From assembly GCA_947627505.1 (NCBI GenBank), contig CANQWG010000001.1, positions 9,216 to 73,215 of the forward strand: a stretch of 64,000 nt of DNA, given 5' to 3'. The translations under genes and the position numbers were made by a program. This document shows positions 1 through 64,000 of this stretch, piece by piece. The notes beneath the pieces are model-generated. The model made no database searches and was not told the DNA's origin. It was given only the letters and a program-made list of their open reading frames with translations. This DNA is from an uncultured Bacilli bacterium (GTDB lineage Bacteria > Bacillota_I > Bacilli_A > RFN20 > CAG-449). The first letter of the stretch is position 1, and every line of letters starts with the position of its first letter.

Positions 1-1076
1 ATTATAAAAGAACATTTAATATTGAAAAAATCCTAGAACGTAATGTTTATAGTGGGAAAACTTTGGTTTATGAATATCCTAATACCTTACAAAAAGTGAA
101 AAAGCAGATATTTACTAGATTTGATATTTTAGTTACTAAGCGGCAATATGTAGGAAATAAATTATTTGAGCAAATCAGTATTCAACCTGCGGCTGAAGGT
201 TTATATCCTTTGAAAGCATCGGATAATCGATTGTTAGATACTGCTAAATATGGTGGTTATAACCATTTGGCTAATGGATTTTACTGTTTGGTTAAATCAC
301 TTGATAAAAAAGGTAAAGAATTTGTGTCGATTGAAGCGATGCAAAATATTTATGTTAAACCTACCGATTCAATAGAAAAGAAAAAAGAGTACTTAATCAA
401 AATAAAGAAGTTAAACAATCCGCAAATAATAAATGAATTATTACGGATCAATATGGTTATAGAGCAAGATCATAAAAAATTTTGTATTACCGGTAAAACA
501 AATGAAAGTCTTTTAATTCAAAATCTTAAACAAATTACTTTTGCTGAAAAAGAAATTAATTTATTTAAAAAGCTTTCAAAATTAAATAAAATTTGTATGG
601 AAAAAGGCTTAAAACTTAATAATAAAGATGATTCAAAAATAAAATCATATTTTAAAATAACCGAAGATCTTTCAAATCATGATAGTGAAATCGTGATAAG
701 TCCTGCAAAAAATGATAAAGTCCAAAAAATTACCTTAAAGGATTCGGAACTTATCGAAATGTATAAAATAATAGTCACAAAATTGAATAAAAATGTCTTA
801 AGCGAATATTCAAATTTAAATAAGATAAAGATTAATTTAGAAGATGAAAATTCTTTTGAAAAATTTAATAATCTAAATATCTTTTTAAAGGCTTATGTCA
901 TTACGGAAATGCTCAATTTAACTAAGTGTGATCGAGTTACTTCTGATTTATCTTTAATTGGATTATCTGCTAATTCAGGTGTATTAGTCATAAATAAAAA
1001 AATAACTGCGGGTATGCGAATAGTGAACGAATCTATAACCGGTTATTATCGAAAGGTAATCTATGAGGCAAAATAG
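1..1076 (+). CDS. cas9: Cas9 C-terminal portion (type II-A), truncated at the window edge. The frame is open from nt 3 to the stop at 1076, so the annotated TTG start at 63 is an artefact.
   Basis: Frame 0 has no stop from position 3 onward. A large protein immediately precedes cas1-cas2-csn2 and a CRISPR array. The C-terminal region is K/N-rich, consistent with a PAM-interacting domain. Confidence 0.7.
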   Translation, partial: YKRTFNIEKILERNVYSGKTLVYEYPNTLQKVKKQIFTRFDILVTKRQYVGNKLFEQISIQPAAEGLYPLKASDNRLLDTAKYGGYNHLANGFYCLVKSLDKKGKEFVSIEAMQNIYVKPTDSIEKKKEYLIKIKKLNNPQIINELLRINMVIEQDHKKFCITGKTNESLLIQNLKQITFAEKEINLFKKLSKLNKICMEKGLKLNNKDDSKIKSYFKITEDLSNHDSEIVISPAKNDKVQKITLKDSELIEMYKIIVTKLNKNVLSEYSNLNKIKINLEDENSFEKFNNLNIFLKAYVITEMLNLTKCDRVTSDLSLIGLSANSGVLVINKKITAGMRIVNESITGYYRKVIYEAK

Positions 1077-1949
1077 ATGAGTTTTAGAACGGTAGTAATA
1101 AAAAACAGATGTAAGTTAGAATATTCTTTAAATCAATTAATTTATCGAGGAGAGAATGAACTAAAAATAAATATAAATGAAATCACTAGTTTAATCATTC
1201 AAAGTTCCCAAGTAGCGATTACTAGCGCTCTTATTTCTAAATTGATTGAAAATAAAATAAAGGTTATATTTTGTGATTCCTATCACAATCCTCAATGTGA
1301 ATTAATACCTTATTATGGCAATTATAACGTAAAAGAAAAAATTACTACACAAATGTCGATTACAAAATCTTGTGCTGACATCACATGGAAAGAGATTGTT
1401 TATCAAAAGATTTTCAATCAATTACAAAATTTACAGTATAAAGGCTATGAATTGGCAAGCGAAAAACTTAAAGTATATTTAAATGAAATTGAAGTAGGAG
1501 ATATCAGTAATCGCGAAGGTCATGCAGCGAAAGTTTACTTTAATGCACTTTTTGGCAATACATTTTCTAGAGATCAAAAAAATGACATCAATGCTTTTTT
1601 AGATTACGGATATGCTATTTTGCTCTCTGCAATAAATCGTGAAATTAAAAACTTAGGATATTTAACTGAAATTGGTATTCATCATATTGGCAATACTAAT
1701 CCATTTAATCTCTCTTGCGATTTTATTGAACCTCTTCGACCTTTGGTTGATTTTTATGTGATTGCGGGAAAATTGAATATTGATAATTTCAAAAAAGAAT
1801 TAGTAAATTTATTGAATGTCAATGTCTTCATAGATGATAAAACAATGATATTGGATAACGCAATTAGGGTATATGTACAGTCCCTTTTTCAAGCATTAAT
1901 TAAAGAAGACATAAAGGAAATAAAATTTATTCAATATGAACGAGTATAG
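1077..1949 (+). CDS. cas1: CRISPR-associated endonuclease Cas1 (type II)
   Basis: 290 aa. The N-terminus (MSFRTVVIKNRCKLEY...) and overall length are typical of type II Cas1. The start abuts the cas9 stop, and the gene precedes cas2-csn2 and the array. Confidence 0.85.
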   Translation: MSFRTVVIKNRCKLEYSLNQLIYRGENELKININEITSLIIQSSQVAITSALISKLIENKIKVIFCDSYHNPQCELIPYYGNYNVKEKITTQMSITKSCADITWKEIVYQKIFNQLQNLQYKGYELASEKLKVYLNEIEVGDISNREGHAAKVYFNALFGNTFSRDQKNDINAFLDYGYAILLSAINREIKNLGYLTEIGIHHIGNTNPFNLSCDFIEPLRPLVDFYVIAGKLNIDNFKKELVNLLNVNVFIDDKTMILDNAIRVYVQSLFQALIKEDIKEIKFIQYERV

Positions 1950-2259
1950 ATATATGAGAATCATTTTGTTTTTCGATTTACCGGTAGAAAATAGTAAGCA
2001 ACGGAAAAATTATCGACTTTTTATTAAAACCTTAAAAATGAATGGATTTTTTCAAATGCAAAAATCTGTGTACTGCAAAATGAGTATTGATCCGCAAAAT
2101 GCTGAAAGTACTATCAATAGAATAAAAAGCAATATTCCTTCTGAAGGAATTATCACAGCGTTAACAGTCACTGAAAAACAATTTTCAAACATTAATTATT
2201 TATTGGGCGATTATAAGACAGAAGTACTGCAAACCGACGAAAGGTTGGTTGAGCTATGA
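1936..2259 (+). CDS. cas2: CRISPR-associated endoribonuclease Cas2
   Basis: 107 aa. Overlaps the cas1 3' end and sits in the cas1-cas2-csn2 position. Sequence is Cas2-like (MRIILFFDLPVENSKQRKNYRLF...). Confidence 0.8.
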   Translation: MNEYRYMRIILFFDLPVENSKQRKNYRLFIKTLKMNGFFQMQKSVYCKMSIDPQNAESTINRIKSNIPSEGIITALTVTEKQFSNINYLLGDYKTEVLQTDERLVEL

Positions 2260-2915
2260 TATATTTAAGATTTAAACAAATTGATTATCAATTTGTTATA
2301 AATAATAACATTTGCCATTACTTGGTTGTTGAAAACCAACATTTATTTGCTGAATTATTGAATAATCTCATGATGTATGATGAAGAAAGTATCTTTCTTT
2401 CAGATAATTATCAAATTATTAATTTAAAAAAAGAAATGTTTATTATAGAAAACATTTTAAATTTTGAAATAAATAATAAAAAGTATATAAACCAATTATA
2501 TAATTATATTGATAAAAGCAATTCTAATCAAAATATGGCTCAAAAGCTTGCTGCAGTTAATGTGTTATTGTCAGAAATAATTGCGGAGGTTAAGTTAGAT
2601 ACTAACATCACTTTAGAATATAAAGAAGTAATTAATTTAATTGATATTTTACAAATGTTTGATATAAAAGTTGATCTTGATAATACCGATTTAATCCATA
2701 AATTATTGATTTATATCAAATTTATTGGACTAATTTACAATACAAAGGTTATTATTATCCCATTTTTAGATTCTTTTTTAACTCCTCAAGAAATTCTAAC
2801 TCTTATTCAAGAAGTTTCTTTGCTAGAAATATGCATTTTTATACTTAGTCCATATGATAAATCGTTATTAAATGTAAATAGAGTAATTGTTGATAATGAT
2901 TTATGCTTAATATAG
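2256..2915 (+). CDS. csn2: Csn2 (type II-A specific adaptation protein)
   Basis: 219 aa, the short Csn2 class. The motif ICHYLVVENQHLFAELLNNLMMYDEESIFLSD resembles the S. thermophilus Csn2 N-terminus. It is the last cas gene before the leader and array. Confidence 0.75.
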   Translation: MIYLRFKQIDYQFVINNNICHYLVVENQHLFAELLNNLMMYDEESIFLSDNYQIINLKKEMFIIENILNFEINNKKYINQLYNYIDKSNSNQNMAQKLAAVNVLLSEIIAEVKLDTNITLEYKEVINLIDILQMFDIKVDLDNTDLIHKLLIYIKFIGLIYNTKVIIIPFLDSFLTPQEILTLIQEVSLLEICIFILSPYDKSLLNVNRVIVDNDLCLI

Positions 2916-2982
2916 AATAAAATTGATTAGATATTTTATTTAATAACTAGAAAAAGTTTGTACTAAAAGCCTTTAATTTGAG
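2916..2982 (+). promoter_or_regulatory. CRISPR leader (AT-rich, 67 bp) between the csn2 stop and the first repeat
   Basis: Called from its position. The terminal degenerate repeat is at the far end, so this end is leader-proximal. Confidence 0.4.
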
Positions 2983-5332
2983 GTTTGAGAGTAATGTTAA
3001 ATAAGGTATCTAATTAACTAGCCATTTCTAGGCAACAAGAAAAGAAGTGTTTGAGAGTAATGTTAAATAAGGTATCTAATTAACTATATTATTAGCAGAT
3101 ATGCACCACGTATCTGTTTGAGAGTAATGTTAAATAAGGTATCTAATTAACTCAAACGGGGGGGGACGCTTCCAGAATTTCGTTTGAGAGTAATGTTAAA
3201 TAAGGTATCTAATTAACTGACTCTATTTTTGTTTTTTACTACTCATCGTTTGAGAGTAATGTTAAATAAGGTATCTAATTAACTGTGGTTTTCATTCCAC
3301 ATATAAGGAGGATGTTTGAGAGTAATGTTAAATAAGGTATCTAATTAACATCTTTTGGCGGGTCCGCGTTGCCTGAATTGTTTGAGAGTAATGTTAAATA
3401 AGGTATCTAATTAACAAGCGCCACCAATATTCTAGCGGATACGTCGTTTGAGAGTAATGTTAAATAAGGTATCTAATTAACGATAAATATAACTATGATG
3501 TTTTAAGGCCTGTTTGAGAGTAATGTTAAATAAGGTATCTAATTAACTAAATACGCAGGACGTCCACCTTATCAAGAGTTTGAGAGTAATGTTAAATAAG
3601 GTATCTAATTAACATTTTCAAAAATTAAAAGCTTCAAGAAAAAGTTTGAGAGTAATGTTAAATAAGGTATCTAATTAACATTCCACCTCCTAAAATAGCA
3701 TCCAACGAAGTTTGAGAGTAATGTTAAATAAGGTATCTAATTAACATTTGCGACATATTGTTCGCCTTGCTCATTGTTTGAGAGTAATGTTAAATAAGGT
3801 ATCTAATTAACCAAACGGGGGGACTGATTCCAGAATTTTAGGTTTGAGAGTAATGTTAAATAAGGTATCTAATTAACGATATTAGCGGTATTTCGATTAT
3901 TAGGTGGGTTTGAGAGTAATGTTAAATAAGGTATCTAATTAACTTATTTATTCCTACTTAGTTAATAAGTCTTGTTTGAGAGTAATGTTAAATAAGGTAT
4001 CTAATTAACTGATTTTGTCGACGTTAGTAAACATTTTTCTGTTTGAGAGTAATGTTAAATAAGGTATCTAATTAACCCTAAGCGCCTTTAATCGCTCCAC
4101 GTTTGCGTTTGAGAGTAATGTTAAATAAGGTATCTAATTAACTCAGAGTCCCATATTGTCGCGACTTTAGTCGGTTTGAGAGTAATGTTAAATAAGGTAT
4201 CTAATTAACAAATATTTTATTTTTAATCATGCATACCTCGTTTGAGAGTAATGTTAAATAAGGTATCTAATTAACTCAAACGACGAGCTAGACGAGTTAT
4301 ATTACGTTTGAGAGTAATGTTAAATAAGGTATCTAATTAACAAGTAAGTAGATAAAACATCACTACCGGCGGGTTTGAGAGTAATGTTAAATAAGGTATC
4401 TAATTAACATGAATCCTCTAACAAATCGAATGAATCCAGTTTGAGAGTAATGTTAAATAAGGTATCTAATTAACAGAACTAAAAGAAGTTTCATTGTCAT
4501 TCATGTTTGAGAGTAATGTTAAATAAGGTATCTAATTAACATATTTGAGCGCGATAACTAATACCATACAGTTTGAGAGTAATGTTAAATAAGGTATCTA
4601 ATTAACCGTTAACAAAAACATCGCCTCAGACGCGCAGTTTGAGAGTAATGTTAAATAAGGTATCTAATTAACTGATAAACTTCAGAGCAAACCAAAGCAT
4701 TAAGTTTGAGAGTAATGTTAAATAAGGTATCTAATTAACCTTAACGATGACTTTTAACGATGTCACGTTGTTTGAGAGTAATGTTAAATAAGGTATCTAA
4801 TTAACAAACGACGATTCAGAGCGGAGGATAAGGAGGTTTGAGAGTAATGTTAAATAAGGTATCTAATTAACCCTCACTATATCCATCTCCTTTACCGAGA
4901 CGTTTGAGAGTAATGTTAAATAAGGTATCTAATTAACATTTCTAAATGAATAATAATAATCATCGATGTTTGAGAGTAATGTTAAATAAGGTATCTAATT
5001 AACAAAAGAAATTATATAAAGAAAATTTTATCTGTTTGAGAGTAATGTTAAATAAGGTATCTAATTAACGAGGTGGAATATGCAAGCAATAATTAATTTG
5101 TTTGAGAGTAATGTTAAATAAGGTATCTAATTAACGATGTTCAACGCGACAAAGTAATCAGGACAGTTTGAGAGTAATGTTAAATAAGGTATCTAATTAA
5201 CCTCCACGTGTAGCGTTGTAAGAAAGAATATGTTTGAGAGTAATGTTAAATAAGGTATCTAATTAACTGGTGTTAATTCTTCACAATGGCTATGTAGTTT
5301 GAGAGTAATGTTAAATAAGGTAATTAAATTAT
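2983..5332 (+). CRISPR. CRISPR array: 36 direct repeats of GTTTGAGAGTAATGTTAAATAAGGTATCTAATTAAC (36 bp) with 35 spacers of 30-31 bp. The last repeat is degenerate (…GGTAATTAAATT).
   Basis: Perfect ~66-bp periodicity read directly in the sequence. The repeat starts GTTTGAGAG, as type II-A repeats do. Confidence 0.97.
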
Positions 5333-5363
5333 AAAGAAATAAATTTAGATTGAGAACATATGT

Positions 5364-6287
5364 ATGATTATTAATACTGGTCAAAGAACAGACATTCCGG
5401 CATTTTATGCAAAATGGTTTATCAATCGGATTCGTGATGGTTATGTTTATGTACGAAATCCATATTATCCAAATCTTGTAACTAAATTCATTTTAGACCC
5501 TAAGATTGTTGACGTTATTGCTTTTTGTACAAAAAATCCTCGACCGATGTTTTTGTATCTAGATGAATTAAGCCGTTATGGTCAATTATGGTATGTAACT
5601 ATAACAGGATTTGAAAAGGATATAGAGCCAAATGTTCCATCAATTAATGAAGTTATCCAAGATTTTCAATATTTATCAAAAAAAATCGGAAGCGATTCTA
5701 TTGGGTGGAGATATACTCCGATTATCATTAATGAAAAATATACTATTCAATGGCATATCGAAACTTTTGAATATATCGCTTCTCATTTAGAGGGTTATAC
5801 TTCTTTAGTGGTTTTCGGATTTGTTGATCTTTATGATAAGGTTAAAAAAAGACATCCGGAATTTAAAGAGTGTTCTTCTGAAGATAAAATTTATCTAGCA
5901 AAAGAATTTTTACGAATCGCTCAAATGCATCATTTTTCTTTAAGGTTATGCTCCAAAGAGAAATGGTTAAGTGAGTATGGAATTGATGTTGATGGGTGCA
6001 TGCGAATCGAAGATTACGAAAGGGCCATTCATAAACATTTAAATATCAAAAAAAAGATGCAAGCAAGAAAAGGATATTGTGCATGTTATCTTTCAAATGA
6101 TATAGGGGCGTACAATAGTTGCCCACATTTTTGCCAATATTGTTATGCTAATTGTGAAAAACAAATAGTATTAGATAACTATAAAAAGCATGATGACAAT
6201 TCATCATTTTTAATTGGTAATTTAAAGAAAGACGATCGTATTACTGAAGCTAAACAAGAAACTTTTATAGAAATTTCATTGTTCTAA
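5364..6287 (+). CDS. DUF1848-like protein (N-terminal RTDIPAFY motif, C-terminal Cys cluster CxxxxC…CxYCYANC)
   Basis: 307 aa. The N-terminal motif and C-terminal Cys-rich region match my recollection of the DUF1848 family. Function unknown. Confidence 0.5.
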   Translation: MIINTGQRTDIPAFYAKWFINRIRDGYVYVRNPYYPNLVTKFILDPKIVDVIAFCTKNPRPMFLYLDELSRYGQLWYVTITGFEKDIEPNVPSINEVIQDFQYLSKKIGSDSIGWRYTPIIINEKYTIQWHIETFEYIASHLEGYTSLVVFGFVDLYDKVKKRHPEFKECSSEDKIYLAKEFLRIAQMHHFSLRLCSKEKWLSEYGIDVDGCMRIEDYERAIHKHLNIKKKMQARKGYCACYLSNDIGAYNSCPHFCQYCYANCEKQIVLDNYKKHDDNSSFLIGNLKKDDRITEAKQETFIEISLF

Positions 6288-6453
6288 AATATTTTTAGAT
6301 TGATAGTAAAAAAGCAGAATAACTATTATAAGGCTATTTTGTTTTTTTTTAGCTTTAATTAGTGTGCTAAGGTTAATTGCTTTTTCTTTATAAAAAATGT
6401 GTTAATTGAAACTGTAAAAAAACTTTACTTTGCTTATTGCTATAACGTTATAG

Positions 6454-7656
6454 TTGTTTTATACTGAGATTATGGAGAAAGTATTTATGAAAAAAACACT
6501 TGTAAATGTAAGCGCTATCATATTCCTCCTGCTGTCGTTTATGGTTTCATGCACTAACAATGTTAGTAGTGAAGAAGTAACAACATCGATAGGATCTACA
6601 CCCGAAGAAACGATTAGGGTTAGTACTAAAAATTCTTATAGTAATCCGACTTATCAGTTAGCAAATGGTATTAAAACTCCAACATATACAGCGGATCCGT
6701 TTGTGGTTCGTGATAGTGATGGAACATACTATTTGTATTGTACTCAAACTGATGCTTATACTCCAAATCTAACATTTCAAAGAGGACCTACATGGAAATC
6801 TATAAATCTCGTTGATTGGGAATATGTGAGTGATGTATTTGCCGATTATAACCCTACGTGGGGAACTATGGGTGCCGGTGTATGGGCGCCGACTGTAGTT
6901 AAGATTAATGATACTTGGAATTTCTATTACTCTTTATCAACCGGAGGTGATGCAAATCCGGGAATCGGAGTAGCGACAAGTCCTACTCCATATGGTCCTT
7001 GGACCCACTATGGGAAGTTATTTAATTCTGAAGAAATAGGCGTCACTAATTCTATTGATCCATATGTATTTTTGGATGATGGAAAAGTTTATATGGTTTT
7101 TGGTTCTTTTGGAGGATTAATTACTTTAATAGAATTGACTGCTGATGGACTTGGTTTAAAAAACGGAATCGAATATCAAAAAGAAAATAAAATTGCCATA
7201 GCGGGTTATGAAGTCTTTGATTTAAATAATTACGAAGGAACCTTTATTTTAAAAAAAGACGGTTATTATTATCTATTTTTATCAACCGGTTCATGTTGCA
7301 GTGGAGTAAACTCGACCTATAAAGTTGTTGTTGCACGTAGCGAAAAATTAGAGGGACCTTATATTGATAGTAATGGTAAAGGTATGTTTAAACCGAATTG
7401 TGGCGATCCGGTTGTCGTTCCTTCTTTAAGTGGGGCTATGGGAACAGGCCATTGTGCGATTATAAATGACGATAATGATAATCTTTGGATGTTGTACCAT
7501 GGCTATGATACGACAAGTGCGACCAAAGATTCGCGAGTTTTATATCTTGATCGATTGATTTTCGACGAAGATACCAAAATGCCGCATGTAGAAAATTACA
7601 AAGCTTCTAACCATGAAGTTTTAGATGGTCCTTATATACGACAATTGGAGGAATAG
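6454..7656 (+). CDS. Glycoside hydrolase family 43 lipoprotein (arabinanase / xylosidase-like)
   Basis: Signal peptide with lipobox (…FMVSCTNN). GH43 motifs ADPFVVRD…YYLYCT and WAPTVVKINDTWNFYYS. Confidence 0.75.
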   Translation: MFYTEIMEKVFMKKTLVNVSAIIFLLLSFMVSCTNNVSSEEVTTSIGSTPEETIRVSTKNSYSNPTYQLANGIKTPTYTADPFVVRDSDGTYYLYCTQTDAYTPNLTFQRGPTWKSINLVDWEYVSDVFADYNPTWGTMGAGVWAPTVVKINDTWNFYYSLSTGGDANPGIGVATSPTPYGPWTHYGKLFNSEEIGVTNSIDPYVFLDDGKVYMVFGSFGGLITLIELTADGLGLKNGIEYQKENKIAIAGYEVFDLNNYEGTFILKKDGYYYLFLSTGSCCSGVNSTYKVVVARSEKLEGPYIDSNGKGMFKPNCGDPVVVPSLSGAMGTGHCAIINDDNDNLWMLYHGYDTTSATKDSRVLYLDRLIFDEDTKMPHVENYKASNHEVLDGPYIRQLEE

Positions 7657-7657
7657 T

Positions 7658-8833
7658 ATGAAAATAAAAGGATATATTTCCCTATTTGTTTTGATGATGT
7701 TGATGGTGGGGTGCAGTCAAATAACAACGGATAGTGCAACTACGGAGATGACTTCTTCTGAAGATAGTTCAATTCAAGATAAGATTATCCATAAAACTTA
7801 TCAAAATCCATTAAGGTTTTATAAGCAAGATGGTAGTGAATATTTTGTCGGAGCCGCTGATCCCGATGTGCTTAAAGGAGATGACGGATATTTCTACATG
7901 TATTGTACAAACACTTATTGCGAAATGGGTAATAAAGGAATGAATTATGACCGCGGACCAATTTTCAGAAGTGAAGATTTAATAAATTGGAGCTGGGTTG
8001 GAAGTGTTTTTGATGGTTATAGTAACGCGCTGGATTGGGGTGATAAAGATGCGGGTGTATGGGCGCCATCAGTGATAAAAGTCGGTGATAAATACAATTA
8101 TTATTATTCGTTATCTTTATGGGGAGATCCTAATCCGGGAATTGGAGTAGCGACAAGTCCTACCCCATATGGTCCTTGGACACACTACGGGAAGTTGCTT
8201 GATTCAACTCTTTCGGGTGTCAGCAATTCTATTGATCCACAGCCTTTTTATGACAATGGTCAATTGTATATTTTATGGGGCTCTTTTTATGGTATTGGAA
8301 TAACTGAATTGACTGATGATGGTACTGAAGTATTTTATGGATTAGACGATCTTAAAAATCATGTACATTATCTCGTTGCCGATAATTCGGGCGGTAGTAT
8401 GGACATTGAAAAAAATTACGAAGGCTCTTATGTCATAAAAAAGGATAATACCTATTACTATTTTGGTTCTCAAGGTGTGTGTTGCGGAGGAAGAACTTCT
8501 ACGTACCGCGTAAAAGTAGGAAAATCCAGTAATTTGTTTGGTCCATATTATGATTCTTCAGGAGAGACACTAGATAAAGGTAATTATGGAGATCTAGTGA
8601 TTGGTCCAAGTGATTTAGTGGCCGGAGTTGGTCATAACACTGTTGTCCAAGATTACGAAGGCGAATATTGGTTATTTTATCACGGATATGACGTAAATGG
8701 AGAATACCCCGATGAAAGAACCATATTAATGGATAAATTATTGTGGGATGAAAATACAGGGATGCCATATGTAAAAGATCATAAAGCATCGATTTATGAA
8801 GATTTAGTAGGTCCGGCAGTTAAAGAATTTTAG
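7658..8833 (+). CDS. Glycoside hydrolase family 43 lipoprotein, tandem paralogue of 6454-7656
   Basis: Lipobox MLMVGCSQ. Shares the NPGIGVATSPTPYGPWTHYGKL block with the upstream gene. The ATG at 7658 is preceded by GGAGGAATAGT. Confidence 0.75.
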   Translation: MKIKGYISLFVLMMLMVGCSQITTDSATTEMTSSEDSSIQDKIIHKTYQNPLRFYKQDGSEYFVGAADPDVLKGDDGYFYMYCTNTYCEMGNKGMNYDRGPIFRSEDLINWSWVGSVFDGYSNALDWGDKDAGVWAPSVIKVGDKYNYYYSLSLWGDPNPGIGVATSPTPYGPWTHYGKLLDSTLSGVSNSIDPQPFYDNGQLYILWGSFYGIGITELTDDGTEVFYGLDDLKNHVHYLVADNSGGSMDIEKNYEGSYVIKKDNTYYYFGSQGVCCGGRTSTYRVKVGKSSNLFGPYYDSSGETLDKGNYGDLVIGPSDLVAGVGHNTVVQDYEGEYWLFYHGYDVNGEYPDERTILMDKLLWDENTGMPYVKDHKASIYEDLVGPAVKEF

Positions 8834-8845
8834 GAGGTAAAAAAA

Positions 8846-10342
8846 GTGAAAAGAAAAGCTTACTCATTGTTTGTTTTAGCGGCTGTTTTAAGTTTAATGG
8901 GCTGTAACAATAGCAACAATGAAATTTCATCAGTCAATCTTAGTGACGAAGGCGATTTAGTTCGCGATGAGAATGGAAACATTGTCTATGAAAATGTCAA
9001 ATTGAAACTTTGGTCAGTTACAACCGGCGATGATGCTGCAGTACAAGATACGATTATTAATCGATTTAATCAACTTTATAACGGAATGATTAATGTTGAA
9101 GTAACCCATCATTCTCGTTATGACATTGAATCGTTATTGGCCAACACTATGAATTTTGATAAAGACAATGCTCCGAATTTAATTTTCAATCATGGTAGTA
9201 AGGCGGTTGAATATGCTAATAATAAGTGGATTTATGATGTAACTCCATTTTTCGAAAAATCGGAGATTCAATTTGATAAAGAGGATTTTGCCAGTTCTTT
9301 ATTAGATGCGGTGACTTTAGATGGAGCGACATATGGAATGCCGATCGATTGTCATAGTGTAATGATGGAAATGCGACTAGATATTTTAGAAAAGAATAAT
9401 CTAAAAGTTCCGACCAACTATTATGAATTAGTGGAAGTTTGTGATGAAGCTGCAGAATTGGCACAAAACAATAATTTATGGATTCGCGGTGAAAATTCAC
9501 AAGGTTATGATGCTATAACATGGCGAAAAGCCTCAAATGCAGAAGAGTACACAGCCTTTCCGATATCGTTTGGTGATATGTGGGTACATGAATTTTTCGG
9601 ATATACGGCGGCAATTCAAAATGGCGGTTCTTTAGTGAATCCCGAAAATCAATATCCGGGATGGTACTCTCAAGAATCGGTTAATGGTTTACAAGTTTTG
9701 AAAGATTGGATTTTCCCGACTGAAACAAGCGTAAATAAAAATCCGCTTTCAAAGGATTATGGTTCTTCCTACGATGTTGGCGATGAACCATTTAGAAATG
9801 GCTCGGCAATTTTTAAATTACAAGGACCTTGGTCTTATCAAAATGACTTAAATGATTTTGATCGTACGTTAGCTAAAGATGGTGGAAGCGATAATATTAC
9901 AACTCGCAATATCGGTAAAATGCTAGCGCTCGATGATTCCAAACCATATGCAAGTAAAATCAAAGGCGAAGGTCACGCTTTGATGATGGTCAGTACGACA
10001 ACATCTTTAACTAAATTATGCGCTGAAACAGTATTTATGGATTATATTGCATATTCAAGTGGCATTGAATGGGCTAAACGCGGCCATATTCCGGCAGTTA
10101 ATTCGGTTGCTCAATCGGAAGATTATCGAAATGATCCTGAATACGATAAATACATCAAATATTGGGGTGCACCAGAAGATTATGTGGTCGTGCCACCGAC
10201 AAAATTTTACACCCATATCGACAATTATTTTAAAGGAGCATTACAAAAGATTTTAGCTGCTTCTTTCAAAGATCAATCGATCGATTCGATTTTAAAACAA
10301 GAATATGAAGATTGTATTGCATATATCAACCTTTATTCATAG
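8846..10342 (+). CDS. ABC transporter extracellular sugar-binding lipoprotein (SBP family 1)
   Basis: 498 aa with lipobox LSLMGCNN. It is followed by two permeases and an ATPase. Confidence 0.75.
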   Translation: MKRKAYSLFVLAAVLSLMGCNNSNNEISSVNLSDEGDLVRDENGNIVYENVKLKLWSVTTGDDAAVQDTIINRFNQLYNGMINVEVTHHSRYDIESLLANTMNFDKDNAPNLIFNHGSKAVEYANNKWIYDVTPFFEKSEIQFDKEDFASSLLDAVTLDGATYGMPIDCHSVMMEMRLDILEKNNLKVPTNYYELVEVCDEAAELAQNNNLWIRGENSQGYDAITWRKASNAEEYTAFPISFGDMWVHEFFGYTAAIQNGGSLVNPENQYPGWYSQESVNGLQVLKDWIFPTETSVNKNPLSKDYGSSYDVGDEPFRNGSAIFKLQGPWSYQNDLNDFDRTLAKDGGSDNITTRNIGKMLALDDSKPYASKIKGEGHALMMVSTTTSLTKLCAETVFMDYIAYSSGIEWAKRGHIPAVNSVAQSEDYRNDPEYDKYIKYWGAPEDYVVVPPTKFYTHIDNYFKGALQKILAASFKDQSIDSILKQEYEDCIAYINLYS

Positions 10343-10351
10343 AGGAAAAAA

Positions 10352-11326
10352 ATGAAACAAACAACAACGCTTATTGAATACGCTACAAAAAAAGAACATC
10401 GGAAAAACAATATCAACAAAGCAGGTATTGTCGGATTCTTTTTAGGACCATATGGAATATGTTTTGCTTTATTCTTTATATTTCCATTGGTTTTTGGAAT
10501 CATCATGTCTTTGTGTTCTTTTGATGGCAGCTCAATCTATCCTTCTCAATTTGTTGGGTTTGACAATTTTACAAAATTATTCACAAATCCGATTTTGGCA
10601 AGAGATTTTTGGAAAAGCGTTTGGGTGACGATTCGTTTTGATTTAATCATTGTTCCGCTTTCTATTTTGATTCCTTTGGGCTTAGCTTTGTTAATATCGA
10701 TGAAACCACCCGGATATAAATTTTTTCGCTCGTGCATTTACCTTCCAGGAATATTCCCGCTAACAGCTACAGGTCTAATTCTGTTAAAGATGTTTGACTA
10801 TCGTAACGGATTTATCAATGCCTTTTTTAACGTCAGTATCGATTGGTTTGGTCAAACAAATACCGCATGGTTTATGATTGGATTATTTTGTTTGTGGTGC
10901 GGTATGGGTGGCAATTTCATAATCCTATGTGCGGGATTAGAAAATGTAGATAAAACCTTGTTTGAAGCTGCTAGTGTTGATGGATGTAATAAAATCGATA
11001 AATTCTTTCATATAACTTTACCCGCTATAAAGCCACAATTATTTATATGTTTGTTTACAACTTTCATCGGATATATGAATCTATATGGACAATTGTTAAT
11101 TCTAGCTTCGAATACTCCTGATCAAAGTGAAATGAAAAGTGCTGTATTCCGCATTCAAGATATGTTAATTGGAAACTCGAAAGGGTATGGTTATGCGGCG
11201 GCTATGGGAATCTGTCTCGGTCTTATCATCATTGTAATTGCTGTCGTCCAATTAGTAGTTACAAAAGAACGGAAAGGAGGTAGCAAACATGAAGAAAAAT
11301 TCATGGCTTGGAAAAAATCTCGGTAA
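10352..11326 (+). CDS. Sugar ABC transporter permease (MalF/UgpA-like)
   Basis: Multi-TM protein in an operon with the binding protein, second permease and ATPase. Confidence 0.8.
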   Translation: MKQTTTLIEYATKKEHRKNNINKAGIVGFFLGPYGICFALFFIFPLVFGIIMSLCSFDGSSIYPSQFVGFDNFTKLFTNPILARDFWKSVWVTIRFDLIIVPLSILIPLGLALLISMKPPGYKFFRSCIYLPGIFPLTATGLILLKMFDYRNGFINAFFNVSIDWFGQTNTAWFMIGLFCLWCGMGGNFIILCAGLENVDKTLFEAASVDGCNKIDKFFHITLPAIKPQLFICLFTTFIGYMNLYGQLLILASNTPDQSEMKSAVFRIQDMLIGNSKGYGYAAAMGICLGLIIIVIAVVQLVVTKERKGGSKHEEKFMAWKKSR

Positions 11327-12179
11327 ACTTATCGCCTTTATCGTTTTGCTTCTCGTATCGCTATTAATGCTTACTCCGATCATTTGGGGCATTTTGGGAT
11401 CATTTCGCCATTATCGTGATTTTCAAAGCAACTCTAGTCATTTCTTTCCGTCGTGGGATGCCTTTACATTTGATGGATATCAGGAATTGTTTTCTAAAAC
11501 CACATATGTCGAAGGTCAAGGTAATAATTGGTTTCCCATTTGGAATTGGCTGTTTAATTCCTTGATCGTCGCTCTTGGAGGTACGTTATTATATTTGATT
11601 ATCGCTGCTTTTGCCGCTTACGCTTTTGTGTTTTTGGATTTTAAATGGCGAGATAAAATATTTTATTTTCTGATTGGAACCATGACCATTCCCGGAATTA
11701 TTTCTACCGCACCGCAGTTGATCAATATGTCGATGATGGGATTTTATAAAAGTTTATTAGGTCTTATCGCTCCGACACTCGGAGGGGTATATGGAGTTTT
11801 CTTAATAAGGCAATTCTTTGTGAATATTCCTAGCGATTTAATTGAAAATGCGCGTATGGATGGAGCAAGCAATTTAAAAATCTTTTTTAAAATCGTTTTG
11901 CCACTTGGAAAATCAGCATTGTTTGTTCAAGGGTTATTTGGATTTATGGGGGCTTGGAATGATGTTCAATGGGCACAACTTATTATAGGTAATGCTCCAC
12001 GATCAACTTGGACGCTAGCTTATGGGTTAAAAGTCATTTCGGATAATTCCGAGGCTTACGAATCAATCACATTGGCACTTGCAAGTGCCGTAATTTCAAT
12101 GATTCCGATCTTAATTGTCTATTTAGTTGCACAGTCAAAGATTATCGAAGGTGTGGCTAATACCGGAATCAAGCGATAG
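11289..12179 (+). CDS. Sugar ABC transporter permease (MalG/UgpE-like)
   Basis: Multi-TM protein with a MalG-like loop (…NARMDGAS…). Confidence 0.8.
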   Translation: MKKNSWLGKNLGKLIAFIVLLLVSLLMLTPIIWGILGSFRHYRDFQSNSSHFFPSWDAFTFDGYQELFSKTTYVEGQGNNWFPIWNWLFNSLIVALGGTLLYLIIAAFAAYAFVFLDFKWRDKIFYFLIGTMTIPGIISTAPQLINMSMMGFYKSLLGLIAPTLGGVYGVFLIRQFFVNIPSDLIENARMDGASNLKIFFKIVLPLGKSALFVQGLFGFMGAWNDVQWAQLIIGNAPRSTWTLAYGLKVISDNSEAYESITLALASAVISMIPILIVYLVAQSKIIEGVANTGIKR

Positions 12180-12190
12180 GAGGGTTTACG

Positions 12191-13630
12191 ATGAAAGAAC
12201 AAGTTACACCTAAAGAAGCTAAGCAAATATTAAAAGCTACCAATAACAAATTAGTTGATGAAACATTAGATTCTTTTGTTACATTGCGAAACATTAATAA
12301 GATCTTTCCTAATGGTGTTCACGCAGTATATGATTTCAATTTAGAACTTAACAAAAATGATTTTGTTGCGCTTGTAGGTCCTTCTGGGTGTGGTAAATCT
12401 ACGACTTTACGTATGATTGCAGGTCTTGAAGAGATAACTTCAGGCGAACTCTATATCAACAAAACATATAGCAATTACCTGCCATCAAAAGATCGAGACA
12501 TCGCAATGGTTTTCCAAAGCTATGCACTATATCCGCAAATGACAGTTTTTGATAATATCGCCTTCGGTTTAAAAATCCGGCATATCGATAAAAAAGAAAT
12601 CGAGGAAAGAGTCTTTAAAGCGGCGGACATTCTCGACCTTGGACCTTATTTAGATCGGAAACCGAAAGAATTGTCGGGTGGTCAAATGCAACGGGTGGCA
12701 CTTGGAAGAGCGATTGTAAGACAAGCCGATTTATTTTTAATGGATGAACCATTATCGAACTTAGATGCAAAGTTACGCGTACAAATGCGAAGCGAAATCG
12801 TAAGAATTCATAAAGAAATCGGCGCTACTACAATTTATGTGACTCACGATCAAGTCGAAGCCCTTACTATGGCTAATGTTATCGTGGTCATGAATAAAGG
12901 TTTTATTCAACAAGTGGGAAGTGCCATGGATGTCTATAATCATCCCGCAAACTTATTTGTCGCGACCTTTATCGGATCTCCGTCGATGAATATTATATTA
13001 GGATCCTATAAAGACGGAATTTGTTATTTATCACCGCAGTATAGCTTTAATTTAGGCGATGAATTTAAAAAGAAAATATTTGATTTTCGCTTGAAGAAAA
13101 TAAATGAGTTGCAAGAGATGTTAGAAAAAATAGATGAAATAAATTACGAAGAGATTCTAAAAATGGAATCAAGGCAAATTTATAAACGCGGACAAGATAA
13201 ATCTAACTTACAAATTAAATCTAAAAAGACGAATATATTTACTGCTTTGAAAGAGAAATTTACTAAGAAAGGAAGTGAGCAAGAACAAGACGATCGAGCA
13301 GAAATCAAGCAAAAAATTACGGAACTCTTAAAATCTTATCAGACATCTTCCCTAGAGAGTATTCCACTTAAATTTGGCATTCGCCCTGAGGCTTTCTATT
13401 TGGCCGATTCATTTCGCGGGAAAATGAAGTCTCCGATTATTGAAGCCAAACCTTCAATGATTGAATTGTTGGGTAATGAATACATTGTCCACTTCAATTT
13501 ATTCAATGAAGATATTCAAATTAAGTTAGAAAACACTGAGGAAGTCTCAAATGAGCAAATTATGAAAATTGTTTTCGATATCGATAAACTGCATATCTTT
13601 GATGTCGAAAGCGGATTAACAATTAGATAG
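12191..13630 (+). CDS. ABC transporter ATP-binding protein (MalK/MsmK-like) with a ~100-aa K/E-rich insertion in the C-terminal regulatory domain
   Basis: Walker A GPSGCGKST, signature LSGGQMQRVALGRA and Walker B LFLMDEPLSNLD. It is 479 aa, versus ~370 aa for a typical MalK. Confidence 0.85.
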   Translation: MKEQVTPKEAKQILKATNNKLVDETLDSFVTLRNINKIFPNGVHAVYDFNLELNKNDFVALVGPSGCGKSTTLRMIAGLEEITSGELYINKTYSNYLPSKDRDIAMVFQSYALYPQMTVFDNIAFGLKIRHIDKKEIEERVFKAADILDLGPYLDRKPKELSGGQMQRVALGRAIVRQADLFLMDEPLSNLDAKLRVQMRSEIVRIHKEIGATTIYVTHDQVEALTMANVIVVMNKGFIQQVGSAMDVYNHPANLFVATFIGSPSMNIILGSYKDGICYLSPQYSFNLGDEFKKKIFDFRLKKINELQEMLEKIDEINYEEILKMESRQIYKRGQDKSNLQIKSKKTNIFTALKEKFTKKGSEQEQDDRAEIKQKITELLKSYQTSSLESIPLKFGIRPEAFYLADSFRGKMKSPIIEAKPSMIELLGNEYIVHFNLFNEDIQIKLENTEEVSNEQIMKIVFDIDKLHIFDVESGLTIR

Positions 13631-13638
13631 GAGAAAAA

Positions 13639-15465
13639 ATGAAAAAGAAATTTCTATTATTAGCCACCTGTCTATTATTCACTGCACCATTAATAAGTGG
13701 ATGTAATCAAGGTGGAACGTCAAGCAGTGAAACAACGAAAGTTGAAAGCCCGTATCAAATAAAAATTACCGCGATCGGTAATACAACGATTCGTGTTTCA
13801 CAAACATTGCAACTTCGTTCATCGGTTACTGGAACAACCCAAAAAGATGTTTCTTGGTCTAGTTCTGATGAAACGCTAGCCACAGTTTCAGATAAAGGAC
13901 TTGTCACAGCTTTAAAAGCCGGAGAAGTTGAAATTAAGGCTACTTTAGACATAGATGTTAATTGTGTCGAAACTATTAAAATTAAAATTGAAGCGGCGGC
14001 AATGCCTACAAAGTTAGAAATTAAAGGATATGACAACTTAACTCAATGGGTCGGTGAAAGTATCAGTTTAAGCGTGGAAGTAACCCCGTCAGATGCTTCT
14101 AACTTAGTAGATTACTCATCTTCAAATGAAAATATCGCCACTGTTTCTAATGCTGGGCTTGTGACCTTTTTAGATTCGGGTAATGTCACCATCACCGCGA
14201 CAAGTAAAGAGGATTCAAATGTTAAAGCATCGGTTACATTTAATGTCAAAAATGGAGTATTTCGTTCTGAAGTAGGTTCTCCATATTGGAATTTAGAGCA
14301 TCAAGCCGATGATGAAAATGCCTATATCGAAATTGATGATCAAACTCCAGCCGGCTATCATTCAGCTTATTTTTCCCATGTACTAGGGACTAAGTACTAT
14401 GCTGAAGCGACATTTAAAATTACCAAGCAATTATCGACTTGGGTATGGCAAGGGGTCGGTATCGGAAGTGGACTTTCTGAAACGGACACTAGATATTATC
14501 TATTTTCACCTCGCGTAGAAAATCAAGGTAACAATTACAATAAGACAATCGTCAAAGATTTACCTAATGAAACATGGCCGGCGATCACTTCGCGTAGCCA
14601 AGTTTGGGGTGAAAATGATTTGGATTATATCGATTGGCAAACAAGTACCATTAAGTTAGGAATGATTCGTAATGGTAATGAACATTATTGGCTTATAAAT
14701 GATCGAGTCATGTGGTACGATAATTCAACTAAGTATGAAGATATACCGACAATGCCGATAATTTGTGCGATCGATGTCGCCGCGAAAGTCACTGATTACA
14801 AAGTGATCACAAATAGTGATGAGATCGATAGCATGCTCCAAGAAGATGAATATAAAAAATCATTTTTCCCGGCAAATACCGACAATTGTACCTATACAAA
14901 TGATAGTAATTTTACCTTTAATACAATCAATACCTTAAGTAAAGATCATAAAGTGCGAAGCATCGGTGATAAAGCCAAATTAATCGGAAATTTCGAAGTT
15001 AACTTCGATGTTTCGGATTTGGTTTTCAATGGAGCACACACTAATGGTTTTACCGGTATGACTTGTAATTTTTCAAGATATGATTCTGCTGATACTGTTG
15101 AATCTTTCATGGTAGGAAAGAGTATTGTTCAAGATCACGATAACATCGTTTCACGATTTGCTTCATGGAATTACGTTTTATCAATGGATGATCCTTCTGC
15201 GGTGATGAGTTATTTGGAAACAAGTGCGACAGCATTTGAAAATCCTTCCGAAACACATCACATTAAAATTACAAGAACCATCAACAATAATCAATCGACA
15301 TTCCAAATGTGGGTTGATGATAATGAATGTAACTTTGATGTTAAATCGACACAATACGTGACGATGAATTCAAGATATACCGGAGCTTATTTGATTTGGG
15401 TTGGCGGAGAATATACTTCCGGGGCAATTTCGAATTTTACCTTCAGTTCAACATTAGCACAGTAA
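13639..15465 (+). CDS. Surface lipoprotein with Big_2 (bacterial Ig-like) domains and a C-terminal domain of unknown function
   Basis: Lipobox LISGCNQ. Two Big_2-like segments (VSDKGLVTALKAGEVEI…, VSNAGLVTFLDSGNVTI…). Confidence 0.55.
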   Translation: MKKKFLLLATCLLFTAPLISGCNQGGTSSSETTKVESPYQIKITAIGNTTIRVSQTLQLRSSVTGTTQKDVSWSSSDETLATVSDKGLVTALKAGEVEIKATLDIDVNCVETIKIKIEAAAMPTKLEIKGYDNLTQWVGESISLSVEVTPSDASNLVDYSSSNENIATVSNAGLVTFLDSGNVTITATSKEDSNVKASVTFNVKNGVFRSEVGSPYWNLEHQADDENAYIEIDDQTPAGYHSAYFSHVLGTKYYAEATFKITKQLSTWVWQGVGIGSGLSETDTRYYLFSPRVENQGNNYNKTIVKDLPNETWPAITSRSQVWGENDLDYIDWQTSTIKLGMIRNGNEHYWLINDRVMWYDNSTKYEDIPTMPIICAIDVAAKVTDYKVITNSDEIDSMLQEDEYKKSFFPANTDNCTYTNDSNFTFNTINTLSKDHKVRSIGDKAKLIGNFEVNFDVSDLVFNGAHTNGFTGMTCNFSRYDSADTVESFMVGKSIVQDHDNIVSRFASWNYVLSMDDPSAVMSYLETSATAFENPSETHHIKITRTINNNQSTFQMWVDDNECNFDVKSTQYVTMNSRYTGAYLIWVGGEYTSGAISNFTFSSTLAQ

Positions 15466-15488
15466 AAATTTTATAAAGGAGTAAAAAA

Positions 15489-17150
15489 ATGAAAAAAATA
15501 AAAGTATTATCAACAGCTCTATTATTGAGTGTTCTTAGTTTAGTCTCTTGTAATGGAGATAATTTAATTCAGTCGTCGTCTCAAAATCCAAGTTCCGGAG
15601 CGTCGACATCGGAAGCAACAAGCGAAACGATAACATCATCAGAAGCGACAAGTGAAAAAGCAAGTGATGAAGGAAGCGAACAGGCAAGTGAACAAGTTAC
15701 TTCATCAGAGTCGACTTCTGTTCAAGAAGAAACGTCAGAAGAACAAAAAACGATTGCCATTACAACAGCAACAGATGAAGTGTTTTTAGGCAAAACGTTA
15801 CAAATGGAATATGAAAGTAATCCAGTAGATGCCGATGTCGTGTGGACGGTAGATAGTGATAAAGCCACGATAAGCGATGATGGATTATTAGAAGCGGTGA
15901 CTCCAGGAAAAGTGAATGTCACCGTCACCCTAAAAGATGATGAAGAAGTTTCTGATAGTAAAGAGATAACCATTAAAGATACATTGCTTGATCTTAGTGT
16001 GAATGCATCCTCATGGGACTTCACCGGTGTTTATAGCGATGATAATGTTTCCTTTAAATCGGTAGATGACCTTGGTAATGACTTGAATAGTTATGCAAAT
16101 ATCAAAAATGTAAAAAGTGAACACTACGCTTTCAGCGCAACAGTAAGTTTAACTAATCCTAAAGGTGACGATACTTGGAGTAGAGTTTCTCTTGGACATT
16201 TAGATGATGACAATGTGTTCCATGGAATGTTTGTTTCGCCAGGACCAAACTTTACTGCTAGAAAACAAGTTGTAATGGATATCACTAATGGTGGTGTCGG
16301 TTGGGGTGTTGTCACCGATCGTTCACAAGTTTGGAATCTTCACGATTTAGATTCATTAGATATGTCTAATATGGTTTTAACCACAATCCGTGATGGATCT
16401 AATTATTACTATTTAGTTAACGGAGAGTTGTATTGGTTTGAAATAATGGATAAAGGTGCCACTACTCCTTCGTTTATGGCAGCACAGTTACAAGCCTCAT
16501 TTAGCAACGTTAAAGTAGAATTGGATCAAACCAAGATTTCAGAAATGATTTCATCGGTTGAAAATCAAAAATTCTATCCAGGACATAAAGAACATGTTGA
16601 GATTGCCGACGATGGTACGATTACCTTTAAAAATGCTAGCGCAGGTGCTCCGTTAAATGCTAAAGATCAAAGTGCTAAATCTATCGGCCAACGGGCTTTA
16701 TTACCTGCTAATAAAGAAACGACAATTACATTTGATTATACAATTACAGGATACGGAGCAACGGATGGTATGCCGGGACTTGCAGTTACCATGAATCGAT
16801 ATGACGAATCACCGGCAGAAGCACGTTCGGTATTGTTATGCGAATTTAAATCCGGATTTACAGGTTGGAACTCAAATGGTGATTTAAATAGCGGTATCGG
16901 TAGCGGAGGCGTTAGTTATGCTGAGGAAGCACCTTTATTGGAAAATACCTTATATCATGTTACGGTTACAAGATTAATGACAGCAGAAGGACAAGACATG
17001 GCTTATAAAGTCACTGATGCTGAAGGAAAAGTCTTGGTTCAAGAAGAACATGGATGGAAAGATGGTTATTCCGGTAACGCTGTATTATCATTCTTAGTTC
17101 GCGATTTAAACTGTGTGTTATCAAATATTGTATTGACAGTTAGCGAATAA
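15489..17150 (+). CDS. Surface lipoprotein with an S/T/E-rich linker and a Big_2 domain, paralogous to 13639-15465
   Basis: Lipobox LVSCNG followed by a low-complexity SSE linker. Shares a block with the upstream gene (SQVWN/GE.DLD…IRDGSNYYYLVNG vs IRNGNEHYWLIND). Confidence 0.55.
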   Translation: MKKIKVLSTALLLSVLSLVSCNGDNLIQSSSQNPSSGASTSEATSETITSSEATSEKASDEGSEQASEQVTSSESTSVQEETSEEQKTIAITTATDEVFLGKTLQMEYESNPVDADVVWTVDSDKATISDDGLLEAVTPGKVNVTVTLKDDEEVSDSKEITIKDTLLDLSVNASSWDFTGVYSDDNVSFKSVDDLGNDLNSYANIKNVKSEHYAFSATVSLTNPKGDDTWSRVSLGHLDDDNVFHGMFVSPGPNFTARKQVVMDITNGGVGWGVVTDRSQVWNLHDLDSLDMSNMVLTTIRDGSNYYYLVNGELYWFEIMDKGATTPSFMAAQLQASFSNVKVELDQTKISEMISSVENQKFYPGHKEHVEIADDGTITFKNASAGAPLNAKDQSAKSIGQRALLPANKETTITFDYTITGYGATDGMPGLAVTMNRYDESPAEARSVLLCEFKSGFTGWNSNGDLNSGIGSGGVSYAEEAPLLENTLYHVTVTRLMTAEGQDMAYKVTDAEGKVLVQEEHGWKDGYSGNAVLSFLVRDLNCVLSNIVLTVSE

Positions 17151-17177
17151 TTAAAATATCTATAAGGAGGCACAAAT

Positions 17178-19355
17178 ATGCCTATCACATTTGATCAAGA
17201 ACAAAAATTATTTCATCTTCAAACAAATAACTTTTCTTATTATTTTATTATCAATGAAATCGGAATGTTGCAGCATGTCTATTTTGGATCACCACTTGAA
17301 GAAATTCATCTTGAGACTTTATTGAATTTAGGTATGGATTGGTCTAAAACGTATTTTTCAAGCACTGAGCAAAAAGAGAAAATTTATGAAGGTAATCTAT
17401 ATACTACGCATTCACTTTTTGAAGTGCCTACTTTTGGATATGCCGACAAACGAATATCGCCGATTATAATGGAAACAAACATTGATCATAAATGTGATTT
17501 CCGATATGTCTCACATAGAATTTATCAAGGTAAACCTTCATTAAAAGGACAGCCTCATTTTAAAGATTCAAAAAATGAGGCTTCCTCTTTGGAGGTTACT
17601 TTACGTGATCTTACCAAAAATGTCACTTTGATTTTAACCTATTCGATTTTTGAAAATAGTGGAGTGTTATTACGCAACACGACACTTATCAATAATACGA
17701 ATCAATCTATCTTTTTAAAGAAAGTATCATCCGTAACCTTGGATTTACCAAAAAAAGAGTTAATTTTAACTCATTTTCCAGGCGGGTGGAGTTTTGAAAG
17801 AATGGTGCGTCAGGATGAATTAAGCGAAGGTATAAAACGCATCGTTTCAAATTCAGGTCGTTCTTCGCACGAACATAATCCGTTCTTTTTCTTAAGTGAA
17901 AAAACAAGTGATGAAAATCAAGGTGAGGTATATGCCTTTTCACATGTTTATAGTGGATCTTTTGAAGCGGAATTTGAAGTAAATCAATGGGGGCAAACTC
18001 GCGTTAATCTTGGAATTAATGAAGAAGAATTTTCTTTTGAATTAAAACCAAATGATATCTTTGATTTTCCCGAAGGGTTATTGGCTTATTCATCGAAGGG
18101 GTTTGGCCATTTATCACGTCAACTTCACGATGTAATTCGCGATCATCTGATTAAAATACCTTCGATGGAGTTGAAAGAAAAGATCATTCTCAATTCTTGG
18201 GAAGGGTGTTATTTGGATTTTAATACTGAGAAAATACTTTCGTATATTGACCAAGCAAAACTTATCGGAACGGAATTATTCGTCTTAGATGATGGGTGGT
18301 TTATTAACCGTAATGATGATAGCAACGGACTTGGAGATTGGATAATCGATGAAGCGAAAATCGATTTAAAAAAGATTATAAACCATTGTCATGACTTAAA
18401 CATGAAATTTGGAATTTGGTTTGAACCGGAAATGATTAATCCAAGAAGTAATTTATATGGTGAACATCCGGAATATTCGGTAGGGAATTTAAACATTGAC
18501 AGAGCTTTATCACGACATCAATTTCCCTTAGATATGACCAATCCTCAAGTCGTGGATACGATATTCGCTAAAATGACCGCGATTTTAGACCATTATGATA
18601 TCGACTATGTCAAATGGGATCACAATCGATCGATTGATTGTGCATATTCATCATATTTGAAAGAACGTAATGGCGAATTTTATCATCGAATGGTCCTTGG
18701 TTATTATCATTTGGCGGAGTTATTGACAAAAAGGTATCCGCATATCTTATTTCAAGGTTGTGCAAGCGGCGGTGGTCGGTTTGATTTAGGTAGTTTATTC
18801 TATTTCCCGGAAATATGGACTAGCGATGAAACAGATCCGATTCAAAGGTTATTTATCCAATATGGTACCAGTTATATGTATCCACTTATCTCTATGGGTG
18901 CTCATGTAAGCAAAAATGCCATTACATCTTATGCCACGAAAGGCATGATTGCTTTATTTGGTACTTATGGCTTTGAGTTTGATCCCAATACGTTAAATGA
19001 AAAAGATCGAAGTGAATTAAATGAAATTAATGAAATATTTCATAACTATCATCAAAAAGTTATTGCGGAAGGTGATTTTTATCGCTTGAGTTCACCTTTT
19101 ACGAGTAATCATTTTGCCATTGCTTCTATCAGTAAGGACAAAAGTTTAGGACTCGTTTTATTTGTAAATTTATTAAAAGAACCAAGAGAGTACAGATTTT
19201 TGAAGATTGAAGGTTTGGATCAAAACAAGCGATATTACAATAGTTTTGACAAACAAATCTATAGTGGCGATTATTATCATAAAATCGGTCTTAATTTTAC
19301 TAGGTGGTTCAATGAATTCGAAGCCATTTTAGTCATTTTAAAAGAGGTTAAATGA
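17178..19355 (+). CDS. Alpha-galactosidase, glycoside hydrolase family 36
   Basis: 725 aa. The N-terminus MPITFDQEQKLFHLQTNNFSYYF is typical of GH36 AgaA-type enzymes. Found in a galactoside locus with galT and galK. Confidence 0.8.
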   Translation: MPITFDQEQKLFHLQTNNFSYYFIINEIGMLQHVYFGSPLEEIHLETLLNLGMDWSKTYFSSTEQKEKIYEGNLYTTHSLFEVPTFGYADKRISPIIMETNIDHKCDFRYVSHRIYQGKPSLKGQPHFKDSKNEASSLEVTLRDLTKNVTLILTYSIFENSGVLLRNTTLINNTNQSIFLKKVSSVTLDLPKKELILTHFPGGWSFERMVRQDELSEGIKRIVSNSGRSSHEHNPFFFLSEKTSDENQGEVYAFSHVYSGSFEAEFEVNQWGQTRVNLGINEEEFSFELKPNDIFDFPEGLLAYSSKGFGHLSRQLHDVIRDHLIKIPSMELKEKIILNSWEGCYLDFNTEKILSYIDQAKLIGTELFVLDDGWFINRNDDSNGLGDWIIDEAKIDLKKIINHCHDLNMKFGIWFEPEMINPRSNLYGEHPEYSVGNLNIDRALSRHQFPLDMTNPQVVDTIFAKMTAILDHYDIDYVKWDHNRSIDCAYSSYLKERNGEFYHRMVLGYYHLAELLTKRYPHILFQGCASGGGRFDLGSLFYFPEIWTSDETDPIQRLFIQYGTSYMYPLISMGAHVSKNAITSYATKGMIALFGTYGFEFDPNTLNEKDRSELNEINEIFHNYHQKVIAEGDFYRLSSPFTSNHFAIASISKDKSLGLVLFVNLLKEPREYRFLKIEGLDQNKRYYNSFDKQIYSGDYYHKIGLNFTRWFNEFEAILVILKEVK

Positions 19356-19813
19356 AACGCTGTTTTTTGATTTTCTGTGGGCTAATGCTTTTAAACTCTT
19401 GTGTTAACGATAACCTTTCAAACACTTTTAGTTTACGTAGCTATAATGATTATGAAGAATATTTTATTGAAACCGAACAGATATTTAATCAAGAAGAAAA
19501 TGATTATTTGATTTACTTTTTTTCGATGTATTGCAATGCTTGTTACGATTTAAAACAAAAAGTTTTTGATTATATCGATAACCAACATCCGTTGTATTTT
19601 GTCGATTGTTCTAAACAAGATATTTATCGATTTGTGCAGGATGGTACGAATATCCCTGACGAAGTAATAAAGAATAGCAATTTTCATGCCACTAGTGTTC
19701 AAGCAATTACTATCTCATCAATTCCATGTTTATTAAAGGTTAAAGAGCATAAAGTTGAAAACACTTGGATTGGATTTCAGGAGTGTAATGAAATTTTGAA
19801 GGAGACAACATGA
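19352..19813 (+). CDS. Small thioredoxin-like lipoprotein (CNAC motif)
   Basis: Lipobox LLNSCVND. The segment YLIYFFSMYCNACYDLK resembles a thioredoxin-fold CxxC. Confidence 0.4.
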   Translation: MKRCFLIFCGLMLLNSCVNDNLSNTFSLRSYNDYEEYFIETEQIFNQEENDYLIYFFSMYCNACYDLKQKVFDYIDNQHPLYFVDCSKQDIYRFVQDGTNIPDEVIKNSNFHATSVQAITISSIPCLLKVKEHKVENTWIGFQECNEILKETT

Positions 19814-20679
19814 AATTAAAAGAAATTTATATCCGAGATCCGTTTGTTCTAGCGGATCCGAATAGCAAAATGTATTATTTATACGGCACAACTCCAAGTT
19901 ATGAAGGACAAGGCTTTTATTGTTTTAAAAGTCAAGATTTAGTTGATTGGAGTGGTCCTATAAAAGTATTTACACCACCAAGTGATTTTTGGGGAACAAA
20001 GGATTTTTGGGCACCTGAAGTGCACATGTATCGTGGAGAATATTATATGTTTGCGACGTTTAAAGGTGATAATACTTGCCGTGGCACACAAATCTTACAC
20101 GCCACTTCACCAGAGGGTCCGTTTAATGTTCATAGCGACATTATTACTCCTAGTGATTGGGAATGTTTAGATGGGACTTTCTATGTAAATGAAACTGGTA
20201 ATCCATATATGATTTTCTGCCATGAATGGTTGCAAATAAACGATGGCACGATTTGCGCATTGGAGCTATCGGAAAATTTAAAGCATCGTTTAGGTGATCC
20301 CATCACTTTATTCAAAGCGAGTGATGCTTCTTGGAGTAAAAAACCATCGTGGCACGAAAAAGATATCTATGTTACTGATGGGCCGTTTGTTTTCGAACGG
20401 GAGGGTAAAAAGTTTTTGTTATGGTCATCTTATGGTGAAACAGAATATTTGATTGGTGTAGCTCGCCCGGAAAATTCGTTTATCGACTCTCATTACATAC
20501 AAGCCAATCATCCGCTTGCTATCACTTCGGCGGGACATGGAATGATTTTTACTACTTTTGCAGGAAAAGATAAATTAATTGTTCATGTCGACAATGAAAA
20601 AGGCGGAAAAGAACATCCGGCTTTATTTGACATAAAAATTGTCAATGAAGATTTAGAGGTAGTATTAAATGAAAATTAA
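19810..20679 (+). CDS. Cytoplasmic glycoside hydrolase family 43 (alpha-L-arabinofuranosidase / beta-xylosidase-like)
   Basis: No signal peptide. Motifs IRDPFVLADP…YYLYGTT and DFWAPEVHMYRGEYYMFAT. Confidence 0.75.
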   Translation: MKLKEIYIRDPFVLADPNSKMYYLYGTTPSYEGQGFYCFKSQDLVDWSGPIKVFTPPSDFWGTKDFWAPEVHMYRGEYYMFATFKGDNTCRGTQILHATSPEGPFNVHSDIITPSDWECLDGTFYVNETGNPYMIFCHEWLQINDGTICALELSENLKHRLGDPITLFKASDASWSKKPSWHEKDIYVTDGPFVFEREGKKFLLWSSYGETEYLIGVARPENSFIDSHYIQANHPLAITSAGHGMIFTTFAGKDKLIVHVDNEKGGKEHPALFDIKIVNEDLEVVLNEN

Positions 20680-21574
20680 ACCATGGCTATTAGCTCTAGT
20701 GCCACTTTTTGGCTCATGTGCACAAAATGTTTCTTCTGAAGTCAATTCATCTATAGAAGATGAGATCAACAATAAGGTACAGGTTGTAGTTATGCTTGGT
20801 CAATCAAATATGGAAGGCCATACATTTAGTCAGTATTTATTAAACTCAGTCGGTCAAGAAAAGATGAAAGAGTACATCGCCGGTTATGGAAATGTGCTCA
20901 TTTCCTATGAGTGCCTTTATTCACAAAATTCTTCAAACGGACAATTTGTACCGGTAAAATTAGGACAAGGTAACACTCCTAATCATTTTGGACCGGAAGT
21001 AGGAATGGCTGAAGTTTTAAGTTCCAGTGACATCCAAGACAAGGTATATTTTATTAAATTTACTCAAGGCGGAACCACTCTTTCAAGTCAATGGCGGTCA
21101 CCATCGAGCCGCGCGACTGGACAATTATATTCCGAAGCGGTAAAATATATTCATAAGCAAATCGAAGCTTTGGAAAATATGGGATTGTATCCTGAAATCA
21201 GTGCATTTTGTTGGATGCAAGGCGAAAGCGATGCTTCCGGTAATGGGTATGCTTCTTATTATGAATATGAAAAAGCGTTGATTAAAGACTTAAGACAAGA
21301 GTTTTTATATTATTCTAATCCCAATGGTATAGGATTCATCGATGCCTATATTTCAAATGCTGAGCAATGGACTCACTATCAAGAGATCAATGATGCCAAG
21401 CAGCGAATCGCAAAAGAAGACGATTTAAATGTCGTTATTGACACGATTTCCGAAAATTTGGAATATGGTAATGAACCACCGGGTAGTGTCGACACAAATC
21501 ACTATGATTCGGCTTCCATGATTAAATTAGGTAATTTATTTGCTCAAAAATTATTAGAAGGGTTTATAAAATAA
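20669..21574 (+). CDS. SASA-family carbohydrate esterase lipoprotein (sialate O-acetylesterase-like / DUF303)
   Basis: Lipobox LFGSCAQ. SGNH-like motifs VVVMLGQSNMEGH and WMQGESD. Confidence 0.6.
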   Translation: MKIKPWLLALVPLFGSCAQNVSSEVNSSIEDEINNKVQVVVMLGQSNMEGHTFSQYLLNSVGQEKMKEYIAGYGNVLISYECLYSQNSSNGQFVPVKLGQGNTPNHFGPEVGMAEVLSSSDIQDKVYFIKFTQGGTTLSSQWRSPSSRATGQLYSEAVKYIHKQIEALENMGLYPEISAFCWMQGESDASGNGYASYYEYEKALIKDLRQEFLYYSNPNGIGFIDAYISNAEQWTHYQEINDAKQRIAKEDDLNVVIDTISENLEYGNEPPGSVDTNHYDSASMIKLGNLFAQKLLEGFIK

Positions 21575-21576
21575 AT

Positions 21577-22554
21577 ATGAACAGAAGAGTATCAATGAGA
21601 GATATTGCCTTAGAGTTATCAATCAGCGTTGATGCGGTTTCAAAAGCATTGCGGGATTCTAAAGAAATAAGCGAGGCAACAAAGAAAAGAGTTCGAGAAA
21701 CAGCTCGTAAAATGGGCTATGTCAAAAACTCTTTGGCGGTTTCTTTACAGGCTGGAAAAAGCAACAATATCGCTATTTTTATGAACGGACTATTGAATCC
21801 GTATTTTGCCATTATGTGCGATAAAATTATCCGTGAGTTAGCTAATCATGACTATTTGGGAATGGTATTTGTTGTTAACGGCTTTACATTACAGCCAAAC
21901 GAGATCGTCTCGGTCTTTTCTAATCAATGCTCGGCGGTTATTTCTTTGGTTGAACCGACTGAAGAAGTCGCCGAAACCTTGATCGCCAATCATATCCCTT
22001 TGTATTTAATCGGAATCAAGCCGAATAAAGAACATATCAATTATGCGATCACCGATGATTACATGGGTGGTAAAAAAGTCGCACAATTTTTCTTGGAGAA
22101 TGGATATAAAAAGGCTATTTATGTGACAAATTCCCCTTCGGAAACTTCAACACGTCGTTTTAATGGTTTTATGGATGAAGCTAAAAAAGATTCGACGCGA
22201 GAGTTATTTTCTATTTCAATTGAAGATAGCGAAGAACAAGTTTCGAATGTTATAGACATTATCGTTAAAAATAACATTGATTTCGTTTTCTGTTTCTCGG
22301 ATTATCTAGCTTTATTTTTACGTAATAATTTAGAAAAAAAGCATTTTTATAAAGATATTATGATTTTCGGTTTTGATAATATTTCTGAGATCATTCATAT
22401 TTATGAACCGATTAATTCGGTTTCTTCAAATATCAATCTTATTATAAAGGATGTTGTCGAAGATTTAGATATCGGGCAAAAGGCACAAGATTATACGAGA
22501 AGGATGGAAAAAGAATATTCGGTAGAATTATCAATATACACTAGAAGTAGATAA
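21577..22554 (+). CDS. LacI-family transcriptional regulator
   Basis: N-terminal HTH MRDIALELSISVDAVSKALRD followed by a periplasmic-binding-protein-like domain. Confidence 0.8.
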   Translation: MNRRVSMRDIALELSISVDAVSKALRDSKEISEATKKRVRETARKMGYVKNSLAVSLQAGKSNNIAIFMNGLLNPYFAIMCDKIIRELANHDYLGMVFVVNGFTLQPNEIVSVFSNQCSAVISLVEPTEEVAETLIANHIPLYLIGIKPNKEHINYAITDDYMGGKKVAQFFLENGYKKAIYVTNSPSETSTRRFNGFMDEAKKDSTRELFSISIEDSEEQVSNVIDIIVKNNIDFVFCFSDYLALFLRNNLEKKHFYKDIMIFGFDNISEIIHIYEPINSVSSNINLIIKDVVEDLDIGQKAQDYTRRMEKEYSVELSIYTRSR

Positions 22555-23930
22555 TGAGTTTACGAGGTAAGATGATGAAGGACATTAAAAAAATCGTCAA
22601 TAAATTTATAGCATACGCTGATAAATATTTGGAATTGAATAAAAATGATGAAATTTTTGTTAAGAATCGTGTCTTGGAAATATTATCAAAAAGTACGGGA
22701 GAGAAATTAACTTTAGAGGAAAGAGATGAAATATTCTCAACGCTAAGTTTAATGCCAAGTAAAATTCAAGAGAAATTTTCTTCGTTATTAGCCACTGATG
22801 GTAAAGCAGCCATGGATTGGTTTTATAATTATTGTGTTCACAATGATTATGTAAAATTGTCGCAATTAAATAAAAACCCACGATTCAATAGAAATGGTTT
22901 GATTATCACCATCAATAAAGCCAAACCAGAGTTTAAAAATCCTCAAAAAGCCAAGCAAGAAAATAGTGTTGAAGGAGGATTTGCCGAATGTGTTATTTGT
23001 CGGGAAAATGAAGGTTTTGGTTTAAGAAATAAAAGAAATCTTCGCACGGTCGAAATAACTCTCGGTGGCGAAAAATGGTTTTGGCAATTTTCACCATATG
23101 GATATTTCAAAGAACACGGAATCGCCGTGAATTGTAAGCATATTCCGATGCATATTGACAAAACCACGTTTATAAATCTTATGGATTTCGTAGATTTATT
23201 TCCGCATTATTTTATCGGGAGCAATGCGGCGTTACCGCGAATAGGGGGAAGTGTTCTTGCTCACGATCATTATCAAGGCGGAAGAGAAATATTGCCGATG
23301 CATCAAGCAACAGCGGCTTATACACTTTATCACAAAGACTACCTCGATATTATCGCTGAAGTTGTTTCTTGGAATGGTTCGGTTATTCGCTTAGTTTCAA
23401 AAAATCGTAATAGCATAAGTGCTTTAAGTGAAATTATTTTTAATGCTTGGATAAATTACGAAAATGTCGAATTAGGAATAATTGCTAAAGACGATGAAGG
23501 CTTTCATAATGCGATTAGTCCTACTTTAAGAAAAACCGAACGCGGATATGAAATGAATATTATTTTACGCAACAATGTTGTCAGTAAGGAATTTCCCGAT
23601 GGAGTATTTCATGCTCACCCTCAATATCACATGATAAAAAAGGAAAGCATCGGTTTAATTGAGGCTCAAGGTTTGTTTATTCTTCCGGGTAGACTTGAAA
23701 AACAATTAAATTATCTTGAAGAACTTATTAAAAATAATATCGCTTTACCTAAAGAATATGCTGAATTTAAAATGGTCTATGATCATGTAAAAATAATGAA
23801 GGGCGATGTTCATGAAGCGATGCAAAATGAAATTGCTAGAATATGTAATTGCATTTTGAAAGATACCGCGGTATTTAAAGATAAAAAACAGATGGTAAAT
23901 TTTTTAATCGATTTAGGATTTAATTTATGA
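22554..23930 (+). CDS. galT: Galactose-1-phosphate uridylyltransferase (GalT family 2, Firmicute type)
   Basis: Motifs FIGSNAALPRIGGSVLAHDHYQGG, FPDGVFHAHPQYHMIKKE…GLFILPGRL and DTAVFK match the ~500-aa Gram-positive GalT. It lies directly upstream of galK. Confidence 0.8.
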   Translation: MSLRGKMMKDIKKIVNKFIAYADKYLELNKNDEIFVKNRVLEILSKSTGEKLTLEERDEIFSTLSLMPSKIQEKFSSLLATDGKAAMDWFYNYCVHNDYVKLSQLNKNPRFNRNGLIITINKAKPEFKNPQKAKQENSVEGGFAECVICRENEGFGLRNKRNLRTVEITLGGEKWFWQFSPYGYFKEHGIAVNCKHIPMHIDKTTFINLMDFVDLFPHYFIGSNAALPRIGGSVLAHDHYQGGREILPMHQATAAYTLYHKDYLDIIAEVVSWNGSVIRLVSKNRNSISALSEIIFNAWINYENVELGIIAKDDEGFHNAISPTLRKTERGYEMNIILRNNVVSKEFPDGVFHAHPQYHMIKKESIGLIEAQGLFILPGRLEKQLNYLEELIKNNIALPKEYAEFKMVYDHVKIMKGDVHEAMQNEIARICNCILKDTAVFKDKKQMVNFLIDLGFNL

Positions 23931-25048
23931 TGAAAGAAAATTATGAATATAAAATCTCTGCTTCAGGCAGAGTAAATATCATTGGTGAACACATCGATTA
24001 TTGTGGTGGTAAAGTTATGCCGGCCGCCATATCTTTAAAAAATACGATATATGTTAGAGATAATGATTCTAATATGATCAATATCAGTTGGACAACTTTA
24101 AATGATAAAGTTTCTTTGCAGATTGATAAACTTGAAGAGTATCGAAACTTAAAATATGGTAATTATCAAGCCGGAGCGGCCTTGATGTGGCAAAGGGCGG
24201 GGCATCTTGTAAAAGGATGTGATATGCTTTTTGATTGTAATATCCCTTTTGGTAGCGGTCTTTCAAGTTCAGCGGCTATTGAGGTTTCAACAATTGTAGC
24301 TCTTGCTACTATCGCTAAAGAAAAAATTGATAAGGTTGAAATAGCCCTTATCGCTCAAAAAGCGGAGAAAGAATATGCCGGCGTTAATTGTGGTATCATG
24401 GATCAATACGCATCTGCTTGTGGAAAAAAAGGTAATTTATTATTGCTTGATTGTAGCACGTTAGAATGTGAGTATTTGCCGTTAAATCTAGGTGACTATT
24501 CTTTAGTTATCACAAATTGCAATAAACCGCATAGCTTAATCGAAAGCAAATATAATGAACGAAGATTAGAAACTTCCAAAGCATTAAAAATATTGCAACA
24601 AGTTCTCGATATTAAATCTCTTTCGGAAGTAACTAATGATCAATTTATAAAATATGGTTATCTATTAGAACAACCATTAAGAAAGAGAGTAGCGCATATC
24701 GTAAGTGAGTGTGAACGTGTTAATTTAGCGATTCGTGCATTAAAAAAAGGAAATATTAAGCTTTTAGGAAATTTATTAAATGAATCACATACATCATTAA
24801 AAGATAATTACGAAGTAACGGGTAAAGAGCCGGATGCATTGGTTTTAGCGGCACAAACTCATAGTGCATGCATTGGTTCAAGATTAACAGGAGGTGGCTT
24901 TGGAGGATGTACGATTTCTCTTGTAAAATCGTCGGAAATTGAAGATTTTAAAAAACATGTCTTTGACACTTATTATAAAGCGACGGGTTATAAAGCGGAG
25001 TTTTATGATTGTGAAATTTCAGATGGAATAAAAATAGAGAAAATATGA
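23927..25048 (+). CDS. galK: Galactokinase
   Basis: GHMP kinase signatures GRVNIIGEHIDYCGG and PFGSGLSSSAAIEV. Confidence 0.85.
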   Translation: MMKENYEYKISASGRVNIIGEHIDYCGGKVMPAAISLKNTIYVRDNDSNMINISWTTLNDKVSLQIDKLEEYRNLKYGNYQAGAALMWQRAGHLVKGCDMLFDCNIPFGSGLSSSAAIEVSTIVALATIAKEKIDKVEIALIAQKAEKEYAGVNCGIMDQYASACGKKGNLLLLDCSTLECEYLPLNLGDYSLVITNCNKPHSLIESKYNERRLETSKALKILQQVLDIKSLSEVTNDQFIKYGYLLEQPLRKRVAHIVSECERVNLAIRALKKGNIKLLGNLLNESHTSLKDNYEVTGKEPDALVLAAQTHSACIGSRLTGGGFGGCTISLVKSSEIEDFKKHVFDTYYKATGYKAEFYDCEISDGIKIEKI

Positions 25049-25111
25049 TTGTAAATTGTTGATGATATTTTTAACCATTTTTAATAATTTGTGATATGAT
25101 TATAAAGAACC

Positions 25112-25188
25112 GCTCCAATAGCTCAAGTGGATAGAGCACAGGTCTTCGAAACCTGGTGTTGTAGGTTCGAGTCCTATTTGGAGCGCCA
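25112..25188 (+). tRNA. tRNA-Arg (anticodon TCG)
   Basis: Manual cloverleaf: acceptor GCTCCAA/TTGGAGC, U8, D-stem GCTC/GAGC, anticodon stem CAGGT/ACCTG, loop CTTCGAA, T-loop TTCGAGT, encoded CCA. Confidence 0.75.
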
Positions 25189-25630
25189 AAAGAGTATAAT
25201 CCGAATTGTTTACTTGTTATGAGTGAATATCTCGGATTTTTTTGCTTCAAATAATAGCCATATGCAGACAAATAGCCGACGAAGTGCAAGGCTTTGTCGA
25301 CAGATCATTAGTTCTGCATTGAAATCACCTCTTGAAAATCATTTTGCATTCAGCTATATAGGAAAGTTGCCGCAGATAATTAGGGTTCGAAAAGAAAAAT
25401 TTTTCTCGGCGTATTCAAAAAAGGTATAAAAAACTGTTGACGTTCTCCACAAATCATCGACATCGACCATATTTATCAAAGTGACGGCCAACCTTTCTAT
25501 CAAGTTAAAGAGAATTGTACTTGCTTTTATAATACATATTAATTTTCAATATGGTTATTCACTTGATTTTTTACCGAAAATTGTTGTACCATTTATTTGC
25601 TATTAATAAGTTGATTAAAGAGATTAGAAA

Positions 25631-27442
25631 ATGAAAAATGCAAGGCGAATATATTCAGTATACGGATTATCTATTATTTTAATATTAATTTTTACTCTTT
25701 TGACGGGTTGTCAAAGCACCGATAAAAGTAATTCCTTTATAGATACTTCTAGTTTGCAATATACAGAGTTTATCTATGATGCAAATAAAGATCAAACAAA
25801 GGTAGTATGGGAAGCTACTTTAACCAATGATACAATATTTAATTTTGATAATTTTTCTATAACTTTCAAATTGTATAATCAATCTAATCTTGTAAAAACC
25901 GATACATATCATTACAACAGAGGAGTAAAGCATGGTGAGGAATATACTGGCTCTTTTAATTTTTATGTTGATGGCAAGATTGATTCGATAGAGTATGTTT
26001 CTTGGACAGCGAATTATATTTCTTTTTGGGATACATATAAAATCTGGATTATCGCTATGAGTGTCGTGGCGGGAGTTGCTACACTTATTTATATTATTGT
26101 AATGATAGTCAAAGATCTTGAGTTTGAAGATATATGGGATGCGACCGTGGAGTTTTTTTCAAATCTCGTATGGGTAGCTATTGATTTTTCGATTTTGTTT
26201 GCCGGCATTATTTTTGGAATCATCACCTCATATTGGGTGCCGATCCTAATTGTGTTGGGCGGAATAGTTGCGTTTATTGTTTTGGTTTTATTGGCACAGT
26301 TAATCAAATTTATTGTAGTCGCGATAGCCGATACGATAGCCGATAATATCGATTTCGGCATCTGTGGCGGTGATATTCAAAGCGTTGTTGAGGAAAATAA
26401 GTATTTCGACTCTTCGCGCGAAAATATAGCAGATTATATTGATGATGAAAATGCTTTAATGCTCTTTACTGTCGAACAGCTAAAAGAATATTGCAAAAAC
26501 AATGAAATAAAGGGATATTCATCATTAAACAAACCCGCGCTTGTAGATTTGATAATCCATTCTAAAAAATCGGAAACAGAACCCCTAAAAAGCAAAAAAA
26601 ACTGTCAAACGACTCCGAAAAAAATCAGTAAATTAACTTTTGATGATATCGCAGGGCTTGATGAAGCAAAAAACGCTTTTCGGGAAAAGGTTGTATATGC
26701 ATTTTTACACAAAGATTTATATGAAAAATACGGCAAAAAAGTTGGAGGCGGATTGTTGCTATATGGATTGCCCGGCACGGGTAAAACAATGTTTGCGGAA
26801 GCTGCTTCAAACGAAACCGATTCCCTATTTATCCCGATTAAGTGTTCCGACATCAAGTCAAAATGGTATGGCGAATCGGAAACAAATGTCAAAAGCATTT
26901 TCTTAAAGGCAAGAAAAGCAAAGAAGGCGATTATTTTCTTTGATGAGTTCGAGGCAATTGGTGCAAAAAGAACCGACGACGGCAATAATCTCGATAATAA
27001 TCTTGTGCCGCAAATTTTGGCTGAGATGCAAGGCGTTGGCTCGAATGATCAAAATTGCGTGATATTAGTGATAGCGGCAACAAATAAACCATGGATGATC
27101 GATAGTGCTTTTTTGAGACCAGGACGCTTTGATGAAAAAATATATATTCCTTTGCCTGATTTTGCAGCGAGGAAAAAACTTTTTCAATTAAAATTGCAAT
27201 CTGTGCCACAAGAAGAATTAGATTACGACTACCTTGCCAACATTACCGACGGATTCAACTGTGCAGATATCGGAGCATTTTGCGATAAACTGAAAATGCT
27301 TGCAATCAAAAAAAGCATTGCAGACAATATTGAATATCCGATAACTATGCAGTATGTCAAAGAATTGGAAGGCACGGTGAAATCAACTGTTTCCGACGAA
27401 GATATCGTTAAACTTTTGGAATTTAAGGAGCAATACAGCTAA
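25631..27442 (+). CDS. Membrane-anchored AAA+ ATPase. It has an N-terminal lipoprotein / extracytoplasmic domain, three TM helices, a SAP/Rho-N-like motif and a C-terminal AAA domain.
   Basis: Lipobox LLTGCQS, hydrophobic segments, LKEYCKNNEIKGYSSLNKPALVDLI (SAP/Rho_N-like), Walker A GLPGTGKT and Walker B IIFFDEFE. Confidence 0.6.
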   Translation: MKNARRIYSVYGLSIILILIFTLLTGCQSTDKSNSFIDTSSLQYTEFIYDANKDQTKVVWEATLTNDTIFNFDNFSITFKLYNQSNLVKTDTYHYNRGVKHGEEYTGSFNFYVDGKIDSIEYVSWTANYISFWDTYKIWIIAMSVVAGVATLIYIIVMIVKDLEFEDIWDATVEFFSNLVWVAIDFSILFAGIIFGIITSYWVPILIVLGGIVAFIVLVLLAQLIKFIVVAIADTIADNIDFGICGGDIQSVVEENKYFDSSRENIADYIDDENALMLFTVEQLKEYCKNNEIKGYSSLNKPALVDLIIHSKKSETEPLKSKKNCQTTPKKISKLTFDDIAGLDEAKNAFREKVVYAFLHKDLYEKYGKKVGGGLLLYGLPGTGKTMFAEAASNETDSLFIPIKCSDIKSKWYGESETNVKSIFLKARKAKKAIIFFDEFEAIGAKRTDDGNNLDNNLVPQILAEMQGVGSNDQNCVILVIAATNKPWMIDSAFLRPGRFDEKIYIPLPDFAARKKLFQLKLQSVPQEELDYDYLANITDGFNCADIGAFCDKLKMLAIKKSIADNIEYPITMQYVKELEGTVKSTVSDEDIVKLLEFKEQYS

Positions 27443-28037
27443 ATTTTAAGAAACCGAGTTAGTACTAAATAATGCTAACTAGTTTTTTGGATGACGGGCA
27501 GTCATATATCTAGGATTAAAGTTCCGAAAGGTGTAGTTGTCAACGAACTCGATAACTACTTGCATAGTATAAATTCAATTAGGCAATGCTTAGATTGTTT
27601 TCGGATATAAAATTGTTTGTGTATTTCTCTCTTTTTCTTTCACCGACAAACCTCGCCATTTTTTCAACTAAAAATTCTATTTCAAGGGTGCGATCCAACT
27701 TTTTGTAATAATGCAAAGTGTAACCATTTTTTATGATCATTTCGCAATCAAATTTTCGTAGGTGCTGCATTTTCGACCATCTAATCAATAATTTTTGCAT
27801 ATTTTTGGACATATCAATAGCAAAAAAATGCATATTTTTGGACTATAGTATGGTTTAAATTGAACTTGTCAACAAAAGTAGACACAAATAATGAAAGTAA
27901 TTTTTACGTAAGACCTTAAATTACTAAATTTACGATAAAGTTCATCTTCATTCATTAAAAAAATTTTTTAGATTACAAACTATTAAATTGTTGACAAAAC
28001 AACAAAAAATTAATATTATATCGCCAAGAGGTAATCT

Positions 28038-28490
28038 ATGGAACAACGTTATACGACATTTTCTTTACTGCTTATAAATATTTCAAGGTGTGTTCAAAAA
28101 ATCAAAAACGCTGAGATGGCAACACTTGGACTTAAAGGAAAACAAGTGCAATGTTTATTTGGACTTTACCTTTGTGAAGAAGGGGTAAGTTTAACAAAGC
28201 TCGGTCAAATGTGTGGCGAAGATAAGGGAATGATGTCTAGAACTATAAAAGAACTCACTGAGGAAGGATTGGTTTACGTCGATGTAAAGAGCAATCGAAA
28301 ATATAAAAATCCGATCCGCCTCACTGAAAAAGGTGAACGCATCGCTGGCATTGTCGCTGAAAAAATATCAGTTCTCCTTGAAGAAGGTAGTTCCGGCATC
28401 ACCGAAGATGAACGTACGCAACTCTATCATTCACTTGGAATAATTTCCGACAATTTGATTGAAATTTGTAAAAGATACGACTCAGAGTAA
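28038..28490 (+). CDS. MarR-family transcriptional regulator
   Basis: 150 aa with a winged-helix region (…MSRTIKELTEEGLVYV…). Confidence 0.65.
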   Translation: MEQRYTTFSLLLINISRCVQKIKNAEMATLGLKGKQVQCLFGLYLCEEGVSLTKLGQMCGEDKGMMSRTIKELTEEGLVYVDVKSNRKYKNPIRLTEKGERIAGIVAEKISVLLEEGSSGITEDERTQLYHSLGIISDNLIEICKRYDSE

Positions 28491-29213
28491 ATGATAAATA
28501 ATTTTATATGGAGGGATTTAGTTATGTGTAAAAATCTTGTAACGCAACTTATATATCGCGTGGTGTTATGTGTTGTTTCTGCATTTGCTTGTCTATTGTC
28601 GCTTGGCATCTTTTATATCGGCAAAAACGCCGGAAATGAATTCTCATGGAATTTTTTAAAGTATTACACCAATGTAAGCAATTATTTTGTCTTAATTGTC
28701 TCGATTATTGTTTTGGCTGATACAGTAAAACGAGTGAAAGCGGGTGAAACTGAAGGATATAACCGAAAGTTAAGGACATTTAAATTCATGACAGTCGTCA
28801 TGATTCTTGTCACATTTCTTGTCGTCATCTTTTTGCTTGAATCGCCTTTGCAAGCGGATTATTGGCGAAATGTTGGAAATATGTCTTATCATTTTCTAGC
28901 GCCACTTCTTTTTATTCTTGACTATGTTCTTTTTGAAAAAAAGCGAACGATCTCTGTTTTTGCGCCACTTTATAGCCTTATTATTCCGCTTATTTATGTA
29001 GCGTATATCTTGATTCTTGGAGTTTGTATTCCTGATTTTAGCTATCCATACTTTTTCCTTGATGTAAATGAAATCGGTTATGGTGGAGTTCTTCTTTGGG
29101 TGTTAGGTCTTATGGGCGTATTTGTCGTTCTTGGCTATATGCTTTGGTTATGGAACCGATTTGATAAAATCGACGGAAAGTGGAAATTTGATTTAAAGAG
29201 ATTAAAAGCGTAA
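28491..29213 (+). CDS. Integral membrane protein of unknown function (6 predicted TM)
   Basis: Hydrophobic profile only. Start overlaps the MarR gene's stop codon by 2 nt. Confidence 0.45.
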   Translation: MINNFIWRDLVMCKNLVTQLIYRVVLCVVSAFACLLSLGIFYIGKNAGNEFSWNFLKYYTNVSNYFVLIVSIIVLADTVKRVKAGETEGYNRKLRTFKFMTVVMILVTFLVVIFLLESPLQADYWRNVGNMSYHFLAPLLFILDYVLFEKKRTISVFAPLYSLIIPLIYVAYILILGVCIPDFSYPYFFLDVNEIGYGGVLLWVLGLMGVFVVLGYMLWLWNRFDKIDGKWKFDLKRLKA

Positions 29214-29238
29214 TGCATACAAAAGGATGAAATGAAAA

Positions 29239-30099
29239 ATGATAAAAATTTTGATTGATAGTGCTTCGGATATCGAACAGATAGAAGCACAACAGATGGG
29301 ATTATATTTGATTCCAATAGAGGTTATGTTTGGCAATGAGACTTTTTATGATGGAGTCGACCTTTCCCATACACAATTTTTCGAAAAACTGATTGAAAAC
29401 GATATATTTCCAAAAACCAGTCAAATTAACGAATATAGATGGAAAGAGGCATTTAAAGAATTGACGCAAAATGGTGATCAAGTGATTGCAATCACGATCT
29501 CGTCAAAACTTTCCGGAACGTTCGCTTCCGCTCAAGCAGCCGCTAAGCAATTTCCAGGGCAAGTTTTCGTCATCGATAGTTTAAACGCTGCCGCTGGAGA
29601 AAGAATTCTTGGTGAATATGCATTGAGGCTTTTGAAAAATGGAATGGATGTCGAAACAGTGGTTAATGAATTAAACAAAAAGAAAAAGAAAATTCAAGTT
29701 ATCGCCGTCGTCGATACCTTGAAATACTTAAGGAAAGGCGGAAGAATTTCAAGCGTCGTCGCTTTTGCGGGTGAAATGTTTTATGTCAAGCCTGTCGTTT
29801 CGGTTGTTGACGGAGAACTGAAACTCGTGGGTAAGGCAATCGGCAGCAAGCGAAGCAATAACTTATTGATGCAACTTGTAGAAAAATGCGGAGGAATCGA
29901 TTTTTCATTGCCATACGCACTCATGTATTCGGGACTTTCTGACGAATATCTCCAAAAATATTTGCGTGATAGTGAAAAACTTTGGAAGCAACATATCGAT
30001 GATTTGGACAAAATTCCGTCTTATTTGATTGGAAGTACCATAGGTGCCCATATCGGACCCAATGCTATTGGTGTCGCTTTCTTTTCTAATGAAAAATAA
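29239..30099 (+). CDS. DegV-family fatty-acid-binding protein
   Basis: MIKILIDSASDI… and overall length (286 aa) are typical of DegV. Confidence 0.75.
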   Translation: MIKILIDSASDIEQIEAQQMGLYLIPIEVMFGNETFYDGVDLSHTQFFEKLIENDIFPKTSQINEYRWKEAFKELTQNGDQVIAITISSKLSGTFASAQAAAKQFPGQVFVIDSLNAAAGERILGEYALRLLKNGMDVETVVNELNKKKKKIQVIAVVDTLKYLRKGGRISSVVAFAGEMFYVKPVVSVVDGELKLVGKAIGSKRSNNLLMQLVEKCGGIDFSLPYALMYSGLSDEYLQKYLRDSEKLWKQHIDDLDKIPSYLIGSTIGAHIGPNAIGVAFFSNEK

Positions 30100-30262
30100 T
30101 TTTAAATAGTAAATAATAGATTCTTATCTTTTTTTCGATGCAAAAAATGTAATTATATACTATTATTCGGCGTAAAAAATGTAGTATAGTACGAAAATTC
30201 GCTGTAATTTGTGTAAAACAAGTGCTATACTATATTTGAAAATCGAATAGGAGGAAAAGCCT

Positions 30263-31558
30263 ATGTATCGTATTGCTATTGAAAAATTGTTGAAATGGAA
30301 AGAGAGTAAGCATCGGAAACCATTAATTATTGAAGGAGCCCGGCAAGTTGGAAAAACTTGGCTGATGAAAGAATTTGGAAAACAAGCATATGGTGATGTA
30401 GCATATATTAATTTTGACTCCAATTCGAGAATGGCAGAGTTATTTGCGTCCGATTTGAATGTTGAGCGTTTGATTATGGGACTAGAAATTTACATTGGTC
30501 GGAAAATAGATTCAAAAAATACACTTATAATTTTTGATGAAATACAGGAAGTTCCAAGAGCCTTAGCATCGTTAAAATATTTTTATGAGAATGCACCTCA
30601 ATATCATATTGTTTGTGCTGGATCTTTGCTAGGTATTGCCTTGCATCACGGCACTTCTTTTCCGGTTGGTAAAGTAGATTTTTTAAAACTAAATCCTCTT
30701 TCTTTTCAAGAATTTTTAATGGCAATAGGCAAACAGCAATTTGCGGAACTATTAATCAAGCATGATTATGATATGGTTACAAAGTTTAAGCAAATTTATA
30801 TTGATGCGTTAAAACAATATTATTTTGTTGGTGGAATGCCTGAAGCAGTACAAAGTTTTACTGAAAGCGCTGATTTTAATGAAGTTCGAAAAATACAAAA
30901 AAATATTTTGACTGCTTACGAACAAGATTTTTCAAAACATGCACCTCATGAGATTGTTCCAAAACTTCGTATGATATGGAACAATATTCCATCACAACTT
31001 GCAAAAGAAAACAAAAAGTTTATCTATGGTCTCATTCGAGAAGGAGCACGAGCAAAGGAATATGAAACAGCGATTATGTGGCTAACTGATTGCGGATTAG
31101 TTCATAAAATCAGTCGTGTAAATTCTATTGGACTACCTTTAAAAGCATACGAAGACATAAAAGCATTTAAATTGTTTTTGGTAGATGTGGGGTTACTTAG
31201 TTGTATGACAGGATTACAGCAAGGCACTTTGCTTGATGGAAATAATCTTTTCACCGAATTTAAAGGAGCTCTTACAGAACAGTATGTTTGCCAACAATTA
31301 AAAACACTAGAAGATATTGGTATATACTATTACACCAATGACAGAGGCTCTTGTGAAATTGATTTTATTCTAGATGGAGGAAAACGCATTATTCCTGTAG
31401 AAGTAAAGGCAGAAATTAACCTCAAATCCAAAAGCTTGAAAACTTACAAAGATAAATTTAATCCTGAAATTTCTTTACGCACTTCAATGGCAAACTATAA
31501 ACAAGAAGAATGGCTTTTAAATCTTCCATTATACGCAATAGAACAAATTGAAATATAA
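30263..31558 (+). CDS. AAA-family ATPase with a DUF4143 C-terminal domain
   Basis: N-terminus KLLKWKESKHRKPLIIEGARQVGKTWLMKEFG; 431 aa. Confidence 0.7.
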   Translation: MYRIAIEKLLKWKESKHRKPLIIEGARQVGKTWLMKEFGKQAYGDVAYINFDSNSRMAELFASDLNVERLIMGLEIYIGRKIDSKNTLIIFDEIQEVPRALASLKYFYENAPQYHIVCAGSLLGIALHHGTSFPVGKVDFLKLNPLSFQEFLMAIGKQQFAELLIKHDYDMVTKFKQIYIDALKQYYFVGGMPEAVQSFTESADFNEVRKIQKNILTAYEQDFSKHAPHEIVPKLRMIWNNIPSQLAKENKKFIYGLIREGARAKEYETAIMWLTDCGLVHKISRVNSIGLPLKAYEDIKAFKLFLVDVGLLSCMTGLQQGTLLDGNNLFTEFKGALTEQYVCQQLKTLEDIGIYYYTNDRGSCEIDFILDGGKRIIPVEVKAEINLKSKSLKTYKDKFNPEISLRTSMANYKQEEWLLNLPLYAIEQIEI

Positions 31559-31589
31559 AAAGATAAAAATTTTCAAGAGGTGACCATAA

Positions 31590-32342
31590 ATGAAAATTGA
31601 GCAATTCGAAACAATTGTGCCTGCTCCATCGGGTAAACAAAAAAGAAAAGTGTATGTTTATTTACCACAAAAATATGATGGTAAAAAAAGATTTCCGGTT
31701 CTTTATATGTTTGATGGACAAACGGTCTTCTTTGATAAAACAGCTCCTTACGGCGATAGTTGGCGAATGGGAGAAACTTTAGATCGACTTAAGGGTGAAC
31801 TTATAGTCGCGGCAGTTGAATGTGACAAAAAGGAACGCCTAAGCGAATATTCTCCGTTCCCGTTTGATTGTGAAGGATATCATTCTGATGGTAAAGGTGA
31901 ACAATATCTTCAGTGGTTGGTAAATGATTTTAAACCAATGATCGATAAAAAATATTGTACTTTATCCGATAGAGCGAATACTTTCATTGCCGGAAGTTCA
32001 ATGGGAGGATTGATGACAGTCTTTGCATTGTGCCGCTTCCCTACAATATTTATAGGTGGAGCTTCCCTTTCACCGAGTTTTTGGGTTGATGAACAAGCTT
32101 CGTTAAATATGATTAAGTCGATAGAATCGTGGGTAGATAATACACTTTATCTTGATATGGGTGAGTTGGAACTTGCTCAACTTGGTGGTAAAGTCCAAAG
32201 TGCGCTTGAATCATGTCTTGCAGCATTACGGGAAACAAACATAAAGTTAACTTATAAATTAATTCCGGGTGGAAAACACAATGAAAAGAGTTGGCGTAAG
32301 CAAGTGCCGTCTTTTTTACGCGTCTTAGGTCTTATTAAATAA
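31590..32342 (+). CDS. Alpha/beta-hydrolase esterase (putative esterase family)
   Basis: GxSxG motif FIAGSSMGG. Confidence 0.6.
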   Translation: MKIEQFETIVPAPSGKQKRKVYVYLPQKYDGKKRFPVLYMFDGQTVFFDKTAPYGDSWRMGETLDRLKGELIVAAVECDKKERLSEYSPFPFDCEGYHSDGKGEQYLQWLVNDFKPMIDKKYCTLSDRANTFIAGSSMGGLMTVFALCRFPTIFIGGASLSPSFWVDEQASLNMIKSIESWVDNTLYLDMGELELAQLGGKVQSALESCLAALRETNIKLTYKLIPGGKHNEKSWRKQVPSFLRVLGLIK

Positions 32343-32385
32343 TATTTATGCTGATTAATAGAATTGGAAAAATCTTGATAAGATT

Positions 32386-33684
32386 TTATTTTTTATCATG
32401 CTCTCCGGGATTATAAATTACTTTGCCGTTTAAATCATACTTACTCCCATGACATGGGCATTCATAGCATTGTTCTTTATCATTAAAATACAGAGCACAA
32501 CCTAAATGAGTGCATCGTTTTTTGAATTTAAGAAGATTAAGTGTCGCAGTTTTAATATTTTGAAGTAATTTTAAAAGAGGTGTTTTTCTTTTAGGCGAAA
32601 AAAGTTTAGCATACTGATTAGATTTATTAAATATATCGTCTTTAATGATTAAGGCACTAATCATTGAACCGGTCATTCCCCAAAGATTGAAACCGGTCGC
32701 TACATAAACATTTTGAAAATGACCATATTTACCGATATAGGGTAATCCATCAGCGCTACAAGTGTCTTGATTAATCCATTGACAAGAAGGAGTAGGAAGA
32801 TTATTTTCTTTTAAGTATTTTTCAAGTGGTGCATAACCATCGCTAGGGTGACCTGTTTTTTGATCGTTTCCACCTAAAAGCAATAACTCATGATAATTTC
32901 TAAAGTAAAGATCTGATGAATTTTCTCCGATTGCACTAGGATATTTTTTTGAGGTTTCAATAGCCATCACATACGATTTAGATTGAGTGAGTTTCGTAAA
33001 AAAGAGACCTCTGAATCTTAAGAATGGATATCCGGTACAAACGATTATATGTCGTGCGTAAATTTTATTTTTAGGAGTATAAGCGATGCCATTATTTAAT
33101 TTTATAATTGGCGTATGTTCATAAATTTCTAATCCTTCAATGAGATTTTGAATAAGCATTAAAGGATGAAATTGACATTGATGGGGAAATTCAATAGCTG
33201 AAAATTGCGAGTTGTTCCATGTATCGTGAGCCTTAAATTCGCAATTGATTTTTTTTAAAGTGTTTTGTTCATTTAAATATTTTTGTTTATCACTAAAGTA
33301 TTTGAAAGTTGAAACTTCTTGATAGTCAAAATCATAGTGGTTAGATAACTTTTGATATTCTTCAATCGCAAGTTGATTGATTTCATAAAACTGTTGTGCG
33401 ACTTTTAAACCGAAATGTTTTTCAATGTCACTATAATAGAGGTCTTGCAAAGACGTAGCGACTGCGGTTGTTTTATGGGTCCGTTGTTGAGATAGGCGAT
33501 CTTTTTCAACTAAAATGACTTTTTTTCCGGTTTGTGCAAGCATATGAGCACAAAGGATCCCACAGATCCCGCCACCGATAACTAAAACATCGGCACTTAA
33601 ATTTGAATCTAGACGAGGAAATTCTTTTAATGTTACGTTATCCCAAATAGTTTTCATGTTAATCACTATATTTAGAGTTAACAA
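32386..33684 (-). CDS. FAD-dependent oxidoreductase with a C-terminal Rieske [2Fe-2S] domain
   Basis: N-terminal dinucleotide fold VLVIGGGICGILCAH…VILVEKD. Rieske motif CTHLGC…CPCHGS. Confidence 0.65.
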   Translation of the reverse strand: MLTLNIVINMKTIWDNVTLKEFPRLDSNLSADVLVIGGGICGILCAHMLAQTGKKVILVEKDRLSQQRTHKTTAVATSLQDLYYSDIEKHFGLKVAQQFYEINQLAIEEYQKLSNHYDFDYQEVSTFKYFSDKQKYLNEQNTLKKINCEFKAHDTWNNSQFSAIEFPHQCQFHPLMLIQNLIEGLEIYEHTPIIKLNNGIAYTPKNKIYARHIIVCTGYPFLRFRGLFFTKLTQSKSYVMAIETSKKYPSAIGENSSDLYFRNYHELLLLGGNDQKTGHPSDGYAPLEKYLKENNLPTPSCQWINQDTCSADGLPYIGKYGHFQNVYVATGFNLWGMTGSMISALIIKDDIFNKSNQYAKLFSPKRKTPLLKLLQNIKTATLNLLKFKKRCTHLGCALYFNDKEQCYECPCHGSKYDLNGKVIYNPGEHDKK

Positions 33685-33718
33685 ATGAAAAATAATTATT
33701 CAAAAGATTGAATCGAAG

Positions 33719-34048
33719 TTATTTTTTATTTTGTCCTTCTTCGTTAATTCCGACCACATTGGTAACCGGAATCGAAAATGCGATACCTTGTCCGGGTGTT
33801 TTTAATCCGACGGCTTGATACAACGAATGTAAAATATCATCTTTTATTTTAGAGGGGACTAAAATCATGACGATTTCTTTTTCCGGTTGAATGCTGATGT
33901 TGAATAATTTTTGAGCTTCTTGCGCTGCGGTACCTCGAGCGTGAATTACTGTGCCGCCTGAAGCTCCGTGTTCTCTTGCGGCATCCATGACGGCATCAGA
34001 GAAGCCGGCGTTAACGATGCAAAGTATGGTTTCGTATTTAGTTTCCAT
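33719..34048 (-). CDS. P-II-like (GlnB-fold) small regulatory protein
   Basis: 109 aa with a GlnB-like fold signature. Paired with a second P-II-like gene and a DUF1538 membrane protein, an arrangement I recall as conserved. Confidence 0.55.
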   Translation of the reverse strand: METKYETILCIVNAGFSDAVMDAAREHGASGGTVIHARGTAAQEAQKLFNISIQPEKEIVMILVPSKIKDDILHSLYQAVGLKTPGQGIAFSIPVTNVVGINEEGQNKK

Positions 34049-34051
34049 TAT

Positions 34052-34471
34052 TTATTCCTCCGTGGTGGTTTGATTGTTGCTTAAAAATTGATAGATTAAA
34101 ACTCCAATAACGCTATTCAATGGAACCGAGTAAGCGATGCCTTTTCCGTTTCTCGTGTTTTCAAAGCGGAGCGCTAAAGCATTTAAACAATTAGAAAGAT
34201 TTTTTTCGCTGATCAAACTAAAGATAATCGCTTTTTCAGAGTTACCGAGACCAAGAAATTTTTTTACTTCGCTAGGCGCGGTTCCACTTCCGTAAATGAT
34301 GGTTTGAAAATTGGCTTTAAATCCTTCAATAAGATCGATAAAAAAATCAGACTTTGAGCGATTTACTATCGTAATCAACATCACAAGTTTACTAGGTGCT
34401 TTAAGTCCATTAGGGCTTTCTTTTTGTGACTTTTCACGATGAATCGGTAAATGGGGTCGTTTAATTTCCAT
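34052..34471 (-). CDS. P-II-like small regulatory protein (second copy)
   Basis: Paralogue of 33719-34048 in the same operon. Confidence 0.5.
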   Translation of the reverse strand: MEIKRPHLPIHREKSQKESPNGLKAPSKLVMLITIVNRSKSDFFIDLIEGFKANFQTIIYGSGTAPSEVKKFLGLGNSEKAIIFSLISEKNLSNCLNALALRFENTRNGKGIAYSVPLNSVIGVLIYQFLSNNQTTTEE

Positions 34472-34482
34472 AGTTTTTCACC

Positions 34483-36009
34483 TCAATCAAAATAGATAAT
34501 TTGTTCATCGTCGCTTGCTAAGATTTGCTTCATCCGTTGTTTTTCGTGAATTCGCGACAGCATGATGGCTTTAAAGCCTAATGTTTGAATCGAAATCAGG
34601 GGTGTCATCGCCACCATTGCGATAATACCAAAAGCATCGGTCAAAACATTGGCTTCTCCTTGAATAGTCAAACATACACCGATTGCAAAAGGCAATATGA
34701 AACTTGAAGTCAAAGGTCCGGAGGCGACACCACCGGAATCAAAAGCGATCGCGGTGTAAAGTTTCGGAACAAAAAACGATAATCCAAGAGAAATGAAATA
34801 TCCGGGAATTATAAAGTAAAGAATTGAAAAATCGTAGACAATTCTTATCATCGACAATCCGATAGAAACTCCAACACCGATAGAAAGAGCGATAAGCATG
34901 GAACGTTTAGTGACACCGCCATTGGTGATTTCTTCCACTTGCTTGGTTAAAACGTGAATGGCAGGTTCTGCTAAAACGACTACTAAACCTAGAATAAAAC
35001 CGAACAAAATTACTAGTTGGTTATTATCTGCTGCGATTTGTTGTCCCATTTTAAAACCGATCGGTAAAAATCCGACGGTCGCAGCAGTGAGAAATAATAC
35101 CAAACCGACAAAAGTATAGATTATTCCAATGAATATTTGGATTAATTTCTTTCGTGGTAACTTTAAATAAATGCATTGAATGATTATAAAAAAGATGACT
35201 ATCAAAGATAACGATACCCCAACTTCTTTCATTGTAGATAAAGATGTTTCTAAAAAGCTTAGTGCAATATTATCGGCAATGCCATAATTAGGAACACTAT
35301 ATGTAAGAGTTCCATTTGTGAAAAGACCGAGAATTAAAATGGCTAAAATCGGCCCAACAGAGCAAAGTGAAATCAAGCCGAAACTATTTTCTGAAGCATG
35401 GCGTCCGCCGATTGTCGCGGCAATTCCAATGCCTAATGTCATGATAAATGGAACGGTGATAGGTCCTGTTGTAACGCCACCTGAATCAAATGATAGGGCA
35501 ATTAAATTTCCTTTGCCGTTAATAACTATTAATGAAACCAAAGCAAAAAGAATCATATAAAAAAACATCAATAAGGTGGAGAGATCTTTTTTAAAAATGA
35601 TTTTAGTTACTGCAATAACTAAGAAAATGCCAACTCCGATTCCAATCGAAGCGATTAAAAGAGAACTATTGATGACATCTTGCACTTGCATTGCTAGCAC
35701 TGATAAATCTGGCTCCGCAATGGTTATCAATATTCCGATAATTAAACATACTGGAAGAATAATCGACAATTTTTTTGTTTTCATTAACGAAGAACCGATT
35801 TGTTCTCCGATTGGTTGCATAGCAATATCGGCCCCTAAGTTAAATAATGCAATACCTAAAATTAAAAATATAACTGAAATACAAAAAACAATAACTTCTT
35901 GATCGGTTAAATTAATTAATGGAGTAAATTGTAAAATGACTACAATAAAAGATATCGGTAACACTGAAAAAAGAGCTTCTTTTATTTTAATAAATAAAGA
36001 ATTTTTCAT
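34483..36009 (-). CDS. DUF1538-family polytopic membrane protein (putative transporter)
   Basis: 508 aa, very hydrophobic, with internally duplicated halves. Operonic with the two P-II-like genes. Confidence 0.55.
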   Translation of the reverse strand: MKNSLFIKIKEALFSVLPISFIVVILQFTPLINLTDQEVIVFCISVIFLILGIALFNLGADIAMQPIGEQIGSSLMKTKKLSIILPVCLIIGILITIAEPDLSVLAMQVQDVINSSLLIASIGIGVGIFLVIAVTKIIFKKDLSTLLMFFYMILFALVSLIVINGKGNLIALSFDSGGVTTGPITVPFIMTLGIGIAATIGGRHASENSFGLISLCSVGPILAILILGLFTNGTLTYSVPNYGIADNIALSFLETSLSTMKEVGVSLSLIVIFFIIIQCIYLKLPRKKLIQIFIGIIYTFVGLVLFLTAATVGFLPIGFKMGQQIAADNNQLVILFGFILGLVVVLAEPAIHVLTKQVEEITNGGVTKRSMLIALSIGVGVSIGLSMIRIVYDFSILYFIIPGYFISLGLSFFVPKLYTAIAFDSGGVASGPLTSSFILPFAIGVCLTIQGEANVLTDAFGIIAMVAMTPLISIQTLGFKAIMLSRIHEKQRMKQILASDDEQIIYFD

Positions 36010-36155
36010 CGTATTACCTCCTTTTACTAAACCATTGTCTATTATAGCAAAAGTGGATATCTCTTTTAATAAAAAATATCAAACAAGGATTTATTTATAC
36101 GTTAACATTGAAAAATTAAAAGTGATAAGTTAAAATCTTTTTGCTTAGATATTTT

Positions 36156-36232
<77 letters not shown>

Positions 36233-36258
36233 GTTTAAATTATTAAATAGTCAATTTT

Positions 36259-36335
36259 GTCCCAGTAGCTCAGCTGGATAGAGTACCGGTTTCCGAAGCC
36301 GTTGGTCGTAGGTTCGAATCCTATCTGGGACACCA
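36259..36335 (+). tRNA. tRNA-Arg (anticodon CCG)
   Basis: Cloverleaf: acceptor GTCCCAG/CTGGGAC, anticodon loop TTCCGAA, CCA. Confidence 0.85.
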
Positions 36336-36522
36336 ATCCCAATCTCTGGTAAATTACATAGGTTGGGATTTTTATTTATAAAAAATCTATATAAATTAAA
36401 AACACTTGTACAATTCATTGCCAAAATCTTAAGATTACCTAATTAACGTTATATTAACATTTATAATACTCGGGCTTGGAATTTTAATTTTTTTTTGTTA
36501 AAATCTATTTTGTTAAAAATAT

Positions 36523-36605
36523 GCCCTCTTGGCGGAACTGGCAGACGCGCTAGACTTAGGATCTAGTTCTCACGAGTGCGGGTTCAAATCCCGTGGAGGG
36601 CACCA
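36523..36605 (+). tRNA. tRNA-Leu (anticodon TAG), long variable arm
   Basis: Acceptor GCCCTCT/GGAGGGC, anticodon stem CTAGA/TCTAG with loop CTTAGGA, long variable arm, CCA. Confidence 0.85.
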
Positions 36606-36618
36606 TTTGTTATTAAAT

Positions 36619-36640
36619 GCCCTATTTCTAGGGTTTTTTT
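36619..36640 (+). terminator. Rho-independent terminator downstream of tRNA-Leu(TAG)
   Basis: Hairpin GCCCTATTTCTAGGGT followed by T7. Confidence 0.6.
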
Positions 36641-36890
36641 ATTCTCACGTAAAGGAATTGTAAGGGAAAATTTTAATGGTTCAAATTTTTAGATTTGTAA
36701 AATACATCTCACACTTATGTTATAGCCTTGGTGGTTTGCATTCTTTTGACATTTATTAAAAACGAATAGATTCACCTAAAAATAGGATTTTTTGAAATTC
36801 GTTTTTAATATCAAAACTATCTTAATTTGACAAAAAGACTTAACAATAATAAAATTGAATTACTAATTTTAATAAAAACTAGGAGATTTT

Positions 36891-37157
36891 ATGGATTATA
36901 TATACTATACAAAAAATACTTGTTCTAAAAGAATTCAAGTATCACTAGATGGTAATGTTGTTAGTAGCGTGAAATTTTTAGATGGTGGATGTCCTGGAAA
37001 TTTACAAGCTCTTCCTCGCTTGGTTGCCGGTATGACTGTGACTGTAGAGGAGGTTGAAAAAAAATTAAGTGGTATTAACTGTGGATATCGTGGCACTTCT
37101 TGCGCTGATCAATTATCAAAAGCGGTAAGAGAAGCATATCAAAAACTGCATTCATAA
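36891..37157 (+). CDS. TSCPD-domain small protein (TIGR03905-like, 4-Cys)
   Basis: 88 aa with GGCPGNLQAL and GYRGTSCADQL motifs. Confidence 0.5.
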   Translation: MDYIYYTKNTCSKRIQVSLDGNVVSSVKFLDGGCPGNLQALPRLVAGMTVTVEEVEKKLSGINCGYRGTSCADQLSKAVREAYQKLHS

Positions 37158-37177
37158 ATTTAAAATTTGGTGTCATT

Positions 37178-37618
37178 ATGGAAGAGTATTTAAAATTAGA
37201 AGGCCAAATTTGCTTTCCGCTTTATGTTTGTTCAAAAGAAATTATTAGAAAATATAAACCATTTCTAGAAGAATTAAATTTAACATATACCCAATATATT
37301 ACGATGTTGGTGCTTTGGGAAGTTGAAAGCATCAATGTTACAGATTTAGGTGAAAGACTTTACCTTGATTCAGGAACATTGACACCCTTGTTGAAAAAAC
37401 TTGAAACTAAAGGTTATATAACTAGAAAAAGAGGCAATGTCGATGAGCGGAATTTGATTGTGACAATCACTGAAAAAGGTTTGGCTTTAAAAGAAAAGGC
37501 AAAGCCGATTCCATGGCAACTTGCTTCTTATGTAAAACTAGAAAAGGAAGAGGTTGTTGCGTTATATAAAATTTCACGCAAATTGATGAATGCTTTGCAA
37601 GATAAAAAAAGGGACTAA
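37178..37618 (+). CDS. MarR-family regulator (OhrR-like)
   Basis: LTYTQYITMLVLWE…LTPLLKKLETKGYITRKR is a classic MarR/OhrR wing-helix. Confidence 0.7.
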   Translation: MEEYLKLEGQICFPLYVCSKEIIRKYKPFLEELNLTYTQYITMLVLWEVESINVTDLGERLYLDSGTLTPLLKKLETKGYITRKRGNVDERNLIVTITEKGLALKEKAKPIPWQLASYVKLEKEEVVALYKISRKLMNALQDKKRD

Positions 37619-37685
37619 CTTGAGTCACCTTTTTTTATAAAAGCATCTATAATAAAAAAAGCCTATTTACTAGGCGATTAATAAT

Positions 37686-37771
37686 TGGTGCCGCTGGTCG
37701 GACTCGAACCGACAAGGATGCACTCCGCTCGATTTTGAGTCGAGTTTGTTTACCAATTTCAACACAGCGGC
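37686..37771 (-). tRNA. tRNA-Leu (anticodon CAA), long variable arm
   Basis: The reverse complement gives acceptor GCCGCTG/CAGCGGC, anticodon stem CTCGA/TCGAG with loop CTCAAAA, a long variable arm and CCA. Confidence 0.85.
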
Positions 37772-37874
37772 ATTTCGCAATGAGCATTCATATTTTACCA
37801 TATTCTATTTTTAAATCAATAAAATTTCTAGGATTCTATTAGATTACTTTGATGAGGAGACGAGGTGATATAGT

Positions 37875-38813
37875 ATGAGCAAGCATCGAATTATTTTAAA
37901 AGAAATCGCTGAAGAAGTAAACTATTCCATTAACACCGTTTCAAGAGCGCTTCGCGATTGTGTCGACATTAGCGATCGAACTAAAAAGATCATTCGCGAA
38001 AAAGCAATCGAATTAGGATATTACATTGAAAAAAAACCACTTTATACGCGTATAAAGAATCGTCCGCTTATCGCCTTTGTTTATAATAATTTTTTCGATT
38101 ATTATTTTATCAAAATGTCAGATATAATACTTAAATATTTTGAAGATAAATATGAGTCGGTATTTATCTTTAGGCAAATCAAGAAAGAAAAAATCGGTTT
38201 GGATGATTTGAAATTTTTAATGGATAATGATGTAGAAATCATCATATCTTATATTAATTTTGAAAAAGATGTTTTGAATTTTGTTGAATTATATGGTCTT
38301 ACAGTGGTGCTAATCGGTTTTAATTCGCGCTTTTTAAAATGTAATTGTGCTTATTGTGACGAAAGGAAAAAAATAAATTTGGCAGTCGACTATTTCCTAA
38401 AACAACGTATTCACAAAGTGTATTATATTTTGGATTCTGATCTTTTGAAAGCAAAAGAAATGAAAGATCTATTTAATAAAAAATATTTAAAAAAAACTTT
38501 GGGAACAAGTGTGGAATATATTGATCTTAATCATTTTGAAGATCAACTTAATGAAAACACACTGCATTCTAAAGATGGCTTTTTATGTTCAAGTAGCGTT
38601 AGTGTTGAAAAAATAAAAAAATTGAAAAGTATAAAAAATAATCTTATCTTTATTATAAACGATAATTTTGAATGTGCGGATTTTAATGTAGTTAGTGTTA
38701 CTTTAAATTATGAAGAAGTTGCAGAAGAAATATGCAATATTGTGTATAAACTTTTAGAAGGTAAAAAAGATATTTATCATAAAATAATATATGATGTTTA
38801 TATAAAAGAATAA
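37875..38813 (+). CDS. LacI-like transcriptional regulator
   Basis: N-terminal HTH IILKEIAEEVNYSINTVSRALRD. The C-terminal domain is divergent. Confidence 0.55.
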   Translation: MSKHRIILKEIAEEVNYSINTVSRALRDCVDISDRTKKIIREKAIELGYYIEKKPLYTRIKNRPLIAFVYNNFFDYYFIKMSDIILKYFEDKYESVFIFRQIKKEKIGLDDLKFLMDNDVEIIISYINFEKDVLNFVELYGLTVVLIGFNSRFLKCNCAYCDERKKINLAVDYFLKQRIHKVYYILDSDLLKAKEMKDLFNKKYLKKTLGTSVEYIDLNHFEDQLNENTLHSKDGFLCSSSVSVEKIKKLKSIKNNLIFIINDNFECADFNVVSVTLNYEEVAEEICNIVYKLLEGKKDIYHKIIYDVYIKE

Positions 38814-38888
38814 GAGCGAAAAGATTTAGCAAACTAATCGAAACACTTGATTTTTCTTTTTATAAAAATTATTATAAAAAAGCCTTTT

Positions 38889-38964
38889 GCCGACATAGCT
38901 CAATTGGCAGAGCAATTGATTTGTAATCAATAGGTTGGCGGTTCGATTCCGTTTGTCGGCACCA
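38889..38964 (+). tRNA. tRNA-Thr (anticodon TGT)
   Basis: Acceptor GCCGACA/TGTCGGC, anticodon stem ATTGA/TCAAT with loop TTTGTAA, T-loop TTCGATT, CCA. Confidence 0.8.
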
Positions 38965-38976
38965 TTAAGCAACATT

Positions 38977-38999
38977 AGCCCTAGAAATAGGGCTTTTTT
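38977..38999 (+). terminator. Rho-independent terminator downstream of tRNA-Thr
   Basis: Hairpin AGCCCTAGAAATAGGGCT followed by T6. Confidence 0.6.
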
Positions 39000-39166
39000 A
39001 CTTCTATGTAAGGGAATTGTAAGAGAAAACGTAAGGTAAAAATTTTCTAATGGTGCAATTTTTAGTGTTTGTGTAATACGATTTAAGTAACAAAAAAATA
39101 AAAAAGGGATTATAAGCTTTTTTGTCTTCTTAATAATCCCTTTCATAAATATTTAACAAGTATACT

Positions 39167-40321
39167 TTATTTAAAAATTTTATCAATGAGACCAACGGTT
39201 TCGTTAGGAAATATATGTGAATAAGTATCTAAAGTTTCTTTAACAGAACTGTGCCTTAAATGCTTGCTTACAATTAAAGGAGATATACCTGCATTTATCA
39301 TTCGTGAAGCGCAACTATGTCTTAAGCCATGAAATTTTATATGCGATATATTAGCATCTTTAGCGTGCTTATCCATTATTCTTCTAATAGTTGTTCTAGA
39401 AGTGTGTTTATGACCGAAAAACATATAATCATCATCTGTGGCATACATATCTTCTTTTAGTTTTATTAAATCATTTGTTAGATCTTCGGACATAGAAACT
39501 GTTCCGTGACTACTAGCGGTTTTAGCATCATCTAAATTTCCGCTGCTATCCATGCTTTTGTTTATATTGATTGTTTTTGCTATTGGATTAAAATCACTCC
39601 ACTTAAGTGGTATAAGTTCACCAATTCTTAAACCGCAAACATATGTCGTTTTAAATAATAATCTCCAAATATCATCTTTTTCGAAAGTAGCGTAGAATTT
39701 ATCCCATTCTTCGTTGGTCCAAAAAGATAATGATTCTTTACTTGATGAAATAGATTCCCTAATAGGTTTAATCAATACTTTTAATTTTCTATATAGTTCA
39801 TAAGATATATATTCATGGTCGGATGCATATTCTAACATATTTTTTAATAGTAAGAGTATTCGATTTTTTCTTTTTGACTTAATTGTTTTAATGTTTATAA
39901 TTTTAGCTTTAAAATTTTCTATTGTATTTATCGTAAATGCTTTTTCTAACGATAAAGAAATTGAAAAGTTAGGCAAAATATATTTCTTAATCATTAAATT
40001 TTTATTGTAAGTAGTTTGTGTTTTTAGCATTGATTTGCACTCGGTTATAAATAATTTAGATAATTCATAAAGCGTTATAGAAGCTTCAGAGTGCAAATAT
40101 AATTTCCTTCTTTTTTTATCTTTTTCTATTTCTTCAGCTTCTATTGCTTGGACAAACTTTTTGCCACGTTCTTTTGTCCATTCTTTATTGTATATACTAA
40201 TTGTTTTAAACGTTCCATCTGGTAATTTTAAATTATAACATATAAAATATCTTTTTCTTGATTTGTTGTAGCAAATACTCATTGTTTTTTCCTCCTTATT
40301 TTTGTTATAATAGAGGAGCAA
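39167..40321 (-). CDS. Phage tyrosine integrase (site-specific recombinase)
   Basis: 384 aa. The C-terminal catalytic region HGLRHSCASRMINAGI…LRHSSVKETLDTYSHIF carries the R-H-R-Y signature. It sits next to tRNA-Thr. Confidence 0.85.
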   Translation of the reverse strand: MLLYYNKNKEEKTMSICYNKSRKRYFICYNLKLPDGTFKTISIYNKEWTKERGKKFVQAIEAEEIEKDKKRRKLYLHSEASITLYELSKLFITECKSMLKTQTTYNKNLMIKKYILPNFSISLSLEKAFTINTIENFKAKIINIKTIKSKRKNRILLLLKNMLEYASDHEYISYELYRKLKVLIKPIRESISSSKESLSFWTNEEWDKFYATFEKDDIWRLLFKTTYVCGLRIGELIPLKWSDFNPIAKTININKSMDSSGNLDDAKTASSHGTVSMSEDLTNDLIKLKEDMYATDDDYMFFGHKHTSRTTIRRIMDKHAKDANISHIKFHGLRHSCASRMINAGISPLIVSKHLRHSSVKETLDTYSHIFPNETVGLIDKIFK

Positions 40322-40489
40322 AAAGGGTCCTTCCTTTTTGCTTCTATTGTTGAGCCTACTTTACAAACTTTGGTCGGTTGGAAAAGTAGGTTCTTTTTTA
40401 TTGGTCGATTTTATCACGATAATTTTGTTTTGATCTCTCACCTTTGATAACATCATCTCCTTTCTAAGTTTATTTTAGTTTAAAATTTA

Positions 40490-41128
40490 TCACTTTATAT
40501 CGCTTTGAAAAGCGATTGCCTTTCCTATAATTCTTATATCATTTAGTTCCTCGCCGATATAAACTAAAGGAGCGTATTTTGGATTCTCGGCTTGCAGAAT
40601 CAGCTTTCCTTTGTCTGGATAATAGTAAACGCGTTTTAATGTAGCTTCATTGTCAATGATTACAACTGCTATATCACCATTGTTAACCATGGATGCACTT
40701 TTGATAAATACTATATCACCATCATAAATTCTTGCACCAACCATGCTATCGCCTCTTGCAATTAGGCAAAAATCAGCGTGAATTTTTGTTCCTAATTTAA
40801 CATAGGATTCTCTGTCTTCGTTAGCAAACTTTGGTGTTCCACAAGATATTTCGCCCAAGCAAGGAAGACTTTGTTTGTCAATTTGGTAGAAGTTGTCAAA
40901 GTTTTCGATATATTCTTCGTTTGCATTATCTTCCCATCCCATAATTTTTGCTGGAGAAACCAATAAAGCATCGGCTAATAATTTAATCTTATCTCTTTTC
41001 ATATTTGAGATATTTCCTGATTCCCATCTTGAAATAGTTGCTTCTGATACATTAACCTTTTCAGCTAGTTGCTTCATAGTCAAACTCAGTTCAATTCTTC
41101 TATTTTTAATAAATTCTCCAATTGTCAT
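40490..41128 (-). CDS. cI-like phage repressor (XRE HTH plus S24 LexA-like peptidase)
   Basis: HTH LSLTMKQLAEKVNVSEATISRWESG and S24 motif GDSMVGARIYDGDIVFIK. Start chosen at MTIGEF, which has AAAGGAGG 6 nt upstream. Confidence 0.8.
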   Translation of the reverse strand: MTIGEFIKNRRIELSLTMKQLAEKVNVSEATISRWESGNISNMKRDKIKLLADALLVSPAKIMGWEDNANEEYIENFDNFYQIDKQSLPCLGEISCGTPKFANEDRESYVKLGTKIHADFCLIARGDSMVGARIYDGDIVFIKSASMVNNGDIAVVIIDNEATLKRVYYYPDKGKLILQAENPKYAPLVYIGEELNDIRIIGKAIAFQSDIK

Positions 41129-41165
41129 AGCAACGCCTCCTTTCATAATTATTATTAGCAAATGA

Positions 41166-41268
41166 CTTGCTTTTTTGCAAGCATTACTAAAAAAAAAGGA
41201 AAAAAACTTGCATTCGCGTATTGACAACAGATTTTTTTAATAGTAATATGTACTTGCGTAAATGCAAG
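41166..41268. promoter_or_regulatory. cI/cro divergent control region
   Basis: Two 16-bp palindromic operators, CTTGC-N6-GCAAG, at 41166-41181 and 41253-41268. A sigma-70-like promoter lies between them (TTGACA 41221-41226, 17-bp spacer, TAATAT 41244-49). Confidence 0.55.
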
Positions 41269-41281
41269 AAAGGAGAGAGAT

Positions 41282-41515
41282 ATGTTCGATTTAAATTTGT
41301 TTAATTCGGTATTAGCCTTCAGGGGAATTTCAAAAAAAGAATTAGCTTCTAAAATCGGTTTATCAGAAACGACAATCTATAAGAAAATCAACAGAAATGG
41401 CGATTTTAGTAGAGAAGAAATTCAAAAGATTGGAAATATCATTGGAAAAGAAAATGCAAAAGCAATTTTTTTTGCAGACGAACTTACGCAAATGCAAGAA
41501 ACGGATGCACACTAG
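41282..41515 (+). CDS. Cro-like HTH regulator
   Basis: 77 aa. The segment ISKKELASKIGLSETTIYKKIN is an XRE-type HTH. Transcribed divergently from cI. Confidence 0.6.
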   Translation: MFDLNLFNSVLAFRGISKKELASKIGLSETTIYKKINRNGDFSREEIQKIGNIIGKENAKAIFFADELTQMQETDAH

Positions 41516-41556
41516 CGTATTTATGATCGAAAAATTACGAAAAGAAAGGAGGAACT

Positions 41557-41826
41557 ATGAGACAGCAATTTGGAGATCTAACAATAGAAAAGAAAGAGCA
41601 ATTACTGTCGAAGCCATGTATTAGAGTTGAAGACGTTATGGTTCTAACGGGATATGGCCGTAGTATGTGTTATCAATTGATGAATGAATGCAGACAAAAT
41701 TTTAACGGCCGCGCTGGTATCAGAACTGATGCAATAACACCTAAATCATTATGTTTGGCCCTAGGCACAACAATAGAGGCAGAAATGAGACTCATCGGAA
41801 TAGCAAAAGGATATATACAGCTATGA
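41557..41826 (+). CDS. Small phage DNA-binding protein (putative HTH)
   Basis: 89 aa, in the early-operon position. Confidence 0.3.
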   Translation: MRQQFGDLTIEKKEQLLSKPCIRVEDVMVLTGYGRSMCYQLMNECRQNFNGRAGIRTDAITPKSLCLALGTTIEAEMRLIGIAKGYIQL

Positions 41827-42503
41827 AAAAAATGTATAAAAGAGAGATTTACTCGACCAAAGAAGAATGGCTCAACAATAGAGGTTTTGGGGGTAGTTCT
41901 GCAAGTGCAATCTTGGGAAAAAACCCTTATATGACAATAATCGAATTGTACAAACGTATTGTTCATGGTGGTTCACCAAAGAATGATTCTAATGAATCTA
42001 TGCAATATGGGACATTATGTGAACCACTTATGAGAAAACTGTTTGCGCTCGACTATAAGGACAAATACAAAGTTAAAGCTCCTTGCAAGTATGAAATGTA
42101 TCGACGAAAAGACAAACCTTATTTAACTGCAACTCTTGACGGAAGATTAACCGACCTAATCAGTGGAGTTAAAGGAATATGGGAATGTAAAACACATGAT
42201 GTTAGAAACAAAGCGGATGATGAAATGTGGCAATTAGGATTACCGGATAATTATTTCATCCAATGCTTACATTACCTTGTAGTAATGAATGATTGTGATT
42301 TTGTAATTTTAACCGCTAAATTAAGATATTTTGACTATTACCACGAAGACGGAAAGAAATTACTTTATCAAAAAATTATCTATCACATGATCTGGCGTGA
42401 TGATGTCAAAGATCAATTAGATTACTTAGAAAAGCAAGAAACGGACTTTTATGAAAATAACGTCCAAAAAAAAATTATGCCAAATTATTCAATTAAATTT
42501 TAG
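41823..42503 (+). CDS. YqaJ-like viral recombination exonuclease
   Basis: …NRGFGGSSASAILGKNPYMTIIELY is the YqaJ N-terminal motif. Paired with RecT downstream. Start at MKKMYK, which overlaps the upstream stop (ATGA). Confidence 0.7.
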   Translation: MKKMYKREIYSTKEEWLNNRGFGGSSASAILGKNPYMTIIELYKRIVHGGSPKNDSNESMQYGTLCEPLMRKLFALDYKDKYKVKAPCKYEMYRRKDKPYLTATLDGRLTDLISGVKGIWECKTHDVRNKADDEMWQLGLPDNYFIQCLHYLVVMNDCDFVILTAKLRYFDYYHEDGKKLLYQKIIYHMIWRDDVKDQLDYLEKQETDFYENNVQKKIMPNYSIKF

Positions 42504-42511
42504 GAGGAAAT

Positions 42512-42964
42512 ATGGAAAAAGAATTGAAACTTGTACCTGTGCAAGACAAAGAAACAGGCGTCTATCAAATAGAAAATTTTGAGGAAAACAAAAAAATAGT
42601 TAAGGATTTCTTGGCCAATGAATGCCATGTTGAAATGGAAATAAATTCGGCTGAAGACTACAAACTTATCAAGAACACTAGAACGGATATTCGCAAAAAG
42701 AGAGAGACGATAAAAAATATTCGTATCCAAGTGTCCGAAATGTTAATTGGTGTCTTCGAATCTCAATTAAAAGAAATTGAAAGAGAAATCGATGCGACAG
42801 ATTTAATCTTGAAGGAAAAAATTGATGCTTACGATAAATTGATTAACAACAAGCAAGACAAGCCTTCGAAGATTACTTTAACCGTTAAAGGTTACGATAT
42901 GCAAAAAATTCAAAAAGTCAAAGATTATGCCATTAAGCAAGGCTTAGAGGCAGCAATTAAATAG
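42512..42964 (+). CDS. Hypothetical phage protein
   Basis: ORF with an RBS; sits between the exonuclease and RecT. Confidence 0.4.
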   Translation: MEKELKLVPVQDKETGVYQIENFEENKKIVKDFLANECHVEMEINSAEDYKLIKNTRTDIRKKRETIKNIRIQVSEMLIGVFESQLKEIEREIDATDLILKEKIDAYDKLINNKQDKPSKITLTVKGYDMQKIQKVKDYAIKQGLEAAIK

Positions 42965-42976
42965 GAGGAAATAACA

Positions 42977-43876
42977 ATGGCAAATGAACTTTCAAAAAAT
43001 CTAAAAAACGAGGTTAGTGCTGCTATTAGCAATACTACGATAGCAGATTCAATATTAAAAAACTTCAGTCAACTTGTGGAGGCAGAACAATTAAAATTTC
43101 CGGAGAATTATAACGTAGGTAACCAGTTAAAACTAGCATATTTAACCATTATTCAAAACCCAGATTTCATAGGGTGTACATCCACTTCAATTGGACAAGC
43201 ATTAACTGAATTTGCGCTTCAAGGTTTAGAGGTAGATAAAAAGCAAGTTTATTTCATTAAATATGGAAATCAGCTAAAAATGTTTAGATCTTACTTTGGC
43301 GACGTGGCAGTTGCTTATAGAACCGAATTGGTAAAGGACATTAAAGCAATGGTCGTTTACAGCGGAGATAAGTTTGAAACAACCATTTCTAATGATGAAG
43401 AAGTTGTTGCATATCACAAAACATCTTTTGTCAATCGAGACAATGAAATTATTGGAGCATACGCTGTAGCCACTTTACCAGATGGAGCAAAAAGATATTG
43501 CATAATGACTAAAAAAGAAATTGAGGCCAACTGGAATAAATCGCGTTCACAAAAAAGAGAAGTACAAAAAGAGTTCCCACAGGAAATGGCCAAAAGGACT
43601 GTTATCCGCCGTCTAGTTAAGATGTTATTTAACACTGCCAACACAAGCGACAACTATATCGCGGCAACAATTGCTTCGTACAACAGAACAACCGAAGAAG
43701 AATACGAAAATAGTATAGAAAACTCTCCGACTCCAAGAAAAACAACGGTGCATAATTCTATTTTACCAGAGGCGAATCCATCATCTGAAGAATTAGTCGC
43801 GGATCCGGTGGAAGATGTTGTTGAAACTGCCGAGCCGTCAGTTGAATCAGTTGCAGATGAAGTTGTAGATGAATAG
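42977..43876 (+). CDS. recT: RecT-family single-strand annealing protein
   Basis: 299 aa with an acidic C-terminal tail. It sits in the standard position after YqaJ. Confidence 0.65.
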   Translation: MANELSKNLKNEVSAAISNTTIADSILKNFSQLVEAEQLKFPENYNVGNQLKLAYLTIIQNPDFIGCTSTSIGQALTEFALQGLEVDKKQVYFIKYGNQLKMFRSYFGDVAVAYRTELVKDIKAMVVYSGDKFETTISNDEEVVAYHKTSFVNRDNEIIGAYAVATLPDGAKRYCIMTKKEIEANWNKSRSQKREVQKEFPQEMAKRTVIRRLVKMLFNTANTSDNYIAATIASYNRTTEEEYENSIENSPTPRKTTVHNSILPEANPSSEELVADPVEDVVETAEPSVESVADEVVDE

Positions 43877-43889
43877 GTGGTAAGTAATT

Positions 43890-44057
43890 ATGCTTTTAAA
43901 AGAGACGCGTAAAATTGATTCTAAGGGAAGAATTATTCTTCCCCCACCTTTATTAAGACAATGCAAATTAAAACCTGGCGATGTTGTTTTTTTCGAAAGT
44001 ACTAAATCTGGATCAATTATTATTCGGAAAGACAAGAGCGATGAACAACAAAAATAA
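43890..44057 (+). CDS. AbrB/SpoVT-type small DNA-binding protein (55 aa). It is missing from the ORF track because it is under 60 aa.
   Basis: Translation MLLKETRKIDSKGRIILPPPLLRQCKLKPGDVVFFE… matches the swapped-hairpin AbrB/MazE motif. RBS AGGTGG upstream. Confidence 0.5.
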   Translation: MLLKETRKIDSKGRIILPPPLLRQCKLKPGDVVFFESTKSGSIIIRKDKSDEQQK

Positions 44058-44967
44058 AGCCCAAAAATATTATTGGTTCAAGCTAAAATTATCCTTTTTG
44101 GATAGTCCCAAAGTAGATTTTCTAATGTCGCAAAATGGTGGAGCTAATTATGTAGTGATTTACCAAATGCTTTGTTTGAAAGCGATTAACACAAACGGTA
44201 AATTAGAAACATCTGTGAAAGAATGTAGAATCAAATGGGACGACGCTAAAATACAGCGTGAATTAAAGTACTTTGAAATAGACACAATACGAATCGCCAT
44301 GACTCTATTCCTACAACTCGGTTTAATCGTTCCTGATGAAGAAGGTATACTTCAAATTCAAGATTTTAGCGAGCTTGTCGGTTCTGAAACCGGTGCTGCT
44401 ATTGAAAAAAGAGAGCAAAGAAAAAGAATAGACAAAGGGATAGACAAAGGGATAGACAAAAGAATAGACAAAGGGATAGACAAAGGGATAGACAATGTCT
44501 ATCCAGAGTATAGAGATAAGAGTATAGAGTATAGATATAAGAATATAGAGAATATAGATAATATAAATAATATATATAATACTTTAGAAGATAAAAAAGA
44601 TAAAAAAGATAAAAAAGATAAAACCCCTGACGAGGTGTCAAAAAATCCCTTCATAATATTTCTTTTGTCGAAAAATTTTTTTACCAAAAAAGATTATATC
44701 GAAATTCCACTCATCGAAGAGTTTTACGATTCACTGCTTGAGGGCTATTCGTTAAAATCACCTGAATGGATACAACAATATAAAAATATTTTCATAGCAA
44801 CCAAATATATGGTTACCTATGCTTCTAACCCAGAGATTATTGAAGATAAATTAAGTTACATTAAAACCGCAATTAGCGATTCACTTAATAGAAATTACAA
44901 TAATTCGGATTGGATGGAAGAGTGCGAACGCTATTTCGAAACTCATCCGGAACTAAAACGTTATTAA
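44041..44967 (+). CDS. Phage replisome organiser / replication initiator with internal iterons (origin of replication)
   Basis: The N-terminus MNNKNKAQKYYWFKLKLSFLDSPKVDFL resembles phage_rep_org_N proteins. The coding sequence holds 12-bp tandem repeats that translate to DKGIDKGIDKRIDKGIDKGID. Confidence 0.55.
   Translation: MNNKNKAQKYYWFKLKLSFLDSPKVDFLMSQNGGANYVVIYQMLCLKAINTNGKLETSVKECRIKWDDAKIQRELKYFEIDTIRIAMTLFLQLGLIVPDEEGILQIQDFSELVGSETGAAIEKREQRKRIDKGIDKGIDKRIDKGIDKGIDNVYPEYRDKSIEYRYKNIENIDNINNIYNTLEDKKDKKDKKDKTPDEVSKNPFIIFLLSKNFFTKKDYIEIPLIEEFYDSLLEGYSLKSPEWIQQYKNIFIATKYMVTYASNPEIIEDKLSYIKTAISDSLNRNYNNSDWMEECERYFETHPELKRY
44428..44626 (+). repeat. Iteron cluster and AT-rich unwinding element. 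There are about 5.7 copies of ATAGACAAAGGG (44428-44499), then TATAGAG-type AT-rich repeats, then 3 copies of GATAAAAAA (44591-44626).
   Basis: Tandem repeats are directly visible, in a lambda-O-like arrangement with the origin inside the initiator gene. Confidence 0.7.
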
Positions 44968-45004
44968 AACCGACCAAATAAAAAAACAATAGAGGCAAAA
45001 AGAA

Positions 45005-45451
45005 ATGAATAATGCACAATGGAGATTATATAATCTTTTGAAAAAGAAAAATCAAGAAAATCCAAATCACTGGGTTACTCACGAAGAAATATGCAAAGAA
45101 TTGCCGGATTTATTTTCATTAAATCATAAAGCAATCAATAAAATGTGTTCGTCGCATATTCAACAGCACATTTTAAAAATCAATGAAGATAATAAAATTG
45201 AAAAAATAATCATGTATAAAAATCAAAGTTACCGTTTGGCAAAAGATTCGGTCGAAGCTTTCGATTTTATTCGCAATAAGTTATTTATTCGCGGATTAAG
45301 ACATTTAAAACGTTATTGGACCTTATTAGACAAAATACGAAGCGACGGTCAAATGAAATTACTCTCAAATAGAAGTGAAATCATAGATAAAGATTCTCGT
45401 GCCAGAGATTATTTTGAAACTTATTTACCGACGGGAAAAAATCAAACATGA
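45005..45451 (+). CDS. Hypothetical phage replication-module protein
   Basis: ORF only. Confidence 0.4.
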   Translation: MNNAQWRLYNLLKKKNQENPNHWVTHEEICKELPDLFSLNHKAINKMCSSHIQQHILKINEDNKIEKIIMYKNQSYRLAKDSVEAFDFIRNKLFIRGLRHLKRYWTLLDKIRSDGQMKLLSNRSEIIDKDSRARDYFETYLPTGKNQT

Positions 45452-45837
45452 AAAAAACTTTTGCTATTTTCAATGAATTTAATCTTATTGGGCGACTGTG
45501 TAATACTCCTCAAAAGGAATTTACCAAAAATCATCAACTATTTACACGCATTACTTTAAAAACCCGATTTCGAGACGAAATATTTATTCCAATAATCATG
45601 TTTGGAAAAGAAGTCGATGTTGTATGCACTAAATTTCAAATTGGCGACGTTGTGGCCATTAAAGGTCAAATCTCTTCGCGAGAAAAACAAGACGGGAAAT
45701 TGATGATAGATTTTGTTGCAACAGAAATGCAATTGATTTCTAAAACAAATCTTGAAATCGTCCAAGAAGATAAATTCTTGAAAGTTATTGAATTATATGA
45801 TCCTGAAAAAGTGACCAAAAGAATGATGAAAAAATAG
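45448..45837 (+). CDS. SSB-like OB-fold protein (no acidic tail)
   Basis: FNLIGRLCNTPQKEF…ITLKT resembles the SSB N-terminal OB fold. Confidence 0.45.
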   Translation: MKKTFAIFNEFNLIGRLCNTPQKEFTKNHQLFTRITLKTRFRDEIFIPIIMFGKEVDVVCTKFQIGDVVAIKGQISSREKQDGKLMIDFVATEMQLISKTNLEIVQEDKFLKVIELYDPEKVTKRMMKK

Positions 45838-45846
45838 GAGGCAAAT

Positions 45847-46218
45847 ATGGCTTTAAATAATTCTTTTCGACTAATAGGCACAATTATTACTCCTTTCAAC
45901 AAAGTTAAAAGAGGTAAATATAATGTCTACGAAGTTGAAATCGAAGTTCAAAATGGTAAGTCGATTCAAACAATTCCACTTACATTTTACGCTAAAACGG
46001 CGAACCCTGTTACCGATTACACTCGAGATTTAACCGGCATGCAAGTAGCGGTCGGAGGATACATCCAGGGCAATCGCTACAGCTTGCAGGACAAAGTTAT
46101 TCACTACATTTATATGGTTGTCAATGAATTATCAATCATATCTAAAGGATTTGACGATATGAACACCGGTGTTAGTGCACAAGGAATCTTAATTCCTGAC
46201 GATGATTTACCATTTTAA
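45847..46218 (+). CDS. ssb: Single-stranded DNA-binding protein
   Basis: OB-fold start FRLIGTI… and the canonical acidic C-terminal tail DDDLPF. Confidence 0.65.
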   Translation: MALNNSFRLIGTIITPFNKVKRGKYNVYEVEIEVQNGKSIQTIPLTFYAKTANPVTDYTRDLTGMQVAVGGYIQGNRYSLQDKVIHYIYMVVNELSIISKGFDDMNTGVSAQGILIPDDDLPF

Positions 46219-46241
46219 AAAACAATAAGGAGAAAAATAAA

Positions 46242-47090
46242 ATGAAAAACGTTAAAAACTTAACTCTAGAAGAAAGAGTAACACTCTTAGAAAAGCAAAT
46301 GAGCAACTTAGTTGCAAATAAAGAATTAACAACGGAATTTGCATTGAATGTCAAAAACCTTAAAAGCAGTGGCGAACCCAAAGGAGTAGATTTCTTGAAT
46401 TATGTAGAATCGCTTTCAGAAAAGATTGAAGATGAACACAAGAACATCTATGTAAAATTACCTACAATTTATGTCAATGTAATGAGTAGAATTATTTACT
46501 TCTCGTTTAACGAGATCGATGGCTATATCAAATTACAGCCTCAATTAGTTTCTAAATATAAAAACTCATTAGTAGATGGAAAGATAAGATCTATTCCAAA
46601 TGTCGCTCCAAACTTCTCGCAATTCTCATTTAACAAAGCTACGAAATTTTGCAAGTGGGTTGATGGCGAACAACTGAATTGGCGTACCGTTCTTTACTTC
46701 CAAATAATGTGGGCGTACGCATACGGAACCAAAAATAATAACTCCATTTTGCCAAATGAAAAATATAATTGGAGTAGTGAAAGAGATTGTGCTTTTGGTG
46801 ACACAGGTAAAGGAATAGGCGAGTTTTTGGGCGTTGAGCAATTATTTACATCAGGTCGAAATTTTGTTGATCTTAGCGACCATGAAACAGAACTGTGGAA
46901 AATATATAAAGAATGGAATTTTAATGAACAATTTGATCCTAACGCAAAATTCGCTGAATGGGGCGATTATGATCCTGACGAAAAGTCAAAAGGGGTCTTC
47001 TTCTCGGATTGGAATAATGGGTTCAACCGCTGTTGGAACGCCGGCGACCGCGCCGTCCGCCTTTGCAAAAAGCCTTATGAAGGGTGTTAG
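46242..47090 (+). CDS. Hypothetical phage protein
   Basis: ORF only. Confidence 0.4.
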   Translation: MKNVKNLTLEERVTLLEKQMSNLVANKELTTEFALNVKNLKSSGEPKGVDFLNYVESLSEKIEDEHKNIYVKLPTIYVNVMSRIIYFSFNEIDGYIKLQPQLVSKYKNSLVDGKIRSIPNVAPNFSQFSFNKATKFCKWVDGEQLNWRTVLYFQIMWAYAYGTKNNNSILPNEKYNWSSERDCAFGDTGKGIGEFLGVEQLFTSGRNFVDLSDHETELWKIYKEWNFNEQFDPNAKFAEWGDYDPDEKSKGVFFSDWNNGFNRCWNAGDRAVRLCKKPYEGC

Positions 47091-47111
47091 GATTATCTTT
47101 AATTTATCAAT

Positions 47112-47558
47112 ATGGCAAAACAAGAAAACAAGGTAATTAAAACAGCCGCAGATTCGGTCAGAAAAATTTTATTTAACTTTGATCTGGAAATGACTGCAAG
47201 TGTTGGGGAGTTGAAACTCGCAAGAGCAAAAACTCTCCGCTATAAAAATCCTAAAAATAATCGAGAAAAAGAGATTTACACAAACGCTCGCATCGATGAA
47301 GAGAAATTAAAAGTATTTATTCAACAATTGACGGCCGGGAAAAATGAAACGTGGCAGTCCTTAGAACAAATTTTAGAAATCTATAATCCAAAATACAAAA
47401 AGATTTGGTTAATGTATTTTATCAGCCAATATACTTACGAAGAAATCGCCCAAAAAACTAATTATTCCGTAGATGGTGTTAATTTTATAATTCAAAAATT
47501 AAAAAAAGACTTAATTGATTTAAACCTAATTGCAAAGGAGGATAACGCAAGTGAGTGA
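47112..47558 (+). CDS. Sigma-70 region-4-like / ArpU-like late transcription regulator
   Basis: …YTYEEIAQKTNYSVDGVNFIIQKLKK is a region-4-type HTH. Confidence 0.4.
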   Translation: MAKQENKVIKTAADSVRKILFNFDLEMTASVGELKLARAKTLRYKNPKNNREKEIYTNARIDEEKLKVFIQQLTAGKNETWQSLEQILEIYNPKYKKIWLMYFISQYTYEEIAQKTNYSVDGVNFIIQKLKKDLIDLNLIAKEDNASE

Positions 47559-48132
47559 TTGTTTGAAAAATGTAAAATTTAAAATTATTAGTCCGATTGT
47601 TACAAAAGCAAGACCTAAAGCAAGAGTAGTTAACGGACAATACGCTCAAATGTATACACCTAAAAAGACTTCTGTTTATGAAAATTTTATCAAACTAAAT
47701 TATCAAGAAAAAGTGAATTACTTTTTTGACGAAAGGCCATTAGAAGTTGCGATTGTTGCCTACTTCAAATGCCCAAATGCTCTTAAAAAATATATACCAT
47801 TCGATATCAAGTGTGTTAATCATAAAGATCTTGATAATATTGCAAAAACAATTTTGGATGCCTTAAATGGTATAGCTTATAAAGACGATAAACAAGTTCA
47901 AAAATTGCATGTTACTAAGAAATATTCCGAAACCGACTATGATTATGTCGAGGTATCAATCAGCGATGTTGTGGGAACTCTTGAAGAGGTTAAACAAATG
48001 TATGAATATGAGAAATTAACGCAAGAAATCTCAAAATTAGAAAGCAAAGGCACTTTAAATGCAAAAGACAAAGAACGGCTTATAAAACTAAAGGAAAAAA
48101 CTAATAGTTTTAGTACTCCGTTACCGTTTTAA
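47548..48132 (+). CDS. rusA: RusA-family Holliday junction resolvase (with a C-terminal extension)
   Basis: DLDNIAKTILDALNGIAYKDDKQV is the RusA catalytic signature. Start at GTG 47548, which has AAGGAGG upstream. Confidence 0.6.
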   Translation, partial: QVSDCLKNVKFKIISPIVTKARPKARVVNGQYAQMYTPKKTSVYENFIKLNYQEKVNYFFDERPLEVAIVAYFKCPNALKKYIPFDIKCVNHKDLDNIAKTILDALNGIAYKDDKQVQKLHVTKKYSETDYDYVEVSISDVVGTLEEVKQMYEYEKLTQEISKLESKGTLNAKDKERLIKLKEKTNSFSTPLPF

Positions 48133-48148
48133 AGGAGATGAAAGCAAA

Positions 48149-48538
48149 ATGACAATAGAACAATTAAGAACCCAAGACAAAAAACATGCGCAAGTAATTG
48201 CAAATTATCTAATAAAAAGAATTGAAACCGACCAATGCTTAAAAGAAAAAATTGAAACAACAACTAAAACATTAAAAGGATGTGTTAAATATTGTAAAAA
48301 TGAGGCGCGTAAACAAGCTGAAGATGGATGTGCAATGATTCCTGATGATGAAGTGTTTAAGTGGGCAGTTCATTATTTTCTTGAAGATTCAATCAAAGAA
48401 AATGAAATACCATCTATTCCTAATTCTAAAATTAACAATGAAAAAAATAATACTCAAAAATTTACTTCTGATACTAAAAAAGATAAAGATGTAAAAAAGA
48501 AACTTATCGAGCAATTAACATTATTTGACTTAGGTTAA
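48149..48538 (+). CDS. Hypothetical phage protein
   Basis: ORF only. Confidence 0.35.
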   Translation: MTIEQLRTQDKKHAQVIANYLIKRIETDQCLKEKIETTTKTLKGCVKYCKNEARKQAEDGCAMIPDDEVFKWAVHYFLEDSIKENEIPSIPNSKINNEKNNTQKFTSDTKKDKDVKKKLIEQLTLFDLG

Positions 48539-48539
48539 T

Positions 48540-49865
48540 ATGGAACCATTTGATTACAATCCAATACTAGAACTTGTTGACTATCCAATTACGCTAGAAG
48601 ATAAGATTAAAGAATTGGGATATTATTTTTCAAGTTATTTAGAATATGATGCAAAGAAAAAAGAATTTATACGACATGTTTATGCAAGTCGAACCACGAA
48701 AAAAAATGGTTTTGAGTGCATGGAAATTTTTAGAGAATATGAAAGCGGCTTAAAAATAGGAAAAAATTTTTATTATTGCTCATACGGAAATGCTGCAGGG
48801 ATGCACGTTGTTTGGAAAAACACAAATTCATTTTATTACGGAAATAAAGAAAGGATTAAAAAATTTGTTGAATGTGATGATTTTATAAATATTGGAATGT
48901 TTCGGTCGTTTCAAATGACTACATTAGAGGAAATTGTAAGTAATGATTTAAATTTGAGATTTTGTCGATGGAACAATCACGTTGATGCTTTAAATTATAT
49001 TAAAATTTACAAAAGATATCCGATTGTAGAAATGCTAATGAAACTTGAATTATATCACTTAGTCTTTAATGAAAAATGCCTTTTGTTAATGATAGAAAGT
49101 AAACAATTTTGCAGATGGCTTTTTAAAAATAGAGATGCGATAAAAAAAGATCAAATTTCTTTTCCAGCTTTAAAATCTGCGTTTAAAAACGGGCAAGATG
49201 TTGCTAAATATAATGAGAAAATTATTAAAAAAAGATTGGATGCTAAAAGAATATCAGATGAGTTAGGCACTCAACTTTATCATCTTATAAAAGATGTATG
49301 TAAAGATTTTAATAAGGCGCAAAAATATGCTCAAATGGTTGGTAAAGAAAATTATCGAGATTATTTAGAAGCTTGCAAATTTTTGAAATTAGATTTATCT
49401 GATACAAAAGTTTTATATCCAAAAAATTTTAAATACTGGCATGATTTTTACGTTAATCAAATGACCTCAGCAAAAAACACAATAATAGATCAAAATATAT
49501 TAAAACAGGCCAAGCGATATAAATATTTGCTTTTAGATTTAGAAAAATTAGTTTTAATTTTTCCTTCAAAAACTCAAGATTTTATCGATGAGGGCAACGC
49601 ATTACATCACTGTGTAGGTCGTATGAATTATAACGAAAAGATGGCTAAAGGTGAATCGCTAATTATTTTCATTAGAAAAAAAACAGCACCAAACAATCCA
49701 TTTGTTACGATGGAATATAATCCTAAAAAAAAGAACATACAGCAAATTTATGGCAATCATGATGAACCACCTACTGCAGAAGTTAAAAATGAAATTTATA
49801 ACTTTTGGCTTCCAATGGTGCAACAAATAAAAAATAAGAAGTTAAAGGAGAAAAAAATAATATGA
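48540..49865 (+). CDS. PcfJ-like protein
   Basis: 441 aa; a weak resemblance to plasmid and phage PcfJ-domain proteins. Confidence 0.4.
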   Translation: MEPFDYNPILELVDYPITLEDKIKELGYYFSSYLEYDAKKKEFIRHVYASRTTKKNGFECMEIFREYESGLKIGKNFYYCSYGNAAGMHVVWKNTNSFYYGNKERIKKFVECDDFINIGMFRSFQMTTLEEIVSNDLNLRFCRWNNHVDALNYIKIYKRYPIVEMLMKLELYHLVFNEKCLLLMIESKQFCRWLFKNRDAIKKDQISFPALKSAFKNGQDVAKYNEKIIKKRLDAKRISDELGTQLYHLIKDVCKDFNKAQKYAQMVGKENYRDYLEACKFLKLDLSDTKVLYPKNFKYWHDFYVNQMTSAKNTIIDQNILKQAKRYKYLLLDLEKLVLIFPSKTQDFIDEGNALHHCVGRMNYNEKMAKGESLIIFIRKKTAPNNPFVTMEYNPKKKNIQQIYGNHDEPPTAEVKNEIYNFWLPMVQQIKNKKLKEKKII

Positions 49866-49934
49866 GAGCTGATGAATTAGTAGACAAAGAACGAGGAATA
49901 AGTATTTTTTCGGTTTTAATTAAAAGGAAACAAA

Positions 49935-50692
49935 ATGTTTGAATTAAACAAAATTTACCTAGGAGACGCTTACGAGCTTATTAAAAAAATTCCCGACAAA
50001 AGCATTGATTTGATTGTTACTGATCCACCATATGAGATAAATACGATGACAGGCGGTGGAAATTGCATTATCAATGGAACGTTGGCAAAATGGAGCCAAA
50101 AAACTTGTTTTAAAGACTTGGGAGAAAACAAATTAAATATCGGAATAGATGAAAGTATTTTAAATGAATTTATGCGAATTTTAAAGTTACCAAACATTTA
50201 TATATGGTGTAATACAAAGCAAATATATAAATATTTAAAGTTTTTTGTAGGGAAACACAATTTGAATTTTAAACCTATAATTTGGAACAAAATAAACGCT
50301 ATGCCATTATGCGGAGGAAAATATCTTGATGATTGCGAATATTGCTTATATTTTTACAAAGGTATTCGCTTAAATGCTTCTTACGATACGGCAAAAACTG
50401 TTTATTATGAGCCGATAAATTATAACGATAAAAAACTTTTTTCACATCCGACAATTAAACCATTAAATATTATTAAGAATCTTATTATCAATTCTTCTAA
50501 CGGGGGGGGGGTATAATTCTAGATCCGTTTATCGGAAGCGGAACTACAGCAGTAGCGTGCAAGGAGCTTGGGCGTAACTATCTAGGTTTTGAAATCAATG
50601 AAAAATATTATCAAATCGCCGTTGATAGGATTAACGGTACAACTCAAAAAGAAAAGAAACAAGGAATAAAACAATTAACATTATTTGATTAA
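49935..50692 (+). pseudogene. Beta-class DNA methyltransferase (N4-cytosine or N6-adenine) interrupted by a frameshift in a G10 homopolymer (50502-50511)
   Basis: The upstream frame has DPPY motif IV (IVTDPPYEIN) and ends …SSNGGGV*. The downstream frame continues GIILDPFIGSGTTAVACKELGRNYLGFEINEKY (motif I, FxGxG). The frame is restored by +1 G or -2 G. Confidence 0.75.
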
Positions 50693-50705
50693 AAAAGGAG
50701 GAAAA

Positions 50706-50888
50706 ATGGATTACGAAAAAATTATTGACGCGTTAAAAACAATTAAAGAAGTATGCAAGAAATCAGACTGCACTGATGACAATTGTCCTTTTTGCGAAGA
50801 GGCAACTTGTTGTATTCAAAAAGTGGCGCCAGAGTATTGGGAAATTAAAGATATTGAAGAAATAGAACAAATTAAGGTTTTTAAATAA
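50706..50888 (+). CDS. Small Cys-rich phage protein (two CxxC motifs)
   Basis: Contains SDCTDDNCPFCEEATCC. Start MDYEK has AAGGAGG upstream. Confidence 0.4.
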   Translation: MDYEKIIDALKTIKEVCKKSDCTDDNCPFCEEATCCIQKVAPEYWEIKDIEEIEQIKVFK

Positions 50889-50894
50889 GTATGG

Positions 50895-51128
50895 GTGGTT
50901 AAAAAAATGAAGAGTAAATTATTATCATCGCCAAAAAAGGGTGCTTCAATCAAAGAAAAATTAGATTTTTACGATCATTTAATGGAACAAGGCGATTTAA
51001 CTTTAAAGCAGTTAAAAGTGCTAAGACAAAGATTGTATAAAATCGACACTTACTTCCAAGATTGCGAAATCATAATTCAAAAAGGCGTTCTGTTGGAATG
51101 TGTCAACGAACTAATTAAGGAGTATTAA
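50895..51128 (+). CDS. Hypothetical phage protein
   Basis: ORF only. Confidence 0.3.
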   Translation: MVKKMKSKLLSSPKKGASIKEKLDFYDHLMEQGDLTLKQLKVLRQRLYKIDTYFQDCEIIIQKGVLLECVNELIKEY

Positions 51129-51130
51129 AT

Positions 51131-51490
51131 ATGTTAACCGATGAATTGAGACAGCAAATAAAAGAATCAAATCTTACTAAAGAAGATTTAAAAGTTATTT
51201 TTTTAGATAACTTTATTAACAAGTATAAAGACGGATCATTGTATTTAAATTTAATCGATTTAGACTTTAGTGATTTTAATGGTGATATTTATATTTCAGG
51301 AATGAAAGTTAAGAAAAATTTATATCAATCTTGTCAAGAAGTTAAAGGTGATTTATTTCAAGATAATCAAGAAGTAAAAGGTGATTTATTTCAAGATAAT
51401 CAAGAAGTAAAAGGGGATTTATATCAAGATAATCAACAAGTACAAGGAAATATACGTTCATCCAAAAGCAAAATAAGAAAGGATAAATAA
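51131..51490 (+). CDS. Hypothetical phage protein with three 33-bp tandem repeats (QDNQEVKGDLF x3)
   Basis: The repeat CAAGAAGT(T/A)AAAGGTGATTTATTTCAAGATAAT occurs three times between 51331 and 51430. Confidence 0.4.
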   Translation: MLTDELRQQIKESNLTKEDLKVIFLDNFINKYKDGSLYLNLIDLDFSDFNGDIYISGMKVKKNLYQSCQEVKGDLFQDNQEVKGDLFQDNQEVKGDLYQDNQQVQGNIRSSKSKIRKDK

Positions 51491-51507
51491 ATTAAGGAGA
51501 AAAAACT

Positions 51508-51918
51508 ATGGGATTAACTATGAGAGCGTGCTATAAAGGTGCACTAGAATATGACTTTGGCTATGGAAGAATGTTTAGTTTGCGAGAAACCATTGCAAAG
51601 GAGGTATTAAAAGATAAATTCTACGTTTATACAGAGTGGTTAAAAACAAATCATAAAACACCAAAAGATGAATTATCAAAAATATGTGAAAATTTAAGAA
51701 AAGCGGTTGGATTATCAGTTTATTCATTTTTAACGCAATCTGATTGTGATGGTAAACTTACTCTTAAAGAAGTTAAGGACATTTACGAAAAGATTAAAGA
51801 TAGTAAAGCAAATCTATCCTTATGTTACGGGGCTTGGTATGACGAAGAAAGTGATAAAGACTTTATAAATTTGTTAGAAGATTGTATCGAACATAAACGT
51901 GGTTTGAAGTGGTTTTAA
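51508..51918 (+). CDS. Hypothetical phage protein
   Basis: ORF with an RBS. Confidence 0.35.
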   Translation: MGLTMRACYKGALEYDFGYGRMFSLRETIAKEVLKDKFYVYTEWLKTNHKTPKDELSKICENLRKAVGLSVYSFLTQSDCDGKLTLKEVKDIYEKIKDSKANLSLCYGAWYDEESDKDFINLLEDCIEHKRGLKWF

Positions 51919-51936
51919 AAAAAAGAAAGAAAAATA

Positions 51937-52134
51937 ATGATTGACAATATAACGTTTTGTGAACTTTGTAAAAAGCAATTACAAAAAGAATTAGGATTTA
52001 AAGCAGATGAAATAATGCTTATGGAAACAGAGCAAAATGCTGATAAACAAGACGAATTACCATATTATTATCTATTTGTTTATAAAGGAAAACGATATAG
52101 ATATATATTTGGTAAATTAACAGAACAAAAATAA
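51937..52134 (+). CDS. Hypothetical small phage protein
   Basis: ORF only. Confidence 0.3.
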   Translation: MIDNITFCELCKKQLQKELGFKADEIMLMETEQNADKQDELPYYYLFVYKGKRYRYIFGKLTEQK

Positions 52135-52150
52135 GAGGAGAAAAAAATAA

Positions 52151-52486
52151 ATGAAACATAATCAACTTTTGAAATCATGGCAAAAACGCCTTAGACTCAA
52201 CGATTGGACATTTAAAGTCATAGATTTATGCTCACCAGAAGATTTTAAATTAAGTGGTGTATGTGGTGAATGTGATTATCAAGAGGTAAACAAGAGTGCA
52301 ATTATTCGTATTATTTCTCCTGATTTTTATGGAGATCGCCTTATTCCGTTTAATTACGAAAAAATATTAGTGCATGAACTATTACATGTAAAATTTGCTC
52401 TTTTAGAGAATAGTGAAAACGAACTTCAAAATAGGATTGCTCATCAACTTATCGAAGATTTATCTCGAGCGTTTGTAGGAATGTAA
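52151..52486 (+). CDS. Hypothetical phage protein
   Basis: ORF only. Confidence 0.35.
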   Translation: MKHNQLLKSWQKRLRLNDWTFKVIDLCSPEDFKLSGVCGECDYQEVNKSAIIRIISPDFYGDRLIPFNYEKILVHELLHVKFALLENSENELQNRIAHQLIEDLSRAFVGM

Positions 52487-52498
52487 GGAGGAAAAGAA

Positions 52499-53068
52499 AT
52501 GAAAGCAGACGAATATTTAGTAGAAATGTTAGAAAACATTAAAGCAGAAAACGAGAAACTAAAAAAAGAAATCAAAGAATTAAAAGAAGAACGATACAAT
52601 TTATTAGGACAAAGGGATACTCTTACTTCTGGTGATGATACAAATATGACGATAATTGAGAAAACAGGAAATATTTTTGAAATATCTTATTTTCAAGATT
52701 ATGAAATTATATCTGCAATAAACGATAATAAAATAACAATAAGAGACTTAGGAGAAGCTTTGTTAGATGATAATAAAATATTACAAAAACTTGAGGAAAA
52801 TTTAGGTGTTAATAAAAAATATTATTTAGCTCATGTTGATCCATTTCAGTATGAGTATTTGATAAAATTTTTAGGCAGAACAATAGCAGTTCCTAGGAAT
52901 GCGTTTCGTCAATCATTAGATTGCGAATACAGCATTGTTCATTGTTATAATATCGATAATAAAAGTTATTTTTTAGATTATGAACAAGCCAAAAAAGCAG
53001 TTATTGAAAAAGCAAGAGACGAAATTAGAAAAGCTTTAGATATATTCACAGGGGTTGAGGAACAATGA
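52499..53068 (+). CDS. Hypothetical phage protein (N-terminal coiled coil)
   Basis: ORF only. Confidence 0.35.
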   Translation: MKADEYLVEMLENIKAENEKLKKEIKELKEERYNLLGQRDTLTSGDDTNMTIIEKTGNIFEISYFQDYEIISAINDNKITIRDLGEALLDDNKILQKLEENLGVNKKYYLAHVDPFQYEYLIKFLGRTIAVPRNAFRQSLDCEYSIVHCYNIDNKSYFLDYEQAKKAVIEKARDEIRKALDIFTGVEEQ

Positions 53069-53655
53069 AATCAGTTTTAATTCCTATTCACCCTAAATGG
53101 TGTGAATTTATCGCAAATGGCAAAAAAACTGTAGAAGTAAGAAAAAACAAACCCAAATTAGAAGTTCCGTTTAAGTGTTATATTTATTGTACAAAAGGGG
53201 GAAATCTACTTCGACTGATTGATGTATATGCCCTTTGTCAAAAACATATTAAAGACAAAAATAAGTTTGATGAGCATTATAAAACAGTTCGAATTTCTCA
53301 ATCTCATTATTGTACTAATCCCATTGTAAATGGCAAGGTTATTGGCGAGTTTGTGTGCGACCAAATAGACGAATTTCACGATTGGCAACTAAAACCATAC
53401 GGCAAGTTTAGAGACAACGAACAAAAGGAATTGGAAAATTTCTTGAAAAAAAGCTGTTTGTCATATGATGAAGTGTTGGAATATCGCAAAAATTTGGAGT
53501 ATTATCAACCCATTTACGGCTGGCATATCTCTAATTTTAAGATATATGAAGAATCCCGAGAATTAAGTGGGTTTACCAATTTACAAGGTAAAAAAATAAT
53601 GAAAGCACCACAAAGTTGGATGTATGTAATAAACAAAGGAGATAAAAAACTATGA
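53065..53655 (+). CDS. ASCH-domain protein
   Basis: MKSVLIPIHPKWCEFIANGKKTVEVRK is an ASCH-like start. Confidence 0.45.
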   Translation: MKSVLIPIHPKWCEFIANGKKTVEVRKNKPKLEVPFKCYIYCTKGGNLLRLIDVYALCQKHIKDKNKFDEHYKTVRISQSHYCTNPIVNGKVIGEFVCDQIDEFHDWQLKPYGKFRDNEQKELENFLKKSCLSYDEVLEYRKNLEYYQPIYGWHISNFKIYEESRELSGFTNLQGKKIMKAPQSWMYVINKGDKKL

Positions 53656-53990
53656 AAAACTTTTATAACATCGGCGAATCTACAAAATATGCAATGACAG
53701 AATATGAAAAATATTTGGAAGCAAAGCGCCAAACTGTATTAGATACTATAAAGCCTATTTGTGAGGCATTTGGCATAACGAATTATGATTATATTGTTAA
53801 AACATCAGGGCAACGAGAAACGCTCGTTGTAGAAAACACCAAAATAGGCTGTTCCGATGATTCTATTGGAGCAATAGTGCAAGAACTTGTCAACTACATT
53901 TGGATCCAGTGTGGCTGTATTAACCGATTATCCCAATATAGAAAATATATCAAAAATACACTTACAGGATATTGGTTAAAAGGAGAGTAA
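53652..53990 (+). CDS. Hypothetical phage protein
   Basis: ORF only. Confidence 0.35.
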   Translation: MKNFYNIGESTKYAMTEYEKYLEAKRQTVLDTIKPICEAFGITNYDYIVKTSGQRETLVVENTKIGCSDDSIGAIVQELVNYIWIQCGCINRLSQYRKYIKNTLTGYWLKGE

Positions 53991-53993
53991 ACA

Positions 53994-54659
53994 ATGAAAA
54001 AAACAAAAATAGATTGGTGCGATGTAACGCTGAATCCGGTTGTGGGTTGTAAAAATAATTGCCCATATTGCTATGCAAAGAAACTTAACGATAGATTTCA
54101 TTTTGTTGAAAATTGGAATGAACCACAATTTTTCCCCGAAAGATTAAAAGAATTAAATTCTAAAAAACCAAAATCAATCTTTATGAATAGCATGAGCGAT
54201 ATAGGATTTTGGAAAGAAGAGTGGTTAAGTGCCACATTTGAAGCTATGCAAAAGAATCCTCAGCATAAATACATTTTCTTGTCAAAATGTCAAAACGGCT
54301 TTTTAGGGAAACTAAAATTCTATATGGGGTTAGAAGATATAGCGTTCTTTGGTTTATCTATTACTACGGCACAAGATTGGCAAAAACTGCAAGGTAGCCA
54401 CTTTGATTTTGTCAGCATAGAGCCGCTTTTGGAAGACTTAGGCTTGCACAGATACAGCTATCATCCTTTGTCGTTAGAACAAATTATTATCGGTGCTGAA
54501 ACAGGCAACAGAAAAAACAAGATCGTTCCTAAAAAAGAGTGGGTAAACAAGATCGTTGAATTTGCAGACGAACATAATATTAGAGTGTTTATGAAATCAA
54601 GCTTAAAGGATATTATGGGCAAAGATTTTAGGCAAGATCCATTGCTTTGGAACAAATAA
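53994..54659 (+). CDS. Phage Gp37/Gp68-family protein (DUF5131)
   Basis: TKIDWCDVTLNPVVGCKNNCPYCYAKK is the characteristic N-terminus. Confidence 0.6.
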   Translation: MKKTKIDWCDVTLNPVVGCKNNCPYCYAKKLNDRFHFVENWNEPQFFPERLKELNSKKPKSIFMNSMSDIGFWKEEWLSATFEAMQKNPQHKYIFLSKCQNGFLGKLKFYMGLEDIAFFGLSITTAQDWQKLQGSHFDFVSIEPLLEDLGLHRYSYHPLSLEQIIIGAETGNRKNKIVPKKEWVNKIVEFADEHNIRVFMKSSLKDIMGKDFRQDPLLWNK

Positions 54660-54670
54660 AAAAAAGAGGA

Positions 54671-54910
54671 TTACTCCTCTTTTTTAATGTCATTAAGTAT
54701 TAACTTTCTTATATAATCGGCTTTGTTTGGAACACTATCAAGTTTATTGAGAATTTCTATGTCGTTTATAAGATTATATCTCACGCTGATGCAACGAGTA
54801 TTCGCTTGGTGCCAATGGTTGATTCGGGTTAAAATAGCTTTTTTCCTTTGCTTTTCAGTTTTGTACTTAACGTTATGTGCTCCGCCTCTAGTTTCCTTTT
54901 TTTGGGGCAT
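54671..54910 (-). CDS. Small basic ribbon-helix-helix-like DNA-binding protein; last gene of the antisense island
   Basis: Basic N-terminus plus DSVPNKADYIRKLILNDI (RHH helix 2-like). Confidence 0.3.
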   Translation of the reverse strand: MPQKKETRGGAHNVKYKTEKQRKKAILTRINHWHQANTRCISVRYNLINDIEILNKLDSVPNKADYIRKLILNDIKKEE

Positions 54911-55166
54911 ATTTTTCTTGTCTCCTTAGTAATTTTTGTTTTGCTTCGTCAAGTTGTTCTTGTTCTAATTCGTAAGGCGGTCTACTTACGAAAATTTGTT
55001 TAACAAATTTTTTACCTTTTTTTGGCACCCAATGGCAACAAGAGCAAATATTATGTATTTCAATTATTTTCTCTGCATATTCCCTAGAGCGCGAGTAAAT
55101 AGTCATTCCTAATTTTGATGATTCGTCTATAAAACTATAGGCATTTATTTCAAATAATTCTTCCAT
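54888..55166 (-). CDS. Hypothetical protein with a CxxC…H cluster
   Basis: ORF in the antisense island; contains ICSCCHW. Confidence 0.3.
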   Translation of the reverse strand: MEELFEINAYSFIDESSKLGMTIYSRSREYAEKIIEIHNICSCCHWVPKKGKKFVKQIFVSRPPYELEQEQLDEAKQKLLRRQEKYAPKKGN

Positions 55167-55263
55167 AGCATATTGTCCTTTATTAGTTTAGCATTTTTAT
55201 TTTTTATTTACTACTTAATTTGTTTAATGCTTTAGTTGCATTTTCTTATCCTCCTTATAATGA

Positions 55264-55443
55264 TTATCTTTTTTGTTCTTTATTTAACTTGTCTGCGTAT
55301 TCTTGTGCTTCTTGATATGTATTAAAGATTCCTCCGCTATATTCCACGTTTCCAGAATGTATAGTTTTATTTGTATCCTTGATTCTTTGTACTTGATAGA
55401 CATCGCGTCCAATATAATTAGTTGTAACTTTCCACTCACTCAT
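55264..55443 (-). CDS. Small hypothetical protein (59 aa), not in the ORF track
   Basis: Read by hand: MSEWKVTTNYIGRDVYQVQRIKDTNKTIHSGNVEYSGGIFNTYQEAQEYADKLNKEQKR, with RBS GGAGGA upstream. Confidence 0.4.
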   Translation of the reverse strand: MSEWKVTTNYIGRDVYQVQRIKDTNKTIHSGNVEYSGGIFNTYQEAQEYADKLNKEQKR

Positions 55444-55467
55444 TTACTAATCCTCCTTATAAAATTC

Positions 55468-55638
55468 TTAAATGGTCGTAATGCTTGTTAGTGTTATTTC
55501 ATCAGATTCGCAGTCCCTAGAAGTATTTATTAGTAAAATACATTCATTATTGTATGTTTGATCCGGACAGTTTTGCGCGATCCATTCGTCGTACTCTTTT
55601 TGATTTTTAAAAGTTTTATCAATAATATATTCATTCAT
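55468..55638 (-). CDS. Small hypothetical protein (56 aa), not in the ORF track
   Basis: Read by hand: MNEYIIDKTFKNQKEYDEWIAQNCPDQTYNNECILLINTSRDCESDEITLTSITTI, with RBS GGAGAAATAG upstream. Confidence 0.35.
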   Translation of the reverse strand: MNEYIIDKTFKNQKEYDEWIAQNCPDQTYNNECILLINTSRDCESDEITLTSITTI

Positions 55639-55653
55639 CTTTCTATTTCTCCT

Positions 55654-55923
55654 TTACACCATAATATTTACTATTATTAAATCTTTGCTTGATTCATATT
55701 CGATACATGTAAGATACACTTCAAAACCTTTGATAAATAAGTGAATATCATCAGCAAATGCTTTTTTTTTCACGTCAACTTTAAATCCGTTTTTTTTCAG
55801 GGCTTCAAAGACTTCTCCGTTATATTTAGAGTATGAATATTCTTTTTTTAAAGAATAATAACCATCATCTTCTTTGAAGCCTTTATATCGCTTTAAATAA
55901 TTCTTTAAATCTTTTCTTTCCAT
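55654..55923 (-). CDS. Small hypothetical protein (89 aa; start at MERKD)
   Basis: The internal Met has AAAGGAG 8 nt upstream. The longer annotated start would overlap the neighbouring gene. Confidence 0.4.
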   Translation of the reverse strand: MERKDLKNYLKRYKGFKEDDGYYSLKKEYSYSKYNGEVFEALKKNGFKVDVKKKAFADDIHLFIKGFEVYLTCIEYESSKDLIIVNIMV

Positions 55924-55945
55924 CGTTCTTGCTCCTTTAGACTTG

Positions 55946-56572
55946 CTAATAAACTCGGCTAATGCCACCGTTTTTTGCGACAATACCGATTTTGCCAAGA
56001 TCGCTAAAATCTGGAACATCAAGATTATAAACGTAAGAGTAGGGAAACATCATTCCTTCGCTATCTGCTTTTAAGTCTTCTTGCTCCATTTCCCATTCTT
56101 CTGGATATTGAGAGATGAACAGAAGGGATAAGCAAAGACCAAAATTAAATCTTGTCAGTTGCGCATGATAGACTAGCGCGTGTCTTTGATCTTCAAATTT
56201 TTTGATGATATCTACAAACACTTGTTTATTTTTTACCAAATAAAGAATCCCATCAAAGATTTTATTTTGGCGTTCAGAGTAATAAACGGTGTTATCCGTT
56301 TCAAATTCTTTAATAACATTTGGAAGTAATTTTAAAGATTTCATTCTATTGATTGCTTCCGCTTTCTGAAAGATTTTCAAAATTTCATAATACTTTTCGC
56401 CATCCAAAGAGGGAATATAAATTCCCTCGATTTCGTCATTGTCTAAATAGTGAATCTTTAATTCTTTTGTTTCGCAATTCAATTCGGCAAAAATTATTTG
56501 TTCGTTCTCTTCGAAGTCAAAATAATTATATAAATCATTTGATTGGTCGGTCGTTAAAAAAATTGTTTCCAT
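55946..56572 (-). CDS. Hypothetical acidic protein (208 aa)
   Basis: ORF in the antisense island. Confidence 0.45.
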   Translation of the reverse strand: METIFLTTDQSNDLYNYFDFEENEQIIFAELNCETKELKIHYLDNDEIEGIYIPSLDGEKYYEILKIFQKAEAINRMKSLKLLPNVIKEFETDNTVYYSERQNKIFDGILYLVKNKQVFVDIIKKFEDQRHALVYHAQLTRFNFGLCLSLLFISQYPEEWEMEQEDLKADSEGMMFPYSYVYNLDVPDFSDLGKIGIVAKNGGISRVY

Positions 56573-56598
56573 TGTTGAGTCTCCTTTCTTTTAGCGAG

Positions 56599-56943
56599 TT
56601 AATCTATGAAGTCCTTTTCGACAACTTCGATTTTATCGCCACAATAGATCATGGGCTTTTCATTTTTAAACCAATTAAGCAAAACTTGTGTTTCATTGAA
56701 GCATTCATAAATTTCGGTGCTATAGAAGCATTCGCCGTATTCGTTAGTAATTTTAACTTGATAAGGTCTAGTTACTTCGTAAATATCGATTGTAATGTCT
56801 TCGTCTTCATAATGGATTGGCTTATGCTCTAGATCATCTTCATATTTATCTTTAAGATCTTCGATCAATCCTTCAAATAACCAAGGATTTTCTTTGTAAA
56901 ATTCCTCATATTTTGGGGCTACTTTAATATCAATTTTTCTCAT
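56599..56943 (-). CDS. Hypothetical acidic protein (114 aa)
   Basis: ORF in the antisense island. Confidence 0.45.
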   Translation of the reverse strand: MRKIDIKVAPKYEEFYKENPWLFEGLIEDLKDKYEDDLEHKPIHYEDEDITIDIYEVTRPYQVKITNEYGECFYSTEIYECFNETQVLLNWFKNEKPMIYCGDKIEVVEKDFID

Positions 56944-57022
56944 TTTAATTTCTCCTTTTTTCTTTCTTATAATTCTTTCTTTTAAAGTGGTGTTTTTAGT
57001 GTTATCGCCTCACTTTTGATGA

Positions 57023-58132
57023 TTATTCTTTTATGTCTAGAATTAAATTAGTTGCTTTTCTGGATTGGCCAATGGTGCTTAAAATGTTGTGCTTGATTCC
57101 TTCCTTTAGTCCTTGACCCCAACTCTTTAAATAAGCGATGCTGTTGTTAAGTAGATCATCGGTCATTATTTTTAGTGAAATCATGGAATAAAGGCTGGAT
57201 AACTCTGCGACAAGTTCTTCTTTGCTGTAAGTAGTAGAAGCGAATCCACAACTGCTAGTCAGGGTTTTCCGATTCAGAAGCGAGTGATGCCCTGTTGAGT
57301 GGGCGAACTCATGCAACATCGTTTGGTAGTAATTTTCAATCGATTCAAATTGGTTTTTAGTCGGAATTGTGACGCTATGATCAGAAGGGCGATAGAACGC
57401 GCAATTTTGTGCGACTTCTTTAAAAGTTAAGTGGGCTCTTTCAATGTAAGATTCTTTAATTTTTTCCACTTTTTGAATGCGCTTTAAATCATTCTCTGGC
57501 TGTTCTGCCTCATCTTCAATCTTCCACAACTCTTTAACATTCAAGCCGCAATCTTCCGCTTTGAATAAATATTCCAATACATATTGAAATTTTCGATATT
57601 TAAATTGTTGCTTGATATTATCCCATTCTAAACTTTCATTAAATTCTTTTTCGTTGCCTTTAGAATCGGTGTATTTGAATTTAACTTTGACTTCTAATTT
57701 TACACCGGCGATAAGTTGTTCTATTTCTTCTTTTAATTCTTCTTTGTCTTTCATTTCTTTTTCTAGTGCTTCTCGCTCGATAGTTGTTAAGTATTTGTAA
57801 AATTTACATGCTTTGTAGTTTGGCGTGCCTTTAGCGCCTTTGTTTAGATGCAATTTGTGCTCTTTGATTTGCTTAAAAGTGACATAGAATCCAGCCGGCA
57901 CAAAGAGTGGATCATATTCTTTCATCGTGTAAGTGTTAATTGCCAGCATGTCATCCATTACTAGGTCGTAAATACTTCTTGTTGTCTGATTGGTTGTAGT
58001 GGTCCAAGTCTTGCGCCACGCTTTAACGTTGCCAGATTCAATTATTTCGATAATTTTTTCGGCAGTTGCAACGTTCATTTGGTAGTCGTTCTTGACCGCC
58101 GGATTTTTAGATTTTAAATTTTCTTTCTTCAT
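57023..58132 (-). CDS. ArdC-like anti-restriction protein (N-terminal ssDNA-binding domain plus C-terminal HExxH metalloprotease)
   Basis: N-terminal …ESGNVKAWRKTWTTTT (DUF1738-like) and C-terminal MLHEFAHSTGHHSLLNR zincin motif. Start at MKKENLK. Confidence 0.55.
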   Translation of the reverse strand: MKKENLKSKNPAVKNDYQMNVATAEKIIEIIESGNVKAWRKTWTTTTNQTTRSIYDLVMDDMLAINTYTMKEYDPLFVPAGFYVTFKQIKEHKLHLNKGAKGTPNYKACKFYKYLTTIEREALEKEMKDKEELKEEIEQLIAGVKLEVKVKFKYTDSKGNEKEFNESLEWDNIKQQFKYRKFQYVLEYLFKAEDCGLNVKELWKIEDEAEQPENDLKRIQKVEKIKESYIERAHLTFKEVAQNCAFYRPSDHSVTIPTKNQFESIENYYQTMLHEFAHSTGHHSLLNRKTLTSSCGFASTTYSKEELVAELSSLYSMISLKIMTDDLLNNSIAYLKSWGQGLKEGIKHNILSTIGQSRKATNLILDIKE

Positions 58133-58183
58133 TTGGGTTTCCTCTTTCTTTCTGGCGTTTGTTTTGGTAGAATAGAGGCACAA

Positions 58184-59508
58184 ACGCCGTAAGGCCTTTG
58201 GGAATAGTCTTTTAATTGCTGGCAGGCATTTTAAGGCTATTTTTTAATTTAAGAAATATATATAAAACGCTATATAAAGCGTGTAAATATCCTAATTACA
58301 CAGGGGGACGATTTATTCTATTAGGTTTTCGCCTCTAATATTTGGCGCCGTCCGCGTCTATCGTGTCGTTAATTTCATTTGGCAGTGAAACGATATAACA
58401 TCTACCAAATATACAAGTTTGCAAAGAACGATTTTTTTGTTGTGTCTCCACAATTTGTTAAAGTCCCTTGCAATTCAGGGACTTATTGATTATAATTTAT
58501 TTGTGTTTTAGATAGGGCGATAAGTTATTTATCGTATCTATCTTTTTTTACTTCTACAATAATTTTTAGAAGTATAAACAAAGTAATAATAGTTATAATA
58601 CTATCCATACTCTGATTTACTCCAATAAATCAATAAGTGTAAATTGCAAAGAACCGTTAACGAGATTAACATTTTGCAATGCCTTTCTCATCGCTAGGTT
58701 GCCCTAACGACAAACACATCTTAATTGACTTTGAAATATTAGTCAAGCACAATTTTTCAATAATCGCTTTTTTGCGCAAAATTATATTACATGTAATATA
58801 AAAAAATTAAAAAATTTTTTCTTTTCTTTATTTATTTCTTTTACTTTTTATGGTTTTTTCTTCTTTCGATTTTTGGCTTCTGGAAGCAATCAGAGCGAAC
58901 AAAGAGCACAATAAAAAGCGCATTAGAAGCAACAGTCACAACGCGCCAAAGTTATAATTTTTTATATATTTCTTATCTTTAGATAATCTATTACTTAGTC
59001 TTTAAGTTTACTTAATCTATTAGTTATTTAATTATATAAATATATTTTAATTATTATTAAATATATAATACTTACTTTAGATACTATAAATGTATAGAGA
59101 ATATTATAAAAGCCGGAAATAGACATCGCTTGAAAAAGTAAAAAAAAAGAAATTAGTTATTATTAAATAACTAAAAGTTTTTAACGTGCACAATCTCTAT
59201 GAATTGCTCCAAAACAATAAAAAGCCCTAAAAATAAGCACTTTTTAAAAAGTGTAAGGGAATTTTTAAGAATTTACTAGTTGCAAGGGTATTAAATAGTA
59301 CTAGTAATATAAGACATCTATCAATCAACCAAGACCAACACCCACCCCCCATACCGGCGACAAAGGGGGAGGGTGGCAAAAATAAAACAATGTCTCAAAA
59401 TAAATTTTTTTCATTTTTAAGAGAAACATAGGAGGGTGTCTTACTACCTTTTTTCTACCTAGCACTTAGAATGGAGCGAATTTTAAAATTAAGTTGAGGT
59501 GAAGTGTC
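58184..59508. other. 1.3-kb AT-rich non-coding region between the antisense island and the terminase genes. It contains hairpins and short repeats and is a candidate pac/cos and promoter region.
   Basis: No ORF over 60 aa on either strand. Hairpins at 58465-58490 (AAGTCCCT…AGGGACTT) and 59340-59380 (CCCACCCCCC…GGGGGAGGGTGG). TTACTTA-type repeats at 58990-59040. Confidence 0.5.
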
Positions 59509-59871
59509 ATGAGCAAAAAGATCAAAAGTCAATTGAATATGTTGCCGAACTATGAGCAAAACATGTATAGAGGCATTAAAAATAGTACAGTTGATGAATT
59601 AAAAGAAAATTCTCTTATTAGGCGTTCTTTATGTATGGCACTTGGGTCACCTGTAGACATGAAGCTAGAAACAGGAGAAATAGCTAGTGTTACGGTTGCA
59701 GATGTAGTTGTTGCGCGCACGCTTCAAGACGCAATTCAAAAACCCAGCGCATCCAAATTAAAAGATTTAGCTTTAATTACCGGCGAATTAAAGGAAAAGG
59801 CGGAAGTTACATTTAATTCACCCGAAAAACTATTTGGAGACATTGTAATTCATAATGACAGCAATAACTAA
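59509..59871 (+). CDS. Putative terminase small subunit
   Basis: 120 aa, directly upstream of and overlapping the large terminase gene. Called on position only. Confidence 0.35.
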   Translation: MSKKIKSQLNMLPNYEQNMYRGIKNSTVDELKENSLIRRSLCMALGSPVDMKLETGEIASVTVADVVVARTLQDAIQKPSASKLKDLALITGELKEKAEVTFNSPEKLFGDIVIHNDSNN

Positions 59872-61618
59872 GACATTGGCAGAAAGGGAATTATTCAATT
59901 ATGATTCAGATTTGGTTATACACACCTCGATAGGCGATGTACCGGTATATAAATTTATCGAAAGATTTCTTTACATTAGAACAAAGGAAGGATCAATCGT
60001 TCAATTTATTCTTAATGATGAACAAGTGGACTTATACAAGACTATTTGTTTGCAAAGGAGAAAAAAGCAACCGGTTCGAATTAACATTTTAAAGGCAAGA
60101 CAAATTGGATTCTCGACATTTATTGCGGCGATATACTTTTGCTTAACGATATTTTCGCCAAACAAAAGAGCTCTTATAATTGCTGACACTCAAGAGCATG
60201 CCACGAATTTGTTTAGCAAGTACAAGCTATTTTATGCAAGATTACCTGAGGAATTAAAAATTCCAAAAAAAGCAAGTAACGCAAAGGAACTGATTGTCGA
60301 TTATGGAGAAGGCAGCACTAGTGAAATAAAAATTGTATGTGAGGGCGAAAACGCTGCACGTTCAGATACTGCACAGTTCTTGCATAATTCAGAAGCAGCC
60401 TTTTGGAAAGACTTGAAAGGAACGATGGCGTCACTAAACCAAGTTGTCGATATTACAAATCCGGATTCATTTATCATATTTGAGACGACCGGTAATGGAT
60501 ACAACGATTACAAGGTAAAGTGGGATCGAGATTTCAGTGGTATATCGGATTATTTAGCAAGATTTTATCCTTGGTTTGGCAATCCAAAGTATTCAACTCA
60601 ATATCATGGCTTTACGTTATTACCACATGAAGAAGAGTTAGTTAGTAAGTTCAATCTCTCGCTTAATCAAATTGCATGGTATAGGCTTCAATATAATGCG
60701 GTCGAAGGTGATATTGATTTATTAAGACAAGAATATCCTTCCACGCCTACTGAAGCTTTTAGATCCACTGGAAATTCGGTGTTTGATTTGGCGCTGATTC
60801 AAAGAAGAAAAGATGAGCTATTAAATGAACAACCGCTTCTTATAGGAAGATTTGTTTATGAACATCAACACTCAATTGATGGAATGAAAATTACGTTATT
60901 GAATAATGGTTTGGAAGATTTTGTGCAATCCAAATTAGGAGAGATCCGAATTTACAAAAAAGTTGATCCGACACATTTCTATGTAATAAATTGCGATCCC
61001 GCGATGGGCGGTGAAGATTTCTATGCTATTCAAGTAATGGACAATATTACCGGGGAACAAGTCGCGGTTTATCATCAGAACAAAGCTAATGACGATGATG
61101 TCGCCTACAACATGGTTTGCTTGGGTAGATATTATAACAACGCACTAGTGTGTGCCGAAACAAACACAAACTCCTATGTTCTTCAAATTGTGGATAAATG
61201 CGGCTATAAGAACATTTATCAGGATAAAGATTTTGATGCACTTACAGATCGTTACCAAGATCGATTCGGATATAAAACAAAAACGACCAATCGAAACGGA
61301 ATGATAGCCATGTTCAAGGAAGCCTTTAGAGATAATTACAAAATAATCAACGACTACGATACTTTATGTGAAATGGAGGCATTTCAAATTATTAGAAATG
61401 AAAATACACAAAAAGAGAAGGCTGTTGCATTATCGGGATTCCATGACGACTTAGTAATGGCGATGTGTGGGCTATTTCTAATTAGAAGTGAACAAAAATT
61501 TATCCCTAGTAAAAGCAAGGAATATGTGAATAAAGAGATGGACAATCCATTCCGTAAGGTTAAAAAAATAGAAAGAGAGGTTTATCAAAAATGGGATCAA
61601 GAAAAATTCTCAATATAA
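59855..61618 (+). CDS. Phage terminase large subunit
   Basis: 587 aa. Typical size and position before the portal, with an ATPase-like N-terminus and a nuclease-like C-terminus with acidic residues. Confidence 0.6.
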   Translation: MTAITKTLAERELFNYDSDLVIHTSIGDVPVYKFIERFLYIRTKEGSIVQFILNDEQVDLYKTICLQRRKKQPVRINILKARQIGFSTFIAAIYFCLTIFSPNKRALIIADTQEHATNLFSKYKLFYARLPEELKIPKKASNAKELIVDYGEGSTSEIKIVCEGENAARSDTAQFLHNSEAAFWKDLKGTMASLNQVVDITNPDSFIIFETTGNGYNDYKVKWDRDFSGISDYLARFYPWFGNPKYSTQYHGFTLLPHEEELVSKFNLSLNQIAWYRLQYNAVEGDIDLLRQEYPSTPTEAFRSTGNSVFDLALIQRRKDELLNEQPLLIGRFVYEHQHSIDGMKITLLNNGLEDFVQSKLGEIRIYKKVDPTHFYVINCDPAMGGEDFYAIQVMDNITGEQVAVYHQNKANDDDVAYNMVCLGRYYNNALVCAETNTNSYVLQIVDKCGYKNIYQDKDFDALTDRYQDRFGYKTKTTNRNGMIAMFKEAFRDNYKIINDYDTLCEMEAFQIIRNENTQKEKAVALSGFHDDLVMAMCGLFLIRSEQKFIPSKSKEYVNKEMDNPFRKVKKIEREVYQKWDQEKFSI

Positions 61619-61875
61619 AAATGATTGAACTATTCAAGGCAAAAAAAATAATGAAGGCACTTGAAATTTTAGGCATTTCTGAAGATGACCTCTTATTGAT
61701 TAAAGAGATTCCGACTATGATGGCCGAATTAAATGAACTAAAGCAGTTTAAAGAAGATTCTATAAGAACTGCAAGAAATGAAAATATAGCAGAGCAAGAT
61801 TTGTTTCCAACGATTAAGCAAATGAAAAAAATGTATACTCAACCAATAGAGGAGTTTAATCCAAATGGAAAGTAA
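61591..61875 (+). CDS. Hypothetical small phage protein
   Basis: ORF only. Confidence 0.3.
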   Translation: MGSRKILNIKMIELFKAKKIMKALEILGISEDDLLLIKEIPTMMAELNELKQFKEDSIRTARNENIAEQDLFPTIKQMKKMYTQPIEEFNPNGK

Positions 61876-63997
61876 AGGAACTCTTAATTATAGGCTTTAT
61901 CAATTAGATAAAGCATTTAAAGAAAAGTCTAACTTCAACAATTATGTGAAAGAAGCCCAAAATTTTTATAATGGAGATCAATATCCGAATGAAAATTACA
62001 AAAATATGCTTCGAGTAACCATGAATTTATGCTCGTTTTCTTCGAATTTAAAAGCCGCTAAAATTGTTGGAACGCCGAGATACATTCGATTTGTCAGCGA
62101 TTCAGATGATGTTGATTGCACAGCATTGCAAAGATTTGACGAATACAACATTTCGAAATTAAATGAAAAAACAGAAGATTTTCAAGCTACTTTGGATTCG
62201 TTAAACAACGGAACTGCGATTACTTTTTATCGTTGGGACGAAGATGATACGTCCTACAAAGGCATTTATAAAGGTGGTTTAGTTATTGAACAATTAGACG
62301 TTACTAGATTCGCTGTTGCTAACCCACGTATTGATGACATTCAAAATCAAAAATGGGTAATGTATTGGAAAGATGAAGAAGTAATGGCGTTAAAAGAACT
62401 TGTCGAACGTTATGATGAAAAAGAAAGAGAGCGCGTACAAGAAAGTATAGTTCCAGATAACTTTGATGATGAAAATGGAGATAAGGAAAACATAAATCAT
62501 GGTCTAGCTACCTTATATACAAGATATTTCAAAATTTCTGGCGAAGTTTATTTTATGTGTTCTACCAAAGATGTGGATTTGTTTGAATATCCACACGCAT
62601 TGTCGCCTATTGCTAATAAAGCACTTGATAAACAAGTAAGAAAGATTATTGACGATTACAAGAAAAAACAAAAAGAGGGCGTTGATGAATTTACTTACGA
62701 AAAAATTGTTGATTATGATATCGATTATGAAGATGTAATGATTCAATTTCACGATAATAAAAAACTTGATGACAAAGAGTACAAGAACATTAAGGAAAAA
62801 TTTTCATTATATCCTTTTGCAGATCTCAAATTATTTAAGATTAACAATTCATTCTATGGAAGAAGCGATATAAAATCCTTGATTCCAACACAAAAAGGGA
62901 TAAATTTTGCTCTTTCGATGATGCTTAAGTGTATTGAAAATAATGCTTACAACAAAATTTTTGCTAAAGATGGCGCTTTACAGGGCCAAGAAATAACGAA
63001 TGATCCCGGTCAAGTAATTTTTGATTATTCTAGGATGACAAATGGTTGGGGAATTAAGTTTGCAGAGTCTCAACCAATGCCTAATGGAGTAATAGATTTT
63101 ATCGATAAATTTATTGGCATGGCTAGAGTTTTTGGTGGTTTTAATGACGTAATGGATGGAAGTGTGTCGAATCAAGATATTTCCGGTTACGCAATCCAAC
63201 AGATGATTAAACAAGCTAATTCTTCTATTGAACAGCAACAACAAATATTTTGGAAATATTGCAAGGATAAAGCGGCAATACGTCTAACATTCTATAAGTT
63301 TTATGTCGATGAAGCTAAATACACTTATGAATTACCAGATTATGAGGTCGATAAAGAGGAAGATTCAAGAAAGCGATTAGAAAAACGTCAAAAACAATTG
63401 GCCGAAGAAGGAAAATCGCTGGAAGTCGGAAATGTCGATGTATCAGTTCCTACAAAGAAAATAAGAGTAGAAACTTTTGCTAAAGAAAAAATATATGGCG
63501 CTAATTTCGATATTAACATTGATGTTATGCAAGGACTTGTAGATAGCAAACTTGCCGAATCTCAAATGTGGGATACCTTAATTCTTAATGGTGGTATTCA
63601 AAACATGGATCCAGAAATGTTGGAAATGTACATTCAAGTCAATCCAACTGTAAGCGAACATACTAAACACGCTTTAAAAGCAATTATTGAGAAACAAAAA
63701 CGTGGCGAAAATTATCAATTAAAGCAACAACTTAGTCAAGCATTGGAATATTTACAAAAATTGATGAGTTATGCAAAAGAGTTGGAAGCACAGAACGGCT
63801 ATAAAACAAATTATATCGATAATTTAACCAAAGAATTTGTTAACAAAATTAGTGTTGCAAATAAAACTATAAATGCACAAAATCAAGCTCTTAGTCAACG
63901 GAACAAAAACGCCGTAAGTGAAGGAGAGGCAAAATCTCTTAACTCACAAGGAATCAGTGGTTCAAGCATTGATAACACAAATTCAAATTCTCCTTAA
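61865..63997 (+). CDS. Putative portal protein (710 aa)
   Basis: A large protein immediately after the large terminase subunit. Called on position. Confidence 0.45.
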   Translation: MESKGTLNYRLYQLDKAFKEKSNFNNYVKEAQNFYNGDQYPNENYKNMLRVTMNLCSFSSNLKAAKIVGTPRYIRFVSDSDDVDCTALQRFDEYNISKLNEKTEDFQATLDSLNNGTAITFYRWDEDDTSYKGIYKGGLVIEQLDVTRFAVANPRIDDIQNQKWVMYWKDEEVMALKELVERYDEKERERVQESIVPDNFDDENGDKENINHGLATLYTRYFKISGEVYFMCSTKDVDLFEYPHALSPIANKALDKQVRKIIDDYKKKQKEGVDEFTYEKIVDYDIDYEDVMIQFHDNKKLDDKEYKNIKEKFSLYPFADLKLFKINNSFYGRSDIKSLIPTQKGINFALSMMLKCIENNAYNKIFAKDGALQGQEITNDPGQVIFDYSRMTNGWGIKFAESQPMPNGVIDFIDKFIGMARVFGGFNDVMDGSVSNQDISGYAIQQMIKQANSSIEQQQQIFWKYCKDKAAIRLTFYKFYVDEAKYTYELPDYEVDKEEDSRKRLEKRQKQLAEEGKSLEVGNVDVSVPTKKIRVETFAKEKIYGANFDINIDVMQGLVDSKLAESQMWDTLILNGGIQNMDPEMLEMYIQVNPTVSEHTKHALKAIIEKQKRGENYQLKQQLSQALEYLQKLMSYAKELEAQNGYKTNYIDNLTKEFVNKISVANKTINAQNQALSQRNKNAVSEGEAKSLNSQGISGSSIDNTNSNSP

Positions 63998-64000
63998 GGG

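What the first reader, a model, noticed from the sequence alone, without database searches (positions are those of the whole stretch)
54671..58183. Antisense island in the prophage: ArdC-like gene plus six small (mostly acidic) ORFs ending in an RHH gene; candidate anti-defence (anti-restriction / anti-CRISPR) operon
Seven or eight genes are transcribed opposite to all flanking lytic genes, between the early-gene and packaging modules. This is a typical moron / lysogeny-expressed or immediate-early slot.

The first gene has ArdC architecture: an N-terminal ssDNA-binding DUF1738-like region and a C-terminal HEFAH metalloprotease. Following it are proteins of 114, 208, 89, 56 and 59 aa that are acidic-rich and unrecognisable, then a CxxC protein and a small RHH-like DNA-binding protein at the 3' end, which is Aca-like.

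The host chromosome carries an active-looking type II-A CRISPR-Cas with 35 spacers 36 kb away, yet tolerates this prophage. Small acidic proteins placed before an HTH/RHH gene is the canonical layout of acr-aca loci.
Basis: inference. Interest (0 to 1): 0.72.

Follow-up and report, generated by a model that had tools for sequence, protein, structure and literature searches.

The report
Variable ArdC counter-defence island in prophage
A real eight-gene operon that runs against the flow of a prophage starts with an ArdC-type anti-restriction gene and sits in a slot where related gut phages swap in dozens of unknown small genes, so it is a good hunting ground for new anti-defence proteins, but nothing in it is shown to be an anti-CRISPR.

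Summary
Window 54671-58132 (minus strand) carries eight tightly packed genes, each with a Shine-Dalgarno site. They lie between a sigma-70-type promoter with a roughly 590-nt leader and a bidirectional terminator.

Gene 1 is a bona fide ArdC-type protein: an ArdC-N domain plus an HExxH zincin protease, homologous to PDB 6I89. The other seven genes match no Pfam, NCBIfam, PADLOC or PDB sequence; PHROGs gives only weak hits to families of unknown function.

At least nine related uncultured phage lineages have an antisense operon in the same slot, between the early genes and terS. Its cargo is mosaic, with more than 31 protein families. Most end in the same g92 + RHH-like g79 pair. Recognisable cargo in sister islands is ArdC/MPTase, a DNA methyltransferase, an amidoligase and an HD domain.

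The 208-aa protein has a confident predicted fold with no PDB match. Its relatives sit on Firmicutes plasmids beside ArdC-like, SSB, methylase and AcrIIA9-family/PcfJ genes.

Best reading: a hypervariable counter-defence ("establishment") island, probably autoregulated by the RHH-like protein.

The anti-CRISPR part is unsupported. None of the 35 spacers targets the prophage, and no protein resembles a known Acr. The only homology-backed Cas9-inhibitor candidate is a PcfK/AcrIIA9-family gene outside the island, at 48149-48538.

The parts
58784..58799 (.). Perfect 16-bp palindrome ATATTACATGTAATAT, ending 37 nt upstream of the -35 box. It is the candidate operator for the RHH-like g79 or another phage regulator.
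   Evidence: a single perfect copy in the window. Palindromes, mostly of 9-3-9 form, sit 34-37 nt upstream of the -35 in L059, L016-type, L013 and L058; L016 versus L026 differ by a compensatory change that keeps the palindrome. L022 also has a 9-3-9 palindrome, read from the alignment, but at a different distance from its promoter. The two lineages without the RHH gene (L010, L061) have a different upstream region. Binding is inferred, not tested.
58718..58746 (-). Sigma-70-type promoter of the island (TTGACT-17 nt-TAAGAT).
   Evidence: Promoter scan. It aligns with the TTGACA...TA(T/A)AAA promoters in front of the sister islands (L059, L016, L022, L013). Activity was not tested.
58278..58434 (-). 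Conserved 157-nt three-hairpin element in the 5' leader, a candidate cis-regulatory RNA.
   Evidence: Aligned with L022 and L059. RNAalifold gives 40 pairs, 9 of them compensatory. Covariance model R1 finds exactly one copy per locus: window 182.7 bits, L059 185.7 bits, L022 174.3 bits. No Rfam family matches. The MFE z-score of the 313-nt leader is -2.3. In L059 it is followed by a strong intrinsic terminator, and a gene is inserted after it.
58267..58282 (-). Hairpin ACGCTTTATATAGCGT followed by a T-rich tract at the 3' edge of the leader element. It may be a weak terminator or attenuator.
   Evidence: terminator-like site. L059 keeps the stem through a G:C to A:T compensatory change.
57023..58132 (-). 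ArdC-type protein, 369 aa: an ArdC-N ssDNA-binding domain plus an MPTase zincin with HEFAH...EELVAE.
   Evidence: RBS. dN/dS 0.06-0.09. Orthologues at 68-73% identity in L010, L059 and L061.
56599..56943 (-). g114: acidic (pI 4.4) ORFan.
   Evidence: A search of 1.84 billion representatives returns only itself, a 60-aa fragment and a spurious hit to an Ig-repeat protein. No Pfam, PDB or PADLOC hit.
55946..56572 (-). g208: acidic (pI 4.6) protein. Its conserved ~148-aa C-terminal core defines a phage/plasmid family with no known fold.
55654..55923 (-). g89: basic (pI 8.8) ORFan, with only weak sub-threshold winged-helix-like hits.
55468..55638 (-). g56: very acidic (pI 4.05) small protein.
   Evidence: Homologues in L019 (81% identity) and L059 (46% identity). 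dN/dS 0.13-0.39. No PDB hit.
55264..55443 (-). g59: small neutral protein.
54888..55166 (-). g92: conserved partner gene that overlaps g79 by 23 nt. Its function is unknown; it may be a co-regulator or a core effector.
   Evidence: Present with g79 in L007, L019, the L016 family, L024, L026, L058 and L059. dN/dS 0.20-0.26. No Pfam or PDB hit. The Cys cluster is not conserved.
54671..54910 (-). g79: RHH-like small basic protein (pI 9.95), the probable transcriptional autoregulator of the island (Aca-like).
   Evidence: Alignment A1 shows the conserved TRCINVRF strand and the DSVPNKADYIR helices. AF2 gives helix 19-37, extended 38-50, helix 51-59 and helix 63-78. It is present in most sister islands. 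The fold is not confirmed by any profile or fold search.
54660..54685 (.). Bidirectional intrinsic terminator shared by the island and the convergent early operon.
   Evidence: 11-bp stem AAAAAAGAGGA/TCCTCTTTTTT with A and T tracts on both sides, placed between the g79 stop (54671) and the DUF5131 gene stop (54659).

Best explanation
The region is a hypervariable accessory island of a temperate phage lineage known only from gut metagenomes. Its most likely job is to blunt host defences when the phage genome establishes itself.

Shown:
- It is an eight-gene operon on the strand opposite to all lytic genes.
- It is fed by a host-type promoter through a long leader that contains a conserved three-hairpin element.
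- It ends at a bidirectional terminator.
- Its first product has the full ArdC architecture.
- The same slot in related phages holds a mosaic of more than 31 mostly unknown small-protein families.
- The g92/g79 pair is the most constant part.

Inferred:
- ArdC binds exposed single-stranded or entering DNA and uses its zinc protease against restriction (type I in the plasmid paradigm).
- The acidic or unknown small proteins (g114, g208, g56 and others) are further inhibitors of host immune proteins. g208 belongs to a family shared with plasmid leading-region-like gene arrays.
- g79, an RHH-like dimer, binds the palindrome upstream of the promoter and shuts the operon down after an initial burst, as Aca proteins do.
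- The leader RNA adds a second, post-initiation control step.
For: - Operon anatomy.
- ArdC: Pfam, PHROG and PDB 6I89 homology with the HExxH and Glu ligands aligned.
- Slot conservation with cargo turnover: a backbone of TerL at 37-84% identity and PcfJ at about 70%, while phages with 77-80% TerL identity share only 2-5 of the 8 island genes.
- Recognisable cargo in sister islands is of the counter-restriction / polyvalent-protein toolkit: a 601-aa MPTase protein, a DNA methyltransferase (phrog_799, 1e-36), Amidoligase_2 and an HD domain.
- No structural, lysis or replication family was found in any of about 54 island proteins.
- Against PADLOC defence models there is nothing for the 8 window proteins, and one marginal hit among 46 sister-island proteins.
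- g208-family genes on Enterococcus, Listeria and Finegoldia plasmids sit next to ArdC-like zincin, SSB, JAB, N6-methylase, MobP2 relaxase and an 'AcrIIA9 family' + PcfJ pair. These are the gene sets reported for plasmid leading-region anti-defence islands (PMC11541004) and pLS20 establishment operons (PMC8708921).
- Purifying selection acts on six of the eight genes.
- Regulation: an RHH regulator in the aca position has a tested precedent, Aca14 (bioRxiv 10.64898/2026.07.27.740549). The presence of a palindrome correlates with the presence of the RHH gene across lineages.
Against: - Only ArdC has a homology-based anti-defence label. Its documented role is in conjugative ssDNA entry, not dsDNA phage infection.
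- Seven of the eight proteins have no functional evidence at all.
- Antisense orientation is also the classic layout of lysogeny-expressed morons, which more often help the host, for example by exclusion or defence.
- There are no expression data.
- The recognisable anti-defence genes of this phage group (Gad2, Sequestin, PcfK/AcrIIA9-family, an orphan MTase) lie in the forward early operon, not in the island.
- The RHH fold of g79 and its binding to the palindrome are unconfirmed. The palindrome is centred about 80 nt upstream of the start site, which is unusual for a simple repressor.
- The host organism is unknown.
Confidence: 0.6

Rival explanations
1. It is a lysogeny-expressed moron island. 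The operon is transcribed from the prophage and benefits the lysogen through superinfection exclusion, an unrecognised anti-phage defence or a toxin-antitoxin-like module (g92 + RHH g79). ArdC would be a passenger.
For: The operon is opposite in orientation to all lytic genes, has its own host-type promoter and ends in a terminator, which insulates it from lytic transcription. The gene pair ending in an RHH protein resembles reverse-order TA modules such as BrnT/BrnA. An RHH-HD fusion exists in L058. Variable hotspots in temperate phages often carry defence genes (general knowledge).
Against: There are no PADLOC hits for the 8 proteins, and one marginal hit in 46 sister-island proteins. No toxin or antitoxin Pfam family matches g92 or g79. 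The annotated cargo (ArdC, MTase, amidoligase) is offensive or protective for incoming DNA. g208 relatives sit in plasmid regions near the relaxase, ssb and ArdC rather than in defence islands.
Confidence: 0.2
2. It is a true acr-aca locus. One or more of the small acidic proteins inhibit the host type II-A Cas9, and g79 is their Aca.
For: The layout is small acidic ORFs upstream of a small DNA-binding protein. The host has an intact II-A locus with 35 spacers. RHH Aca proteins now have a precedent (bioRxiv 10.64898/2026.07.27.740549). A g208-family gene is adjacent to an AcrIIA9-family gene on Listeria plasmids.
Against: There is no self-targeting spacer against the prophage part in the window (up to 6 mismatches), and none against the relatives (up to 5 mismatches) beyond one 5-mismatch match. 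No protein resembles a Pfam Acr family or a solved structure. Sister phages carry the same slot irrespective of any known CRISPR context. The prophage already has a PcfK/AcrIIA9-family gene elsewhere.
Confidence: 0.1
3. It is a generic early 'host takeover / DNA handling' cassette with no dedicated anti-immunity role. For example, ArdC-N could act as an ssDNA-binding accessory to the RecT/SSB/RusA recombination module, and the small proteins could modulate host physiology.
For: The phage encodes a plasmid-like DNA-processing set (SSB, RusA, PcfJ/PcfK; RecT in relatives). ArdC-N is an ssDNA binder. The small ORFans have no assignable function.
Against: Extreme presence/absence turnover between close relatives is not expected for core DNA metabolism. 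The MPTase + ArdC-N combination is specifically associated with conflict systems (PMC5512222).
Confidence: 0.1

Closest known systems
ArdC of conjugative plasmids (pSa/R388; PDB 6I89, 6SNA) and ArdC-N + MPTase 'polyvalent protein' modules (Iyer et al. 2017, PMC5512222)
   Same: Same two-domain architecture. The HExxH + Glu zinc site aligns. Pfam and PHROG membership is above threshold. It is the first gene of an operon of variable small genes, as ardC is in pLS20 establishment operons (PMC8708921).
   Different: It is encoded by a tailed temperate phage rather than a conjugative element. It is about 70 aa longer, with a K/E-rich insert between the domains. Sequence identity is only about 26-32% to plasmid homologues. 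Full-length relatives are almost absent from GenBank phages: 53 of 50,697 records match, and none covers at least 80% of the query. Activity is untested.
Anti-defence islands of mobile elements: plasmid leading regions (Samuel et al. 2024, PMC11541004), pLS20/p576 establishment regulons (PMC8708921), and clustered anti-defence genes (Pinilla-Redondo et al. 2020, PMC7648647)
   Same: It is a co-directional array of small, rapidly exchanged genes. These are mixed with anti-restriction genes, orphan methyltransferases and regulators. A long conserved structured sequence lies upstream of ardC. The g208 family is shared with plasmid arrays near the relaxase, ssb and ArdC.
   Different: The location is a fixed slot between the early genes and terS of a phage, transcribed antisense. 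The incoming DNA is double-stranded, so ssDNA promoters are not required. Only one gene in this particular island carries a known anti-defence label.
acr-aca operons, in particular RHH-type Aca14 (bioRxiv 10.64898/2026.07.27.740549)
   Same: A small DNA-binding protein is encoded at the end of an operon of small unknown proteins. An inverted repeat lies near the promoter, and a conserved structured 5' UTR is present. The RHH-like core is preceded by a helical extension.
   Different: No known acr gene is present. The palindrome lies about 37 nt upstream of the -35 rather than over the -10. The regulator is always paired with an overlapping upstream gene (g92).
Early-injected anti-restriction genes of lytic phages (T7 gene 0.3/Ocr, T5 first-step-transfer genes)
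   Same: This is a conceptual similarity only. The island abuts the non-coding region that precedes terS, which holds a conserved GC-rich hairpin that could be a cos/pac site. If so, the island would lie at a genome end and be read inward from it.
   Different: The genome termini and packaging mode are unknown. The portal is P22-like, which would suggest headful packaging with permuted ends. Contig ends give no consistent terminus.

Membership tests
ArdC / ArdC-N + MPTase | N-terminal ArdC-N (DUF1738) ssDNA-binding domain | tested here: met
   PF08401 at 33.9 bits against a cut-off of 22.6, residues 40-150. phrog_7245 'anti-restriction protein' at 1e-38 over residues 39-383.
ArdC / ArdC-N + MPTase | C-terminal zincin metalloprotease with HExxH and a downstream Glu ligand | tested here: met
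   PF18818 at 85.4 bits. Alignment to ArdC PDB 6I89 at E 3e-14, with HEFAHSTGH aligned to HEATHWTGH and EELVAEL aligned to EELIAEI.
ArdC / ArdC-N + MPTase | Relief of restriction (type I) in vivo, and ssDNA binding | not testable with these tools
   Requires a conjugation, transformation or plaque assay, plus EMSA.
acr-aca operon | Contains a homologue of an experimentally validated Acr | tested here: not met
   No Acr family appears in Pfam or PHROGs. No PDB sequence hit for g114, g208, g89, g56, g59, g92 or g79. The g208 model has no PDB fold match.
acr-aca operon | Small DNA-binding regulator (Aca) encoded in the operon | tested here: inconclusive
   g79 shows an RHH-like conserved pattern and an AF2 extended-helix-helix topology. 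It has no profile or fold match.
acr-aca operon | Inverted-repeat operator in the operon promoter, bound by the Aca | tested here: inconclusive
   Lineage-specific palindromes sit 34-37 nt upstream of the -35 wherever the RHH gene is present, including one compensatory change. The position is atypical and binding is untested.
acr-aca operon | Self-targeting spacer or other evidence that host CRISPR would otherwise attack the element | tested here: not met
   0 of 35 spacers match the window outside the array at up to 6 mismatches. Against the related loci (up to 5 mismatches) the only hit is one 5-mismatch match in L058. The part of the prophage beyond the window was searched only for the ~10 kb held in L001-L006.
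Aca14 (RHH Aca) | Sequence homology to the Pasteurella multocida Aca14 family | not tested
   The reference sequence (WP_005725436.1) is not available in the tools. Only the architectural analogy comes from the preprint.
Ribbon-helix-helix superfamily | Beta-alpha-alpha fold forming an antiparallel beta-ribbon dimer | tested here: inconclusive
   The monomer AF2 model has pLDDT 76 with the expected element order, but the strand is not formed. Foldseek against PDB returned nothing. hhalign against Arc and CopG is not significant, though it is in register with Arc.
Anti-defence island (clustered anti-defence genes on a mobile element) | Two or more recognised anti-defence genes adjacent to each other | tested here: not met
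   This island holds only ArdC. Across sister islands the pan-repertoire adds a DNA methyltransferase, but these are not in the same island.
Anti-defence island (clustered anti-defence genes on a mobile element) | Variable cargo in a conserved slot of otherwise syntenic elements | tested here: met
   More than 31 families across 8 clustered islands, with further variants found later, on a conserved backbone.
Known anti-phage defence systems (PADLOC) | Match to any defence-system protein model | tested here: not met
   0 of 8 window proteins match. 1 of 46 sister-island proteins matches, at E 7e-4 to a candidate family.
Type II toxin-antitoxin (RHH antitoxin + toxin) | Partner gene belonging to a toxin family | tested here: not met
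   g92 has no Pfam, NCBIfam or PDB match. Toxicity was not tested.

The most novel reading that the evidence does not exclude
The island would be the phage counterpart of a plasmid leading region. It would be an 'establishment' operon placed next to the packaging end of the genome. It would be switched on first by host RNA polymerase and then shut off by a new two-part regulator (g92 + RHH-like g79) together with a previously undescribed 157-nt leader RNA. It would draw from a gene pool shared between phages and plasmids, in which g208 (a fold absent from the PDB), g114, g56 and dozens of sister-island ORFans are new inhibitors of restriction, Cas9 or other defences.
Probability: 0.15. Interest if true: 0.75.

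Novelty: new member of a known kind. Interest (0 to 1): 0.5.

Why it matters
If the reading is right, this slot in a family of uncultured gut phages is a ready-made catalogue of candidate anti-defence proteins. It holds more than 40 small-protein families, nearly all without any annotation, and it can be found simply by synteny: ArdC or the g92/g79 pair, between DUF5131/PcfJ-PcfK and terS.

The g208 family is the most tractable lead. It has a confident, unmatched predicted fold. It is shared between phage islands and Firmicutes plasmids, where it neighbours ArdC-like, SSB, methylase and AcrIIA9-family genes.

The RHH-like regulator and the structured leader would extend the recently proposed idea that non-HTH regulators and 5'-UTR RNA motifs control counter-defence operons.

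If the reading is wrong and this is a lysogeny-expressed moron island, the same catalogue becomes a source of candidate prophage-encoded defences instead.

Tried and rejected
- DNA similarity of 54000-59500 to GenBank phages gave no match. The phage lineage has no sequenced cultured relative; the best TerL hit is 27% identical.
- IMG/VR scan with the g79 alignment: the patterns matched but no true relative was found. The GTDB genome scan gave only 3 loci, in MAGs labelled Clostridia, Treponema and 'bacterium'. The host therefore remains unknown, and cluster look-ups of host proteins returned no names.
- The metagenome scan with a 19-mer from the leader gave 31 hits, essentially all chance matches: only short exact matches, plus one 41-nt stretch at 85% identity, and no island proteins nearby. 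That scan was wasted.
- PDB sequence searches for all the small proteins returned only noise such as GFP, keratin and LDL-receptor.
- The g114 hit to a 3386-aa protein looked like a polyvalent protein but is a eukaryotic Ig-repeat protein, so it is spurious.
- I first read the ACGCT...AGCGT hairpin at 58267-58282 as an operator inside a promoter just upstream of ardC. Alignment with L059 and L022 showed it belongs to the transcribed leader and that the homologous promoter lies at 58746-58718.
- The 'first-injected end' idea: the conserved GC hairpin upstream of terS could be a cos site, but contig ends are inconsistent and the portal is P22-like. I keep it only as speculation.
- The zinc-finger reading of g92 is rejected because the cysteines are not conserved.
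- Searching for extra copies of the leader element or the palindrome elsewhere in the window found none beyond chance.

Full report
**1. What is there.**

ORF listing and start-site inspection show eight consecutive minus-strand genes between 54671 and 58132. Each has an AGGAG-type ribosome-binding site, and they are separated by 13-97 nt or overlap:
- ArdC: 57023-58132, 369 aa from the ATG (the TTG at 58183 has no RBS)
- g114: 56599-56943
- g208: 55946-56572
- g89: 55654-55923
- g56: 55468-55638
- g59: 55264-55443
- g92: 54888-55166
- g79: 54671-54910, overlapping g92 by 23 nt

All eight exact sequences exist as called genes in public assemblies, in tiny clusters of 1-5 members. They occur on contigs of up to 108 kb from a handful of samples.

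AT skew, and over part of the island GC skew, flip sign here. The flanks are a prophage. It has an integrase (39167-40321) next to tRNA-Thr and a CI/LexA-like repressor. Plus-strand early genes run up to 54659. After a 1.3-kb non-coding gap come terS (59509), TerL and the portal. A stem-loop with A and T tracts on both sides at 54660-54685 terminates both convergent operons.

**2. The proteins.**

ArdC passes the Pfam thresholds for both ArdC-N and the MPTase zincin. It matches the PHROG 'anti-restriction protein' family at 1e-38. It aligns to the ArdC crystal structure with the HExxH and Glu ligands in register.

The other seven proteins give nothing in Pfam, NCBIfam, PADLOC or PDB sequences. 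PHROGs gives only weak hits to families of unknown function.
- Only g114, g208 and g56 are acidic.
- g114 is an ORFan even against 1.84 billion representative proteins.
- The cysteine cluster of g92 is not conserved.
- g79 has a conserved basic N-terminus, a TRCINVRF strand-like segment and two helices with an invariant DSVxNKxDYxR motif. AF2 places helix/extended/helix/helix in that order at pLDDT 76. No profile or fold search confirms an RHH.
- dN/dS of 0.06-0.48 against diverged copies shows the genes are maintained.

**3. The slot is conserved and the cargo is not.**

I used g208 and g79 homologues as anchors. I fetched about a dozen related phage loci from metagenome assemblies and three MAGs.

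All share the backbone: a P22-like portal, TerL at 37-84% identity, terS, a ~1-kb gap, then the island. Beyond the island lie DUF5131, PcfJ at about 70% identity, PcfK, RusA and SSB on the other strand. All carry an antisense operon in the same place.

Clustering of the island proteins gave 31 families from eight islands, and later loci added more. The architectures vary widely:
- A minimal ArdC + g208 island (L061)
- ArdC plus five genes (L010)
- An 11-gene island with ArdC in third position (L059)
- A 601-aa MPTase protein plus five genes (L013)
- A 565-aa or 411-aa first gene (L022, L058)
- 15-17 small genes with no ArdC at all (L016-18, L020, L024, L026)

A close relative (L019) differs from the window by one inserted 169-aa gene. 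L024, whose TerL is 80% identical to the window's, shares only g92 and g79. The most constant element is the overlapping g92-g79 pair. It is absent only from L010 and L061. In L013 and L022 the upstream partner is different or missing.

Where cargo can be recognised, it is ArdC-N/MPTase, a DNA methyltransferase (phrog_799, 1e-36), an Amidoligase_2 protein and an RHH-HD fusion. There are no structural, lysis or replication families. Only one of 46 sister-island proteins grazes a PADLOC candidate model.

**4. The g208 family.**

tblastn against plasmids finds the core on Enterococcus, Listeria, Finegoldia and Butyrivibrio plasmids. Its annotated neighbours there are informative:
- On Finegoldia pFMC it lies in a co-directional array with an ArdC-like zincin, SSB and a JAB protein.
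- On two Enterococcus plasmids it lies a few genes from ssb, a DUF3991 primase-like gene and the MobP2 relaxase. One of these also has an N6-methylase.
- On Listeria plasmids it sits directly upstream of a 'Cas9 inhibitor AcrIIA9 family protein' followed by a PcfJ gene.
- One further Enterococcus plasmid has a DUF4942 gene nearby. The Butyrivibrio context is all hypothetical proteins.

These are the gene sets described for plasmid leading-region anti-defence islands (PMC11541004) and for the variable establishment operons headed by ardC in pLS20-family plasmids (PMC8708921). This is guilt by association, not a function.

**5. Regulation.**

The island's promoter is not next to ardC. Alignment with L059, L022 and the L016 family places a homologous sigma-70-type promoter at 58746-58718 (TTGACT-17-TAAGAT). 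This implies a leader of about 590 nt.

A perfect 16-bp palindrome (58784-58799) lies 37 nt upstream of the -35. Each lineage that carries the RHH-like gene has its own palindrome, mostly of 9-3-9 form. In L059, the L016 type, L013 and L058 it sits 34-37 nt upstream of the -35. In L022 it sits at a different distance. L016 and L026 differ by a compensatory change that preserves the symmetry. L010 and L061 lack the gene and have a different upstream region. I infer that this is the g79 operator. The position is unusual for a simple repressor, so g79 might equally act by looping or as an activator.

Within the leader, a 157-nt element (58278-58434) is conserved in L022 and L059. It has three hairpins and nine compensatory pairs among only three sequences. 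A covariance model finds exactly one copy per locus and no others in about 300 kb. Rfam has no match. In L059 the element is followed by a strong terminator, and a gene has been inserted between it and ardC. In the window a weaker hairpin plus T-tract follows. This suggests an attenuator-type or protein-binding leader.

The analogy with the long structured sequence upstream of ardC in pLS20 (PMC8708921), and with the 5'-UTR motifs of aca operons (bioRxiv 10.64898/2026.07.27.740549), is noted but not demonstrated.

**6. The CRISPR argument.**

The host locus is a genuine II-A system: Cas1 type II, Cas2, Csn2, 36 repeats and 35 spacers. No spacer matches the window outside the array at up to 6 mismatches. 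Against the fetched related phage loci at up to 5 mismatches there is only one match, with 5 mismatches, in L058. Coexistence therefore needs no inhibitor.

The prophage does encode a PcfK-domain protein at 48149-48538, in the early operon. It is homologous to the NCBI-named AcrIIA9-family protein of the Listeria plasmid (E 2e-11). AcrIIA9 is the PcfK-domain Acr family (PMC6739104). That gene, not the island, is the homology-supported Cas9-inhibitor candidate, although most PcfK homologues are untested.

**7. Interpretation.**

The best-supported explanation (about 0.6) is a hypervariable counter-defence/establishment island. Under this model ArdC gives anti-restriction activity. A changing set of small inhibitors sits behind it. 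The g92/g79 pair and the leader RNA provide burst-then-shut-off control.

Shown: the operon structure, ArdC membership, slot conservation with cargo turnover, purifying selection, the plasmid neighbourhoods of g208, and the conserved leader and palindrome.

Inferred: the timing of expression, every biochemical activity, and the g79-operator link.

Rivals:
- A lysogeny-expressed moron/defence or TA-bearing island (about 0.2)
- A true AcrIIA locus (about 0.1)
- A generic early DNA-handling cassette (about 0.1)

The idea that the island lies at the first-injected genome end rests only on a conserved GC-rich hairpin 130-170 nt upstream of terS. The P22-like portal counts against it.

**8. Novelty.**

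Three things are already known. ArdC-N + MPTase proteins in phages and conjugative elements (PMC5512222). Clustered anti-defence genes on mobile elements (PMC7648647, PMC11541004). RHH regulators in the aca position (2026 preprint).

What is new here is a specific, previously undescribed island slot in an uncultured phage lineage. Full-length ArdC is rare in catalogued phages: 53 of 50,697 records match, and none covers at least 80% of the query. By contrast, 1,997 plasmid records match. Also new are the uncharacterised phage/plasmid protein family with an unmatched predicted fold, and an unannotated leader RNA motif.

I rate it a new member of a known kind, of moderate interest.

Noticed in passing
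window 48149-48538 (+), with PcfJ at 48540-49865: The prophage's early operon encodes a PcfK-domain protein followed by PcfJ. PcfK is the Pfam domain of the AcrIIA9 Cas9-inhibitor family (PMC6739104). The window protein is homologous (E 2e-11) to a Listeria plasmid gene that NCBI names 'Cas9 inhibitor AcrIIA9 family protein', which is itself followed by PcfJ. This is a better anti-Cas9 candidate than anything in the flagged island.
   Followed up: partly
window 58278-58434 (-); L022 7053-7211; L059 4924-5079: A conserved 157-nt three-hairpin element sits in the island's 5' leader. It has nine compensatory base pairs among three sequences, one copy per phage, and no Rfam family. It is a candidate new cis-regulatory RNA.
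   Followed up: partly
window 58525-58608 (-): A 27-codon ORF encodes a hydrophobic peptide (MDSIITIITLFILLKIIVEVKKDRYDK) with GGAG 12 nt upstream. It lies inside a ~225-nt leader insert bounded by the direct repeat GTTCTTTGCAA (58419-58429, 58644-58654). It could be a small membrane or type-I-toxin-like peptide, or it could be chance.
   Followed up: no
window 59339-59377 (conserved block 59330-59418): A GC-rich hairpin (GCCACCCTCCCCC...GGGGGGTGGGTG) plus a GAGACATTG motif is conserved in seven phage lineages, 130-170 nt upstream of terS, inside an otherwise AT-rich gap. It may be a cos/pac site or a late-promoter element.
   Followed up: partly
window 44422-44623, inside ORF 43981-44967: A dense set of short tandem repeats (ATAGACAAAGGG x5.7, a 36-nt unit x2, and 9-21-nt AT/GA repeats) lies within an early gene. 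It looks like an iteron-type phage replication origin.
   Followed up: no
window 51318-51447, in ORF 51131-51490: A 33-nt in-frame tandem repeat (3.9 copies, 89% matches) encodes a repeated QDNQEVKGDLF motif in a 119-aa early protein.
   Followed up: no
L017/L018/L025/L026 (Gad2); L059 12367-12609 and L061 2394-2627 (Sequestin): Sister phages carry Pfam Gad2 (anti-Gabija) and Sequestin-family genes in the forward early operon next to PcfJ/PcfK. Counter-defence genes of this phage group are therefore not confined to the antisense island.
   Followed up: no
L058 9388-10047: In one lineage the RHH-like g79 domain is fused to a C-terminal HD-like domain, giving a 219-aa protein (weak Pfam HD_4/HD hits).
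   Followed up: no
L016 6047-7061: The methyltransferase of the L016-type islands matches only the C-terminal half of phrog_799. It overlaps an upstream 172-aa ORF. It may be a split or frameshifted orphan MTase.
   Followed up: no
window 2983-5332 and 63-1076: The last CRISPR repeat (5297-5332) is degenerate, which places the leader at the cas-proximal end. The ORF at 63-1076, presumed to be the Cas9 C-terminus, gave no NCBIfam hit at 1e-5, so cas9 itself is unverified within the window.
   Followed up: partly

Follow-up and report, generated by a model that had tools for sequence, protein, structure and literature searches.

Possible composite control region in a gene-free stretch between the ArdC-like and terminase genes of a gut prophage

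Why a temperate phage should keep 1.3 kb without a gene between its anti-restriction and packaging genes is the question raised by positions 58184 to 59508 of the window, i.e., the whole 64-kb stretch of DNA that was analyzed. The ORF list of the window contains no start-to-stop ORF longer than 50 aa there on either strand, which bears out the earlier note's claim of a long ORF-less region, and the longest stop-to-stop frames (64 and 61 codons) have neither a start codon nor a ribosome-binding site (RBS) and are not conserved. The flanks are also as first described: an ArdC-like gene runs leftward, and a putative TerS gene, followed by the genes of TerL and a P22-like portal, runs rightward (Table 1). 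The GC content is 29%, with a minimum of 18 to 21% across 58800-59250, so the context described earlier as A/T only is A/T rich but not exclusively A/T. Because the flanking genes read normally in translation table 11, recoded stop codons were ruled out as the cause of the gap. Hidden coding was rejected as well, since the stop-to-stop frames across the G/C repeat and the T-rich block meet frameshifts or stop codons in relatives (the T-rich frame is stopped in the window, L001, and L051), and a possible 13-codon leader peptide (MSQNKFFSFLRET) is frameshifted or stopped in relatives or retained over just 3 to 4 codons. Rfam 15 covariance models at the gathering score returned tRNAs only, and at E ≤ 10 nothing credible was obtained in 58000-59700. 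Besides, no DNA similarity of the region to deposited phages or plasmids was found, and the spacers of the host CRISPR array gave no credible match to the prophage or its relatives.

The gap is found far beyond the window. Contigs of ERR10663710 and ERR10663711 match the window at 100% identity. All relatives with TerL identities of 48 to 96% have a gene-free gap of 0.7 to 1.4 kb at the equivalent position, and the module order is kept across the same range. Gene callers gave 1,164 nt in L049, 915 nt in L050, 931 nt in L051, and 1,436 nt in L054/L055, these being independent relatives, and ORF lists gave ca. 0.98 kb in L001 and 0.7 to 1.3 kb in L032, L035, and L036. Since all these relatives retain the gap at the same position, the stretch is not junk, and it is evidently retained by a whole group of gut Clostridia prophages. 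Conserved small ORFs, which the earlier note had named as grounds against its reading, were mostly not found in relatives: an 80-aa gene called in L056 is interrupted by stop codons or a frameshift in the window, L001, L049, and L051. The window measures 1.3 kb instead of ca. 1 kb because genes of relatives (a 116-aa ORF of L001 and L049 and an RHH-like ORF of L054) have been lost and a cassette has been acquired. These losses, the cassette, and the fast divergence of 58870-58960 and 59040-59100 are what might be expected if the stretch consisted largely of degraded genes or mosaic filler, functionless in itself. However, most blocks are conserved as well as, or better than, the neighboring genes, the order of the modules still holds at 48% TerL identity, and RNA covariation is present (see below). 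We therefore consider decay very unlikely; for the entire region it is already largely refuted, and it applies only to the two fast blocks and the extra length specific to the window.

The anatomy that we observed is given in Table 1. Our preferred reading, held with about even confidence, is that the stretch is composite, a control region set between two transcription units of a temperate phage that diverge from it, and not a single element. Where each transcript starts, which activator acts, and how the regulation works are all inferred from sequence.

Table 1. Features of the stretch and its flanking genes, in window positions
Feature	Position	Strand	Remarks
ArdC-like gene	57023-58183	-	Probable ATG at 58132; Pfam ArdcN and MPTase-PolyVal
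5' UTR of ArdC-like gene	58133-58250	-	One mismatch with L001 up to 58248
Terminator-like hairpin (58267-58282), then U-rich run	58255-58282	-	Terminator scan
Four-helix RNA, ca. 130 nt (model R1)	58280-58411	-	Leader of leftward operon; RNAalifold
Inserted cassette, ca. 270 bp	58455-58720	-	Ca. 85% identical to L054 2525-2820
Antisense RNA unit, predicted RNA of ca. 50 nt	58461-58550	+	Promoter and terminator; convergent to leader
23-codon hydrophobic ORF (MLISLTVLCNLHLLIYWSKSEYG)	58601-58672	-	RBS AGAAAGG at 58682-58688
P_left, sigma-70-type promoter TTGACT-17-TAAGAT	58718-58746	-	Conserved in seven lineages, including the window
20-bp perfect palindrome TTATATTACATGTAATATAA	58782-58801		Upstream of P_left
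T-rich, near-pure pyrimidine block (minus-strand A-tracts)	58808-58880		Upstream of P_left
A/T-rich core, 18 to 21% GC, short repeats	58960-59100		Poorly conserved even in L001
ATTAT(N) - ca. 9 nt - AAATAGACA element	59102-59126		13 lineages where the stretch is available
Hairpin 59153-59174, hairpin ca. 59191-59206, terminator-like 59225-59259 with AAUUUUU	59153-59266	+	Folding
AAGGG boxes TGTAAGGGAAT (59252-59262) and TAGTTGCAAGGGTAT (59277-59291); C/A-rich tract (ca. 59310-59338)	59252-59338	+	Seen in relatives
G/C hairpin CACCC-A-CCCCC / loop CATACCGGCGACAAA / GGGGG-A-GGGTG	59339-59375	+	18/18 variants
Promoter-like motif (TA)TAAAACAATGTCTC ... AAATTTTTTTCA	59380-59413	+	Conserved in all relatives
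Proximal terS leader	59442-59511	+	UACC...CUACCU (59442-59462) can pair with Shine-Dalgarno
Putative TerS, 120 aa	59509-59871	+	ATG at 59509; rightward, then terL and portal
TerL	59855-61618	+	PHROG 2; T4 gp17-like

The leftward unit would start at P_left, whose −35 element, spacing, and −10 element are kept in the seven lineages, the counterparts being TTGACG-17-TAAGAT in L001, TTGACA-18-TATTAT in L006, TTGACA-18-TATAAT in L054, and TTGACA-18-TAAAAT in L049, L051, and L056. In L056 and L057, the promoter lies directly before the RBS of the first leftward gene. This conserved promoter, which would serve the antisense island, supports the earlier view of the stretch as a regulatory region; of the divergent promoters proposed with it, the leftward one stands, whereas no late promoter of the classical sigma-70 type was found. 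The palindrome and the T-rich block upstream of P_left are near-identical in L001, and the palindrome is also recognizable in L049 and L056 and the block in L006, L049, L051, L056, and L057. It is possible that the palindrome is an operator and that the T-rich block is an UP-like upstream region of P_left. As a strong host-type promoter, P_left would fire leftward to the ArdC anti-restriction island via a long modular leader, in which transcription would pass the acquired cassette, then the four-helix RNA, and then the terminator hairpin just before ardC. The last helix of the four-helix RNA may compete with that terminator hairpin and so form an attenuator-like gate.

The four-helix RNA has 33 pairs in the RNAalifold model of the window, L001, and L049, of which 10 are changed on both sides, and 94.9% of cells are paired. 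The 10 compensatory pairs compare with 3.6 ± 1.4 in shuffled controls (0/500) and 0 to 1 in slid controls, although R1 rests on three fairly close sequences and the structure was derived from the same three. Its G·U pairs are compatible with the minus strand only, and in L001 and L049 some 50 nt separate it from the inferred start site of P_left upstream. A covarying structure on the transcribed strand of a 5' UTR, as in cis-regulatory structured leaders, is thus seen in three sequences, and we regard R1 as a candidate new regulatory RNA. An ncRNA was among the candidates proposed earlier, and the proposal holds as a class but not in position, the best case being this minus-strand segment with its compensatory pairs. 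R1 has no Rfam match at E ≤ 10. A search with the R1 model found it absent from the other loci examined, so that it would be an optional module, missing for example from L056/L057, and an exact-pattern scan of viral contigs gave no further copies of the leader RNA. Riboswitch and attenuator leaders resemble R1 in their conserved, covarying multihelix structure in a 5' UTR and, in the window, in a last helix that overlaps a terminator hairpin. In contrast to them, R1 belongs to no Rfam family, and each of the three examples has a different "expression platform" downstream. In the window this platform would be the hairpin at 58267-58282 (−5.7 kcal/mol, z −3.2), which, as read from the sequence, has "ACG" of its 5' arm in common with the 3' arm of R1 helix 4, and L001 and L049 carry the 116-aa ORF at its place. 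The ArdC-like 5' UTR itself contains a 9-bp hairpin at 58154-58188 (−13.3 kcal/mol, z −4.7).

The inserted cassette is shared by the window and L054 despite a TerL identity of just 56%, and it is absent from L001 and L049. An 11-nt direct repeat of the window lies at the left boundary of the cassette (58419-58429) and inside the small ORF (58644-58654). No second copy of the cassette was found in the window, the loci, phage or plasmid collections, or, by exact-pattern scan, viral contigs. The small ORF of L054 (MLISLIVLCNLYLLIMWSKSDYG) agrees with that of the window in length and stop codon, a comparison of two sequences only. The strong hairpin noticed earlier was located at 58461-58484 (−11.4 kcal/mol, z −3.8) and is part of the cassette, which appears to make a short antisense RNA. 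The predicted antisense promoter (TTGCAA at 58468-58473, 17 nt, and TATAAT at 58491-58496) is the best match in the region (10/12), and the predicted terminator consists of a stem at 58510-58543 and T7 at 58544-58550 (−13.8 kcal/mol, z −4.7). L054 retains the −35 element, the 17-nt spacing, and the −10 element, and its terminator shows one compensatory stem change (CGATAA/TTATCG to TGATAA/TTATCA). On the basis of these two sequences, the antisense RNA is a further candidate for a new regulatory RNA.

The layout of the cassette recalls type I toxin-antitoxin loci, in that a hydrophobic ORF with an RBS and a predicted antisense promoter and terminator are conserved in L054, but the overlap is with the 3' untranslated part only. 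Antisense-gated operons and type I toxin-antitoxin loci suitable for comparison are P22 sar/ant-arc, pMV158 RNAII/CopG, Fst/RNAII, and bsrG/SR4. The likeness lies in a predicted RNA of ca. 50 nt with its own strong promoter and terminator directed against an operon leader, in a small hydrophobic ORF with an RBS upstream, and, in L054, in an RHH-like ORF downstream. The difference is that in both examples the cassette RNA overlaps an untranslated stretch 50 to 100 nt past the small ORF and not the RBS.

The middle of the stretch (58760-59260), with its operator-like palindrome, A-tract block, lineage-specific A/T-rich repeats, and terminator, would insulate the late genes. The repeat TTAGATAATCTATTA occurs at 58979-58993 with a two-mismatch copy at 59008-59022, and the 17-nt tandem pair at 58991-59024 (82% identical) is real. 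The TTACTTA-type repeats reported earlier did not hold up, with 2 copies against 0.46 expected (P ~ 0.08, not significant) and poor conservation. Other lineages have repeats of their own, with 12 copies of CTATT[TA]A in L032 (1.0 expected), 5 in L036 (0.17 expected), and 4 copies of TAATAGTA in L003 (0.11 expected), all of these motifs having been picked after inspection. On the minus strand of the ATTAT(N) element, positions 59108-59103 read TATAAT, and across lineages the hexamer is TATAAT, TACAAT, CATAAT, AATAAT, or GATAAT. The AATAATGT motif of this element recurs in rightward orientation at the late core, 230 to 310 bp away. An invertible promoter between the inverted AATAATGT motifs was considered and rejected, as the internal segment has one orientation in all ca. 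13 full-segment variants, no invertase lies nearby, and contig breaks do not fall at the repeats. The hairpin at 59153-59174 changes in sequence and is retained as a hairpin in L001, L003, L006, L049, and L051. At the position of 59225-59259, relatives carry canonical A-tract/hairpin/T-tract terminators with compensatory changes (L003, L006, L018, L035, and L049). The interval from the ATTAT element to the terminator was also considered as a small RNA and rejected, since only the terminator is structurally conserved and the z score in the window is −1.5.

It might be thought that this A/T-rich middle is a second replication origin, like oriR of SPP1, bound by the phage replisome organizer. SPP1 has two such origins ca. 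13 kb apart (PMC6316719). The primary origin of the present phage is clear (six 12-bp iterons at 44422-44493, within the replisome-organizer gene), and the middle has a GC content of 18%, a minimum of the cumulative GC skew, and iteron-like repeats that differ between lineages. Besides, exact matches of 12 and 13 nt link 44544-44588 to 59061-59104, and the half-iteron strings AATAGACA, GACAAAGGG, and ACAATGTCT recur in the region. However, a weight matrix of the six iterons found no site of at least 8 bits in 58184-59508, whereas such sites occur at 0.45 per kb in the rest of the window, the window repeat TTAGATAATYTATTA has no close copy (≤2 mismatches) at the primary origin, and the 42 shared 9-mers only modestly exceed the maximum of 36 in A/T-rich control windows. 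The GC skew switches because gene orientation changes. A second origin is not supported by these data, and we judge it highly improbable.

Next to terS lies a core unit composed of the poly-C/poly-G hairpin and TATAAA(Y)AATGTCYC...AAATTTTTCCCA, which is found once per phage in 18/18 variants, 149 to 303 nt upstream of terS. The G/C inverted repeat that had attracted attention earlier is therefore not only present but a conserved, probably functional element beside terS. In the window the hairpin consists of 5 bp, an A·A mismatch, and 5 bp (−18.9 kcal/mol, z −1.9), and it forms in every one of the 18 distinct variants (−8.6 to −19.4 kcal/mol), the left arm always being poly-C and the right arm always poly-G, with run lengths that shift together (6/5 and 5/4). 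It is directly trailed by T5-7 only in L050, L052, and L053; in the window, CAAAAAUAAAAC follows the stem, and an intrinsic terminator is recognizable in those three only. Each half of the motif is single copy in the 64-kb window. When the first half is matched less strictly, most relatives have one copy of it in the plus-strand region before terS; in L050 and L052 the motif is duplicated in tandem. L018 has only ca. 330 nt of phage-like sequence upstream of terS, core included, beside host-like genes. The AAGGG boxes are conserved in L001, L003, L006, L010, L018, L032, L034, L049, and L051, and the C/A-rich, G/T-poor tract is clear in close relatives and replaced by A/T-rich sequence in L034 and L050. 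In the proximal terS leader, TAAAAT (59484-59489) stands at a fixed 6 nt before GAGGTG (59496-59501), the arrangement TANAAT-N6-GAGG(T/A)G being found in eight lineages, and RNAalifold pairs UACC(U/C) with GAGGUG in six sequences without covariation.

We read the core as the control site of the late operon, probably an activator-dependent promoter, although a pac role fits its position and uniqueness equally well. The right part of the stretch (59260-59508) would control the late (packaging and head) operon, with the poly-C/poly-G inverted repeat taking the −35 place before a −10-like TATAAA(Y)AAT and a conserved initial transcribed sequence. If AACAAT (59386-59391) is the −10 element, the center of the hairpin would lie near −40. 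A recognizable −35 element was not found in the core, and the −10 element could be TATAAA, AAYAAT, or the TANAAT that precedes the Shine-Dalgarno sequence by 6 nt. Readings by eye as a sigma-54, sigma-B, sigma-H, or T4 late promoter were rejected because spacing or partner elements are not conserved. The arms stay poly-C and poly-G while nearby terminators drift, which points to sequence-specific recognition and not to pairing alone, and the tandem motif of L050 and L052 is in favor of a late promoter because binding sites or promoters can duplicate.

In Gram-positive phages, the whole late operon is transcribed from an activator-dependent promoter upstream of terS, and such promoters are bound by small basic proteins encoded early (PMC3753634, PMC3152322). 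A phage-encoded factor is proposed to act at the core, a candidate being a small basic sigma-70 region-4-like protein (47112-47558; pI 9.1) of the early operon, which matches NCBIfam TIGR02937 (E 1.9e-8, below the cutoff), PHROG 1740 "sigma factor" (E 5.5e-6), and Pfam Sigma70_r4_2 (E 5e-5), scores that lie below curated thresholds. A search for its co-occurrence with the core found no relatives in viral contigs. Compared with RinA, ArpU, LtrC, and Alt systems, the likeness is a single control site directly upstream of the terS that heads the packaging/morphogenesis operon (terS, terL, and the portal gene follow here), no good −35 element, conserved boxes upstream, and an early operon with a gene for a small basic protein whose helix-turn-helix resembles that of sigma region 4. 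In those systems, however, the activator gene immediately precedes terS with a short spacer, whereas here ca. 1 kb of noncoding DNA and a diverging anti-restriction island intervene; no activator gene adjoins terS, and the sole candidate is the above protein, 12 kb upstream. Profile comparisons gave no match to the RinA, ArpU, or LtrC families. Their sites are A/T-rich direct repeats, whereas the dominant feature here is a G/C inverted repeat, the candidate direct repeats for an activator being two AAGGG boxes and the duplicated motif of L050 and L052.

A packaging signal is a somewhat unlikely alternative for the same core, in which the G/C inverted repeat and AATGTCYC...AAATTTTTCCCA, possibly with the AAGGG boxes, would be a pac site that TerS binds and TerL cuts first, headful packaging following. 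A unique site immediately upstream of terS, conserved along with the terminase genes and with a motif repeated in L050 and L052, was indeed found, as would suit pac. The nearest solved relatives of TerL are T4 and RB49 gp17 (E 1e-13), and some clade members carry Terminase_6N/6C domains. A gp17-like TerL and a P22-like portal are typical of headful packagers, and the TerL type suggests headful packaging here. It also argues against a cos site, which had been proposed together with pac and was not borne out; no HNH gene was found near terS. The pac site of SPP1 overlaps late promoters PL1/PL2, the RBS, and the 5' end of gene 1 and has repeated boxes on both sides of the cut site (PMC6316719, PMC4737164). 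Because a pac site here would likewise overlap the late promoter and the terS leader, the two readings may hold together. The SPP1 region is like the core in its location at the promoter, leader, and 5' end of terS, its A/T-rich surroundings, and its repeated boxes, and the phages share a headful-type terminase and portal. There is no sequence similarity, though, the region here is ca. 1.3 kb, and the striking G/C hairpin does not occur in SPP1. Many assemblies break ca. 40 to 200 nt upstream of the hairpin, as cut ends might, but the breaks have no common position and fall at the terminator and the edge of the hypervariable A/T-rich zone, a pattern that strain variation would produce in assembly graphs. 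Contig ends of relatives scatter over more than 150 nt with no pile-up at one base, and the reading of physical DNA ends from contig termini was dropped. The site is internal in several viral contigs of ca. 50 kb, and neither a family nor a structure match was obtained for the 120-aa "TerS". Furthermore, the core is near-constant while TerS diverges to ca. 60% identity and beyond, unlike a co-evolving recognition pair.

It is also conceivable, if unlikely, that the core acts as RNA, with a late transcript that begins past the terminator and before the C/A-rich tract. The C-rich tract and hairpin would then belong to its leader and serve in termination/antitermination, pausing, processing, or 5' stabilization, and the downstream anti-Shine-Dalgarno segment would tune terS translation. 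A stable hairpin in 18/18 variants, C-run and G-run lengths that change together, and a few T·G oppositions that fit only a plus-strand RNA are consistent with this, as are the C/A-rich, G-poor tract upstream of the hairpin, which resembles a Rho-loading site, and the UACC:GGUG pairing with the Shine-Dalgarno sequence predicted in 6/6 sequences. In L050, L052, and L053, the T5-7 run makes the hairpin a canonical intrinsic terminator that would terminate there, which fits an RNA-level role and counts against the promoter reading. However, the U-tract is missing in 15/18 variants, the arms are never other than poly-C and poly-G, unlike those of the bona fide terminators nearby, and neither the G/C hairpin nor the anti-Shine-Dalgarno helix shows compensatory changes. 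The interval from terminator to hairpin yielded no conserved promoter (in L006 and L049, no −10 element accompanies the TTGCAA of 59280), and there is no Rfam family match. A wider consensus structure of the terS leader was rejected, as only these two helices, with no compensatory pairs, were recovered.

The late-promoter reading of the core and the leader reading of the left half extend known themes to an unstudied group and do not overturn current ideas. We think it rather improbable that either half is something novel in kind. In the one case, the hairpin with TATAAA(Y)AATGTCYC-AAATTTTTCCCA would be an undescribed late-gene switch or packaging-initiation signal of a large clade of uncultured gut Clostridia phages, its G/C inverted repeat or cruciform being recognized by a phage sigma-like factor or TerS. 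In the other, the leftward half would be a phage counterpart of a plasmid "leading region": the ArdC island would lie by the packaging end and so be expressed first on entry, with a new structured leader RNA and a ca. 50-nt antisense RNA as its gate, possibly as a type I toxin-antitoxin pair. The analysis yields defined targets, namely, a core of ca. 75 bp by terS, a covarying leader RNA before an anti-restriction gene, and a tiny antisense RNA promoter-terminator pair. If the core is pac, the start point of transduction would be defined for these gut prophages, and if the RNAs control ardC, they would exemplify a phage gating an anti-defense gene. Public metagenomes contain 972 relatives of this TerL at E ≤ 1e-30, and yet it is less than 27% identical to that of any deposited phage.

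The gap between the leftward ArdC-like gene and terS (58184 to 59508) has no ORF longer than 50 aa and a GC content of 29%, with a trough of 18 to 21%, in line with the earlier note's description of a long AT-rich noncoding region. Both hairpins named there are present, at 58461 to 58484 and 59339 to 59375, and the TTACTTA repeats listed with them are not statistically notable. No known RNA was found in the gap with Rfam or a tRNA scan, nor any DNA similarity to phage and plasmid collections. We compared it with about 20 independent related loci, comprising L001 from a rabbit-gut Clostridia MAG (TerL, 96%), Logan, ENA, and JGI contigs reached via TerS/TerL homologues (L002 to L009 and L049 to L057), loci matched by a G/C-repeat DNA pattern (L010, L013, L016, and L018), and IMG/VR contigs found via a TerL profile (L032 to L037; TerL, 48 to 54%). 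In all loci with enough upstream DNA, 0.7 to 1.4 kb without a conserved gene separates terS from the leftward block, which often carries ArdC and sometimes an AAA_5 ATPase pair; thus, the long gap is a clade trait rather than an accident of one genome. Conserved small ORFs in relatives, which the earlier note had named among the grounds for refuting its reading, mostly did not emerge: one gene call (80 aa in L056) lies within a purine-rich block whose frame does not stay open in the window, L001, L049, and L051, owing to stop codons or a frameshift. The gap is best described as a real, conserved, modular divergent control region, stretched here by the loss of genes and the insertion of a cassette. 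It resembles known kinds of phage regulatory regions and is a variation on them, not a new category; for the region as a whole, we regard a composite control function as an evenly balanced proposition.

The host DNA in the window includes six tRNA genes at 25112 to 38964 (three Arg, two Leu, and Thr) and a CRISPR array at 2983 to 5268, the window's longest ORF-free stretch, with about 35 copies of a 36-nt repeat (GTTTGAGAGTAATGTTAAATAAGGTATCTAATTAAC) and spacers of about 30 nt; no spacer credibly matched the prophage or its relatives. The prophage begins at about 38.9 kb beside tRNA-Thr (38889 to 38964), which adjoins the integrase gene and is likely the attachment site. It encodes a CI-like S24/HTH repressor, a Cro-like protein, YqaJ/RecT, a replisome organizer, SSB, RusA, PcfK/PcfJ, a DNA methyltransferase, and a DUF5131 protein. 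The PcfK- and PcfJ-like genes (48149 to 49865) and the ArdC-like gene (57023 to 58183) are of a kind typical of conjugative-element leading regions, and ArdC again adjoins the gap in L049, L051, and L054. A G10 homopolymer (50502 to 50511) splits the methyltransferase gene: the ORF at 49935 to 50516 stops just past it, with the DPFIGSGTT motif carried on in a different frame to about 50692; either phase-variable switching or an error in sequencing could account for this. To the right of the gap follow a putative TerS (120 aa), TerL, and a P22-like portal. TerL belongs to PHROG 2, with T4 gp17 as its closest solved relative (E = 1e-13), at most 27% identity to any deposited phage, and 972 metagenomic relatives at E ≤ 1e-30.

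Features of the prophage and its control region
Feature	Coordinates	Strand	Remarks
Integrase	39167-40321		Prophage
Origin	44422-44620		Within replisome-organizer gene; six iterons AA(A/G)G(A/G)ATAGAC plus inverted copy (AATGTCTATCC)
Leftward island	54671-58183		Last gene, ArdC-like anti-restriction gene
Structured leader RNA (module 2)	58280-58411	Minus	Common to window, L001, and L049
Inserted cassette (module 1)	58455-58720		~85% identical to L054
Promoter TTGCAA-17-TATAAT	58468-58496		Opposite strand to 23-codon ORF; best promoter match in region
Strong terminator	58510-58550		Downstream of TTGCAA-17-TATAAT; z = -4.7
23-codon hydrophobic ORF	58672-58601	Minus	Within cassette; good RBS
P_left, TTGACT-17-TAAGAT	58746-58718	Minus	Canonical promoter
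Perfect 20-bp palindrome	58782-58801
ATTAT-N9-AAATAGACA element			Right of A/T-rich core; conserved

The terS-proximal core has the same components in the same order downstream of a terminator in every relative. AAGGG boxes (in most relatives) and a C/A-rich, G-poor tract (in close relatives) precede a poly-C arm, a loop of 9 to 23 nt, often with ATACCGNCG or ATGGCACGG, and a poly-G arm; TATAAA(Y)AATGTCYC follows 7 to 9 nt on, and then AAATTTTTCCCA(W)TTTT. The hairpin folds in all 18 distinct variants (-8.6 to -19.4 kcal/mol), its C- and G-runs differ in length in step with each other, and its arms are always poly-C/poly-G, whereas nearby terminators are free to change sequence. Within the 64-kb window both motif halves are single-copy, and in most relatives the plus-strand region ahead of terS holds one instance of a looser form; in L050 and L052 the motif is in tandem duplicate. 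In L018, a 149-kb human-gut contig (reverse strand, 4320 to 4725), the terS leader is cut down to its final ~330 nt, core included, and directly beyond these come host-like genes with their terminator; neither the leftward island nor the remainder of the control region is present. This junction, which lies inside the noncoding region, may mark a prophage edge or a deletion. The G/C-repeat pattern also matched unrelated contigs of 47 to 53% GC (L024, 914 to 939; L030, 425 to 450), running on into repeated ATGTCCCCATATGTC units, probably by coincidence.

An activator-dependent late promoter ahead of terS would best explain the core. Gram-positive phages are modeled with one such promoter upstream of terS (PMC3753634, PMC3152322), and the core is like these in its position, its uniqueness, its insulation by an upstream terminator, and its lack of a -35 element. 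If AACAAT (59386 to 59391) is the -10 element, the repeat is centered near -40. A candidate activator is a basic 148-aa early-operon protein (pI 9.1; 47112 to 47558), encoded just before RusA, which has a sigma-70 region-4-like fold signal and region-4/ECF-sigma matches, all at sub-threshold scores. A pac site is a serious rival, compatible with a late promoter, since SPP1 provides a case in which pac overlaps a promoter and leader of exactly this kind (PMC6316719, PMC4737164), and the T4-like TerL, like the P22-like portal, points to headful packaging; we rate it at perhaps one chance in four. Contig ends in the relatives are scattered rather than coincident. Action of the hairpin at the RNA level appears somewhat less probable still: the C-rich tract upstream and the variants in L050, L052, and L053, where a T-run directly after the hairpin makes a true terminator, are consistent with it, and RNAalifold found no compensatory pairs in the core hairpin.

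The leftward promoter P_left retains its -35, spacing, and -10 in L001, L006, L049, L051, L054, and L056. It immediately precedes the first leftward gene in L056 and L057; in the window, two modules separate it from ardC. The cassette is missing from the closest relatives and matches L054 despite a TerL identity of only 56% between the two phages; in the window, an 11-nt direct repeat has one copy at the cassette's left edge and the other within the small ORF. Its promoter and terminator are both conserved in L054, the terminator stem with one compensatory change, and thus an antisense RNA of about 50 nt is predicted. Downstream of this cassette in L054 (2255 to 2500, minus strand) is a ribbon-helix-helix-like ORF (...YDKKAIKRLNIALHKVNDADIIEALENQSNKNGFIKEAIRYYLKNQSNN) with the RBS AAGGAGA, lacking a canonical start codon and not called by the gene caller.

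The candidate structured leader RNA, optional within the clade and without an Rfam match, has four helices with 33 pairs, of which 10 are changed on both sides yet still paired, against 3.6 ± 1.4 in shuffles (0/500 reach 10) and 0 to 1 in slid controls; this support comes from three sequences, the same from which the structure was derived. Its G·U pairs are compatible with the minus strand only. In the window, helix 4 shares part of its 3' arm with the 5' arm of a terminator-like hairpin (58267 to 58282, with a U-run), which occupies the place of a 116-aa ORF in L001 and L049. The terS-proximal core, this leader RNA, and the antisense RNA with the small ORF are three well-defined experimental candidates.

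Between 35 and 135 nt upstream of P_left are the palindrome and a T-rich block, the latter reading as A-tracts on the leftward strand. Both are noncoding and conserved in sequence in several relatives, and they may act as operator and upstream activating region. The A/T-rich core (58960 to 59100) evolves fast, with short repeats that differ from lineage to lineage; for motifs picked after inspection, they reach significance in L032, L036, and L003. The ATTAT-N9 element is followed by two hairpins with changed sequence but retained pairing and then by a terminator, canonical and bidirectional in L003, L006, L018, L035, and L049 and weaker in the window.

A second replication origin in the region is not supported, since the primary origin is clear elsewhere, with six 12-bp iterons at 44422 to 44493, and a weight matrix from these found no site in the region. 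The origin further holds AGAGTATAGA-type repeats, an A/T-rich stretch, and four copies of AAGATAAAA. Origin-adjacent A/T-rich DNA (44544 to 44588) and the A/T-rich core (59061 to 59104, not conserved in L001) share exact 12- and 13-nt matches (TATAGAGAATAT and ATATATAATACTT) as well as TACTTTAGA, in a different block order.
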